Below, piece after piece: positions 1 to 64,000 of a stretch of DNA of 64,000 nt. Origin of the DNA: Macrostomum lignano (lineage: Eukaryota); NCBI GenBank assembly GCA_002269645.1, contig NIVC01002514.1:62001-126000 (forward strand). Reading direction: 5' to 3'. Under the pieces are notes generated by a model. The model was not told where the DNA came from. It saw only the letters and a program-made list of their open reading frames with translations, and searched no databases. The translations under genes and the position numbers were made by a program. Numbering within the stretch: the first letter of the stretch is position 1; every line of letters starts with the position of its first letter.

Positions 1-866
1 ATTCACTTTAGTAAAGATTCTAATCACTTTGTCAATTGCCAACTTGTCAACTTGGCTATCTAAAAGGGTATTATTCTGGCAGCCAAAGTGTATGCAACAG
101 GCAGCACCAGTGCAGCCACACTGAAAACCCCCCCAACCTCTGTCTAGCTGAGGTGGGGTAGGTGCATACTAACCAAAAATTGTGTAATTTAGAATCTCTG
201 AGTTAGCAACTAGAAATTATAGCATCTATTTTTTATCCATGCAAAGTTCATAGCACTTGTCCTAGATTGTATAATTAAGTAGCTTTTTAATTCTAGTTGA
301 AATTGCCACTGGCATAGGATATTCTTGTTTGCTTGAAACAATGAAAAATTTCAAATTTAATTTAATTTAGCAAATTTATAAGGTGCAACTTGAAGGATTG
401 GAAAGCCTCTAGCTAAAAGTTAAAGCTAATATCAATATGATACTTGTACTAGGATTTTTGTAGGCTGTCAATGACCTTGTAAAGCCCTAGAAATAAAATT
501 AAATAGCTTTTATAAATCAGTCTAAAAACCAGAGTCATGACTAACAAAACAAAATTTATGCTGACTGGTTCAAGTTATATTCTACAAAATTATTATTATT
601 ACTTAAATAGTTGTATATTTATGTATCACTTTGTAACAGTTGTAAAAAATCATGAAACTAGTTTTTGTTAAATCTCTGCTACACCCAACTTCAAGGCAAT
701 AAAAATAAAACCCGAAAAATGGCCAGAAATAACCCAGTAAAAATTGGGCAAAGAACCTTTGCTTCCAGGTGCTTATCTTATTTGCAGTTGTAATTATAAT
801 AGAACAGTAATTACCAAACATGATTTTGAACTTATAATTGTGTAATATAATCCTAATTAATCCCAG

Positions 867-2386
867 GAAAGGGAGGCAAGAATCGCCGGCGAGGTAAGAA
901 TGAAAACGAGTCAATGAAGCGCGAACTGGTGTACAAGGAGGATGGTCAGGAGTATGGCAAAGTTGAGAAGATGCTCGGCAACGGCCGCTTAGAGGCCTAT
1001 TGTTTCGATGGCGTGAAACGGCTGTGTCATATTCGCGGCAAACTGCGCAAGAAGGTATGGATTAATCAGGGCGATATTATCTTGGTGGGCCTGCGCGATT
1101 ATCAGGACACCAAGGCCGATGTTATCATGAAGTACAACCCTGACGAGGTCCGGAATCTGAAGACCTACGGAGAGATCCCCGAGTCTGGTAAGTTGCTTAA
1201 ATTTGTCACAATCAGTGCCACATCAATGCCATGGTGCCGTAATGTCTCCGCTTTCAGTGTCACAATCTGTCACTTTCAGTTCCAAAATCTGTCACTTTCA
1301 GTGTCACAATCTGTCACTTTCAGTGTCACAATCTGTCACTTTCAGTGTCACAATCTGTCACTTTCAGTGCCACAATCTGTCACTTTCAGTGTCACAATCT
1401 GTCACTTTCACAATCAGTGCCACAATCTGTCACTTTCAGTGTCACAATCTGTCACTTTCACAATCAGTGCCACAATCTGTCACTTTCAGTGTCACAATCT
1501 GTCACTTTCACAATCAGTGCCACAATCTGTCACTTTAATTTCACAATCAGTGGCACAATCTGTCACTTTACTTTCACAATCAGTGCCACAATCTTTCACT
1601 TTACTTTCACAATCAGTGCCACAATCTGTCACTTTCACAATCAGTGTCACAATCTGTCACTTTCACAATCAGTGCCACAATCTGTCACTTTCACAATCAG
1701 TGTCACAATCTGTCACTTTCAAATTCAGTGTCACAATCTGTCACTTTCACAATCAGTGCCACAATCTGTCACTTTCACAATCAGTGTCACAATCTGTCAC
1801 TTTCACAATCAGTGCCACAATCTGTCACTTTCACAATCAGTGCCACAATCTGTCACTTTCACAATCAGTGCCACAATCTGTCACTTTCACAATCAGTGCC
1901 ACAATCTGTCACTTTCACATTCAGTGCCACAATCTGTCACTTTCACAATCAGTGCCACAATCTGTCACTTTCACAATCAGTGCCACAATCTGTCACTTTC
2001 ACAATCGGTGTCACAATATGTCACTTTCACATTCAGTGTCACAATCTGTCACTTTCACATTCAGTGCCACAATCTTTCACTTTCACAATCAGTGTCACAA
2101 TCTGTCAAAGAACTACAATAAAACTTGGTGGCCTTCTCAGCCAGACAGGCTTTATTATTATTGCTTTGTTCTACATTTACTAAAATTTCCATAGCTTTCT
2201 ACTATCAGTAGACTGGCGCTCATCAATTCCAATTAAACCTCCCATCCTGCGCCAGTGAAAATCGAGGAGGACGCGGACATTGCATTCGATCACACTGCCG
2301 TCTTCCCTGACGACGCCGGCGACTCAGCAGAATCGGACAGTGAAACTGACAAATCCGATAGCGAAGAGGACATTGACGACATTTGA
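867..2386 (+). CDS. EIF1A: Eukaryotic translation initiation factor 1A (5'-partial; first short exon not located in window)
   Basis: Exon 867-1187 follows cccag and reads [31 protein letters not shown]...MLGNGRL...[12 protein letters not shown]...[12 protein letters not shown]...YGEIPES, typical eIF1A. Donor g|gtaag at 1188. Exon 2256-2386 (gccag|) gives the acidic tail [12 protein letters not shown]...EEDIDDI*. Phases match (1/1). Confidence 0.96.
1203..2106. repeat. Intronic minisatellite, 22/28-bp units (tcacaatcagtgccacaatctgtcactt)
   Basis: Direct tandem repeats filling the eIF1A intron. Confidence 0.95.
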
Positions 2387-3143
2387 AAGTAACAGCCGAA
2401 GTCAACGTTTAAGGCTTGTTTAAGCTTGTCGCGCGGAATTCTGAATCCACATTTTGCAGTGCGGCTTTGAGCGTCTGTCCTCTGTGGAGAACTTGTTGTT
2501 CTGTTCTTGCTGCTTAAATTAAATATTATTATTATAAATATTACAGACTCTAAAGGTAAAAGTTTAGATTTGAAGGACGTATTCTATCTACTTACTGATA
2601 GTAGGGCAATGAGGATGAGTAGTGTATAATTTACTACTGAAATCTGCATTGTATATATAGTGCAGTGAAGCGAAATTTTTATTCCGATTCAGCTTTCCTG
2701 ATATGAGAGACAGTCTAGAAGTGCGCTTGTACCAACAAAGGGTTTAAACAGGTATTATTACTAGCTGTTATAAGCAGTGCATTGCGTCTGAATATTTTCT
2801 GTTTTTTTGCCACTAACTGTAATTTAAATGCGAGCATAAATAAAATATACAGAAACGGAAACGAAAAGGCCGAAATGAGTGAAATAAAAAAATTTGCGAT
2901 TCTCTGCGTAGCTCTGTGTAGTGCGCGATGAAATTCCAGTTTGTTGTTGCTGTTTTTTGTTCATTTAGCACAGGGGTCGCCAAACTTGTCCTTTCCCTCA
3001 TCTCTTCTCTCTTCGCTCTCCCCGATCTGTTTTCTTCTCTCACATCCCAACTCTCGCATCTCGCAAACAATTTTTGCAGTCGCAGAACTGCAAAAATGAC
3101 CTGCGGTAGAGGGTAGCATTTTTTACTGTTGTTGAGTGCAAAT

Positions 3144-3650
3144 GCTGGGCCAGCCTCCCAGATCCTCAGTTGCTGGGCCAGCCTCCCAGATCCTCAGTTG
3201 CTGGGCCAGCCTCCCAGATCCTCAGTTGCTGAGCCAGCCTCCCAGATCCTCAGTTGCTGGGCCAGCCTCCCAGATCCTCAGTTGCTGGGCCAGCCTCCCA
3301 GATCCTCAGTTGCTGGGCCAGCCTCCCAGATCCTCAGTTGCTGGGCCAGCCTCCCAGATCCTCAGTTGCTGGGCCAGCCTCCCAGATCCTCAGTTGCTGG
3401 GCCAGCCTCCCAGATCATCAGTTGCTGGGCCAGCCTCCCAGATCATCAGTTGCTGGGCCAGCCTCCCAGATCCTCAGTTGCCGGGCCAGCCTCCCAGATC
3501 ATCAGTTGCTGGGCCAGCCTCCCAGATCCTCAGTTGCTGGGCCAGCCTCCCAGATCCTCAGTTGCTGGGCCAGCCTCTCAGATCCTCAGTTGCTGGGCCA
3601 GCCTCTCAGATCCTCAGTTGCTGGGCCATATCCCCAGTTGCTGGGCCTCC
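3144..3650 (+). repeat. 28-bp minisatellite (gctgggccagcctcccagatcctcagtt)
   Basis: About 18 tandem units; the same family occurs inverted at 56630-56985. Confidence 0.95.
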
Positions 3651-3900
3651 AAGATCAACAGAAAAAATTGAATGCTAGCATTTCCATAGATTTAATTATA
3701 CATTTTAGCATGTATATGAAGTGTTTTTATTTCTCGAAGAGTCCGCTCATTAATTCAAATATAATAGCGGCCCACAAAGGGCAACTTAAAGCCCAGAACC
3801 GATTCCTTGACGAGTTTCACTTCGTGTTGTGTCATTTCAAATCATCAATTGCTTTGGATAGTCATCTCTTCGATTTTTCGGATGCGATCGCGCGCACGCT

Positions 3901-6900
3901 CTACAGGCAGCCTTCGATGGCCTCCAGCATGGCTGAAATGACGGGTGTTGGATTTGAAAATTTTTTCAGGGCTCTTCCTACAGCGGGCCTCCTATCCGCT
4001 AACACGCTCCTATTGTCTACAGGCATCGAATGGAGCATATTACATGTACATGTAGATAGGTGTCCAATTGGGTCAAATTATAGGTATCAGATGGGTCAAA
4101 TTAGATGTCACATGAGGCAAATTAGGTGTCAGATGTGTCAAATTAGGTGTCGGATGGGGAAAATTAGGTATCATCAGATAGGTCTAATTAGGTATCAGAT
4201 AGGTCAAATTAGGTGTCGGATGGGTCAAATTAGGTGTCGGATGGGTTGCAAATTAGGGTGTCGGATGGGTCAAATTAGGTGTCGGATGGGTTGCAAATTA
4301 GGTGTCGGATGGGTCAAATTAGGTGTCGGATGGGTTGCAAATTAGGGTGTCGGATGGGTCAAATTATGTGTCGATAACTGCATTATCAAGACTGCCGACT
4401 GACCATCCAGTCCAGCCGGTTGGTACTGGCGCCGCCTCAGCTCTTCAATCCGCTGTTTTCCTGACTCATCGTCCTTGGCCAGCCGGGCTGCAATGGTCTC
4501 AGCCGCTTTGCGGCACAGCACCTGGTCTAGGAGGGGTTTGCCACCGTCCTCCTCTGCTGACGATGTCGACTTGTCGCCGTCTTGGTCATCAGTGTCTGGC
4601 AGTCGGCTCACCCGCGGCTCGCCCAGCGATGGAGCTTCGTCGTTGACATTGTCGTTCGAGGAAGAAGTCGAGTCTTCGCCTTTGCCTTTGGCGTTAGGGA
4701 ATTCTACGTTGAAGCGAACCTGGAGACGTGTACATAGGGATGGGTGTGATGGGAGATGGGATGATGGAAGATGGGGTGATGGGAGATGGGGTGATGGGAG
4801 ATGGGGTGATGGGAGATGGGGTGATGGGAGATGGGGTGATGAGAGATGGGGTGATGGGAGATGGGGTGATGGGAGATGGGGTTATGGGAGATGGGGTGAT
4901 GGGAGATGAAGTGATGGGAGATGGGGTGGTGGGAGATGGGGTGATGGGAGATGAGGTGAATGGGGCGACGGGCGATAGAGTGGTGGGATTTGGGTGTTAG
5001 TAAAAATCGGATTCTCGATTGTGGCAGAGCAATCAGATTGATAGAAAACGTAGCAGATAAAGGATCAAGGATATAATATTCGAATTCTCACCTTCCGTCC
5101 CTCGAGCTCCAACATCCGGTCGAGCACTGCATCCAGGTATTCCCTGATCGGTCCCCCAGAACCCAGTTTCTCGCCGTATGCCTTCAACCGATCAGTGAGG
5201 CTGTCAGTGTCTTTCGATTTTCCTTCGCTCTCAGATAGAAAACTGTTTAACTCTTTTAGGGCATCGGTAATGAGCTGTGCGGCTTTACTGTTGGAATAAT
5301 CGAACTCGGCCTCATCATGTTGACCTGTGAGGGTTGGCAGGACCAGCTCTTTTGCTGGGCCTTTCAACAGACGGGCAGCCAGTCTGAGTGCGGAATTTTG
5401 ATTCAGCTTTCGCTTGCTCAGCTCGGCCAGTATGCGGGACAGAGTGTCCAGGTCTGCCAGCTGCTCCCTGATGTACATCTCAATGGGAGCGGAGGCCTCT
5501 GTTAGAACTGCCTGCACGTGCTCCAGGTACTCCTGCGGCGAATCGGGTGTTTAAGGAAAAATATTTTGGAAGGGCATTTGAGGAGCAACTTGAAGATGAA
5601 TTTTAGAGCTAGCAATCTAATGCCCCCCCCCCTTTCGGGGCGCCCAATATGCAAAAATTATTCACGCAAATCCATTTAAAAGCACATTTTCTTAAGAACC
5701 GATGCCTTCTTCACTTTTATAAATCATCTTATTCGAGTAAAATTGTCATGGACAAAGATGTTTGCTATGAATCTCTTTTTTATAAAAGTCACAGAAGTAC
5801 ACAATAAAATTAGCCTTCACAAAAATAGAAGGCATTCCCCCAGATAGCAAGCATCCCCCAGATAGCAAGCATCCATCCAGATAGCAAGCATCCATCCAGA
5901 TAGCAAGCATCCCCCAGACAGAAAGCATCCCCCAGACAGCAAGCATCCCCCAGACAGCAAGCATCCCCCAGACAGCAAGCATCCACCCAGATAGCAAGCA
6001 TTCATCCAAATAGCAAGCATCCCCCAGATAGCAAGCATCCACCCAGATAGCAAGCATTCATCCAAATAGCAAGCATCCCCCAGATAGCAAGCATTCATCC
6101 AAATAGCAAGCATCCCCCAGATAGCAAGCATCCACCCAGATAGCAAGCATTCATCCAAATAGCAAGCATCCACCCAGATAGCAAGCATTCATCCAGATAG
6201 CAAGCATCATCCAGGTAGCAAACATCATCTAGATAGCAAGCATCACCCAGACAGCAAGCATCCCCCAGACAGCAAGCATCCACCCAGATAGCAAGCATTC
6301 ATCCAAATAGCAAGCATCCCCCAGATAGCAAGCATCCACCCAGATAGCAAGCATTCATCCAAATAGCAAGCATCCACCCAGATAGCAAGCATTCATCCAG
6401 ATAGCAAGCATCATCCAGGTAGCAAACATCATCTAGATAGCAAGCATCCACCCAGATAGCAAGCATCATCCAGATAGCAAGCATCATCTAGATAGCAAGC
6501 ATCCACCCAGATAGCAAGCATCCATCCAGATAGCAAGCATCCACCAAGATAGCAAGCATCATCCAGATAGCAAGCATCCACCAAGATAGCAAGCATCCAC
6601 CAAGATAGCAAGCATCATCCAGATAGCAAGCATCCACCAAGATAGCAAGCATCCACCCAGATAGCAAGCATCCACCAAGATAGCAAGCATCATCCAGATA
6701 GCAAGCATCCACCAAGATAGCAAGCATCCCTGGATAGAAAGAATCCGTAGATAGCTAGCAACCCCCTCTCAGATAGCAAGTACCTTCCACCCCCCCCAAC
6801 AGCAATCATCCCCCAGATGGCAAGCATACCCCAGCTAAGCATCCCCCAGACAGCAAGTAGCTAGGGCAAAAATTGCAGGTTGCATCTAGTCCAGTCTGTT

Positions 6901-9117
6901 CGCATCTAAGCCATCTCTTGTCTATTGGAGAACATGAATTGTGGCCCTTATAAATCAACTCCTACACCATGTCGGTTAGAGTAAAAATTATGACATAATC
7001 AATTTCTCAGTCAGCCTCAATCAGTCTCAATTCACGGGAAAATTTCTGATCGAATGATGCAAATTTGAAGAAAAACTGTTTAGCCAATTTTTCTGAAATC
7101 GATCGCATACCTACCCACATACATACCGACAACTCTTGGATTGGAAAGGCGTTTTACAGTTTATTGGAAGACAATCAGAGAGCGCATCAGGGGAATCAGA
7201 GGAGACAATCGGAGGGAATCAGAGGAGACAATCGGAGGGAATCAGAGGAGACAATCGGAGGGAATCAGATGAGACAATCGCAGGGAATCAGAGGAGACAA
7301 TCGGAGGGAATCAGAGGAGACAATCGCAGGGAATCAGAGGAGACAATCGCAGGGAATCAGAGGAGACAATCGGAGAGAATCAGAGGAGACAATCGGAGGG
7401 AATCAGAGGAGACAATCGGAGGGAATCAGAGGAGACAATCGCAGGGAATCAGAGAAGACAATCGGAGGGAATCAGAGGAGACAATCGGAGGGAATCAGAG
7501 GAGACAATCGGAGGGAATCAGAGGAGACAATCGGAGGGAATCAGAGGAGACAATCGCAGGGAATCAGAGGAGACAATCGCAGGGAATCAGAGGAGACAAT
7601 CGCAGGGAATCAGAGGAGACAATCGGAGGGAATCAGAGGAGACAATCGGAGGGAATCAGAGGAGACAATCGGAGGGAATCAGAGGAGACAATCGCAGGGA
7701 ATCAGAGAAGACAATCGGAGGGAATCGGAGGAGACAATCGGAGGGAATCAGAGGAGACAATCGGAGGGAATCAGAGGAGACAATCGGAGGGAATCAGAGG
7801 AGACAATCGGAGGGAATCAGAGGAGACAATCGGAGGGAATCAGAGGAGACAATCGCAGGGAATCAGAGGAGACAATCGCAGGGAATCAGAGGAGACAATC
7901 GGAGGGAATCAGAGGAGACAATCGCAGGGAATCAGAGGAGACAATCGAAAGGAATCAGAGGAGACAATCGGAGGGAATCAGAGGAGACAATCGCAGGGAA
8001 TCAGAGGAGACAATCGAAAGGAATCAGAGGAGACAATCGGAGGGAATCAGAGGAGACAATCGGAGGGAATCAGAGGAGACAATCGCAGGGAATCAGAGGA
8101 GACAATCGGAGGGAATCAGAGAAGACAATCGGAGGGAATCAGAGGAGACAATCGGAGGGAATCAGAGGAGACAATCGGAGGGAATCAGAGGAGACAATCG
8201 CAGGGAATCAGAGGAGACAATCGGAGGGAATCAGAGGAGACAATCGGAGGGAATCAGAGAAGACAATCGGAGGGAATCAGAGGAGACAATCCGAGGGAAT
8301 CAGAGGAGACAATCGGAGGGAATCAGAGAAGACAATCGCAGGGAATCAGAGGAGACAATCGGAGGGAATCAGAGGAGACAATCGGAGAGAATCAGAGGAG
8401 ACAATCGGAGGGAATCAGAGGAGACAATCGGAGAGAATCAGAGAAGACAATCGGAGGGAATCAGAGGAGACAATCGGAGGGAATCAGAGGAGACAATCGC
8501 AGGGAATCAGAGGAGACAATCGGAGGGAATCAGAGGAGACAATCGGAGAGAATCAGAGGAGACAATCGGAGGGAATCAGAGGAGACAATCGGAGGGAATC
8601 AGAGAAGACAATCGGAGGGAATCAGAGGAGACAATCGGAGGGAATCAGAGGAGACAATCGGAGAGAATCAGAGGAGACAATCGGAGGGAATCAGAGGAGA
8701 CAATCGGAGAGAATCAGAGGAGACAATCGGAGGGAATCAGACGAGGGAATTGGTTGAAGATGTTCACTTGCAATTAACGAGTGAATTGGTGAGAGAGTGG
8801 TCAGAGTGGATGCATGCATGCAGATGAATATTCTTTAAACCACAAGCGGCAGTGGCAGTGCTCCGATTCACCTGGGCAGCCTCCGCATAGCCATCTTGAC
8901 TGGTGCCGCCAGCTCCGAGCCCGTCGCCGCTTCTCAGCGCGCTGGCGATGGCGTCTCTGATGACATTGGCGTCCAGCTTGAACCCCGCGTCCTCGGCTGC
9001 ACCGCCGCTGCCGTCAGCTGCCGCGTCTAATGAACAATAACAACAGTTCCGGTGTCCGAGGAGAGCTACTGTTAGTAGCATTGGAAACAGATTTGCCGAC
9101 AATTTTATCCAGTACAT
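3901..9117 (-). CDS. Hypothetical secreted protein, ~344 aa, 4 exons
   Basis: Exons 9117-8872, 5532-5092, 4719-4404, 3932-3901 with GT-AG sites and consistent phases (0,0,1). N-terminus MYWIKLSANLFPMLLTVALLGHRNCCYCSL is signal-peptide-like. No family recognised. Confidence 0.7.
4070..4370. repeat. Intronic 21-bp minisatellite (caaattaggtgtcggatgggt)
   Basis: Tandem units inside intron 3933-4403. Confidence 0.9.
4740..4960. repeat. Intronic 15-bp minisatellite (gggagatggggtgat)
   Basis: Tandem units inside intron 4720-5091. Confidence 0.92.
5830..6860. repeat. Intronic ~19-21-bp minisatellite (cagatagcaagcatcc...)
   Basis: Tandem variable units inside intron 5533-8871. Confidence 0.93.
7170..8745. 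repeat. Intronic 23-bp minisatellite (gagacaatcggagggaatcagag)
   Basis: About 68 tandem units; source of the spurious 570/563-aa ORFs. Confidence 0.95.
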
Positions 9118-9194
9118 GTTGATTCCAGATTTGCTGATGCAGCTGCGTTCCGATGGGTAAAAATAGCGACAGTACGATTGATTGACAATACGAA

Positions 9195-9440
9195 GACAGA
9201 CAGACAGACAGACACTAAGACAGACACTAAGACAGACAGACACTAAGACAGACAGACACTAAGACAGACAGACACTAACGCAGACAGACACTAACGCAGA
9301 CAGACACTAAGACAGACAGACACTAAGACAGACAGACACTAAGACAGACAGAAACTAACACAGACAGACACTAACACAGACAGACACTAACACAGACAGA
9401 CACTAAGACAGACAGACACTAACACAGAAAGACAAATAAA
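9195..9440. repeat. (AGAC)-based 16-bp repeat (agacagacagacacta)
   Basis: Tandem units just upstream of the ATG at 9117. Confidence 0.9.
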
Positions 9441-10104
9441 AAAGACAAACTACGGAAGACACTTTCACGCCATGACAAAGCCGTACTACGAGTACGTCAG
9501 TTTCAAGAGATCAGTCAGTCAAAGAAACATACACACCTATAGTCAGGAGTCTGCACGGCTGACATAGAACTTACGGTTAATTACGTTTTTTAGCGCCTGA
9601 CAGATGACAACTCCAGCTGCAGTCCTAACACAGTCAACTACAATACATGTACACTGGCAAGGTCCTCAGTAGTTATGGCCTGATCGTGTGTGTGAGGCCA
9701 GCACTGTCCACTGCTGCAGAACACGCGTGATATATTTAACGTTCAGACCCACAGTATACTCCAAATCCACGTGTAGCCTGTAAAAACATACAGGTGACGA
9801 TGTTCCCACAGCTCCAAGTCGTATTTTTAATATAGGCTTTGTGAGGTTTAAAAATTTCACAAAATGTTAGCTATTCTTGGAGCTTATTAGACTAATTTAC
9901 AGCCGGAGTCATAATAATGGTTGCTTTAACAATAAAATGGCCGATCGCCTACGTACCGAGCTTCTTTCAGGTGCAACTCCGGATCTATATGCTTGAGTTG
10001 GGTACTTTTACTTTTACACTGCAACGTTAAGCCGACTTTGACTGGTAAAATTTGTCATCTTCAAGCCAATGCACTTTTCACCGTTGTGTAAGCCGCATCT
10101 CAGA

Positions 10105-11070
10105 GTTGTTGTATCTGTGAGCTGGTGTGCTGTATCTGTGAGCTGGTGTGCTGCATCTGTGAGCTGGTGTGCTGTATCTGTGAGCTGGTGTGCTGTATCT
10201 GTGAGCTGGTGTGCTGTATCTGTGAGCTGGTGTGCTGTATCTGTGAGCTGGTGTGCTGTATCTGTGAGCTGGTGTGCTGCATCTGTGAGCTGGTGTGCTG
10301 TATCTGTGAGCTGGTGTGCTGTATCTGTGAGCTGGTGTGCTGTATCTGTGAGCTGGTGTGCTGTATCTGTGAGCTGGTGTGCTGTATCTGTGAGCTGGTG
10401 TGCTGTATCTGTGAGCTGGTGTGCTGTATCTGTGAGCTGGTGTACTGTATCTGTGAGCTGGTGTACTGTATCTGTGAGCTGGTGTGCTGTATCTGTGAGC
10501 TGGTGTGCTGTATCTGTGAGCTGGTGTACTGTATCTGTGAGCTGGTGTGCTGCATCTGTGAGCTGGTGTGCTGTATCTGTGAGCTGGTGTGCTGCATCTA
10601 TGAGCTGGTGTGCTGCATCTGTGAGCTGGTGTACTGTATCTGTGAGCTGGTGTGCTGCATCTGTGAGCTGGTGTGCTGTATCTGTGAGCTGGTGTGCTGC
10701 ATCTATGAGCTGGTGTGCTGCATCTATGAGCTGGTGTGCTGCATCTGTGAGCGAGTCATCTGGTGTGCTGTATCTGTGAGTGAGTCATCTGGTGTGCTGC
10801 ATCTGTGAGTGAGTCATCTGGTGTGCTGCATCTGTGAGTGAGTCATCTGGTGTGCTGCATCTGTGAGTGAGTCATCTGGTGTGCTGCATCTGTGAGTGAG
10901 TCATCTGGTGTGCTGCATCTGTGAGTGAGTCATCTGGTGTGCTGCATCTGTGAGTGAGTCATCTGGTGTGCTGCATCTGTGAGTGAGTCATCTGGTGTGC
11001 TGCATCTGTGAGCGAGTCATCTGGTGTGCTGCATCTGTGAGCGAGTCATCTGATGTGCTGCATCTGTGAG
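10105..11070. repeat. Minisatellite, 21-bp units (tgtatctgtgagctggtgtgc) switching to 29-bp derivative units near 10750
   Basis: Direct tandem repeats; the unit gains an insertion (gagtcatc) in the right third. Confidence 0.95.
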
Positions 11071-11604
11071 CGTCATTTTAGGTGTTTGCCAACCTGGGAC
11101 TGGGACGCTTGAATGATCGCGTTTGGTTTTTAACTCTACTGTACGTAAATTTCACTTGTGCATTGCAGGAACAGTTTGGAGCCGGTTTCTCCAGGCAGTT
11201 TCCCATGTTTAGTAATTCACAGAGGCTTCCTTCTTCATCAGTAGTCGCAGATCCAGCTTCCTGGGCTTAATTTTTGGCTTTAAAAGTCGCTCAAACGAAG
11301 CATCAATCATTTTCTCCATAAGTTATTATCAAGTCAAAGCTTTGAGACGTTAAAGACTTCTTTAAGAGTTGAGAGCTTCCTTCAAATTAGTTGCCAACGG
11401 TGATAATAACAAATCTTTCTGTCATCGTCAATCTTCAGTCTCAATAAAAGCATTTTTACCAAGCCACATTAATAATTTATTGGCTCAGTAATCGCCTTCA
11501 GGGCAGTAAAGGTCGATTTAATGCGCAGTTGGGATTTCCCATGTCAAATTGAACCCTAAATAGATCTTTCCTGAGACTGAGTCTGACAGGCAACATCACC
11601 AGCC

Positions 11605-13221
11605 ATGCTCCCCTTGCTGCTCTGCCTGAGTTTGACAGTCGCTGCCTCCGCCTCCAAGCTGACGTTCGAGAAGACCCGACGCTGCCCCACCGCGGCCGCC
11701 TCTCCGCTGCCGCACCGCCTGGCCAGCAAGCTGCAGTGCGCCGCCGCCTGCTCCCGACTGCCCACCTGCAACGCATTCCACTTCGACATCACCACCCGCC
11801 TGTGTTACCATGGAGACGCGTGTTCCCAACTCGAGCAATGGACTGACGGCGACTGCGACTCTTACAAGTACACCGATGTGCTGTGCGGAGACTGCGGTGA
11901 GCGGCTGCAGGCGGTGTGACTCGAATTAAACTGTTCTTCTGTCACACGCTAATCTGAGCACTCGCCAAAATTGCTTTTCAGATGAGGCAAAGCCTTTGCT
12001 TACTGAGCTCAAACTGAAGCTTTTCTACAAGTTCTCAAGGAGCGGTCTCAAGAATGAGGTCAACCCGAGACTGTTCTGCCTCAAGGCTCGAGCTGTGGGC
12101 ATTGACGAAGATGGTGCTCACTTTAAAGGCCACTCTGGCTCCTACCTGAGGACTGAGACTCCCGGATTCTGGAAGTTTTTTCAGTTCGGTGCCGAATACT
12201 CGGTCTTTGTCCGAGCCAGACACCAATTTGATAGCGGGTAAGAGCAACCCTAGGTCTTACTGCATCTCAAACAATGCATGCCTAAAATAGTACCTGACAT
12301 CAGGTTTAGTGCATAAACCTTGTTGATTTGATGAGTTAGGTGAGCATAAACCACGGGAAGGTCGAAAACCTCACTGATGGCTGCACGTTTACGTGTTGGC
12401 GCCTATTTAGCGCCACAAGCTACCTGTTGGCGCCTGTTTAGCGCCACAAGCTACCTGCTGGCGCCTATTTAGCGCGGCAAGCTACACTTTTTACCACGGA
12501 ACATGACCGCCTATTTTCACTAGGGATGGGGACAGTCCCCCTTGATGACCTCCCTTGGATGACTTCCCATTGCAGGGAAGCGATATCCTCAAGTGTTCCG
12601 GTTTTAGTTGGTGGAGGAGGACATGTAGGGGAGGGAAGTTTCCCCGTATGTCCCCCTTTTGTTCCTCTGTCCCCTGTAAGCAGATTTAGCTCGAAAATTT
12701 CACGTATAAGGTAGTCAAAATATGTGGATGTACTGTATTTACAACTGGGTGCAGTAATTAACCAAATATTCTCTATCAAATCTTGCAGGTACAAATACTA
12801 TCACAATTTTGATCAATGCGGCTCCATCTTTGGCAGCTCTTTCATTCAGAATGACGGATACATTTATAATGTGGTTAAAATGAACCGGTTGAGCGATAGT
12901 AGAGGCTCTGAAGCCTCTCGTCTCTTCTCCGCCGCACCATCCACTCTGCCAACGGACGGATTTTATGGACAACTGTCTGCTGGATTTGTCTTTAACGGGA
13001 CCGGACATCAAAACTATTACCTGAACGGCACTTTTACTTCTATCGCAAGGGTTGTCACAGACCCAATCGCCTATTCCCCAAGCGTGTTTGACTGCCTAAC
13101 CCTTGGACAGTCGACTGTTGATGCCAAATGTCTTAACGGCACCATGTACTGCTATGGATTGAGTACAAAAGCACTTAGCCTGAGCGAGTTTCTGCAACTG
13201 GAACAACTCTGCAACCAATGA
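11605..13221 (+). CDS. Secreted PAN/Apple-domain plus LamG/concanavalin-A-like domain protein, 326 aa, 3 exons
   Basis: Exons 11605-11896, 11982-12237, 12789-13221 (981 nt; phases 1,2). Signal peptide MLPLLLCLSLTVAASAS. PAN motif SKLQCAAACSRLPTCNAFHF...CY. C-terminal beta-rich region with AHFKGHSGSYL...YSVFVRA and terminal KALSLSEFLQL resembles LamG_3/pentraxin-like folds (weaker call). Confidence 0.78.
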
Positions 13222-13879
13222 GTGACTGAGTGATCGAGTTTCTGCAAGTGGATTACCAGAATTAACACTTAACAGACGTCGAGTTGGTCGCGTTTAATAA
13301 ATTTTCACAGAAAAATGGCATTAGCTATCCGTTCAAACATTGTGTTGGCTGATGATTTTTGCCAAAGTGTAGCGATGTCCTTCCTAGTCCAGAAGTCTTT
13401 GATTTCATCATGTGACTGCTTTCGCGTTCATAACTATCCATGCCACCTTATCTTTGCATCAGTCAGCGTGAATGAATAAGTGTGGAATGAATAATTGTCG
13501 ATTGACGCTTTTATGTAGATATGAAATTTGTACCACCAGACCGTAAATTTGGGTAAGTTTATGGTTCTTATCTTTTCGATTTCACATTGCGGGGTCAAGA
13601 GGGTCATTATCAATTTACGAGTTAATCATTTAGTCTGTTTTTTATTTTATAGCTTTATCACATAATTTCTCTGTGCCCAGAGTTTCCATCAATTCAGTTG
13701 AATTATCGATTGATTTCTTATCTGCTCTTATTTCTCGAATTTTCCAATAGCTAGTTATCAAACCATGATTGTTATCAGCAATCCTTGCCTATTTCTCAAT
13801 CCCAATTATTTAAATTACCGTTGCTCAAAAAAGTCATTCCTGCACTCAAAAACTGCACGCCCAGTCAATCGCTAATGAT

Positions 13880-14166
13880 TTCTCAGCATTCGCCGATTCT
13901 CGTTTCGCCGAAATTAATTTCATAACCATCTGGACATTAGATCATCGACCTCCTATCATACATATATACCACTGGCTATAGACTTTTTACTATAGACTAT
14001 GCAGAAGGAAGAATTCTTAATTTTAACTTAATTTTTCAAGCCATAGACATCTAAATCACATTTGCATTAGTGTAGTTGTCTATGGTCTAATGTCCAGATG
14101 GTTATGAAATTAATTACGGCGAAACGAGAATCGGCGAAACGAGAATCGGCAAAATGAGAGGTACCC
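13880..14166. mobile_element. Short palindromic derivative of the MULE/Foldback family at 14590-15729; left end truncated
   Basis: Right end gagaggtaccc and inner TIR blocks (cataaccatctggaca / tgtccagatggttatg) shared with the larger element; no TSD found. Confidence 0.75.
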
Positions 14167-14589
14167 AATTTTAAGAGAATTGGTTGAACTGTCTTTATAA
14201 AAATCAACCACACAAGTACACACCCAGATGAAGTGCTAGATTAGTATAGATATTGACGGTTGGATGGAACCGTGACAAACTGTTTTTTTATGAACTGTCG
14301 CGACTTTCTTTAGTCATTTCTTCAGTTCAGCTGCACTTGTCTCTGTTTACTCTGTTTTCTCTCCCTGTGTCTAATTTAATCTTGTTATTTCTTATCTCTC
14401 TCCCTCGCTGCCTTCTGATTGGCTCTTCAATCTCGCCTCTTTCCTAATCGAGCACTCCACCCACCCCTCCTTTTCTTGCTTGCACTCAACCAATAACCAC
14501 CCCCTCTATCATTTAGACTTGTGTCGCATTTAAAGACTGTATTAAGGGAGAACAAAGCAATAAGCTTGATGAAAGAAAACAGACCACAA

Positions 14590-15729
14590 GGGTACCTCTC
14601 ATTTCGCCGATTCTCATTTCGCCGATTCTCGTTTCGCCGATTCTCGTTTCGCCGATTCTCGTTTCGCCGAATCTCATTTCGCCAATTCTCGGTTCGCCGA
14701 CATTCTCATTTCGCTGATTCTCATTTCGCCGACATTATCATTTCGCCGATTCTCGTTTCGCCGACATTCTCATTTCGCCGATTCTCGGTTCGCCGAAATT
14801 AGTTTCATAACCATCTGGACAATAGACCATAGACAACTACACTAATGCAAGTGTGATTTAGATCTCTATGGCTTGAAAAAAAGTTAAAATTAGGAATTCT
14901 TCCTTCTGTATAGTCTATGGTAATCCTTCTGCATAGTCTATGGTAAAAAGTCTATAGCCAGTGGTATATATGTATGGTAGAAGGACAAGGAGGTTGAGGA
15001 ATAACATCCAACTTTCATGCAAACGCACCATGGCTCAAGCAGCACTACAATTAGCTACTTTTGTCCCAAGTTCGCGTGGAGGGCAGCTGCTTCACATTAT
15101 GGGATATTATCAGAGTTCGGCTATCAGCAGAGCTCTGGAAAAGCGACAGAAAATTGTCGGTAGAGACTCTGACATTCCAGCGGTACGCAACAACCCGCAG
15201 ACGGTTGCGAGAAGACAGGAGTTTGCCGAATGGCTCACGAGCGTTTGGACCAAATTGATGCTTGTTGGACCAAATTAAATGCTGCTGTGCCAGCCTTGCT
15301 ACCATAGACAAAAGCTCCGTTACATTGGCAAACGTATCTTGGATTAAATTAAATGCCCGTAAGCCCAAATGGGCTGCAAAAAGCTATATTACCAATACAA
15401 TCAATACTTTATTTTTCAAGCCATAGACATCTAAATCACACTTGCATTAGTGTACGAGCGTAGTTGTCTATTGTCTAATGTCCAGATGGTTATGAAACTA
15501 ATTTCGGCGAACCGAGAATCGGCGAAATGAGAATGTCGGCGAAACGAGAATCGGCGAAATGATAATGTCGGCGAAATGAGAATCGGCGAAATGAGAATGT
15601 CGGCGAACCGAGAATCGGTACAATGAGAATGTCGGCGAACCGAGAACCGGCGAAATGAGAATGTCGGCGAAACGAGAATCGGCGAAACGAGAATCGGCGA
15701 AACGAGAATCGGCGAAATGAGAGGTACCC
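14590..15729. mobile_element. Non-autonomous Mutator-like/Foldback DNA transposon with ~300-bp TIRs
   Basis: Starts gggtacctctcatttcgccg and ends cggcgaaatgagaggtaccc. TIRs are built of 15-bp subrepeats. Exact 9-bp TSD agaccacaa at 14581-14589 and 15730-15738. Confidence 0.92.
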
Positions 15730-15889
15730 AGACCACAACTGAACTGACAACAGATAATAAAGAAGATTAGCAGAAGCGGGTCAGTGAAATGAAGCGCCTT
15801 GTCTACGCCTTCGGATTGTTGACCGAGTTGAGCAGCTCCTAGATGAACAGAACACCTGGAATAGGTATGGTAAGCCAGGCCAAGATCCT

Positions 15890-16080
15890 GTGAAACGTGG
15901 ATTACTCGTATTTTCATCAGCGTAGCGCAAATGACATTCCGGGGTCAGATGAGTCAGCACTGGGCGAATTCCTGCCCCCGTGATATGTTCTCTGGCAAGT
16001 TCCGAACCGCCGGCATGTCCGCATATCTTCCCAGGCACTTCAAAGTGATTAACTGCTTGTCTAGGCTTTTGCTTATTGCT
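15890..16080 (-). pseudogene. Degenerate IS630/Tc1-like transposase fragment
   Basis: Manual translation AISKSLDKQLITLKCLGRYADMPAVRNLPENISRGQEFAQC*; after a frameshift HLRYADE, resembling the first catalytic YxDE motif; stops present. Confidence 0.55.
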
Positions 16081-17199
16081 CACTAGAAATCATATTCATA
16101 ATATCAATCCTACGCAGTCCCAAAAATTATCAATGTTCTGAACTACCGTATAATACATTGAATGGATAGAGTAATTAGATCTAAAAAAGAGAAAACACAA
16201 GCATAGAAGTTGCCTAGCTAATTACGACAACGAGTAACTTCATGGTATAAGCTCAAGGTCCTCATCAAAAAAGGTCCTCACCGCCCCGGCCCTCAGTTTG
16301 ATCAGTAATGCGCCCCTCTAGTGTAAATGATGGCGCCCCTCTATAGTTAGTGTACGAGCTATATATGACAGCGCGCCTCTATGTTAAGTATGGCGTTCCT
16401 CTCTTACGGTTAAAATCCGCCATCCCTGATTTTATATTTCTAAATCCGCCTCTGAACTGAAGTAGTCAAGCTAGACGATAAAGAGACCTTCTGTCTTAAT
16501 TCCAATTGCCAAATTGCTGCAGAGTTTGCCAACACAGAGGGGAGGGCAGTGGTTAGAATTTCTCACTAAACTGTTATGGCTAAATGTAGCCTCTCCACTC
16601 TCGGGGTGCAGAGAAGGCTATAAAAAAAGTTATTCCAAAACACTGTACGTTGCCATGTCCATTCGGCCCTTATCGCCTGACCCTTGGTCTGGTTTCTGGG
16701 GAATGAGTGAGTGAGTGGCACAAACAACAGAAAAAGCAGACAAACTTCACATGCTTACAGTTTCTGTTCTGATTGGGTTACAGAGTTGAAACTTTACATT
16801 TTGACAGAGAATGAGTCAATAAAGAATTGTGTCAAGTTTGAAGTCAATCGCTTTACGTGGAGCAAACTTATGGCAGCTGAAAGTTAGTCAATTTTGAAAC
16901 CCTTTTACACATCTGGGCCCAGATCGGGAGAGAGGCAGGCGAGCGGAGGTTGGGGTGGCTGCCTTGCTGAAAAAAACAGCAGCCCATTTGCGCGGACTAG
17001 TTATTAGTTGTTGTCTTGAAGAAGCCACACACGATGATTGTAGCGATGGTATGCGAGTCTGGCTCGTCTTAAATATGATCAGCTCTGATCTTTCTCGTTT
17101 TATTATCCCCAAGCTCATCGACTTGGATTGCTTCACGACCTGTAGCCATAGCTTTTTATTAGTCTATGGCTCGACGTGGCTATTCGTACGTAGCAATAA

Positions 17200-20100
17200 T
17201 CTTAATACTAAAACTGGTGCGATGTTTGTTTGTGTGTTGCAATTTTTCTCCTAGACTACTGGCAAGTCAGCGTTGAAACTTATATGGGAAAACTGCAAAT
17301 TTTCCGGATTGGGTTTATAGCTATTTTACTCTTTCATTTTTACATTTTAAGATCCCTAAAAAAGCAGAAAACTGTTTTTTTAACCCTCAATAACCTTCTT
17401 TGGCCACTCTGCCTGGGGCTGCAGCCAGTTTGTAAAAATAGCCACCCCAACCTCCGCCCGCGGGTCGCTGTGTTTTTGGGGGGGGGGTGAGTGCGCGTGT
17501 TCCGCGTTCAATGCAAACCCCCCCCGCGTGTTAGGGGTTCAATTAAATTTAACGATTCCCCCGGAATGGGGGTTGGGCTTGGGCTGAGTGTACATAGAAG
17601 TTGTACAGTGTAAGGAGATAGCTAGGACTGTGTCGAGATTTAATTGGTTTTATTATCGGCGCCATTCAATAGGCAGCCATGTGTATTTGCTGGGCAGTAA
17701 AATTCATTGAATAAACTTGCGAGCCTCTTTAGCAGGCAGTGAACGTACACTCGATACTTCAATGCTTTAAATCAGGAAATTTCAAACGCTAACTGTTCCT
17801 CAAGTTTTACACTTTCAGAGGAGAGACTTACATTGCTGGAAAGATCTTGCAACGCTGAGTTCGGGGATATAAGTTGTTTGCTTTAAATGTGAAAACAAAA
17901 AGCACAGCATTTAAAAAACGATTTCCATACTTTTAACTTTCTGCAGTGTTACTCATTTTGGAGTTCAATGGGGGTTCGACCAACCCCCGAACAGTTGGTG
18001 GGAGGGGAGGGGCGGTTCAACTTTTAATTGCCACTGCGGAAGGGGGTCAGTCGCTGTGTATTGAAGGGTTGATTTAGTTTGCGCAATCTTTTTGTTAACT
18101 TTTACCGAGACTGATACTGACTGACTGTGAAATCGGTTGCGCATTCAATGAATTTAATTGGTTCAATTTTTTATCGGCGCCTTTCAACACGCTGCTGCGT
18201 TGTAGCTCTAACCCTAACCCTAACCCTAACCACTAAATCCTGAGAGTTGATTCTTTTTGACGGAGAAAATTTCGATTCAGTCCAGTTTTAAGGAGAGAAT
18301 TTCTGTTTCGCGGAGACGATTTTGATGGATGTCAGTTTCACGCAGAGGATTTCCATGAAGTCCAGTTTAACGGAGAGGATTTCTGTTTCTCGGAGAGGAT
18401 TTTGATGAATGTCAGTTTCACGGAGAGGTTTTTGATGGAGTTATCTTTTACGGAGAGGATTTCGATGATGTTCAGTTTCGCGGAGAGGAGTTGGATGATG
18501 GGATTCAGGGAATGGCATTTCAGGGAATGGAGTTCCGGTGATGGGAATTCTTCCCCTTTCTCCTCCAGAGGAGGAGTTGGCCTCGTCTTAATACTAAAAG
18601 TGGTGCGATGTTTGTTTGTGTGTTGCAATTTTTCTCCTAGACTACTGGCAAGTCAGCGTTGAAACTTATATGGGAAAACTGCAAATTTTCCGGATTGGGT
18701 TTATAGCTATTTTACTCTTTCATTTTTACATTTTAAGATCCCTAAAAAAGCAGAAAACTGTTTTTTTAACCCTCAATAACCTTCTTTGGCCACTCTGCCT
18801 GGGGCTGCAGCCAGTTTGTAAAAATAGCCACCCCAACCTCCGCCCGCGGGTCGCTGTGTTTTTGGGGGGGGGGGTGAGTGCGCGTGTTCCGCGTTCAATG
18901 CAAACCCCCCCCGCGTGTTAGGGGTTCAATTAAATTTAACGATTCCCCCGGAATGGGGGGTTGGGCTTGGGCTGAGTGTACATAGAAGTTGTACAGTGTA
19001 AGGAGATAGCTAGGACTGTGTCGAGATTTAATTGGTTTTATTATCGGCGCCATTCAATAGGCAGCCATGTGTATTTGCTGGGCAGTAAAATTCATTGAAT
19101 AAACTTGCGAGCCTCTTTAGCAGGCAGTGAACGTACACTCGATACTTCAATGCTTTAAATCAGGAAATTTCAAACGCTAACTGTTCCTCAAGTTTTACAC
19201 TTTCAGAGGAGAGACTTACATTGCTGGAAAGATCTTGCAACGCTGAGTTCGGGGATATAAGTTGTTTGCTTTAAATGTGAAAACAAAAAGCACAGCATTT
19301 AAAAAACGATTTCCATACTTTTAACTTTCTGCAGTGTTACTCATTTTGGAGTTCAATGGGGGTTCGACCAACCCCGAACAGTTGGTGGGAGGGGAGGGGC
19401 GGTTCAACTTTTAATTGCCACTGCGGAAGGGGGTCAGTCGCTGTGTATTGAAGGGTTGATTTAGTTTGCGCAATCTTTTTGTTAACTTTTACCGAGACTG
19501 ATACTGACTGACTGTGAAATCGGTTGCGCATTCAATGAATTTAATTGGTTCAATTTTTTATCGGCGCCTTTCAACACGCTGCTGCGTTGTAGCTCTAACC
19601 CTAACCCTAACCCTAACCACTAAATCCTGAGAGTTGATTCTTTTTGACGGAGAAAATTTCGATTCAGTCCAGTTTTAAGGAGAGAATTTCTGTTTCGCGG
19701 AGACGATTTTGATGGATGTCAGTTTCACGCAGAGGATTTCCATGAAGTCCAGTTTAACGGAGAGGATTTCTGTTTCTCGGAGAGGATTTTGATGAATGTC
19801 AGTTTCACGGAGAGGTTTTTGATGGAGTTATCTTTTACGGAGAGGATTTCGATGATGTTCAGTTTCGCGGAGAGGAGTTGGATGATGGGATTCAGGGAAT
19901 GGCATTTCAGGGAATGGAGTTCCGGTGATGGGAATTCTTCCCCTTTCTCCTCCAGAGGAGGAGTTGGCCTCGTCTTAATACTAAAAGTGGTGCGATGTTT
20001 GTTTGTGTGTTGCAATTTTTCTCCTAGACTACTGGCAAGTCAGCGTTGAAACTTATATGGGAAAACTGCAAATTTTCCGGATTGGGTTTATAGCTATTTT

Positions 20101-23100
20101 ACTCTTTCATTTTTACATTTTAAGATCCCTAAAAAAGCAGAAAACTGTTTTTTTAACCCTCAATAACCTTCTTTGGCCACTCTGCCTGGGGCTGCAGCCA
20201 GTTTGTAAAAATAGCCACCCCAACCTCCGCCCGCGGGTCGCTGTGTTTTTGGGGGGGGGGTGAGTGCGCGTGTTCCGCGTTCAATGCAAACCCCCCCCGC
20301 GTGTTAGGGGTTCAATTAAATTTAACGATTCCCCCGGAATGGGGGGTTGGGCTTGGGCTGAGTGTACATAGAAGTTGTACAGTGTAAGGAGATAGCTAGG
20401 ACTGTGTCGAGATTTAATTGGTTTTATTATCGGCGCCATTCAATAGGCAGCCATGTGTATTTGCTGGGCAGTAAAATTCATTGAATAAACTTGCGAGCCT
20501 CTTTAGCAGGCAGTGAACGTACACTCGATACTTCAATGCTTTAAATCAGGAAATTTCAAACGCTAACTGTTCCTCAAGTTTTACACTTTCAGAGGAGAGA
20601 CTTACATTGCTGGAAAGATCTTGCAACGCTGAGTTCGGGGATATAAGTTGTTTGCTTTAAATGTGAAAACAAAAAGCACAGCATTTAAAAAACGATTTCC
20701 ATACTTTTAACTTTCTGCAGTGTTACTCATTTTGGAGTTCAATGGGGGTTCGACCAACCCCGAACAGTTGGTGGGAGGGGAGGGGCGGTTCAACTTTTAA
20801 TTGCCACTGCGGAAGGGGGTCAGTCGCTGTGTATTGAAGGGTTGATTTAGTTTGCGCAATCTTTTTGTTAACTTTTACCGAGACTGATACTGACTGACTG
20901 TGAAATCGGTTGCGCATTCAATGAATTTAATTGGTTCAATTTTTTATCGGCGCCTTTCAACACGCTGCTGCGTTGTAGCTCTAACCCTAACCCTAACCCT
21001 AACCACTAAATCCTGAGAGTTGATTCTTTTTGACGGAGAAAATTTCGATTCAGTCCAGTTTTAAGGAGAGAATTTCTGTTTCGCGGAGACGATTTTGATG
21101 GATGTCAGTTTCACGCAGAGGATTTCCATGAAGTCCAGTTTAACGGAGAGGATTTCTGTTTCTCGGAGAGGATTTTGATGAATGTCAGTTTCACGGAGAG
21201 GTTTTTGATGGAGTTATCTTTTACGGAGAGGATTTCGATGATGTTCAGTTTCGCGGAGAGGAGTTGGATGATGGGATTCAGGGAATGGCATTTCAGGGAA
21301 TGGAGTTCCGGTGATGGGAATTCTTCCCCTTTCTCCTCCAGAGGAGGAGTTGGCCTCGTCCTAATACTAAAACTGACGCGATGTTTGTCTGTCTGTATGT
21401 CTGTCTGTCTGTATGTAGCAAGTGAACTCCTACAATTCTGCCAAGTCAGCGTTGAAACTTATTTGGGAAAACTGCAAATTTTCCGGAGCAGGCTTTAGGC
21501 TATTTTAATTTTTAATTTTCACATTTTAACGTCCCTAAAAAAGCAGAAAACTGCTTTTTTAACCCCCAATAACCTTCTTTGGCTACTCTGCCTGGGGCTG
21601 AAGCCAGTTTGTAAAAATAGCCACCCCAACCTCCGCCCGCGGGCCGCTGTGTATTGAGGGGTGGTTGGTGCGAGTGGAAATAAAACCCCCCGCGTGTTGG
21701 GGGGTTCAGTTAAATTTAATGCTTCCCCCAGAACGGGGGGTTGGGCTTGGGCTGAGTGTACATAGCAGTTGTACAGTGTAAACAGATAGATAGGAGTCAG
21801 GACTGTGTCGAGATTCAATTGGTTTTATTATTGGCGCCTTTTTTCTCCATAGGCAGCCCTGTGTATTAGTTTGGCAGTGAAATTCAATGAATTGCGAGCT
21901 TCTCTAGCAAGCAGTCGGGAAATCGGTAAATTTCAAACGCTAACTGTTCCTCGAGTTTTAAACTTTGAGAGGAGAGACTTATATTGCTGGAAAGATCTTG
22001 CAACGCTGAGTTCGGGGATATAAATTGTTTGCTTTAAATATGAAAAGAAAAAGCACAGCATTTGAAAAACTATTTCCATACTTTTAACTTTCTGCAAAGA
22101 TTGTACTCAGTTTTGCGAGACGTAATAGATAAAGTTGGGGGAGGGTTCAACTTCTCACTGCTGCTGTGTATTGGAGGGTTGATTTAGATTGCGCAATGTT
22201 TTTGCTAACTTTAACTGAGACTGATACTGACTGACTGACTGTGAAATCGGTTGCGCAATGAATTGATTCAATTAGTTCAATATTTTCATCAGTGCCTTTT
22301 AACACGAAGCTAGCTGTGTGTAGTTCTAACCCTAACCCTAACCCTAACCCTAACCAATGAATCCGGAGAGTTGAGTTGTTTGGCGGAAAAGATTCGATTG
22401 AGTCCAGTTTAGCGGAGACGATTTCAATGTTTTAATTTTGACGGAGAGGATTTCTGTTTCGTGGAGAGGATTTCGATGGTGTTCAGTTTCACGGAGAGGA
22501 TTTCGATGATGTTCAGCTTCACGGAGAGGATTTCTGTTTCGCGGAGATAATTTATGATTGAGTTCTGTTTTATGGAGACAATTTTGATGGATTTAAGTTT
22601 CAAGGAGATGATTTCGAAGGAGTCCAGTTTCACGGAGCGGATTTCGACGGTTTTCAGTTGCACGGACAGGATTTCTGCTTCGCGGAGAGCATCTTGATGG
22701 ATTTGGCATCTTCAATCAGTCAGAGAAGAGAGTAAAGAGAAGAATGAAAAGAGAAGAGAGATTAGATGATAGAAAACAGAGTAGAAATGAGTGGAGAGAT
22801 TAGACATGACAGATGGGAGAGAAAAGGGGAGTAAGGCGAGAACGAAGGAGAGAGAAGAGAAGAGGAGAGAGGAGATGAGATGGGAGATATGAGATAGCAG
22901 AGAGAGACAAGAGAGATGATAGGAGAGAGAATAGATGAGGGATAAGAGCGTACAGAGGAAATAGAAGAGAGGGGAGAGTAGAGGAGAAAGAAAGAGTGAG
23001 ATGAGGAGATGAGAGATGAGAGAGGAGGGGAGAGAGGAGAGAGAAGAGAGGAGAAAAGAGGGGAGACAGGAGACAGGAGAGAGTAGAGACAAAAGACCAG

Positions 23101-23725
23101 GGAGAAGATATAAATAAGGTAGTAGAGATGAGAGGAGAGAGAGGAGAGAGAAGCGAAAGGAGAAGAGAGAGAGGAGAGAGGAGAGAGATGAAAGATCAGA
23201 GATGAGAGAGTTAAGAGAGGAAAGTAGTGAGGAGAGGAGAGGAGAGATGAGAGATGCGATGAGAAGAGATGAGTGAGAACATAAGAGAGAAGAGATTAGA
23301 GATTAGAGAAGAGAGGGGAGAAGATGAAAGGAGCAGGGAGAGGAAAAAAAGAGAAGTGAGAGAGAGAGGGTTAAGAGAGACGATAGATAAGTGAGTAGAG
23401 ATGACATATGAGAGAGGAGAGAAGAAGGAGAGATAAGAGAGAAGAGACGGGACAAGAGACAGGAGAGGGTACAGACGAAAGACGAGGGAGAAGAGATAAA
23501 TAAGGGAGTAGGGGTAGAGATGAGATAAGAGAGAGGAGAGAGAAGAGAGTCAAGAGAGAGGAGAAAAGTTTTGTAAAGGTCTTTGAAAAGTTTTGTAAAG
23601 AATTTGGAGACGATTTGGAAGATAGGGTTCAAAACGTGGAATTTCAGTTGATGGATATTTCAGGGAATGGAATTCCGGTGATGGGAGTTCTTCCCCTTTC
23701 TTCTCCGAAGGAGGAGTTGGCCTCG
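17200..23725 (+). mobile_element. Head-to-tail array of four non-autonomous Helitron-like elements
   Basis: Units 17200-18585, 18586-19972, 19973-21358 (1386-1387 bp, near-identical) and a diverged unit 21359-23725. Each starts TC(t/c)taatactaaaa with a tttgt-type microsatellite. Each ends with a hairpin (ctcctcc-aga-ggaggag; variant in unit 4) then ttggcCTCG. The array lies between host A (17199) and T (23726) with no TSD. Confidence 0.8.
22710..23565. repeat. GA-rich low-complexity tract inside Helitron-like unit 4
   Basis: Nearly pure purine (gaga/gagga) tract absent from units 1-3. Confidence 0.9.
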
Positions 23726-24281
23726 TAATAAATAAAACTCTGCCTTTATACTTAAGGCTAGTATGCAGCATTAGTCTTAGTTTTTGATACATGTATTTAC
23801 TCGTAAAAAAATGCACTAAACACATTGAGACTGCTTGGAGAAGCTGATCTGGTGTATGAGTTTCGCTGATTTTATTGGTTTCAACTATGTGCATATCGAA
23901 TACAAATAGTGGTTATAGTGCAAGCTGGTAAGCTGGGTGCTTTTACATATGTTGCTCGCTTGAAGTTTAGTTCAACTGAAGAAAGAGCGATTCGCTAAGC
24001 TACAATATCGAATATATAATAAAAAATAATGCAACTGCTTGGGAACTCTTACTTAGTAGCTAAATGTAAGAAACGCAAAAAGATTGGCTTGCTTCCTAAA
24101 ATGCATCGATGCTTAAAAGCACAATGCTACAATATGAATTTGAAATCCTGTGCCGAGTTAAATTCTATTTAATTAACTACACTTGCTAACCAAATTAAAG
24201 AACTAAAGTACTGTCACGCTGCTGTGGATCATTTGTCGACTTCTGAGCAGCATCTGTGGAGTTCCTTAACTAAACGCAGGA

Positions 24282-27200
24282 TCAAGCTGTTGATCTCAGG
24301 CGGAAGTACGCTATTTCAGATGCTCCACCGCAAAATTCTATGAGATTTCCTAGGCATCGGAGCGAGCAACTTGTATTGGCCACCAATTTTAATGAACCTC
24401 CTGGTACTCTCTTTTCAGGCAAGTCCTCAGCACACATGCATTTGTTACCATTACCGATGGCGAAGTATTTCAATTTGCTGTAGAGATCACGCCTTATACA
24501 CTCGGTAGCGCAAATCAGGTGTGAGCCGTGCGACATCTCTTTGATGGCTATCGATTCGTACTCGGCCTCATAAAAGTCATTATATGCCATGTAGCATGCC
24601 TCCATAGAACCTGAAGCATTAATTAACACCAAGTGAGCAGATATACACAAACTAATGGTCATATTTTCAATAAAATCATGCAGAAATATCCAACAGATCA
24701 TGCATCAAAATGAACTCAAATTGTTACTCACTTGGAAGAACTGGATAGACCTTCGCTCCCTGCTTGAATTTATCTAAATGGGAAAATTGTTGGGGTTGGA
24801 ATCGGTAGAGAGCATTTTACATCAGCTTGAGCAGATTTCCAGATTAAATGGAGATAAAATGAGGGAGGAGAGCAGCTCAACTGGAAGCATTGCAAGACTC
24901 GTGAGAAGAATTGAAGTCTCATTGGAGAATCGTATACAATGGTAAGATGTGAACAAAGGCAAATTTCCAAAAATGAATACTCGCCTGTTTTCGGAGGAGT
25001 AAGTGTTGAACTAAGGCGAAAATATGCCAGATTATATAGACCACCGCACGATTCCCTGTGATTTCCTGGGCATCGGAGCGAGCAACTTGTATTGGCCACC
25101 AATTTTAATGAACCTCCTGGTACTCTCTTTTCAGGCAAGTCCTCAGCACACATGCATTTGTTACCATTACCGATGGCGAAGTATTTCAATTTGCTGTAGA
25201 GATCACGCCTTATACACTCGGTAGCGCAAATCAGGTGTGAGCCGTGCGACATCTCTTTGATGGCTATCGATTCGTACTCGGCCTCATAAAAGTCACTATA
25301 TGCCATGTAGCATGCCTCCATAGAACCTGAAGCATTAATTAACACCAAGTGAGCAGATATACACAAACTAATGGTCATATTTTCAATAAAATCATGCAGA
25401 AATATCCAACAGATCATGCATCAAAATGAACTCAAATTGTTACTCACTTGGAAGAACTGGATAGACCTTCGCTCCCTGCTTGAATTTATCTAAATGGGAA
25501 AATTGTAGGGGTTGGAATCGGTAGAGAGCATTTTACATCAGCTTGAGCAGATTTCCAGATTAAATGGAGATAAAATGAGGGAGGAGAGCAGCTCAACTGG
25601 AAGCATTGCAAGACTCGTGAGAAGAATTGAAGTCTCATTGGAGAATCGTATACAATGGTAAGATGTGAACAAAGGCAAATTTCCAAAAATGAATACTCGC
25701 CTGTTTTCGGAGGAGTAAGTGTTGAACTAAGGCGAAAATATGCCAGATTATATAGACCACCGCACGATTCCCTGTGATTTCCTGGGCATCGGAGCGAGCA
25801 ACTTGTATTGGCCACCAATTTTAATGAACCTCCTGGTACTCTCTTTTCAGGCAAGTCCTCAGCACACATGCATTTGTTACCATTACCGATGGCGAAGTAT
25901 TTCAATTTGCTGTAGAGATCACGCCTTATACACTCGGTAGCGCAAATCAGGTGTGAGCCGTGCGACATCTCTTTGATGGCTATCGATTCGTACTCGGCCT
26001 CATAAAAGTCATTATATGCCATGTAGCATGCCTCCATAGAACCTGAAGCATTAATTAACACCAAGTGAGCAGATATACACAAACTAATGGTCATATTTTC
26101 AATAAAATCATGCAGAAATATCCAACAGATCATGCATCAAAATGAACTCAAATTGTTACTCACTTGGAAGAACTGGATAGACCTTCGCTCCCTGCTTGAA
26201 TTTATCTAAATGGGAAAATTGTTGGGGTTGGAATCGGTAGAGAGCATTTTACATCAGCTTGAGCAGATTTCCAGATTAAATGGAGATAAAATGAGGGAGG
26301 AGAGCAGCTCAACTGGAAGCATTGCAAGACTCGTGAGAAGAATTGAAGTCTCATTGGAGAATCGTATACAATGGTAAGATGTGAACAAAGGCAAATTTCC
26401 AAAAATGAATACTCGCCTGTTTTCGGAGGAGTAAGTGTTGAACTAAGGCGAAAATATGCCAGATTATATAGACCACCGCACGATTCCCTGTGATTTCCTG
26501 GGCATCGGAGCGAGCAACTTGTATTGGCCACCAATTTTAATGAACCTCCTGGTACTCTCTTTTCAGGCAAGTCCTCAGCACACATGCATTTGTTACCATT
26601 ACCGATGGCGAAGTATTTCAATTTGCTGTAGAGATCACGCCTTATACACTCGGTAGCGCAAATCAGGTGTGAGCCGTGCGACATCTCTTTGATGGCTATC
26701 GATTCGTACTCGGCCTCATAAAAGTCACTATATGCCATGTAGCATGCCTCCATAGAACCTGAAGCATTAATTAACACCAAGTGAGCAGATATACACAAAC
26801 TAATGGTCATATTTTCAATAAAATCATGCAGAAATATCCAACAGATCATGCATCAAAATGAACTCAAATTGTTACTCACTTGGAAGAACTGGATAGACCT
26901 TCGCTCCCTGCTTGAATTTATCTAAATGGGAAAATTGTAGGGGTTGGAATCGGTAGAGAGCATTTTACATCAGCTTGAGCAGATTTCCAGATTAAATGGA
27001 GATAAAATGAGGGAGGAGAGCAGCTCAACTGGAAGCATTGCAAGACTCGTGAGAAGAATTGAAGTCTCATTGGAGAATCGTATACAATGGTAAGATGTGA
27101 ACAAAGGCAAATTTCCAAAAATGAATACTCGCCTGTTTTCGGAGGAGTAAGTGTTGAACTAAGGCGAAAATATGCCAGATTATATAGACCACCGCACGAT

Positions 27201-30200
27201 TCCCTGTGATTTCCTGGGCATCGGAGCGAGCAACTTGTATTGGCCACCAATTTTAATGAACCTCCTGGTACTCTCTTTTCAGGCAAGTCCTCAGCACACA
27301 TGCATTTGTTACCATTACCGATGGCGAAGTATTTCAATTTGCTGTAGAGATCACGCCTTATACACTCGGTAGCGCAAATCAGGTGTGAGCCGTGCGACAT
27401 CTCTTTGATGGCTATCGATTCGTACTCGGCCTCATAAAAGTCATTATATGCCATGTAGCATGCCTCCATAGAACCTGAAGCATTAATTAACACCAAGTGA
27501 GCAGATATACACAAACTAATGGTCATATTTTCAATAAAATCATGCAGAAATATCCAACAGATCATGCATCAAAATGAACTCAAATTGTTACTCACTTGGA
27601 AGAACTGGATAGACCTTCGCTCCCTGCTTGAATTTATCTAAATGGGAAAATTGTTGGGGTTGGAATCGGTAGAGAGCATTTTACATCAGCTTGAGCAGAT
27701 TTCCAGATTAAATGGAGATAAAATGAGGGAGGAGAGCAGCTCAACTGGAAGCATTGCAAGACTCGTGAGAAGAATTGAAGTCTCATTGGAGAATCGTATA
27801 CAATGGTAAGATGTGAACAAAGGCAAATTTCCAAAAATGAATACTCGCCTGTTTTCGGAGGAGTAAGTGTTGAACTAAGGCGAAAATATGCCAGATTATA
27901 TAGACCACCGCACGATTCCCTGTGATTTCCTGGGCATCGGAGCGAGCAACTTGTATTGGCCACCAATTTTAATGAACCTCCTGGTACTCTCTTTTCAGGC
28001 AAGTCCTCAGCACACATGCATTTGTTACCATTACCGATGTCGAAGTATTTCAATTTGCTGTAGAGATCACGCCTTATACACTCGGTAGCGCAAATCAGGT
28101 GTGAGCCGTGCGACATCTCTTTGATGGCTATCGATTCGTACTCGGCCTCATAAAAGTCATTATATGCCATGTAGCATGCCTCCATAGAACCTGAAGCATT
28201 AATTAACACCAAGTGAGCAGATATACACAAACTAATGGTCATATTTTCAATAAAATCATGCAGAAATATCCAACAGATCATGCATCAAAATGAACTCAAA
28301 TTGTTACTCACTTGGAAGAACTGGATAGACCTTCGCTCCCTGCTTGAATTTATCTAAATGGGAAAATTGTAGGGGTTGGAATCGGTAGAGAGCATTTTAC
28401 ATCAGCTTGAGCAGATTTCCAGATTAAATGGAGATAAAATGAGGGAGGAGAGCAGCTCAACTGGAAGCATTGCAAGACTCGTGAGAAGAATTGAAGTCTC
28501 ATTGGAGAATCGTATACAATGGTAAGATGTGAACAAAGGCAAATTTCCAAAAATGAATACTCGCCTGTTTTCGGAGGAGTAAGTGTTGAACTAAGGCGAA
28601 AATATGCCAGATTATATAGACCACCGCACGATTCCCTGTGATTTCCTGGGCATCGGAGCGAGCAACTTGTATTGGCCACCAATTTTAATGAACCTCCTGG
28701 TACTCTCTTTTCAGGCAAGTCCTCAGCACACATGCATTTGTTACCATTACCGATGGCGAAGTATTTCAATTTGCTGTAGAGATCACGCCTTATACACTCG
28801 GTAGCGCAAATCAGGTGTGAGCCGTGCGACATCTCTTTGATGGCTATCGATTCGTACTCGGCCTCATAAAAGTCACTATATGCCATGTAGCATGCCTCCA
28901 TAGAACCTGAAGCATTAATTAACACCAAGTGAGCAGATATACACGAACTAATGGTCATATTTTCAATAAAATCATGCAGAAATATCCAACAGATCATGCA
29001 TCAAAATGAACTCAAATAGTTACTCACTTGGAAGAACTGGATAGACCTTCGCTCCCTGCTTGAATTTATCTAAATGGGAAAATTGTTGGGGTTGGAATCG
29101 GTAGAGAGCATTTTACATCAGCTTGAGCAGATGTCCAGATTAAATGGAGATAAAATGAGGGAGGAAAGCAGCTCAACTGGAAGCTTAGAGGAATCGCATG
29201 TGGACTTCAGTTTGCGAATCTGGGATTCCAACCTGTTTAGTAGTAAAGCGTGTGTGTTTCTGTACCCATTTTCACCTCAGTCAGAACCGGCTCATTTCAC
29301 TGAATAGGTCGTACCTGCCTGATTTCTGAGAAAAGTGTTTTCTTTAGGCTGAAATACACTGTCCCATCCCCTGTGACCCGCAGTCATGCGCTGAGTTCTC
29401 TATCTGGCTTTCAAGGTAGAAGTGTTTTCCGGTCGCTGGCTTAAAGGTACAAGCTGATCGGGCATGGAGAGGGGGCTTACAGTATGTAGGGATATCGCTA
29501 TTGGAAAATCAACTTTAAAGCCGAAGTCTCCTCACCTGGATTTCTCAAAGCGTTGTGCTCTTTCGGATCCTTCTGCGTTTCCGCAAGTGCAACAAGCTTA
29601 GCTGAAAGGCGGCAGTACTATCGTGAATGCAGCTCAGCATGAGCACAAGCTAAACCGTTTGTCAAAGGCAAGAAAAGCTATTGAGAAACAAAAATGAAAA
29701 CAAAAAAATGCCAAACAAAATGAGGCCTCTCGATCCGGCCAAGAGGTCCTTTGGAACCTCACAATAGCAATTTGGCACGCTCAGAATTTGTGTCTTCCGA
29801 ACTCTCTACAGATAGTCGAATCGAATTTCCCTCTCTCTGCTCTCTCCTCTCTTTTCTCCTGCTTTTCTCTCTTCTCCTCTCTCCTATCTTCTTCTCTCCT
29901 TTTCTACTTTCTTTTTTCCATTTCCTCTCTCGCCTTTCTGCTCTCTCCTCTCTCTTCTTCTGCTTTTCTTCCTTTTCCCGTCTCCTCTCTCCTCTTCTCT
30001 CTTCTCACTTATTTCCTCGTTTCTTCTCTCCTGTCTCTCTTCTCTTTTCCCGCTCCTTTGTCCCCTCCTGTGACCCGCAGTCATGCGCTGAGTTCTCTAT
30101 CTGGCTTTTCAGGTAAAAAAGCTTTGGGTCCCTGGCTTAAAGGGTACAAGCTGATCGGGCATATAGAGGGGGGCTTACAGTATGTAGGGATATCGCTATT

Positions 30201-30456
30201 GGAAAATCAACTTTAAAGCCGAAGTCTCCTCACCTGGATTTCTCAAAGCGTTGTGCTCTTTCGGATCCTTCTGCGTTTCCGGAAGTGCAACAAGCTTAGC
30301 TGAAAGGCGGCAGTATTATCGTGAATGCAGCTCAGCATGAGTACAAGCTAAAGCGCAGGAGAATAACCTATACTCACATTTCTTTGAGGAAGGGCAGCTC
30401 AAAGATCCGTAGATGGCTGCGCTCATGCAGAACAGAAGCAGAACCGCTCGGATCAT
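24282..30456 (-). CDS. Secreted multi-WSC-domain protein (7 WSC domains), predicted 917 aa, 15 exons
   Basis: Signal-peptide exon 30456-30378 (MIRAVLLLFCMSAAIYGSLSCPSSKK, phase 1). Then 7 linker exons of 42 nt (29069-29028, repeating every 716 bp to 24773-24732) alternate with WSC exons of 342 nt (28906-28565 ... 25326-24985); terminal exon 24610-24282. Eight-Cys WSC pattern EACY..ICATEC..KCMC..SCSLRCPG..SCGG. All junctions are phase 1. Total 2754 nt. Confidence 0.85.
24360..29190. repeat. 716-bp tandem repeat array (~6.7 units) underlying the WSC gene
   Basis: Period of exactly 716 bp (ORF starts 25417, 26133, 26849, 27565, 28281, 28997); only a few SNPs distinguish units. Confidence 0.97.
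29360..30352. repeat. Local ~295-bp direct duplication (29360-29655 and 30060-30352) separated by a CT-rich tract in WSC intron 1
   Basis: Both copies run from gtgacccgcagtcatgcgctgag to gcagctcagcatgag(c/t)acaagctaaa. Confidence 0.85.
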
Positions 30457-31275
30457 ATTTGAGTCGAGGCGAGTAATTAGATGAACTGATCCGCACAACC
30501 TTTTGTTGAACTTGTTAAGAACTGGCTTAGGTTTCTTCTTGTTTTTTCTAGTGCCGTCTGGCGAAACTTCGTGAAAAGTGCAATGAGGCGAAAAGTAGAC
30601 ATTCTGAGAGAGTCGCCACAGAAGCAACTGTACAATCCCAGTCAGTGGAGCTTTGGCCATAGACAGTTTGGATGTTCGAGAACTCGATGAGGCAGATTTT
30701 CATTTCTGCCTTACTTTGCACACTGCGCTGTGAATGGTTTACTACTGCGAAAGTATGAAGAAATCCGAAATTGAATTATTTTGTCACTCGTAGAAAATGC
30801 TTGTTCCATTTCATAAAGTTTTGCCGTCTAGCTAAAAGATAAAATATAGACTATCGGAAAGTGGAAAGCTGACAGGAAGCTTTTTACGCTCTGTCATGGA
30901 ATTCGATAGACAACACTACATCGACAAAAGAACCTTCAATCTCTTTAAGAATAGTTAAATTTCCCGCTATTTTCTCGACAGAACATTTTTTGGCTGTACA
31001 GTTCCGATAGTAGACTCTGAGCAACAAGTGGAGTAGAATCGTATTATTTTCTATTTTCACTGTGTATTTTTTGCGTATGTTGGCCCCCAGTTTTAATGTT
31101 GTGAGTGCTCTGTGTAGTAGAACTTTCACTACACAGAATTTAGATAATATTTGCACGATCGATAAATTAGGCCTTTCCGTGTGCGTGGCGCGCGAAGAGG
31201 ACCAGTTTATTACTTTCCTTAATATGCAGCATGTCCATCGCCTAGGTTTAACTCTCCCTCTCACTCTCTCTTATC

Positions 31276-31729
31276 TAGGGATTGCAAAATCCCGGATTTG
31301 GCCAATCCAGGGATTGAATCCCGGGATCAGAAAAATACAGATTTTCGAGCTTCTAGGCAAAGAAAATATGCGCTTTAAGGCAAAAAAATATGCGCTAAAC
31401 GCTTTTTTGCTCATTTTTTTATTGTTATAGAGAAAATGATCTATTTGTAGATGAAAAACAGCATTATCTTGTGACCTATTGAAGTAAGTAGTATAAATGT
31501 ACTAATTAGTAGTAATTAAGAAGCAAATCATATCAAAATTTAAATTGGAATTAATTTCACATTTAAATCTGTGGTGCGGGGTTTAAAAAGGTGTCACACG
31601 ACGTGAGGCAATTAACGGAAATTAGCGCAGTATAATAAACTAGTTGTGGGCCTAATTATGTTCATATTACAGCACTTTTTTAAAAAATACGAGTATTAAC
31701 AAAAATTAGTCCCGGGATTGCAATCCCTA
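31276..31729. mobile_element. hAT-type MITE (454 bp)
   Basis: TIR tagggattgca... / ...ttgcaatcccta; exact 8-bp TSD ctcttatc at 31268-31275 and 31730-31737. Confidence 0.9.
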
Positions 31730-31837
31730 CTCTTATCTCTCTCGGCTTTTACGACCGCCTGTTGCTAAATTTAGCTTTTTACAAAGTGTTGGTTTATTTT
31801 AGGGAAGGTTGTGAACTGAATTTATGTGCTAGAAAAG

Positions 31838-32112
31838 GGTCGCTTTCATAAGACCGAAATTTCACAACGCCGAAAACTATTGCACGATCCTTCACAAGAC
31901 CGAAACTTCATAAGACCGAAATTTCACAACGCCGAAAACTCAAAATACAGGGCCTTTCACAAGACCAAAATTTCACATCGTAGAAAACTTAATACAATAA
32001 GGAGCATGCAGAATTTTCGGCGTTGTGAAATTTCGGTCTTAATGAAGTTTTGGTCTTGTGAAGTATGGTGTTTCGGCGTTGTGAAATTTCGGTCTTAAAA
32101 TCCCCCCCCCCC
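31838..32112. mobile_element. MULE/Foldback-type palindromic MITE (275 bp)
   Basis: Inverted blocks taagaccgaaatttcacaacgccgaaa / tttcggcgttgtgaaatttcggtctta; 9-bp TSD ctagaaaag at 31829-31837 and 32113-32121. Confidence 0.8.
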
Positions 32113-32479
32113 CTAGAAAAGGCCTAATCTACATGCGCTAAGGCAGCAAAGAGGGGTGAAAATACTTTTCTATTTGTCCAACTAGCGATTGGACACTGCA
32201 TGGCTACAGCCCTGCCACCATGCGGACTACTATAGCCGTCAGTAAAGCAGAGCTTCGCTTCGGGACAGCGCCTTAATGGCAGGGCTAATGCATCTGGCAG
32301 CCTCCGGTGGTGTGCAGTCCCCAATCCGGAAGAAGCTCGCGGTGCTGCCGCAGCTAGGCAAGAACTACTCAGGTAAAGAAGAACGGGAAGCGATGTTTCT
32401 TGGAAAATTTTGAAGCAGGTTTCACCCGAAAAATAGCTCGTACGGGTGTTTTTTCATCTCCATAAGAATTAAGATCAAG

Positions 32480-33010
32480 GACCACTAGGAACACTTTGTT
32501 ATTGATTAAGATTTTTGATGGGTTTCGACCTTTCAGGCCCCTTGTGAGGAAGCCTTCGGGCCTCAGGCTCAGAAACGAATCACTAAGAGACCTGGCCCCC
32601 ACTCCTGTCAGATGGTCAGCCCCATGGTAGCTTGATCGTGTGGCGAGCAGTCTAGGTCCTATAGCTAAGAGAGGGACAGCGAGAGACGAGCAGGGAGAAT
32701 TTCGAAGGTAGAAATTAGCTAATCCGCAGATCAACTAACTCGCTGCCACCAGCCCGTGCGCCCTGGCTCACCACACCGGGGCTCTCGAAATCGGGCTTCC
32801 GACTAGAAGGGCTTTGCACTTACCTGCCAACTAGTGTCTTTTTGCTGTCAATCTCGAAGTCATAGCCGATGATAAGGGACACTGCTGGGACTAGATCGCA
32901 TTGGCCATGCAGGTACAGAGGGGACTTGTGCAGGGGATTCTTGCAGTGGCGAGACTATGGGGTAGCTACATGTACTATTACATTGCTAAATACGAAGAAT
33001 TGTTCTTTTG
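32480..33010 (-). mobile_element. Probable degenerate Penelope-like element 3' end (GIY-YIG C-terminus plus pLTR-like region)
   Basis: Manual translation HGQCDLVPAVSLIIGYDFEIDSKKTLVGR*...RKPDFES resembles the end of PLE GIY-YIG domains. It is followed by a stem + GAAAC motif (ggcctgaaaggtcgaaac) and an A-rich tract. Weak similarity only. Confidence 0.35.
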
Positions 33011-33789
33011 GCCCTCAACGCGCCAACTAGCCTCTCATAGCGCTGATGATAGACTAACTCGAACTTCAGAGACCGCATGATTCATTACCCGAGCCGCTTG
33101 GCTAACCTGGAGTGCACAAAGTACATCTCTGGCGCCGATTCTGCACTTCTGGCAGTTTTGCTCACTGATTTGATTGATTGATCGACTGAGAACCGCCTTG
33201 CCATTGGTCCACTGTGACCGGCGCCTACTAGCTTAGCTACTCATCTGAGCCATCGGTGAACAAAGAAATAAAACCGATAAAAATAACTGTCAGATTTAAC
33301 CTTCTCCTTAGATCACTTCACACTTCAGATTGAATTGGAGCTTCAGACTACTAGCAGTATTATTGAATGATTTCTGCCTCAGCAACAGCACTACTGAACA
33401 AAATGAGCAAAAGTGTGCGCCTAATTCAGCTACTGCAACAGGGGACAGATAAGGGATCACCCAATCAAGCAAGTCTAGATAGCCTCTCACCCAACCAATC
33501 AGAAACTCAACAGCCGGTGACCAGGTAATCCACAGTGACCGAATCGGCTTGATGCCCTGCAGCTGTAGACTCGGGATGATGCTGTCACAGTCTTCGCTGT
33601 TAGCTAGCAGGTGATGCTCTTCTCTTGATGTTCGCTGCTGATGACCGGGGGACTCGTCCTTGATGATGATGGGGGGAGTCGCAATCCGGGGATCAAGAAA
33701 CGACGGTCAGGCCGGGGAAAGAGTTCCTGGCCGAGAGCAAGCGAAAAGTTACGAAGTTGCAATCCGAGCGGGCCAAAAACTCCGGTTTA

Positions 33790-33895
33790 AATAGCCGCCA
33801 ACTGGACCGCAGTTTTTTATAATGGAACACGTCGATTCTGATTGGCTGAGCCGTTTTGTTAAAATGAGCGCCGAATTTTCTGATTGGCTAAGCTT
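33790..33895 (-). promoter_or_regulatory. Candidate Pol II promoter: two CCAAT boxes plus TATA
   Basis: Minus strand reads agccaatcag twice (~40 bp apart), then cattataaaaa, then ctatttaaa; no downstream gene identified. Confidence 0.35.
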
Positions 33896-35089
33896 GTTGC
33901 CACCCAGAATCACGTGACCGAGAGATCCTATCAGTTCCCACAGGGTCGTAAAAAGATGACAGGTGCGGCCATAAATCACTCAAAATCGCAACAAAATGAT
34001 TTATGACTTTTCGCGTAGGATTGACAGAAATCAATGAAAAAATATACATTAAAAAGCTCTTATTAAATAGAAAGTGAAGATAATGAAGAGAAATTGCTAA
34101 TCGCTAATCCCAAAGTACTTTAAGGGGTAAAACGCATAGCTGTCAAAGCTGTCACACGCTTGAGTGAACCCGAACAATAGGCTCTGACCTCATAAATCTT
34201 GATGGCCTGTCAAAATGATGAGAAAAAAGCTACCGCCCGCATCCTCTCAGACCATCTGGCGCCCGTCTCAACACTGAGTGAGGCGCAGGTGGCTGTCAGA
34301 CCAGCTTCGAAAGCGATGATTTATGACCAAAAAGCAACGCCTATGTTATTATGACTACTAGTATGGCCAGACATTATATCTAGTATAGATTTATGACTAT
34401 TCGCAGAAAAAGGATAAAAATGCCCATCGCCCACTGTTAGTAGGCTAGTAAGTTTAGAGCCCATGTGCTGGCGCGGGATTTGGGAAAAAGTGCGTCCTCA
34501 TCATTTTACTCTTAGATAGGATACTGCCATTTAACTGCGAAGATTTCAGTTAGGGCTTAGTTAGCAGCGGTTATCCGGCATACTCGCATTGTCCAGTGAA
34601 ACTAAACTCAAGTGAAGTTCAGTAGGTTGAAAAATTGTACCCTACTTAGTTTTGTGGTGAATTTTTTAAAGTGAAATAAATTAATTTCCTGCGCAATAAA
34701 TAAAACAAATGCAACAAGTACTACCATATTGCTGATAAGTAGTAAGTCTCAGATCGTGGCGCAAAAAATACGGTCACTGTTGATGATTTTAATTAAAACA
34801 AAAAACATATAATAGTACATGATGCAACTAAATTCAACTGATGGTAATAAAATATTGTACTACAGGAAAAAATAGTAAATCAGCTGCATTCGAAATTTGA
34901 GAATTTGATTTCTTGTGAAGATTTTAACAATAATGAAATAAACTGTTTATAATTACTATTAAAATAAGTTCCAACACCCAATAAGCTTCAAGCAAAGGCA
35001 AAGGCAAGCGATAAATAATAAAAAACAAAAAACCAAACGTGCAGACTGGGACAACACATTTGTTTAAAATTGAAAATTGTTTTTTTTTC

Positions 35090-35545
35090 AACAAAAAAGC
35101 CCTACATAAGTTGATTACGCTACATATCGGCAAAAATCACTTCGAACTTTTCTAGACCACACAATGCATAATCTAATCTAACCCTAACCCTAACCCTAAT
35201 CTAATATCTGCCTAAAAAAGGCTAGATTCTATAAACATAGCCGTCGAAATGAGATAACTCTAAATTTAGTAGAAGCAAAAGCTCATTACGATACATATCG
35301 GCAAAAATAGTTACAAACCTTCAGGCTGGTAAAAATGTTTTCGATACATATCGGCAAAAAAACTTTACAAACCTTCGGGCTAAAACTATTTCCGCTACAG
35401 ATCGGTAAATAACAAACTTACGGGCTAATAAAATTATTTTCGATACATATCGGCAAAAAACCCTACAAACCTTCAGGCTAAAACTATTTCCGCTACATAT
35501 CGGTAATACGGGCTAATAAAACTATTTTCGATACATATCGGCAAA
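35090..35545. repeat. Degenerate repeat with tttcgatacatatcgg subunits and a (CCCTAA)3 motif
   Basis: Repeated catatcgg(c/t)aa units; related motif at 37360-37800. Confidence 0.75.
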
Positions 35546-35646
35546 GAAAAAAAAGTTTATAAAAGCGCTACATGCTAAGCTACAGACAGCTTTAGCAATC
35601 GGTTATTGTTGCTGTCGGTTGCTTGTTGAGAATTTAATCCTCCGAC

Positions 35647-37315
35647 TCAAGCCTCCGAAGTGGAGCCTCTCCTGTCCTGCTGCTGAGATCGCTTGGCAGC
35701 CAGCAGGCGCTGCTGCAAGCCAGCGGCGAATCTCTTCGCTCCCGGGCCCGTGAGCGACTGCGTCGCCGACACTCCCGGCAGAGCCGACGACGACGACGGA
35801 GCGCCGACGGCAGCGGCACCGACGCCGGTCTCAATAGCATTCTCGTGCTCGCTCTCCGACATGCGACGTCGAATGAGAGGCCGACGCGGCCTGAGCAGCA
35901 TGCCTTCGAGTAGGCGCATTGTGTCGGACTCGGACGCCGAACCGGCGCTCGAAGTTCGACGCCGATTGGCACCGGGATGCTGCGGCTGATGAAGAGATGA
36001 GAATAGCGAGGCTCTTTAGTCTTTATGTCGCGCTAGGTAGCATGGTCTCTAAAGGCCAGAGTCTTAAAGAGGCCCCACAACAGCTCATTTAGGTCCCGTG
36101 ATGATTTATTTATAGGCTTCACGAAGACACATTTAGGTCGAAAGAGGATTCCTATAAGTCCCGTGAGGACACATTTAGATAGGTCTTGTGAGGACTCATT
36201 TATAGGATTCGTGAGGAGTCATTTAGATACCGTGAGGAGTCATTTAGATCCCGTGAGCAGTCATTTAGTTCCCGTGAGGACTTTTTTATAGGCTTCGTGA
36301 GGACTCATTTAGGTCCCGTGAAGAGTAATTTAGGTCTTGCGAGAGCTCATTTTTATGATTCATGAGGAGTCATTTAAATCCCGTGAGGAGTCATTTAGGT
36401 CCCGTGATGACACATTTAGATGGCGTGAGGACTCATTTAGGTCCCATGAGGACTCATTTAGGTCCAGTAAGGATTCATTTAGGTCCAGTAAGGACTCATT
36501 TAGGTCCAGTAAGGACTCATTTAGGTCCAGTAAGGACTCATTTAGGTTCAGTAAGGACTCATTTAGGTCCCATGAGGACTCATTTAGGTTCAGTAAGGAC
36601 TCATTTAGGTCCAGTAAGGACTCATTTAGGTCCAGTAAGGACTCATTTAGGTCCAGTAAGGACTCATTTAGGTTCAGTAAGGACTCATTTAGGTCCCATG
36701 AGGACTCATTTAGGTTCAGTAAGGACTCATTTAGGTCCAGTAAGGACTCATTTAGGTCCAGTAAGGACTCATTTAGGTCCAGTAAGGACTCATTTAGGTC
36801 CAGTAAGGACTCATTTATAGGCTTCGTAAGGACTCATTCAGGTCTCATAAGATGTGACTGCGTACACCCGTGTGGGTCTCAGCTCTTACCTGCTGACCAT
36901 GATCGGCCGGCGCTTTGATCAGTTCGCACTGCACACCGGCATCGGACATTGTGGCGACTGTCATTGCGGCAGCGGCGGCGGCGGCGGCAGCGGCCTGGCC
37001 GTTGGCCGGAGTAGCAGCGGCGCCAGTGGCCTTCTCGATGTCGACAGCGCCACTGTCTGCGCCAGCGGCGGTGCCGTCAGCTTCAAGATGACCGGCGCCG
37101 CCAGGGCCGCTTAAAATTTTATGACGCTTAGCGCGTCGCAAGCCAGGATCGTCAATATACAGCAGCAGAGCTTGTACCAAGGCGAACACCAGAGTGCCTA
37201 GTAAGGGGGCGGTGATGTTTACCCACAGGGGCCAGTAGGCCAGGTCCTGCGGCCTCGGAGGCGTCTGAGTAGTTGTCCAGGCAACGCTCGGCGAGTTTGG
37301 AGCTTCGGTAGCCAT
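35647..37315 (-). CDS. Hypothetical single-pass membrane protein (paralog A), ~254 aa, 2 exons
   Basis: Exons 37315-36890 (cag|gtaaga) and 35985-35647, phase 0; hydrophobic segment YWPLWVNITAPLLGTLVFALVQALLLYI followed by DDPGLRRAKRHK. Confidence 0.75.
36080..36840. repeat. Intronic 21-bp minisatellite (gtaaggactcatttaggtcca)
   Basis: Tandem units in the intron of paralog A. Confidence 0.93.
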
Positions 37316-37359
37316 ACGGTTTGTTAGGGTAGACTAGCATGCAATGCAGGTATCAAAAT

Positions 37360-37800
37360 AGTGTTTTCGATACATATCGGTAGCCAGTTTGGGGATCATA
37401 TGATTCAACTAGCTAGGACGAGTGTAAATATAGTTTTTCGATACATATCGGTAGCCATTTTTGGGATCATATGATCCAATTAACTAGAACGAGTGTAAAT
37501 ATAGTCTTTGATACATATCGGTAGCCATTTTAGGGATGGTATAGTTCAACTAGCTAGGAATAGTTTAAACATAGTTTTCGATACATATCGGTACCCATTT
37601 TAGGGATCACATGATCCAATTAGCTAGGACGAGTGTAAATATAGTCTTCGATACATATCGGTAGCCATTTAGGGATCACATGATTCAATTAGATAGAACG
37701 AGTGTAAATATAGTCTTCGATACATATCGGTAGCCTTTTAGGGATGGTATGGTTCAACTAGCTAGGAAAAGTTTAAACATAAACAATAAACAAACTAGCT
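37360..37800. repeat. ~62-bp degenerate tandem repeat (ttttcgatacatatcggtagcc...)
   Basis: About 7 units between paralogs A and B. Confidence 0.85.
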
Positions 37801-38209
37801 AGGACTGGTTTAAATATATATTTTAATGTATACCGTAGGCATTAAAGTACTGATGGTAACTCTTACAGATAAGGCATTTAGTAATAAATAGATGAAAATG
37901 CAAGTTATCACAGCCAAAAGCTAAGAATACATTATAAGCACAGTGATTTTTCGATACTAAGTAAAACAAAACGGAATGTAATTTTAAATCACTGCTTTCA
38001 ATTTATAATAATACACTAATTCGTCTTATCAGGCATGATTGAATCAATTTATCATAGGTATAGATAAGACTAAGATATTGGGAAAAAACATACACAATTA
38101 GAACTCAGATGCAATTAAAACTGTCATGAAGCGAAAGATTGGATTAGTGAAAACTGAAAATGGTTGCTAGGATCTTTAAATAGGCTTAAACTAATTAAAT
38201 AGGCGGTGC

Positions 38210-39847
38210 CTAAACAGCGGATTCACAATTAGAGACAATGCGCTTGTTGGTAGCGATTGCACTACAAGATCTGGGCTTAGGACGAGGAGGACGAGTGTAC
38301 ACTGGGGCTGGGTGAGAGCCGGAGGGGTCTGGCTGGGGACGAGTGTACACTGGGGCTGGGTGAGAGCCGGAGGGGTCTGGCTGGGGACGAGTGTACACTG
38401 GGGCTGGGTGAGAGCCGGAGGGGTATGGCTGGGGACGAGTGTACACTGGGGCTGGGTGAGAGCCGGAGGGGTATGGCTGGGGACGAGTGTACACTGGGGC
38501 TGGGTGAGAGCCGGAGGGGTCTGGCTGGGGACGAGTGTACACTGGGGCTGGGTGAGAGCCGGAGGGGTCGGGCTGGGGACGAGTGTACACTGGGGCTGGG
38601 TGAGAGCCGGAGGGGTCGGGCTGGGGACGAGTGTACACTGGGGCTGGGTGAGAGCCGGAGGGGTCTGGCTGGGGACGAATGTACACTGGCGCTGGGTGAG
38701 AGCCGGAGGGGTCGGGCTGGGGACGAGTGTACACTGGGGCTGGGTGAGAGCCGGAGGGGTCGGGCTGGGGACGAGTGTACACTGGGGCTGGGTGAGAGCC
38801 GGAGGGGTCTGGCTGGGGACGAGTGTAAACTGGGGCTGGGTGAGAGCCGGAGGGGTCGGGCTGGGGTCGAGTGTACACTGGGGCTGGGTGAGAGCCGGAG
38901 GGGTCGGGCTGGGGACGAGTGTACACTGGGGCTGGGTGAGAGCCGGAGGGGTCTGGCTGGGGACGAGTGTAAACTGGGGCTGGGTGAGAGCCGGAGGGGT
39001 CGGGCTGGGGACGAGTGTACACTGGGGCTGGGTGAGAGCCGGAGGGGTCTGGCTGGGGACGAGTGTACACTGGGGCTGGGTGAGAGCCGGAGGGGTCGGG
39101 CTGGGGACGAATGTACACTGGGGCTGGGTGAGAGCCGGAGGGGTCTGGCTGGGGACGAGTGTACACTGGGGCTGGGTGAGAGCCGGAGGGGTCGGGCTGG
39201 GGACGAGTGTACACTGGGGCTGGGTGAGAGCCGGAGGGGTCTGGCTGGGGACGAGTGTACACTGGGGCTGGGTGAGAGCCGGAGGGGTCGGGCTGGGGAC
39301 GAGTGTACACTGGGGCTGGGTGAGAGCCGGAGGGGTCTGGCTGGGGACGAGTGTACACTGGGGCTGGGTGAGAGCCGGAGGGGTCGGGCTGGGGACGAGT
39401 GTACACTGGGGCTGGGTGAGAGCCGGAGGGGTCTGGCTGGGGACGAGTGTACACTGGGGCTGGGTGACGCATGCCGCTGGAACGCGAATAGTACACTGGA
39501 CGTAGATGAGGATTAGTTGACGATCTTTGCACTCGCCGTCGAGAAGGCAAGTGAGCTCGGTGAGCCCCAGAGCAAATGCCATTCGACTGCTTTCTAACAC
39601 CATTTCTGCCGGCTTTTAAAGTGCCTAGTTTGCTATCGCGAATTTTACGGTTGACAGAAGTTTTTCGTTGCTGCTTAATTCGCCTGAGCCCGGGATCGTC
39701 AATGTATAGCAGGAGCAATTGGACAAGTACAAAGGCCAGAGTGCCCAGCAACGGGGCGGCAACGTTTACCCACAGAGGCCAATAAGCCGCATCTTGGGGT
39801 CTGGGCGTCTTTGAAGTTGTCCAAGTCTCCGCTGCTTCCGTAAGCAT
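38210..39847 (-). CDS. Hypothetical single-pass membrane protein (paralog B), 545 aa, with 24 x 16-aa HPAPVYTRPQPDPSGS repeats
   Basis: Uninterrupted ORF from ATG. N-terminus PRPQDAAYWPLWVNVAAPLLGTLAFVLVQLLLLYIDDPGLRR is homologous to paralog A. The 48-bp repeat is in frame and flanked by unique coding sequence on both sides. Confidence 0.72.
   Translation of the reverse strand: MLTEAAETWTTSKTPRPQDAAYWPLWVNVAAPLLGTLAFVLVQLLLLYIDDPGLRRIKQQRKTSVNRKIRDSKLGTLKAGRNGVRKQSNGICSGAHRAHLPSRRRVQRSSTNPHLRPVYYSRSSGMRHPAPVYTRPQPDPSGSHPAPVYTRPQPDPSGSHPAPVYTRPQPDPSGSHPAPVYTRPQPDPSGSHPAPVYTRPQPDPSGSHPAPVYTRPQPDPSGSHPAPVYTRPQPDPSGSHPAPVYIRPQPDPSGSHPAPVYTRPQPDPSGSHPAPVYTRPQPDPSGSHPAPVYTRPQPDPSGSHPAPVYTRPQPDPSGSHPAPVYTRPQPDPSGSHPAPVYTRPQPDPSGSHPAPVYTRPQPDPSGSHPAPVYTRPQPDPSGSHPAPVYIRPQPDPSGSHPAPVYTRPQPDPSGSHPAPVYTRPQPDPSGSHPAPVYTRPQPDPSGSHPAPVYTRPQPYPSGSHPAPVYTRPQPYPSGSHPAPVYTRPQPDPSGSHPAPVYTRPQPDPSGSHPAPVYTRPPRPKPRSCSAIATNKRIVSNCESAV
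38290..39467. repeat. 48-bp coding minisatellite
   Basis: gacgagtgtacactggggctgggtgagagccggaggggtc(t/g)ggctggg x ~24.5, substitutions only. Confidence 0.97.
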
Positions 39848-39989
39848 ATTTATTAATTAAATTCATAAGCATCAGCCGATGTTAGCATGAAACAAATAAT
39901 AGAGAATTTCTGAACTATTTTAGGATAAATATAGACTATATAGACTACGATATTATACAGTATTATTAGTCACCCAACCTTGTCAGGAG

Positions 39990-40450
39990 TCACTAAGCCT
40001 TGTCAGGAGTCACCAAACCTTTTAAGGAGTCACCCAACTTCGTCAGGAGTCGCCCAACCTCATCAGGAGTCACCCAACCTCATCAGGAGTCACCCCATCC
40101 CGTCAGGGGTCACCTAACCTCATCAGGAGTCACCCCATCTCGTAAGGAGTCACCCGACCTCATCAGGAGTCACCCCGTCTCGTCAGGGGTCACCTAACCT
40201 CATCAGGAGTCACCCAACCACATCAGGAGCCACCCCATCTCGTAAGGAGTCACCCGACCTCATCAGGAGTCGCCCCATCTCGTAAAGAGTCACCCGACCT
40301 CATCAGGAGTCACCCCATCTCGTCAGGGGTCACCTAACCTCATCAGGAGTCACCCCATCTCGTCAGGGGTCACCTAACCTCATCAGGAATCACCCCATCT
40401 CGTCAGGGGTCACCTAACCTCCTCAGGAGTCACCCTACCTCGCCAGGAGC
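39990..40450. repeat. 20-bp minisatellite (tcaggagtcacccaacctca, variants)
   Basis: Tandem variable units upstream of paralog B. Confidence 0.9.
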
Positions 40451-41099
40451 CATCTGTTTCGGAATACTTGGTTGGTTATTATAAAATATGCTCAATTACT
40501 TATTATACAAAATAAAACAGACGAGCAGACACAACAATGTACTTTTTACTTCTAACACAAAAAATCATTTACAACGCAAAATGTTTCGTACATACTACTC
40601 ATGAGAACCAATGTTTCCAACAAATTAAAAATTTTAATTAAATACACATTACTTAGAGAGTCACTATTAATTAATAAAAAGTAAATTAGATTAGGGAAGC
40701 AAAACTTATTAGAAGCCAAAATACCCAAGACTGACATTATAACGGAAAAAAACAGGAGACTTTCTATTTAAAGTTTAGTAGTATCGTGAAGAAATTACTA
40801 GATTATCAAATCAGTTTCCAAAACAAATATTTAATCAAGCAAAACGAGAGTTAAGAGAAATATAGGTAATAAGACCCTTTGGCAGACAATTAATGTCAGT
40901 AAGGAAAATGTAACAAAACCAATCGATAAACTAACAGACATTGCTTAACAATTCAATAGCACGTTGCCAAACATTAATAAATATGTGATGCTACGGCTCC
41001 CACAAGTAGCTAAACTTGAGATAAAAGAGCGAGTGTGCACTGACGTGGGGCTGGGGTCAGGGACTGTACATTGTGAGGTGGTGGGTGGGGTCAGGGAGA

Positions 41100-43430
41100 G
41101 AGGGAGAGAGTGTACACTGCGAGGTGGGGCCGGGGCTGGGATCAGGGAGAGTGTACACTGCGAGGTGGGGCCGGGGCTGGGATCAGGGAGAGAGTGTACA
41201 CTGCGAGGTGGGGCCGGGGCTGGGATCAGGGAGAGTGTACACTGCGAGGTGGGGCCGGGGCTGGGATCAGGGAGAGTGTACACTGCGAGGTGGGGCCGGG
41301 GCTGGGATCAGGGAGAGAGTGTACACTGTGAGGTGGGGCCGGGGCTGGGATCAGGGAGAGAGTGTACACTGCGAGGTGGGGCCGGGGCTGGGATCAGGGA
41401 GAGTGTACACTGCGAGGTGGGGCCGGGGCTGGGATCAGGGAGAGAGTGTACACTGCGAGGTGGGGCCGGGGCTGGGATCAGGGAGAGTGTACACTGCGAG
41501 GTGGGGCCGGGGCTGGGATCAGGGAGAGAGTGTACACTGCGAGGTGTGGCCGGGGCTGGGATCAGGGAGAGTGTACACTGCGAGGTGGGGCCGGGGCTGG
41601 GATCAGGGAGAGAGTGTACACTGCGAGGTGTGGCCGGGGCTGGGATCAGGGAGAGTGAACACTGCGAGGTGGGGCCGGGGCTGGGATCAGGGAGAGAGTG
41701 TACACTGCGAGGTGGGGCCGGGGCTGGGATCAGGGAGAGTGTACACTGCGAGGTGGGGCCGGGGCTGGGATCAGGGAGAGTGTACACTGCGAGGTGGGGC
41801 CGGGGCTGGGATCAGGGAGAGAGTGTACACTGCGAGGTGGGGCCGGGGCTGGGATCAGGGAGAGTGTACACTGCGAGGTGGGGCCGGGGCTGGGATCAGG
41901 GAGAGAGTGTACACTGCGAGGTGGGGCCGGGGCTGGGATCAGGGAGAGTGTACACTGCGAGGTGGGGCCGGGGCTGGGATCAGGGAGAGAGTGTACACTG
42001 TGAGGTGGGGCCGGGGCTGGGATCAGGGAGAGAGTGTACACTGCGAGGTGGGGCCGGGGCTGGGATCAGGGAGAGTGTACACTGCGAGGTGGGGCCGGGG
42101 CTGGGATCAGGGAGAGTGTACACTGCGAGGTGGGGCCGGGGCTGGGATCAGGGAGAGAGTGTACACTGCGAGGTGGGGCCGGGGCTGGGATCAGGGAGAG
42201 TGTAAACTGCGAGGTGGGGCCGGGGCTGGGATCAGGGAGAGAGTGTACACTGTGAGGTGGGGCCGGGGCTGGGATCAGGGAGAGAGTGTACACTGCGAGG
42301 TGGGGCCGGGGCTGGGATCAGGGAGAGTGTACACTGCGAGGTGGGGCCGGGGCTGGGATCAGGGAGAGTGTACACTGCGAGGTGGGGCCGGGGCTGGGAT
42401 CAGGGAGAGAGTGTACACTGCGAGGTGGGGCCGGGGCTGGGATCAGGGAGAGTGTACACTGCGAGGTGGGGCCGGGGCTGGGATCAGGGAGAGAGTGTAC
42501 ACTGCGAGGTGGGGCCGGGGCTGGGATCAGGGAGAGTGTACACTGCGAGGTGGGGCCGGGGCTGGGATCAGGGAGAGTGTACACTGCGAGGTGGGGCCGG
42601 GGCTGGGATCAGGGAGAGAGTGTACACTGCGAGGTGTGGCCGGGGCTGGGATCAGGGAGAGTGTACACTGCGAGGTGGGGCCGGGGCTGGGATCAGGGAG
42701 AGAGTATACAGCGCGGTGGGGCCGGGGCTGGGATCAGGGAGAGAGTGTACACTGCGAGGTGGGGCCGGGGCTGGGATCAGGGAGAGTGTACACTGCGAGG
42801 TGGGGCCGGGGCTGGGATCAGGGAGAGAGTGTACACTGCGAGGTGGGGCCGGGGCTGGGATCAGGGAGAGTGTACACTGCGAGGTGGGGCCGGGGCTGGG
42901 ATCAGGGAGAGTGTACACTGCGAGGTGGGGCCGGGGCTGGGATCAGGGAGAGTGTACACTGCGAGGTGGGGCCGGGGCTGGGATCAGGGAGAGAGTGTAC
43001 ACTGCGAGGTGGGGCCGGGGCTGGGATCAGGGAGAGTGTACACTGCGAGGTGGGGCCGGGGCTGGGATCAGGGAGAGAGTGTACACTGCGAGGTGGGGCC
43101 GGGGCTGGGATCAGGGAGAGTGTACACTGCGAGGTGGGGCCGGGGCTGGGATCAGGGAGAGAGTGTACACTGCGAGGTGTGGCCGGGGCTGGGATCAGGG
43201 AGAGTGTACACTGCGAGGTGGGGCCGGGGCTGGGATCAGGGAGAGAGTGTACACTGCGAGGTGTGGCCGGGGCTGGGATCAGGGAGAGTGTACACTGCGA
43301 GGTGGGGCCGGGGCTGGGATCAGGGAGAGAGTGTACACTGCGAGGTGGGGCCGGGGCTGGAATCAGGGAGAGAGTGTACACTGCGAGGTGGGGCCGGGGC
43401 TGGGATCAGGGAGAGTGTACACTGTGAGGT
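41100..43430. repeat. G-rich 41/43-bp minisatellite (gagagtgtacactgcgaggtggggccggggctgggatcagg +/- ga)
   Basis: About 55 tandem units, two length variants. Confidence 0.97.
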
Positions 43431-43440
43431 GAAAGCAATT

Positions 43441-44711
43441 GTGAGCCAAAAGTTTCCGGAATTTTTTCGAATCGAACTTTTAGTGAATTTTTGTCTATGG
43501 AAAAGCTTAAAAGCAGCAACCATCTACTATGCTGTTGGCCAGCCTTATCATCACTCTTTAGCTTAGCATCGATCAGTTTCCCAGACCCTGCCTACATAAG
43601 CCAGCAAACGCATTCAATGGAACTGCCAAGAACTGAATGGCAAGCAATTCTGCTCAGCCACTTTCATGCGGGACGCAACGCAGCCGAGGCACATCGCGAG
43701 TTGTTGCAGCTGATGGGCCCACATGCACCCTCCAAGTCATCGGTGTACGAGTGGTTCTCTTGCTTTGCTGAGGAGAACTATGAGCTGCAGGACAAGCCGA
43801 GGTCAGGCCGACCCCCTGCTGCTGATGGCAATGCCGTTCGCCAAGCCCTTGAGGACACTCCGGACTACAGCGTGCGCAAGCTGCCAGCTGCTACTGGGGT
43901 GTCCTGTGGCACGGTCCGGCGGAGCCTGCATGCTGCGGACAAGGTGCCGAAGAAGCCTACTCTGGTGCCCCATGAGCTGACACCTCAGCAACTGAGAGCC
44001 AGGGTGGATGCGGCGACTTCGAATCTTCGCCAGGCCGGTTCGCCAAACTTTCTCAAGTCGATAATTGCTCAAGACGAGAAGTGGGTCTGCTATGAGAACC
44101 CAAGCACATCAGCCGTCTGGGTCGATGCTTCTGAAGAACCACCCAGCTGCCCAATGCGGAACCCCCACTGCGGCAAGGAGCTGCTCTCTTTCTGGTTCTG
44201 CTCGTCTGGCCCTGTTTTCTGGGAGGTCATCCCGCGTGGCATGGCTGTGAACGCGGAGGTGATCTGCAGCGAACTGTAGCAGGTTGCCCGTTTGCTGCGA
44301 TCCGTGTGCCCGGGACACCGCGACAAGGTGCTCCTCTTCGACAATGCGCGGCCTCACAAAGCAAGACTCACCCAGGCCAAGCTGGCAAGCCTGGGCTTCA
44401 GTGTTTTGCCCCACCCACCATACTCGCCAGACCTCTCGCCATGCGACTACCGTGTGTTCAGGTCTCTCCAGAGCTTTTGTGATGAACAGCGGTTCGCCAA
44501 CAAGCAACATGTGGAGCAGGCAGTGCAGAAATGGATAGATTCAAGGCCTGCGAGCTTCTGGAGGGAGGGGATTGAGGCATTGCCAGCAAGATGGGAGAGG
44601 GTCAGGGCCTTGAATGGCAAGTACATCACATCGCTGTAAACTGTTTGTACTTGACACTATTTGTTATAGTTTTCAATTGATCAAATTCCGGAAACTTTTG
44701 GCTCACCCTAA
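43441..44711 (+). mobile_element. Mariner (Tc1/mariner DD34D) transposon, left TIR tip degenerate
   Basis: TIR gtgagccaaaagtttccggaatt / aattccggaaacttttggctcaccctaa followed by TA; internal transposase. Confidence 0.95.
43617..44639 (+). pseudogene. Mariner transposase with one in-frame TAG (44277-44279)
   Basis: HTH region (...PRSGRP), QDEKWV, FDNARPH, HPPYSPDLSPCDY; 34 residues between the second and third catalytic D; both halves in the same frame. Confidence 0.93.
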
Positions 44712-45329
44712 TACTTCAAAGCACTAGAAAGTGAAAAAGCAGATCAGAGGCAGAATATTTCAGAAATTAAAATAAATTTAGCTATAATTGTATGATTACA
44801 TGCGGACAACAGTTTAACTATTGAATACTCGTATTTTAACCCCTTAGAGACAACACAAAGACTGACGGTCAGAAAAAGAATTTCATTGACTTTTCATTTT
44901 AATTCCGCAAAAGTCATCAATCAGTTAAATTTGAACACTGCTAAAAGTTTTAAGAAAATAAACAGAAAATTGATTTAGAAATAAAACCGGATAAGCTAAT
45001 AAAATGTTAATAAAATATGGCGTTCTCAACCAAGCTAATAACAAAACGATGCTGATATCTAAGCAGTTTACAATGCTATAAACAAGATTAATTTATTAAA
45101 TAATAACCTAGGAGAACAAAAATATTGAAATCAGAGCATATATCACCAGGCATTTCAATGAATTATGAATCAAGTTGTTGTTTAAAACAGAATTAATAAT
45201 AGCACAGTGTTTAAGACTTAAGCAGTTAGTTTTGGTTACACCACTAGATCGTGTACTTTATCTGCAAGAAACGATCTAAAAGTACATCAGGTTACAAAGA
45301 AAATACGGTAGTGATTGATGCTTCTAAAA

Positions 45330-45660
45330 GTACATATGCACTAAAGGACCCAAATATATACAACTCTAAAAGCACACAAGACCCTGCACATAAGGATCCC
45401 CAGATAGAAGACTCTAAAAGTACACAGCACCCTACACTTAAGGATCCCAGATAGAAGACTCTTAAAGTACACAACACCCTGCACTTAAGGATCCCCAGAT
45501 AGAAGACTCTTAAAGTACACAACACCCTGCACTTAAGGATCCCCAGATAGAAGACTCTTAAAGTACACAAGACCCTGCACTTAAGGATCCCCAGATAGAA
45601 GACTCTTAAAGTACACAACACCCTGCACCTAAGGACCCAAATAGGTGACTCTAAAAGTAC
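45330..45660. repeat. 48-bp minisatellite (cttaaggatccccagatagaagactcttaaagtacacaacaccctgca)
   Basis: About 5-6 units downstream of the TUT stop codon. Confidence 0.88.
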
Positions 45661-45885
45661 ACAAGCTAGTATCTAGGGCAGTTTAGATAGAGACTTCGAA
45701 TTGGACAAAGTGAGTGAAATTAAGATTGACTACCTCTATGGCAGAATTTGATTCTTTAAGCAAGTTTCTATGGCAAAAAGCTGACTAATTGCACTCATTT
45801 CGTCTAGTTTACCTTTAACAAATCAGAAGATAAAAAGGGAAATAATATGTAGTTACTCGACCAGCTAAGTCGACCTCACTTATGT

Positions 45886-48325
45886 TTACTTTCTTCGATT
45901 ATTAAAGGGTCCACCGCCGCCGCCACCGCCGCGCCAACTACCCCGGTAGTGCTGCCGAGACGGTTGAAAACCAGCCGATGGCATGGGAGGCCCGCCGCCG
46001 CCTCGATAAATAGCAGTAGAAGCCGCGTGCTGCTGCTGCTGCTGCTGTCGCTGAGCCGGCTGAACTCCCACCGTTCCAATGGCGGGTATGGGAGGACCGC
46101 CGGCTTCGCCTCCTCCGTTGCCGCCTATAGAAAAAGTTTGTGACATTATAGAAGACTAATAAAATAAGTCCAAATGAAAAACGTTTCAAAAAAATGAAAC
46201 AATACAAATGGCAACAAATTCTGATGCAATATAAACCAATACCGTTGAATCCTCGGTGACCCGACCAGTAATGACCTAGCAATCCGATAGATTTATTAAA
46301 AATCGCAGATAATTTTTAATTACTTCATTACTTACAGTTAGACAATTCGAATCATATTTCATATCAAAGTAAAATTTCCTTCCACATTAACTATACAATT
46401 AATCGTGCACTTGAATAGCCTTAGAAATAGATTCTTTTTAAAGTACATTAGATCCTGAACTTAAAAGTATCTTAAACTGTCAGGGGAAGGAGGTGGAATG
46501 TAGTAGAATGTCAGGGTAGGCAGTTGAGTGTCAGGGTAGGCAGTTGAGTGTCAGGGTAGGCAGTGGAGTGTCAGGGGAGGATTGGAGGAAGTGGAGTGTC
46601 AGGGGAGGCAGTGGAGTGTCAGGGTAGGCAGTGGAGTGTCAGGGGAGGCAGTGGAGTGTCAGGGGAGGCAGTAAAGTGTCAGAGGAGGCAGTAAAGTGTC
46701 AGAGGAGGCAGTAAAGTGTCAGGGGAGGCAGTGGAGTGTCAGGGGAGGCAGTGGAGTGTCAGGGTAGGCAGTGGAGTGTCAGGGGAGGCAGTGGAGTGTC
46801 AGGGGAGGCAGTGGAGTGTCAGAGAAGGTAGTGGAGTGTCAGAGAAGGCAGTGGAGTGTCAGAGAAGGCAGTGGAGTGTCAGAGAAGGCAGTGGTGTCAG
46901 AGAAGGCAGTGGAGTGTCAGGGGAGGCAGTGGAGTGTCAGGGAGGCAGTAAAGTGTCAGGGAGGCAGTGAAGTGTCAGAGGAGCCAGTGAAGTGTCAGAG
47001 GAGGCAGTGGAGTGTCAGGGGAGGCAGTGGAGTGTCAGGGAAGGCAGTGGAGTGTCAGAGGAGGCAGTGGAGTGTCAGGGGAGGCAGTGGAGTGTCAGGG
47101 GAGGCAGTGGAGTGTCAGGGAAGGCAGTGGAGTGTCAGGGAAGGCAGTGAAGTGTCAGGACTTTTGGATTATTTTGAGTCTGCACTTGCTCAGAATACTT
47201 GTCTCAAAGCACTGAATTTGCGCAGTTAATCTGTCCTTATCGACATTATCACCCCACCGCAGCTCTCGGTAGCCAATCTGCAGCAGTTCAGAGAAGAAGT
47301 CAGTCAGTTTTGTTGCAAAAGCTGATAACAGCACAATAACATAACTGGCATAGAAGCGTCGCCCTTGCTGTTACTATGGTTACGCCCATGAGCGGCGAAA
47401 AACTTTCTTTACTCAGTATCTTAGTATCCTTGGTCGCATGGCTGCTACAAGGGGGCCGTAGCCAATGCTCTGATGTTCCAGCGGCCCAGGCTCGATTCCA
47501 AGTGCAGTCACATTAATTTGGGGCTGAATTGGAATCTCGGCTTGGCTCTGCTCGTGCAATTAACGGCCTTAAGAGCCAACCCCCCAAGGCGCAGTGAAGT
47601 GTACATGCCTAACGATAAATAAAGTTAGGGCCGCTGTGCACTCCTGTGTGAGTGTGTGCCTGTGCGTATGACTGCGTACGTATCCGCGCGCTTGTGTGCC
47701 TGCTCAGGGGAGTCGGCGGAATGGGCAGCAATGCCTCTCGCCGGTTGTGTGACAATGTCGATTAAAGTGCGCCAGGGTGCACGCAGCCACCCAGCCTCTA
47801 ACTAACTAAAGAACCACATTCACAGTATCTACCTGCCAGTGTTGACAACAGCCGCCATTGCTGGGGCGGCAGCTGCTGGGGTGGCGGCTGCTGCGACTGC
47901 TGGGTCGGCTGTGGGCCCCAGGTAAAGACAGGGAACGCCTGCGGACTGCCGCGCAGCCTTAGCTCCTCAGGACCGGCCGGCAAGATGGCCAGCGGGATGA
48001 GCAGGTCGGGCAGGCCGGCAGCTCGTAGCACCACTGGCTGGTAGGCGGCCGATGGAGCCGGGGATGCTGGGGCATCGGCGCTAGGCATCGTTGATGATGA
48101 AGCAGAGCCGAGGCTGGACTGGCGCATGTAGAGAATGGCCGGGCCGCCAGTGGGACCGCTCTCTGCCGGGGCCAGCTGGGGCCGCGACTGCTGGTCGATT
48201 TGGACCTGGTCGGGAGGCAGGGCAGCGCTGGGTTGGATGGGGTGACTGATAAAAGAGGATTTGGTAGAACGAATAATAGAACGGACAATGACAGGGGATA
48301 GCAAACAGAAAATTACCGGCTAGAC

Positions 48326-48406
<81 letters not shown>

Positions 48407-48431
48407 GACAGACAGACAGACAGAGACAGAC

Positions 48432-48464
<33 letters not shown>

Positions 48465-51400
48465 GACAGACAGACAGACAGACACAGCAGGCCGGTCCGA
48501 ACCTGCTCCCGCTGGAAGTCCTTCATAGGCGTCCTGATGCCGTCCATCCGGTTGGCCTGCCGCATCTCGTGGCCGCAGTCCCTGGCTAAGTGGCCGATCT
48601 TGCCGCACCGCTTGCAGCCGCGGTCTTTCGGCACGTCGCCGGGGCAGAGGCTGGACGAAAAAAGGAACTCCTTCATCGCCCGATCGGGCAGGGGCTCGGC
48701 AGGCGGGGTGCACCAGCGCTTCAATGCGTTGAAAAATGTGGTCAGAATGAACCAGGCCATCTTCTTGGTCATGCCGCTAGCTAGATTGTGGCTCAATTCG
48801 AACGGATCCTCGATAGCCAGAGGCGTAGACCAGAGCTTCTCTAGCCTTAGCAACGGCCCGCTCCGTCGGATAGTGACAACTCGCGAGCGCCAATCGAACT
48901 CTAGATAATAGCGCAGGAATCCTAGCCAGAGCTCGCCTATGCTTTTGTCGGACCTGGGCCGCCAGCGTTGCGCAATCTCGGCTCGGTCGTCCTGGAACCA
49001 GGCGTTCCAGCCGTCAATCTGACGCTGCGGTGCCGGCCTCTCCGGCCAGCCATCGTACAGCTCTTGCAGGCAGGGCACCAGGCCCTCGGACTGCAAGTAG
49101 TGCAGAGTGAGAATCACGTACGTGTAGGAGGACAGGCTGCCGCGGCTGGCGTCACCGATGCCGCAGGATTTGGCGAACACCTGGCCAGAAAGGTGCAAGA
49201 GTTACTGTAGATTAGGAGTGAAGGATCAGAGAGTGAGAGACATGTGAACAATCCATGAGTATATTTGTTTGTAAGTATATAAGCATAGGAGAACGAAGGA
49301 CGAAAACAAAAGTTAAGGACCGGAAGTGACATATTGAAAGTGACGGATCGGAAAGGAGTGCACATGACGGGAGTTACAGTGACAGACAGGGAGTGACAAT
49401 GACAGCCGGGGAGTGACAGTGACAGACAGGAAGAGAGTGACAGTGACAGACAGGAAAGGAGTGACAGTGACAGACAGGAAAGGAGTGACAGTGACAGACA
49501 GGAAAGGAGTGACAGTGACAGACAGGAAAGGAGTGACAGTGACAGACCGGAAGGGAGTGACAGTGACAGACAGGAAGGGAGTGACAGTGACAGACAGGGA
49601 GTGACAGTGACAGACAGGGAGTAACAGTGACAGACAGGAAGGGAGTGACAGTGACAGACAGGAAGGGAGTGACAGTGACAGACAGGAAGGGAGTAACAGT
49701 GACAGACAGGGAGTGACAGTGACAGACAGGGAGTAACAGTGACAGACAGGGAGTAACAGTGACAGACAGGAAGGGAGTGACAGTGACAGACAGGAAGGGA
49801 GTGACAGTGACAGACAGGAAAGGAGTGACAGTGACAGACCGGAAGGGAGTGACAGTGACAGACAGGAAGGGGATGACAGTGACAGACAGGGAGTGACAGT
49901 GACAGACAGGGAGTAACAGTGACAGACAGGAAGGGAGTGACAGTGACAGACAGGAAGGGAGTAACAGTGACAGACAGGGAGTGACAGTGACAGACAGGGA
50001 GTAACAGTGACAGACAGGGAGTAACAGTGACAGACAGGAAGGGAGTGACAGTGACAGACAGGAAGGGAGTGACAGTGACAGACAGGGAGTGACAGTGACA
50101 GACAGGAAGGGAGTGACAGTGACAGACAGGGAGTGACAGTGACAGACAGGGAGTGACAGTGACAGACAGGGAGTGACAGTGACAGACAGGGAGTGACAGT
50201 GACAGACAGGGAGTGACAGTGACAGACAGGAAAAGAGTGACAGTGGCAGACTAAGAGTGACAGACTAAAAGGGAGTGACACATCGGATATGATGGATCAG
50301 AAAGGAGTGACAGATGAGAGTAAAACATTGACAAGAGAGGAGTGAGTTAGTGGCAAACCAGAATGAGCTGACAAACAGGTCTTAAAGAAATGAGCACTTA
50401 CCTTAACAATGTAGCCCAGATCTCGCACCCGCCTATCCAGCATAGCATAGGTGCGCAGCATTTTAGTGTTCGCCGATGCCAGCCTATTGTACAAGCTGAC
50501 GTCGCCTTCGCAATCAAATTTACGATGCCGAAATTTCACAATCGGCACCTTGGCCTGAGTGATTGGCAGGACATTGTAAAACTGCCTACTAGGCGCGCCT
50601 TTGAGAATTTTGGCCACTTTAGTAATTAAACTGGCCACAGGTGTCCGGAGTTGGGACATGTCCGGACAGCTATCGAATGTCAGACACATATCCAGATCGC
50701 TGTCCCGAAATCCGAATCCGTTACAACAGGAGCCGAAAAAGTCCAGCTGAGCATCGGGAAAGTGCACCCTTAGCAGGGCGAGAATTTCGTCTTTAACTTC
50801 GGCTCGTTTCTTAATATCCTGATCTCGTTCTTCGAAATCGCCCGGCACGGTGACCAATAGCTTGGTGAGATTGGCCAGGTGATGAGGCGGACAGGGCCCG
50901 GGCAGCTGGCTAGGCGACACTGCGAACTCGTACTCTTTACAGGCGTCTTTCAAGTGTCCAGCTTTGCCGCAGCTGACGCACTGCAGCTGAGGCGGTGGCG
51001 CCCGGACTAAGCAGCGTTTGTCCAAGGTGTAACGCAGGCTCGACTTGGCGACGCCTTCTACTGAGGCGCGGTTATAGTAGTCCGGCTCTGTTGAGTCCTG
51101 AGGTGGGCGGAGTGCGAGATGGGAGGCTTAGGAAACAAACACACAATGCAGTTCGGGTCCTTTGACACCCAAGAAAACCATGGAAGGATTCCGTCATTGA
51201 CCCAGAAAAGGACCATGGAAGGATTCTAGCAATGACCCATATGAGGACCCTGGTAGGATTCCAGCAATGACCCATATAGGGACCCTGGAAGGGCTCCTAC
51301 AAAGACCCAGAAGTGGACCATGGAAGGGTTTCATCATTGACGCAGAAAAAGAGGACCATGTAAGGGTTCCAGCAATGACCCATAAGAGGGACCATGGATC

Positions 51401-54400
51401 CAGTAATGACCCAGGAGAGGACAATGGAATGGTTCCAGCAAAGACCAAGAAGAGGACGGAAGGGTTCTAACAAAGACCCAGAAGACCATGGAAGGGTTCC
51501 AACCATGACCCAGAAGAGGACCATGGAAGGGTTCCAGCAAAGACCCAGAAGAGGACCGTGGAAGGGCTCCAGGAAAGAGGTAGAAGATCGTAGAAGGTAT
51601 ACTATAACAAAGTGAACCTAGATTCTGAAAAAGCAGAGTCCACACTCCAAATACTTATGTAAACTATTGCTCACCAAGACACCACCTTCGGCAGCCAATT
51701 CTTCATCAATCTCAGTATCCTCCAGCTCATCAGTCGGATCAACAGACTCTTCGCCTTCAACATCGTCAACATTATCGCCGTCGTCTTGAAAGTCGTCTTC
51801 CTCCATAGGGACATCGTCAACGATGGACAAATTAACGGCGTCAAGATCGTTGCCAACAACGGCAGCAGCGGCGTCAGGAATTTTATCGACGCTAGCCGAC
51901 ACCGAGTTCAAACAGTCGGCAACTAGATTGTCGACAATCTGACGGGCAAACTCTTCAATAGAAACTGGCGCCGTTAATTGCAACGGAGGAGGCACTGGCA
52001 AGGCCAGTTCGCTGTCGTTAACAGAGACGGTAGCGGTGTTGGTTGTGGTAGTCCGGCGACGCCTGCGCATCAACAGTCGTTGCTGACGCCGACGACGCGC
52101 CGAACGGACAGCGACGCGAACTATAGCGGCTAATTGAGCCGGCGTAGCGTTTGAATTGTCGCGGGCAAGATGCCGGCGCACAATGGCGGAGTACAGGCGC
52201 TGCACCAGCCAGCGATGAAAGTCAACAGTCGGCTGCGGATTGGACTTGGCAGCATCGCCAGTTGACGCAGTTGCACCTACGGCCAGATCCGGTTCGGTCA
52301 GATCCAGACTCGAACACGTCACTTTATCGTTAGGCGAGAAGACTTTACTAAGAGCAGCGTTGACAATGTCTATGGTAGAAACGACACCGTCAGCTGGTAT
52401 TGGCACGCTATCGACAAGCTCTCTAGCTGCCAGACTAACATCGCCAAGATCAAACAGTGGAGTTATCTTCAATTTCTGAGTCTTTACCGAGGCGCTGCTA
52501 CTGCAGCTGGTCTTCAATTTAAAATGCTGGTAGAGAGGTCCAGTGGCTAGCTGGGGCACCGCATAGTAGCGGTAAGCGGAACGAATCTGCATAAGAATAT
52601 AGTCTAGCAATTCGTTGGTTGCAACACCTCTGGCCATATTCATTCTAGCCCGAAATGGATCCTCAATATTAATTCGTTTCGGCGTCCAATCTTTAGCCGA
52701 GCATAGCACCGGCTCCGATTTGGTGATGCAAACAACGGAATCCTGCTGAGGCACGGAATAATAACGCAGCAAATCAATCCACAATCGACCAAATTTAGCC
52801 GGACTACTATCGGCATCAGCCGGCTGCCAATACTTGGCTAAACAGTCCAGTCCGGCGTTGAAATACTTCAATTGACCGTCGTCAAAGTTTACAGTAGTAA
52901 AACAATCGCTCGGCGCTTCAGCGATTTCGTTCAATACGGGCAGCAAGCCGACCCGTTGCAGATAGTGCACCACCATCAGGTAGTAGGCGTGCGGCGGCAG
53001 AGTGCCTCTATCCGGTGCATCAGCCTTGGCCAAGTTGGCTACAGAGCGCAGCGCTGAGCACAATCGTCGGCAACGATTGTCAAGTTTAACGTAAGCGCCA
53101 ATTAGATTAGACGTGTGAACCCGATGACCGGTGTTAACGCTGAATTGGTAAGATACACCTGACGAATCTTTGCACAATATTGACGGTGAAAGATTTTCAG
53201 CCTGTGATGTGACCTCGGCGAATAGTTTAGTAGCAGCGGATGCGTCTTCACCATTGCCAGTTGTGGCTGTGGTCAGGGCGGCAAGGCAGCGATCAAATGC
53301 ATTATTAAACTCGGCGTCAATGCGTTTATTTTCCGAAGCGACGGCCGAGGCGTCCACTAATGTTAAACTAAGATTGACGTCGCTGTTATTAGTTGCTAGG
53401 CTATAAGCCAGGCTGCCATAGAGGCGAGCATAACTACCTGAGCCCCCAGAGCTAATGCATTCGATGGCTCGGTTGGCTATTGAGAGACGGCGTTCAACTT
53501 CATCGCTATTCAGCATCAGAGAGTTGGTGTGCTCAACTAAATGCTCACCGACGCCCTCCGCGTGAGACTGAGTCGGAGACGGAGCAGCAGCAACAAAGCG
53601 TTGCAGAGCCTGCGGGTGAAATGCGACGGGATAATTAGAGCGAAAGCATGAGCTATGGGATAATATATCAATTTATTGGAATTGGGAATTCCAGATTTAG
53701 GTGTCGCAATTTTAATTTATAGGATTAGAATAAATATAGGACAGGGAATTATGTAAAGGATTGGCATTTTTATTTATAGGATTGGGATTTCTGTTCATAG
53801 GATTGGGACTTCTGTATATATGATGGGGATTTCTGTTTATAGGGTTGAGATTTCTGTTTATAGGGTTGGGATTTCTGTTTATAGGATAGGGATTTCTGTT
53901 CATAGGATTGGGATTTCTGTCTATAGGATGGGGATTTTATTCTATCGGATCGGGATTTCAGGATCGGGATCGGGATTGTCTATAGGATTGGGATTTCTGT
54001 TTATAGGATTGGGACTTCTGTCTATAGGATTGAAATTTCGGTTTATAAGATTGGGACTTCTGTTTATAGGATTGGGATTTCTGTTTATAGGATTGAAATT
54101 TTGGTTTATAGGATTGGGATTTCTGTTTATAGGATTGAAGTTTCTGTTTATAGGATTGGGATTTCTGTTTATAGGATTGGGATTTCTGTTTATAGGATTG
54201 AAATCTCGGTTTAAAGGATTGGGATTTCTGTTTATAGGATTGAAGTTTCTGTTTATAGGATTGGGATTTCTGTTTATAGGATTGGGATTTGTATATGGGA
54301 TTGAAATTTCTGTTTATAGGATTGGGACTACTGTCTATAGGATAGGGATTTTATTTTATTGGAATGGGATTTCATTATATGGGATTCGGATTTCTGTTTA

Positions 54401-55033
54401 TAGGATTGAGATCTCCATCTATACGATTGGGATTTTATTCTATGGGATTGGGATTGGTATCAATGGCGGTACAAAATATAGGAATTCCATCTACGGAAGG
54501 GGAAATGCAAAAACATTTAATCCATAGCAGCTAACCTGAATCTCAAACTTCAGTCGATGCCTATTAGAGTCAACGTGATCCCAAGCCCTGGCCAGGCTGT
54601 CAATGTGCAGAGCGCACAGTCGGCAATGATACAACGCTCGGGGAAATTTTGTCGCCTGCTTCATTAATGGCAAAACGCCTTGAGCTTCCAATCTGTCCAG
54701 CTGCTCGTCCCCAGGCTGAGCCGGATCTAGCGGCGCCCGAGGATTAGTGGGCGTATTAATGACCGGCTGCGCAGCGATAGGCTTACAGACCATGAGCTCG
54801 CCATTGTGCGGATCGGGTCGAACTGTGGACCCGTCTGTGGCTAGCCGCTTCGGCTTCTGATTGCTCGGAGCCGGATCTGCCGATTTCTGCTTTGGTGCTT
54901 CTGGAAGTTTTGTTCCTTTCTGCTTCTGCGGCTGCTGCTGCTGTTGCTGCTGCTTATTCTGCTTGTTCTTCTTCTTGGATTTTTTAGAAGGTGCCTCGCC
55001 AAGGTTGGGAATATCAGCTGAATTGCTGGCCAT
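45886..55033 (-). CDS. TUT4/TUT7: Terminal uridylyltransferase of the TUT4/TUT7 (ZCCHC11/ZCCHC6) type, ~1470 aa, 6 coding exons
   Basis: Exons 55033-54536, 53609-51675, 51097-50402, 49180-48503, 48205-47833, 46124-45886 (phases 0,0,0,0,1). Domains in order: matrin-type C2H2 (CRLC...HVDSNRH); degenerate NTase (YGSLAY...SDVNL); PAP-assoc (IEDPF); CCHC ([14 protein letters not shown]); active NTase ([16 protein letters not shown]...DVS); PAP-assoc ([11 protein letters not shown]); CCHC ([14 protein letters not shown]). The start codon and exon-5 acceptor are less certain. Confidence 0.92.
46500..47160. repeat. Intronic 20-bp minisatellite (ggagtgtcaggggaggcagt)
   Basis: TUT intron 5. Confidence 0.93.
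48320..48487. repeat. (AGAC)n microsatellite
   Basis: TUT intron 4. Confidence 0.95.
49370..50285. repeat. Intronic 20/24-bp minisatellite (gacagtgacagacagg[aagg]gagt)
   Basis: TUT intron 3. Confidence 0.95.
51150..51590. repeat. Intronic degenerate ~35-bp repeat (gaccatggaagggttccagcaatgacccagaagag)
   Basis: TUT intron 2. Confidence 0.8.
53720..54450. repeat. Intronic 21-bp minisatellite (ataggattgggatttctgttt)
   Basis: TUT intron 1. Confidence 0.92.
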
Positions 55034-55379
55034 TGCGCTGCTTCTTCTTCTAGGCCCGGCGGAAGAAATCGAAGCAGATTCTGGCTCAATTTCGTGTGCC
55101 GTTTGCTGGCCTAGCAACAGAATTCAATTCTGACGAGCTTTGGACTTTAATAAACTGTATTTTATTTTGAAACCTGCTAACAGAAATTGAGACTGGCAAT
55201 ATTGCTTCTTTTGTGAGCGCTGCAATAGTCGGGAATAAGACAAATTAAGGCTTTAAATTATCCAGCCACAAATGATTAATTTTATCAAATAACAAGGAAA
55301 TCTATCTTATTTCCAAAGTACTAACAATAGGATCTACTGACTATTTATACAGTTTAACTCTCCTATGGAGTTAAGAGTC

Positions 55380-55990
55380 TACCTTTTTACTCCACCTCCA
55401 ATTGTGTCTACGTCTCCCACTCTACCTTCACTATAGTTTACTTCTCTCACTCTATCTTCAATATAGTCTACTTCTCCAACTCTAGCTTCAATATAGTCTA
55501 CTTCTCCAAATCTACCTACAATATAGTCTACTTCTCCAAATCTACCTTCAATATAGTCTACTTCTCCCACTCTACCTTTACTATAGTCTACTTCTCCGTT
55601 CTCCCACTCTACCTTCAAAAGTCTACTTCTCCATTCTCCCACTCTACTTCAATATAGTCTGCTTCTCCCACTTTACCTTCAATATAGTCTACCTCTCCCA
55701 ATCTACATTCAATACAGAGTCCAACTCACCCACTCTACCTTCAATATAGTCTACCTCTCTTATTCTACCTTTAATATGGAGTCCACCTCTCCCCCTTTAC
55801 CTAAATAATAGTCTACCTCCTCCCAACGTACACTCAAGAGTCTACCTCTCCTACTCTACATTCAATACAATCTATTAAACTCACGTAACCTTTAATTGAG
55901 TCTACCTATCTCATTCAACCAGTAAGAGCCTACCTCTTCCACTCTACCTTCAATAAGTCTATCTTATCTACTCTGTGCATTCCATACAGT
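55380..55990. repeat. ~30-bp degenerate minisatellite (tctaccttcaatatagtctacttctcccac)
   Basis: Between the N6AMT1 stop and the TUT first exon. Confidence 0.88.
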
Positions 55991-56126
55991 TCACACCATC
56001 TTTTTAAAAAAACAACACACAGATTCAACAACTTTCAAATTCAACAATGCTACGAATAGAAACAACTGTATTTAAATGCAACATACATAAAAATCGCCCA
56101 GTTTTTTCAAGAATAACGGAAACACA

Positions 56127-57406
56127 CTAAAAAACCCTAAACTCTGATTCTTCAACTCCGCCTCGTTCAAAGCGCCACACAGACAGATTCTCGCCGGCGC
56201 AATGCCGCTCTACAACCAGCATGGATTTGAAGCCTCGACAGCGCATCTCCAAGGCCACCTCCTCTGGCCGGTTCTCGCGCAGCATCAGCAGGTAAAATGC
56301 CGACAGCTGCGGCGTCGGTCGAAGCAGCCGCTCCGCCTCAGTCAGCAGCCGGTCAATCACTCGACGACCTTCGAGTCCACCTGCCCAGGCAGCGGCGATG
56401 CCCGGAGTGCCGACTTCATCGTCTGGCGTGGGCACGTAGGGCGGATTTGCCAGGACCAGGTCAGCACAGCTGGGATGGCGTGAGATGGGATAACTGTATG
56501 GACATTTGAAATTACAATAATACTGTCTTTATAATAATAGTACTAATACCTTATAATAGTATTTTATAACAGTATAATAATACTTTATGGTCTTTATATA
56601 ATAATACAATAATAGGTCTTTCGACTATCGGCCCAGCAACTGACGATCTGGGAGGCGGGTCCAGCAACTGAGTATCTGGGAGGCTGGCCCAGCAACTGAC
56701 ACTCTGGGAGGCTGGCCCAGCAACTGAGGATCTGGGAGGCTGGCCCAGCAACTGACGATCTGGGAGGCGGGTCCAGCAACTGAGTATCTGGGAGGCTGGC
56801 CCAGCAACTGACACTCTGGGAGGCTGGCCCAGCAACTGAAGATCTGGGAGGCTGGCCCAGCCACTGAGGATCTGGGAGGCTGGCCCAGCAACTGAGTATC
56901 TGGGAGGCTGGCCCAGCAACTGAGTATCTGGGAGGCTGGCCCAGCAACTGACACTCTGGGAGGCTGGCCCAGCAACTGAGGATGCTGTAAACTTTTAGAC
57001 TAAGCCGAGCTTAGGCGTCTGAAGAGAAAACTCACACATCTATAATTAGTGGAAACGGAACTCACCCAGAACGAAGACAGCCAGCAAGATCAGAGGCCAC
57101 AGGCATCAGCTGACAGCAGGTGACTGCAGTACACAGTGCGGCAGCTGGGTTCAGATCAGTGCACAGGCAAGCGCAGGAACTACCGCTAACACCACTGCTG
57201 TCGCTAAGGACATGCTGAACCAAGTGGGCACTGATCACACCGCTACCGCATCCAATTTCAACAGACACGCTAGGCTTGAGCTTCTGTCTCAGATAATCAG
57301 CCTGAGAGTCCAGACAGTCAAGGAACAGAAAGCTGTCCTCGCTGGCTGGATAGACTGTAGTGAAATCACCCTTTCCAGCATGATTAGTGTCTGGTGTGCG
57401 CTTCAT
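56127..57406 (-). CDS. N6AMT1: HemK2/N6AMT1 methyltransferase (eRF1 glutamine methyltransferase catalytic subunit), 227 aa, 2 exons
   Basis: Exons 57406-57066 and 56469-56127 (phase 2). Motifs VYPASEDSFLFLD, VEIGCGSG, TDLNP, DLVLANPPYVPT, AWAGGLEGRRVIDRLL. Confidence 0.95.
56630..56985 (-). repeat. Intronic 28-bp minisatellite, same family as 3144-3650
   Basis: Reverse complement of gctgggccagcctcccagatcctcagtt with more variants. Confidence 0.93.
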
Positions 57407-58719
57407 CAAGGTTAAATAATAAATTTCTTATTGTTACCAACCATTTAATTTTGCATCAACCAGGCCAACGCATAGGAACAGTGTACATAAGTGAAGATGA
57501 GAAATTCAAAAAAGGCTGCTATACACCTAAGGACTACTTAAGTAGGACAGGAACTGTTTCTTGGAAAATGTTAAGGAGGCTGGTTTTCACTGTAAGATAC
57601 ACTAGAGACAGAAGCTTTTCACTTCTTCAGCTTAAAAATCTTTTCATTTGGTTCATTTTGAAATCTTTTATTCAAAAAGCCTTGCTACTAGTTGTGATGA
57701 TGGGACAAATGTTGCAAAAAGCATTTTACAAAAAAATACCTAAAAAACCTCTTGCACTATGTTAATTTTTAAGGTTAACATTACTTTAGTAGCAGATACT
57801 ATGTACTAAATGCATTTTTCGCATCAGAATCACAGTGTGCCAATTTGGAAACTAGGGTACTAATTGCCATAACTCAAAAAGTAACAAAATCAAAAAACAT
57901 TTCTACACTAACTTTACAGTGCTAAAAATTTATGATGCTAAAAGTTTCAGTACAGACTCATTGTTTATACCTAATGGAGCAAATCCAAAAAACTCATAAC
58001 CAGTCAAGTAAACAAACAAGTAAAAATTGCTATCACCTTCAAGAATCTACAAAGCTGGCAAGATAAGCCAATGGAAAAGGTAAATTAGCACTAATATTGT
58101 ATCTGGTAGACTTTTATATTTTAGGCAACATCTATAGCCTAAACAAGATTTTGGTTTATTGACAAGATAACTATGCCAATAACCATGTGGAAACCTGGTA
58201 AAGAAGCTATAATAAAAGGGTAATAGCCAGTTTCCCTTGCTTGTCTTAATTCTGTAGACTTTTAAATTGATTGTAAAATAAGGATAAAGTCAAAGATATT
58301 AAATATAAGTACAATCTAGCTCTTGTAGTTAAGGCTAATGGACTTCAAGACTAAGACTAGCAGTCAAGGTTTGCTAAATAAAGTAAAATCAAAAATTTTA
58401 TAAGTAGTAGATTACAAATATAGATAAGCATATAGCTTGTATATCCCTATATGGCCCCTTTGTATATGTATAAACAAATATATTTGACCAATATATATTT
58501 AAAATGATTATACTCATAAAGCCTATGAATATAACATTGACAATAGAGTTAGCAAGGGAAATATCTAACTAAGTGATTCTTATTTATTTATTTTTCTATT
58601 TTACCTATTGCAGCTAAGTTCTAAACCATGCTAGATGTCTCCTTTGTCATTTAATGCTAGACTATACTAGCATACTAGACTAGACCCATACCACATTTTG
58701 GCTTTTTATTAAGATTGTG

Positions 58720-60400
58720 CAATGCTCAGATGACAACTTAGATGGCAAGCAGCAATGGAGCAAGTTGGTTGTTGCTTGCCAAATGCAGTTCACTCCCATC
58801 TAACACCAAGGCCATGTTGCAGCCTTGGTTTATCATATATTTGACAGTGGAAAGTGGAACGCCTGAAGTTGGCTGATACAAAACGCGCTCGCCTTGGTTG
58901 AACATGGAGACTACAGGAACAAGTAGTTGGCGTCCGAAAACAATCTCAGCTGGCATCTTGCCCCTACTTGTGGATGAGTTTTGGTGATAAAACAGCAATT
59001 GCTATAGATAGGGAACAAATTCAACATGGGTGGTTCGTTCATTCCAGGCCCACAGAGCTTGTTTGACTGTCTAGACTGCTCGGCACTTGCTCAGCCAATC
59101 CATTGGCCTGGGGATAATAAGTTGGGGATTCCATCTTCTTTATGCCATTTTGGTGCAGCCAGCTCCTCAGTGAATCACTGACAAACTCTGGAGCATTGTC
59201 TGAAACTAAAAGTTCAAGCATGCCAAAGCGTTTGAAAACAGTTCTGAGGCATTTAATGATCTGATCTGTGGATCAATCTTTACAGGGAAAGGCCTCGATC
59301 CAACCAGAGTGAGAGTCGACTGCTATCAGGATGTTTCCAACATTCTTTACGTGCGCCCAGTCAACGTGAAGCTTTTGAAATGGGTATTCAGTTGATGGCC
59401 AGGTGTCTCTGGTCTTCCCCAATCTGGGCTGCAGCCTGTTGCATACATCACTGGCTGACAAATTGCTCGATGTCAATGCAAATTCCAGGCCAACAGCAGG
59501 ACAAGCTCATGAAGTTGAGTTTCACCAGAGACCCAGAGTGAGTGTCATGCGCTGCATGAAAAGCTTCTTTCCACAGTCTTGGCGGAATGTAGACTTGGCG
59601 ACCCTTGAACAATAAGCCGTCCTTGATAGTTAGGCATTGCAATATGGCCTGGAATGGTTTCTCAGCCTGAGAACAGCCAGCCCAGTTTTCTAAGTGAATT
59701 TGGTATATCACTTTTTTATGAGCTTATTCAACTCTAGCTCTGCAGAAACCTGGTTCTTGGAAATAATAGATGGCTTGAAGGCAATGCAATCAATGGCTTT
59801 GCAGACTTCTGCCGAATCATTTGAATTGTTAGATGAGTCAGTGAAGCGTAGGCGAGAAAGTGCATCGGCATGTGGAATCTTCTATCCTAGTATATAGCAT
59901 ATGGTGTAGTCAAGGTGCATCATCACGAGTGCCCATCTGCTAATGCGAGCGAAGGTATTCAGCGGCACCCCGCGAGACTAGCCGAAGAGCTGTTTGAGAG
60001 GCTTATGATCCGTCTGTATTGTGAAGTAGCGGCCCAGTAAATAGTGCTTTAGCCGGCTGACTGCCCCAAAAAAATGGCAAGGGCTTCTTGCTCTATGTTT
60101 GAATAGTTTTGTTCTGCAGTAGAAAGACACCGAAAAATATAGATCATAGGATGGCTATCTTGCGTGACCATTCCTGCAAGCGCTCCGTTGGAGGCATCTG
60201 TGGTAAGAGTGAGTTCTTTTTCTAATGAGTATGGCTGGACTATGGGTTGAAAGGCAATCTCTGTCTTGAGTTGTCTAAAGGCTCAGTCACACTTAGCTGT
60301 CCACTGAAAGTTGGTGTCTGCTTTGTGTAATCAATTCAGTAGCTGAATCTTTTTAAAGAAGTTGGATACTAGCCTTCCAAAAAAGTTTATTAGACCAATG
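58720..60400 (-). mobile_element. Decayed Ty3/Gypsy pol (RT end, RNase H, integrase)
   Basis: Fragments LTTDASNG, QNYSNIEQEAL, YFTIQTDHKPL, YIPPRLWKEAFHAAHDTHSG, PFQKLHVDWA, LVSDNAPEF, YPQANGLAE in RNaseH-INT order with stops and frameshifts; no LTRs recognised. Confidence 0.9.
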
Positions 60401-61801
60401 AACTGTTAGATGTCATATATGGCTGAATTTCAAATAATGCCTCTTTACTTTAAACTTAGTCTTAATTTTTTATTAAACTACTTAGTTTTTTTATATTATT
60501 ATATCAATAATCAATGTTGCTAGGCCTATATATTTTAGATTTTTTGATATGCTTTGTAAATATACATGTGCAACCCCTTGATTTACACTGGCCATATAAC
60601 TTGCTTTTTGACTAAAAATGTGACTTACCTATGAAAGAAGCCTTATACTTGAATTTGAAGCAAAATTAATACAATTATATAAAAACAATGGGAATAACTA
60701 TAAGTATCTTATTAAGGCTAAATGGCAAATGCTTTGTCATCTAATTAGTCTGTCTTTTTTGCTGGGTATTTCTACAATTTACTCTTGGTCTACTACAATT
60801 TACAGTGGCTAGTTTGCCAAGTTGACCAGCAGTTGTATAAATATGTTTGTAAAACTATACAAGTGTAAAAACTAAGATAGAGGCATATCAATATGGCTTT
60901 AGGCTTTAGCCAAAGTCATCATATTCAAGATAATTATAATCTGTTAATCAATATTATATAATTATATTAATATTTAGTTTAGGCCTAGGCTAGGCTAGGC
61001 CCTATGCACTAATAATAATTCAATTACAATAAATTGTTTCAATAAGAATATTTTACAAAATTTTAACAGCAATTTAAAGAACAAATTGTATATTGAAAAC
61101 AAACAGCAGAAAATTCAGATTTTATGATATCACTATCAGCATCAAAATTATATTATGAATAGGTATATGCCTACTATACACTGTCTATTAGGCCTATACC
61201 TCAATCCAGGCAGATGATGAGATGATCATTAATGCCCAAGTTGAGCCAGGTCTGGCAAGTGCAAAAACAACTTATAGACTCTAAAATATTTCAGATTCTG
61301 ATTAACTATGAAGAATATGATGGGCCTTGGTTTAATAGAACATAGGTCTATAGTAGTTATAAAACTATAAAACAAGAAACAACAATGACCAGGCCGAATT
61401 ATAATATAGCTGTAGCTGTAGGCTTGGGCTATGGCCTATGAATATGACATCATAAGAGACCACGTGCTTTTTAAAAATAACAGTACATACTTCAAATGAA
61501 TTGTTAACAAGCATGAAAATATTAGTTCCAGAATATCAGAATCGGTTCGGATCTTCCAAGAAAAACAGCAGTATAACTATTTAATTCTGTTGAATGTTTG
61601 ACTGCCTTAACAAACTCACTTAGGCCCTAGCACAATTTTTCACTTTCTTCTTAGCGATTGTCATTCAATAATAAAAACTTAATAGCACATATCTCCCTCT
61701 AGTTATGGAGACAAAAAGTTATACTTTACAAATTGGTTCTGGTTCTGGAACCAGAACAAGCAATATGAAAAGGCCCATTGTTGTACTGAGGGCCGTCAGT
61801 G

Positions 61802-62625
61802 CACAGGGACGTTTCGGTGAACGGACGTTTCGGCTAAAGCCGCTGAAGTAGCCTTTTCGGTTAAAAATTCTTAATAAAAGAATAGAAAAAATCAAAAATA
61901 AAATACTCTTTTGAAAGTTTGAACTTTTTAGCAAAAAATAGACTATTATAGAGCTGTTAAGAAAACTTTATTTGTTTTAATGTGAAAAATAATTTAAATT
62001 TTCCGCTGACCCGAGAGTCGGACCGAACTTTCGGGAGAAAGTGACGTTGATCCTTTACTGCGGCGTGATTTTGGCGTGAAAGGTCCCCGTACAGCAATCC
62101 GACGTTGGCGCCGTTAGTCGACTCTGTAGAATGTACATGTTTATGACAGACATGTACATGTACTATTCATTTCTTTGTCGACTTCCACCGACTTCAACGG
62201 CCACCCCGGATTGCTGTACAGAATGACTGTGGTGTTGTGAATTTATCCATAAATATAAATTCCCGCTCCTCACCACTGCATGGGTGAGTGTCACTGCAAA
62301 CAGTTTGAATTTGACACTCTACTAGATGCACGCAATAAGCTCCTAAATGCGTGCATACAACAAGAAATGATGCAGCTATATGCATGTAGGTTCAGATGTG
62401 AGATAAAGTAGCACACGTTCGGTTAAAAATGGACGAATGTAATCTTCGTCGATTCCATCACAATCTACGCGAAATTTTCTTTGTATCCATTTTTGTTTTC
62501 TATTTTCGCGTACTCTTATTTCATAATTTATATCCGAAACCCAACCTTGAACCGAAACGTCCAGTTTCTCTCTCGATGAACTATTATCCTAAAAGTCTGT
62601 TAACGAAACGTTTGGTTTCCCCGTG
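61802..62625. mobile_element. Possible degenerate MITE with acgtttcgg-containing TIRs
   Basis: Left gcacagggacgtttcggtgaacggacgtttcgg versus inverted right gcacggggaaaccaaacgtttcgttaacagac; imperfect, no TSD confirmed. Confidence 0.35.
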
Positions 62626-62721
62626 CCAACTGTGGTAACTTGGCCTGCGTGCGCGCCGGGCGGGTGCTGGGTTAAGTTGTTTTGATGTCTCAATTACTCC
62701 CGCTGTAAATGATATATTCTT

Positions 62722-62772
62722 CTGCACTATTTTTGAGTGTGGTAATGACATTAACACTCAAAAATAGTGCAG
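62722..62772. other. Perfect 19-bp inverted repeat (hairpin), followed by a second related hairpin at ~62800-62835
   Basis: ctgcactatttttgagtgt / acactcaaaaatagtgcag with a 13-nt loop that is itself partly palindromic. Confidence 0.8.
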
Positions 62773-64000
62773 TAGAAACATTGCTATGCACTTTTGGTGA
62801 CAATAACACGCGCGTAGGATGCGTGTTAATGTCATTTTGGACATTAACACGCAACGGCAATTGAAACATTGAACAAAGGGTAAATTTTTTTTATGTTAGA
62901 AAACCATCAAAAACTGTTCAACAAAGAAATCGTATGTTAATCAGTTAATACAAGGCCTACACAGAAACGTCACTCAAAAAGAATATTGATCAGATTGCGC
63001 CTGCCGCCAATGGTCACTTTCATCTTCTTTGATGGAGCAGCCCTGCACACGTAGTGCGCCGTCGGTCTGGACAGGCTCTTGATAAACATCCGCACATTCC
63101 TCCATCGTAGCCTCGCTTATTGTGATTGTATTTTGGACGAGGTAGCTTAACGATCAATTATTATTGACATTAGTTTCGGAAACTGTATGATTCAGCGCCT
63201 GATCCACAGCCAGAGATGCCCTATACAAACTTCGATCACGTCGCCTCGATAAGTAGCGCTTAACAGTTCACTCACACTTTCGCCCAGTTATGAGCAAGAT
63301 CTCCTGGATAGTCTGGCCACAGGCATCCAGGTGGCACGCTCTAGTTACTCTGCAGTTTAAGAAAAGTAGGCAACTGATTTGTCTAGATGCAAATGTGTTC
63401 ACAGAGAAACATTATGAATATGGTGGGCATAAGTGCAGGTCAAACTACCTACCGTATGCAGCGGTCGGTGTACACCTTAGTAAGGCCTGCTTTCTCACTG
63501 ACGTTCTTCATAAACTCAAGAAGATAGCGAAAGCCTCTAGCAGCTTTTCTCGGAAAATCTATAGCGGTTCGCTGCATCTCGACTGTCTATTTAATGACCT
63601 TGGGCATGATCGGATGTTACTCATGAAATCTCACCATTCGGCATAGCTCCGTAGTGAAATAGAGGAGGCAGAACTTCTGCCACTGTAGTTGGCTCTGCGT
63701 CAGCCATGGCGATTTCGTTTGCGTAAATGAATTATGCAAGCAATCAAATCTGTTGTTTTTCTACTCAGCTCCCTTAAACCTTCCGTCTCCCTCTTTATGG
63801 GGTCAAAAAACTACAGTATGCATATTAATGTCGATGTGGGCCATAGACTAAAATTTATTTAAATTTCATTTTAGAAAGTGGGGGCTTCGCCCCCACACCC
63901 CCATTCTCACTCTCCCCCTCCTCGACTCCTTCCGGCGCCAACTAATGCCATAGACGAAAGCGCATAGCAATGTACTTTGCGTGGGGTACGGTATTTAGGG

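Follow-up and report, generated by a model that had tools for sequence, protein, structure and literature searches.

The locus raises the question of whether a 48-bp minisatellite enclosed in a long open reading frame (ORF) of Macrostomum lignano is translated as the tail of a membrane protein or is a non-coding repeat that happens to be free of stop codons. The window, i.e. the whole stretch of DNA that was analyzed, comprises 64,000 nucleotides of contig NIVC01002514.1 of the M. lignano assembly Mlig_3_7. It contains an unannotated 545-aa ORF, referred to here as gene A (38210..39847), which would encode a transmembrane (TM) protein with a repeat tail, probably in a single exon. Gene A, its downstream tandem paralogue gene B and the minisatellites associated with them all lie on the minus strand. 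On balance, we lean towards the view that gene A is a real, unannotated and probably intron-less gene, and that its cytoplasmic repeat tail is a coding VNTR of 9 or 25 motifs that forms a variable-length, multivalent platform.

Architecture of the gene A ORF

The ORF opens with an ATG, with an in-frame stop 12 nt upstream. A short N-terminus leads into a single TM helix, after which come a basic linker, the repeats and 25 unique aa at the end. Codons 1-62 (39662..39847) form the conserved N-terminal domain, which consists of a short ectodomain, a WPLWVN motif, the TM helix and a DDPGLRRxK stop-transfer segment. The helix, predicted at residues ~23-49 (39701..39781), is the single hydrophobic segment of gene A; its best 19-residue window spans residues 29-47 and gives the Kyte-Doolittle maximum of 2.37. 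The unique linker that follows (codons 63-127; 39467..39661) has a net charge of +14 and ends in the decayed unit HLRPVYYSRSSGMR. The TM segment is flanked by net charges of -1 (N side) and +3 (C side), which together with the linker charge makes an N-out/C-in topology a reasonable inference. The TM helix with its basic stop-transfer segment and the cytoplasmic tail proposed in the first-pass annotation are both borne out, the latter as a prediction from the charge distribution. The unique C-terminal 25 codons, PRPKPRSCSAIATNKRIVSNCESAV, and the stop occupy 38210..38287. They end in ESAV, which we take to be a candidate class I PDZ ligand by its fit to the pattern S/T-x-V-COOH.

Conservation of the N-terminal domain

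The N-terminal 62 aa of gene A are part of a small conserved family. Over this domain gene A is 67% identical to paralogue B (tblastn, E=3e-25), and the DNA similarity of the two genes extends from the ATG to the end of RRxK. A profile of the domain matched the M. lignano paralogues and a protein of Owenia (3e-41, 4e-14 and 9e-5), and BLASTP matched the Owenia protein with E=2e-11. In the N-terminal 64 codons the comparison of A with B gave a dN/dS of 0.12, with dS saturated, and the differences at codon positions 1, 2 and 3 numbered 17, 11 and 37. Judged by this substitution pattern, the A/B duplication is old and the N-terminal domain has been under purifying selection since. The earlier description of the ORF as a membrane-protein gene is in keeping with these relatives and this selection, and such selection further implies that gene A must have coding sequence of some kind at its 3' end. 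A search of the paralogous TUTase-gene C locus (L004) for a second, older copy of gene A found none.

Gene B (BOX15_Mlig005328g3, PAA57246.1; 35647..37315) validates the N-terminal domain through its exon 1 (36890..37315), which ends at the donor CAG/GTAAGA. Its intron (35986..36889) holds a 21-bp minisatellite (36214..36844), and thus a minisatellite adjoining a coding exon can be intronic in M. lignano. Exon 2 (35647..35985) encodes a tail with SETMRLLEGMLLRP and ATQSLTG motifs and no Tyr. The spliced product of gene B is the same as P0001/P0004 across the predicted exon junction.

The 48-bp array and its reading frame

A 48-bp array detected by TRF spans 38289..39467, with 97% matches among its 24.6 copies and an indel rate of 0%. 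Read in register with gene A (38288..39466), it comprises 24 full units (39466..38315) of the form HPAPVY(T/I)RPQP(D/Y)PSGS followed by the partial unit HPAPVYTRP; gene A has 25 YxxP motifs and 31 Tyr in total. Unique sequence borders the array, 127 codons before it and 25 after, and the decayed units at its borders stay in frame. The unit and motif counts, the absence of frameshifting indels from the window array, the unique sequence on both sides and the likeness of the pre-array RPVYYSR to the repeat, which reads as a decayed unit, had all been put forward in the first-pass annotation and were recovered here. The existence of the 48-bp array goes far beyond what chance would produce, which does not hold for the long ORF by itself.

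This distinction matters for the principal alternative, in which the array is a non-coding minisatellite. Only the N-terminal exon would then be functional, now or formerly (as a relic duplicate or with an unrecognized 3' partner), the array would lie in a UTR, an intron or intergenic DNA, and the ORF would be the by-product of a stop-free C-rich unit with a length that is a multiple of 3. We consider this explanation unlikely, albeit a serious contender. The C-rich unit lacks stops in 5/6 frames, so that the continuity of the gene A frame across the array is automatic and an open frame alone is weak proof. Of the array-frames in the window, 23/120 are open. Simple or tandem repeats make up ~15% of the M. 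lignano genome and a fifth of array frames lack stops, so that a long ORF attached to a real exon can be a product of chance. The window holds such a case, as the eIF1A exon (914..1188) reads ~300 codons by chance past its donor CTG/GTAAGT into an intronic minisatellite.

The exons of gene B and eIF1A both end at canonical GTAAG donors. A scan of the whole gene A ORF yielded 0 GT[AG]AG donors, and its only GTAA sites, TGG/GTAAAC inside the TM segment and ACC/GTAAAA, are weak and do not fit the phase of gene B exon 2. On these grounds the array as an intron was rejected as the leading idea, and the reading of the repeat as in frame, with no predicted intron, is supported. Use of the gene A exon as an alternative first exon of gene B was also considered and rejected, as a donor in phase 0 is lacking and the annotated gene B proteins lend this idea no support.

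The want of a usable donor thus argues against a non-coding array, as does the long purifying selection on the N-terminal domain with its need for a 3' coding end. On the 5' side, the array is in frame with coding sequence, as indicated by the N-terminal selection and by the open linker, in which the 65 codons contain 0 stops in the gene A frame vs 2 and 4 in the other frames (P(open) = 0.04 in shuffles). Within the array only 6 sites vary among the 24 units, and a synonymous bias appears in the gene A frame only: 4 of the variants are synonymous and 2 nonsynonymous (p=0.054), as against synonymous:nonsynonymous ratios of 0:6 and 2:4 when the two remaining frames are read. On the 3' side, the C-terminal 24 aa of gene A show a weak, end-anchored match to the Owenia C-terminus PKSPSAISITSTTLLVNNCTL (p=0.004), and the post-array DNA matches it in the gene A frame only. 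The gene A and Owenia tails show weak colinearity both before and after the array (global z=3.5, p=0.0013); a juxtamembrane SVNxxI is common to gene A and Owenia P0003, and VNVA is likewise common to gene A and the Owenia protein. Codon-usage log-odds, trained on ~1,800 codons from the window, favored the gene A frame slightly, with the frames within the unit not separable. The p-values that support the coding reading are individually weak (0.001-0.05) and post hoc. Nevertheless, several weak and independent signals in the sequence favor translation in the gene A frame, and the array is probably a coding VNTR. Rfam and tRNA scans of the window gave no matches.

Copy-number variation

The gene A sequence is identical in the genomic copy L002 (NIVC01002514.1). 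The array has 24.6 copies in L002 and 8.6 in two further copies, L001 and L003. L003 has 8 full units and 1 partial unit in an intact 289-aa ORF, and differs from L002 by exactly 768 nt, i.e. 16 units. The repeat number thus changes by whole 48-bp units between genomic copies, which fits the tunability that had been suggested. An assembly artefact was rejected as the origin of the array, because three separate contigs contain it and two different copy numbers occur among them. The expectation that alleles would not break the frame held for L003 and failed for L001, where a 1-nt deletion in the C5 run of the last partial unit, on contig NIVC01004114.1, shifts the last ~35 codons; this deletion may be an assembly error.

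Between copies, gene A with its 3' flank differs at 7/884 positions, near the 3/765 of the gene B exons and below the neighboring non-coding DNA, which diverges by ~2-3% plus gaps; this comparison speaks for a real gene. In the unique parts of gene A the differences are 6 nonsynonymous and 1 synonymous. This ratio, which is compatible with neutrality, and the frameshifted copy count in favor of a non-coding array. The divergence (~1%) is too low for selection on gene A to be measured between copies.

Related minisatellites and a shared palindrome

A 41/43-bp minisatellite (41047..43431) has stops in all six frames and is non-coding. The 48-bp unit has two elements in common with it, CCCAGCCC and the palindrome AGTGTACACT, which are read there in a different frame. 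A 70-bp minisatellite between genes A and B (37366..37781) shares TACACTCGTCC with the 48-bp unit. The arrays are thus related at the DNA level, and the clearly non-coding nature of sister arrays with the same palindromic core lends weight to the non-coding alternative. The Tyr codon of the gene A array, TAC, is the center of this 10-bp palindrome. Since the same palindrome occurs in the neighboring non-coding array in another frame, the YxxP motif may have come about as a side effect of the repeat at the DNA level.

Annotation and database searches

Gene A is absent among the called genes of the GenBank record, and the databases hold no similar protein, two further points on the side of a non-coding array. 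However, M. lignano transcripts that overlapped repeat annotations were removed before GenBank submission (PMC5730564), which accounts for the missing annotation and renders it uninformative. The 545-aa product had no exact counterpart on record, and no gene-A-like protein was present among 1.84 billion representative proteins. A homologue search with the full gene A ORF returned no match, a weak negative because the same search missed the annotated TUTase (632-aa ORF query). No mention of the locus tags Mlig005328, Mlig009747 and Mlig014639 was found in the literature or in the supplements of PMC5730564. The Pfam PXPV repeat (PF12778) scored 37.5 bits over the whole protein vs a cutoff of 23.1; 0 stretches pass alone, and the match is compositional.

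Proposed organization of the tail

According to the coding interpretation that we favor, the WPLWVN-TM-DDPGLRR N-terminal domain would anchor the gene A product N-out/C-in. The putative transcript would be translated into a cytoplasmic tail that is presumably disordered, basic and proline-rich and that carries the in-frame 48-bp array. The array would belong to a local DNA-repeat family built round AGTGTACACT, and would grow and shrink in steps of complete units, presumably by DNA-level slippage or unequal exchange, such that the genomic copies encode 9 or 25 PVYTRP motifs. These motifs would sit between the conserved membrane anchor and an apparently conserved C-terminal end (...VSNCESAV). 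The tail is most plausibly a variable-length, multivalent spacer or platform of linear motifs for putative binding partners.

If the repeat is translated, gene A was missed by the public annotation owing to the repeat filter, and a DNA-level minisatellite has been captured in a conserved membrane-protein gene, where it multiplies a short linear motif with plainly non-coding sister arrays nearby. Macrostomum, for which transgenesis and RNAi are available, would then be a tractable system in which to study how the length of a VNTR affects a multivalent tail in the cytoplasm. Should the repeat prove to be untranslated, the gene A ORF would serve as a useful caution.

The phosphotyrosine reading

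A specific form of the coding interpretation holds that Src/Abl-type kinases phosphorylate the 25 V-Y-T-R-P motifs, which then recruit Crk/Nck-type SH2 adaptors, the tail forming a membrane-anchored, copy-number-tunable, p130Cas-like scaffold. This role is speculative, and we regard it as improbable. The 25 YxxP motifs do lie in a predicted cytoplasmic, disordered tail, and Val at -1 and Pro at +3 match the p130Cas consensus DVYDVPP. Abl prefers [ILV]YxxP, which the same two residues of gene A match. The core YTRP, on the other hand, has Thr at +1 and Arg at +2 where Cas has Asp/Gln and Val/Thr, and no acidic residues lie upstream of the Tyr. The tail of paralogue B is devoid of Tyr, and at the aligned site the Owenia sequence reads YGLQ. 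The central position of the Tyr codon in the palindrome, as discussed above, also weakens the case for a docking role, and the near identity of the units indicates a very recent expansion rather than a long-selected scaffold. By sequence inspection, the unit contains no SH3 (PxxP), canonical PPxY, YxxΦ or NPxY motifs. About as improbable is the full version of this idea: a p130Cas-like tail with 9-25 identical [V]YxxP sites for phosphorylation and SH2 docking, made and resized by the palindrome-centered minisatellite, with signaling valency set by a hypervariable VNTR that could differ between alleles or chromosome copies.

Finally, a reversed topology that would turn the repeat into an extracellular mucin-like or extensin-like stalk is scarcely credible, for although each 16-residue unit contains 5 Pro, 2 Ser and 1 Thr and the compositional PXPV match is in line with such a stalk, Ser/Thr make up just 3/16 residues, there is no signal peptide, and the positive-inside rule strongly favors a cytoplasmic tail (+3 and +14 vs -1).

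Comparison with known systems

The closest relatives of gene A are BOX15_Mlig005328g3 (gene B), BOX15_Mlig009953g2 (gene C) and the Owenia fusiformis protein CAH1785837.1, which have a homologous N-terminal ectodomain, TM helix and basic stop-transfer segment. By this homology gene A is a member of an uncharacterized family of WPLWVN single-pass membrane proteins. Unlike gene A, these relatives have no tandem-repeat tail. B and C share another conserved tail (AVQC[ED]L, SETMR[LM]LEGMLLRP, ATQSLTG) that is encoded by a second exon, and the minisatellite of gene B is intronic whereas the array of gene A lies inside the ORF.

Among membrane and secreted proteins, the 60-bp VNTR of MUC1 is an example of a coding minisatellite. 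The gene A array resembles such VNTRs in having a unit that is a multiple of 3, in frame between unique flanks, with near-identical units that change in number as wholes. The MUC1-type VNTR is a glycosylated ectodomain, whereas the gene A repeat is predicted to be cytoplasmic.

The substrate domain of p130Cas/BCAR1 contains 15 YxxP motifs (PMC13151057, PMC5043372). Gene A is likewise proline-rich and presumably disordered, with many YxxP motifs preceded by Val at -1 and completed by Pro at +3. It differs in being membrane-anchored, in its YTRP core as against YDVP/YQxP, and in its identical copies as against diverged motifs. Pfam assigns gene A none of the SH3, Ser-rich and FAT-like domains of p130Cas (architecture per PMC5043372), and by domain content gene A is not a Cas family member.

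Recognition of pYxxP by Crk is pre-metazoan, and the Crk SH2 domain has been suggested to bind choanoflagellate TM proteins that carry YxxP repeats on the cytosolic side (PMC5043372). Salpingoeca PTSG_05573, with 10 YxxP motifs, has a TM segment followed by a cytosolic YxxP run, as in gene A (PMC5043372). The choanoflagellate motifs are of the YDVP type and their peptides bound Crk SH2 in vitro, and some of these proteins carry ectodomains and SH2-like domains (PMC5043372); the comparison with gene A is one of architecture only.

The vertebrate transmembrane adaptors LAT, PAG/Cbp and SIT (PMC2213442, PMC3342071) constitute a functional class, not a homologous family. Gene A shows no sequence homology to the LAT/PAG class, its motifs are tandemly identical, and with no Cys in residues 49-91 it is without the juxtamembrane CxxC palmitoylation motif of that class. 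The likeness lies in the layout: a short ectodomain (16 aa in PAG vs ~22 aa in gene A), one TM segment and a long multi-Tyr tail, as predicted for gene A.

Gene A and its repeat array

With modest confidence, gene A is regarded as a real single-pass membrane protein bearing a translated VNTR in a cytoplasmic disordered tail. Variation of the array would set both how many PVYTRP motifs there are and how far the conserved C-terminal end lies from the membrane. The C-terminal residues, ESAV, are a candidate match to the class I PDZ-ligand pattern.

The first-pass annotation had proposed a membrane protein with a repeat free of frameshifting indels, and the ORF proved to be as described: 545 aa on the minus strand (38210..39847), with a stop in the same frame 12 nt before its ATG start. 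By TRF, the 48-bp array covers 38289..39467 in 24.6 copies, which match at 97% and show no indels. Cutting the ORF in register recovers 24 full HPAPVY(T/I)RPQP(D/Y)PSGS units plus a partial HPAPVYTRP, and with them the 25 YxxP motifs. A single strongly hydrophobic segment spans residues ~23-49. Net charge changes from -1 on its N-terminal flank to +3 just past it, and the linker beyond carries +14; this distribution makes the N-out/C-in topology of the first-pass annotation, with its cytoplasmic tail, a fair inference.

Coding status of the repeat

An open frame is weak evidence that the repeat is coding. Minisatellites saturate the window (83 TRF rows), 9 of the 20 arrays of at least 300 bp have one or more open frames (23/120 array-frames), and the 48-bp array itself is open in 5 of its 6 frames. 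An in-window counter-example, a spurious exon-plus-array read-through, lies at 914..2194 on the plus strand: the eIF1A-like exon starts at 914 and has its canonical donor around 1188 (CTG|GTAAGT), yet the ORF reads on for ~300 codons through an intronic 22/28-bp minisatellite (1251..2107).

That the gene A repeat is non-coding is the main alternative, which we regard as less likely. A scan of the whole ORF detected no GT[AG]AG donor. The unique linker of 65 codons is open in the frame of the ORF and has 2 and 4 stops in the other frames (shuffle probability 0.04), and decayed units at both array edges keep the frame (HLRPVYYSRSSGMR upstream, RPPRPKPRS downstream). Four of the six variant types within the array are synonymous third-position changes in this frame (p=0.054), compared with 0 of 6 and 2 of 6 in the other two. 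With a single unit kept, the gene A tail is weakly colinear with that of an Owenia relative via SVNxxI, TNP, VY and PKxxS...V.NC-end (global z 3.5, p=0.0013; C-terminal 24 aa, p=0.004), and post-array DNA yields the C-terminal match in this frame only.

The genomic copies bear on both sides. In favor of coding, copy L003 differs from the window copy by exactly 16 units, a change in 48-bp multiples, and its 8 full and 1 partial units lie in an intact 289-aa ORF. Copies diverge at 7/884 positions in gene A plus its 3' flank, close to the 3/765 in the exons of the tandem paralogue, gene B; intron, upstream and inter-array DNA diverge more than gene A, by 2-3% plus gaps. In favor of the non-coding alternative, differences in the unique parts comprise 6 nonsynonymous (D19E, N66K, C92R, H>P, T>I, R>P) and 1 synonymous. 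In the short copies, the H>P change (CAC>CCC) in the last partial unit creates a C5 run, and L001 (7213..7225) has one C fewer than L003, a 1-nt deletion that shifts the last ~35 codons. The expected freedom from frameshifting indels therefore holds for the window copy and L003 and fails for L001 as assembled. Since the assembly was built from PacBio CLR reads with Canu and Pilon polishing, a homopolymer error left in the repeat is plausible, as is a real lesion.

The non-coding alternative also draws on the large protein collections, in which no gene-A-like protein was found, including a profile search of 1.84 billion representatives. A word-indexed protein search also missed the 632-aa TUTase ORF despite its annotated product in the same GenBank record, so its negatives are untrustworthy for M. 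lignano. The genes annotated in that record do not include gene A, an absence made uninformative by the annotation practice of Wudarski et al. (PMC5730564), who dropped transcripts overlapping repeats before submission; by their account, 15% of this genome consists of simple and tandem repeats (PMC5730564).

N-terminal domain and relatives

The profile, built on the N-terminal ~90 residues of gene A, matched three proteins: M. lignano BOX15_Mlig009747g2 (P0001, PAA48584.1), a UniRef M. lignano protein (P0002) and Owenia fusiformis CAH1785837.1. Gene A belongs to this uncharacterised WPLWVN family. Its first ~64 residues are shared with exon 1 of gene B (ORF 36845..37315, minus strand) at 67% identity; DNA similarity starts at the ATG and ends after the RRxK motif, and upstream DNA is unalignable. 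Nei-Gojobori estimates give pS 0.70 (saturated), pN 0.21 and dN/dS 0.12, with 17/11/37 differences at codon positions 1/2/3. The N-terminal exon is genuine coding sequence.

For gene B, a donor (CAG|GTAAGA, 36889) and an acceptor (35986) are predicted. The resulting junction (...ADHGQQ|PQHPGANRRR...) is matched by P0001 and by a second database protein, P0004; therefore the 21-bp minisatellite at 36214..36844 is intronic. A third paralogue, gene C (P0002, P0006, P0007, P0008), adjoins a TUTase paralogue at locus L004, which makes the entire block of TUTase and gene B/C an old duplication. The DNA upstream of gene C at that locus contains no gene-A-like copy. Genes B and C read VNIT at a site where gene A, like Owenia, has VNVA; this suggests that gene A is an old lineage and not a relic of recent origin.

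Genomic context and neighboring repeats

Locus L002, on contig NIVC01002514.1 (GCA_002269645.1, Mlig_3_7), matches the window exactly in reverse complement. On the minus strand, the TUTase gene is followed by a mariner relic, the 41/43-bp and 20-bp arrays, gene A, the 70-bp array, gene B (BOX15_Mlig005328g3) and a WSC-repeat gene. The annotated TUTase/Cid1-family gene (45886..55117, minus strand; 1,472 aa) has MTPAP-like, PAP_assoc and zf-CCHC domains, and its ORFs are broken up by minisatellites at 49381..50251 and 51177..51572. The mariner/Mos1-type transposase relic (43491..44279, plus strand), between this gene and the 41/43-bp array, retains HTH_48 and a partial DDE domain. The WSC region (24770..28997, minus strand) contains six near-identical 716-bp tandem units, each with a 215-aa ORF and a WSC domain (Pfam 1e-7), within a GenBank-annotated gene of >1,029 aa (16650..21663 of L002, the window's contig); it looks like a coding macrosatellite.

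Interstitial telomere-type (CTAACC)n occurs at 18208, 19595, 20981 and 22326 with a period of 1,387 bp, as part of a larger tandem repeat, and is followed by a long GA-rich tract (22846..23549). The 28-bp minisatellites at 3143..3628 and 56630..56983, inverted and 53 kb apart, have consensus sequences that are exact reverse complements (TGCTGGGCCAGCCTCCCAGATCCTCAGT). Inverted pairs of short-unit arrays (14117..14796 and 15500..15722; 31890..31977 and 32011..32064), for example TCTCGTTTCGCCGA and TCGGCGAAACGAGA, resemble foldback elements. Gene B is flanked by a 53-bp array (35289..35503) and the 70-bp array, which share the near-palindromic CCGATATGTATCG.

Origin of the repeat motif

The 48-bp unit shares sequence, in the same orientation, with the 41/43-bp array upstream of gene A (41047..43431) and the 70-bp array downstream (37366..37781). 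The 48-bp and 41/43-bp arrays alone contain CCCAGCCC together with the 10-bp palindrome AGTGTACACT, 74 times where 0.03 would be expected (palindrome span 38294..39455 and 41109..43423); TACACTCGTCC is common to the 48-bp unit and the 70-bp array. The palindrome may serve a local family of minisatellites as a common recombination or hairpin core. In the 41/43-bp array, which has stops in all six frames, a 13-nt insertion shifts it to a different frame. The Tyr codon TAC forms the center of the palindrome GTGTACAC, so VY recurs at least in part because of the DNA-level core and not because tyrosine was selected. The pre-array RPVYY of gene A aligns with a single ...RVTVYG... in Owenia, and one ancestral VY may have seeded the repeat.

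Comparison with known systems

The phosphotyrosine-docking function proposed in the first-pass annotation is compatible with the sequence and, in our judgment, improbable. The motif has a Val at -1 and a Pro at +3 in common with the p130Cas consensus DVYDVPP (PMC13151057), and choanoflagellate transmembrane proteins with cytosolic YxxP repeats provide a precedent (PMC5043372). However, Thr occupies +1 and Arg +2, the tail of paralogue B lacks Tyr, the gene A array is young, and its Tyr codon centers a palindrome shared between DNA arrays. Membership in the Cas family itself is ruled out by the absence of SH3 and FAT-like domains. LAT/PAG adaptors are alike in outline only; gene A lacks the CxxC motif. 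Membrane proteins with a coding VNTR are a known kind of object; this particular gene is unannotated and lineage-specific.
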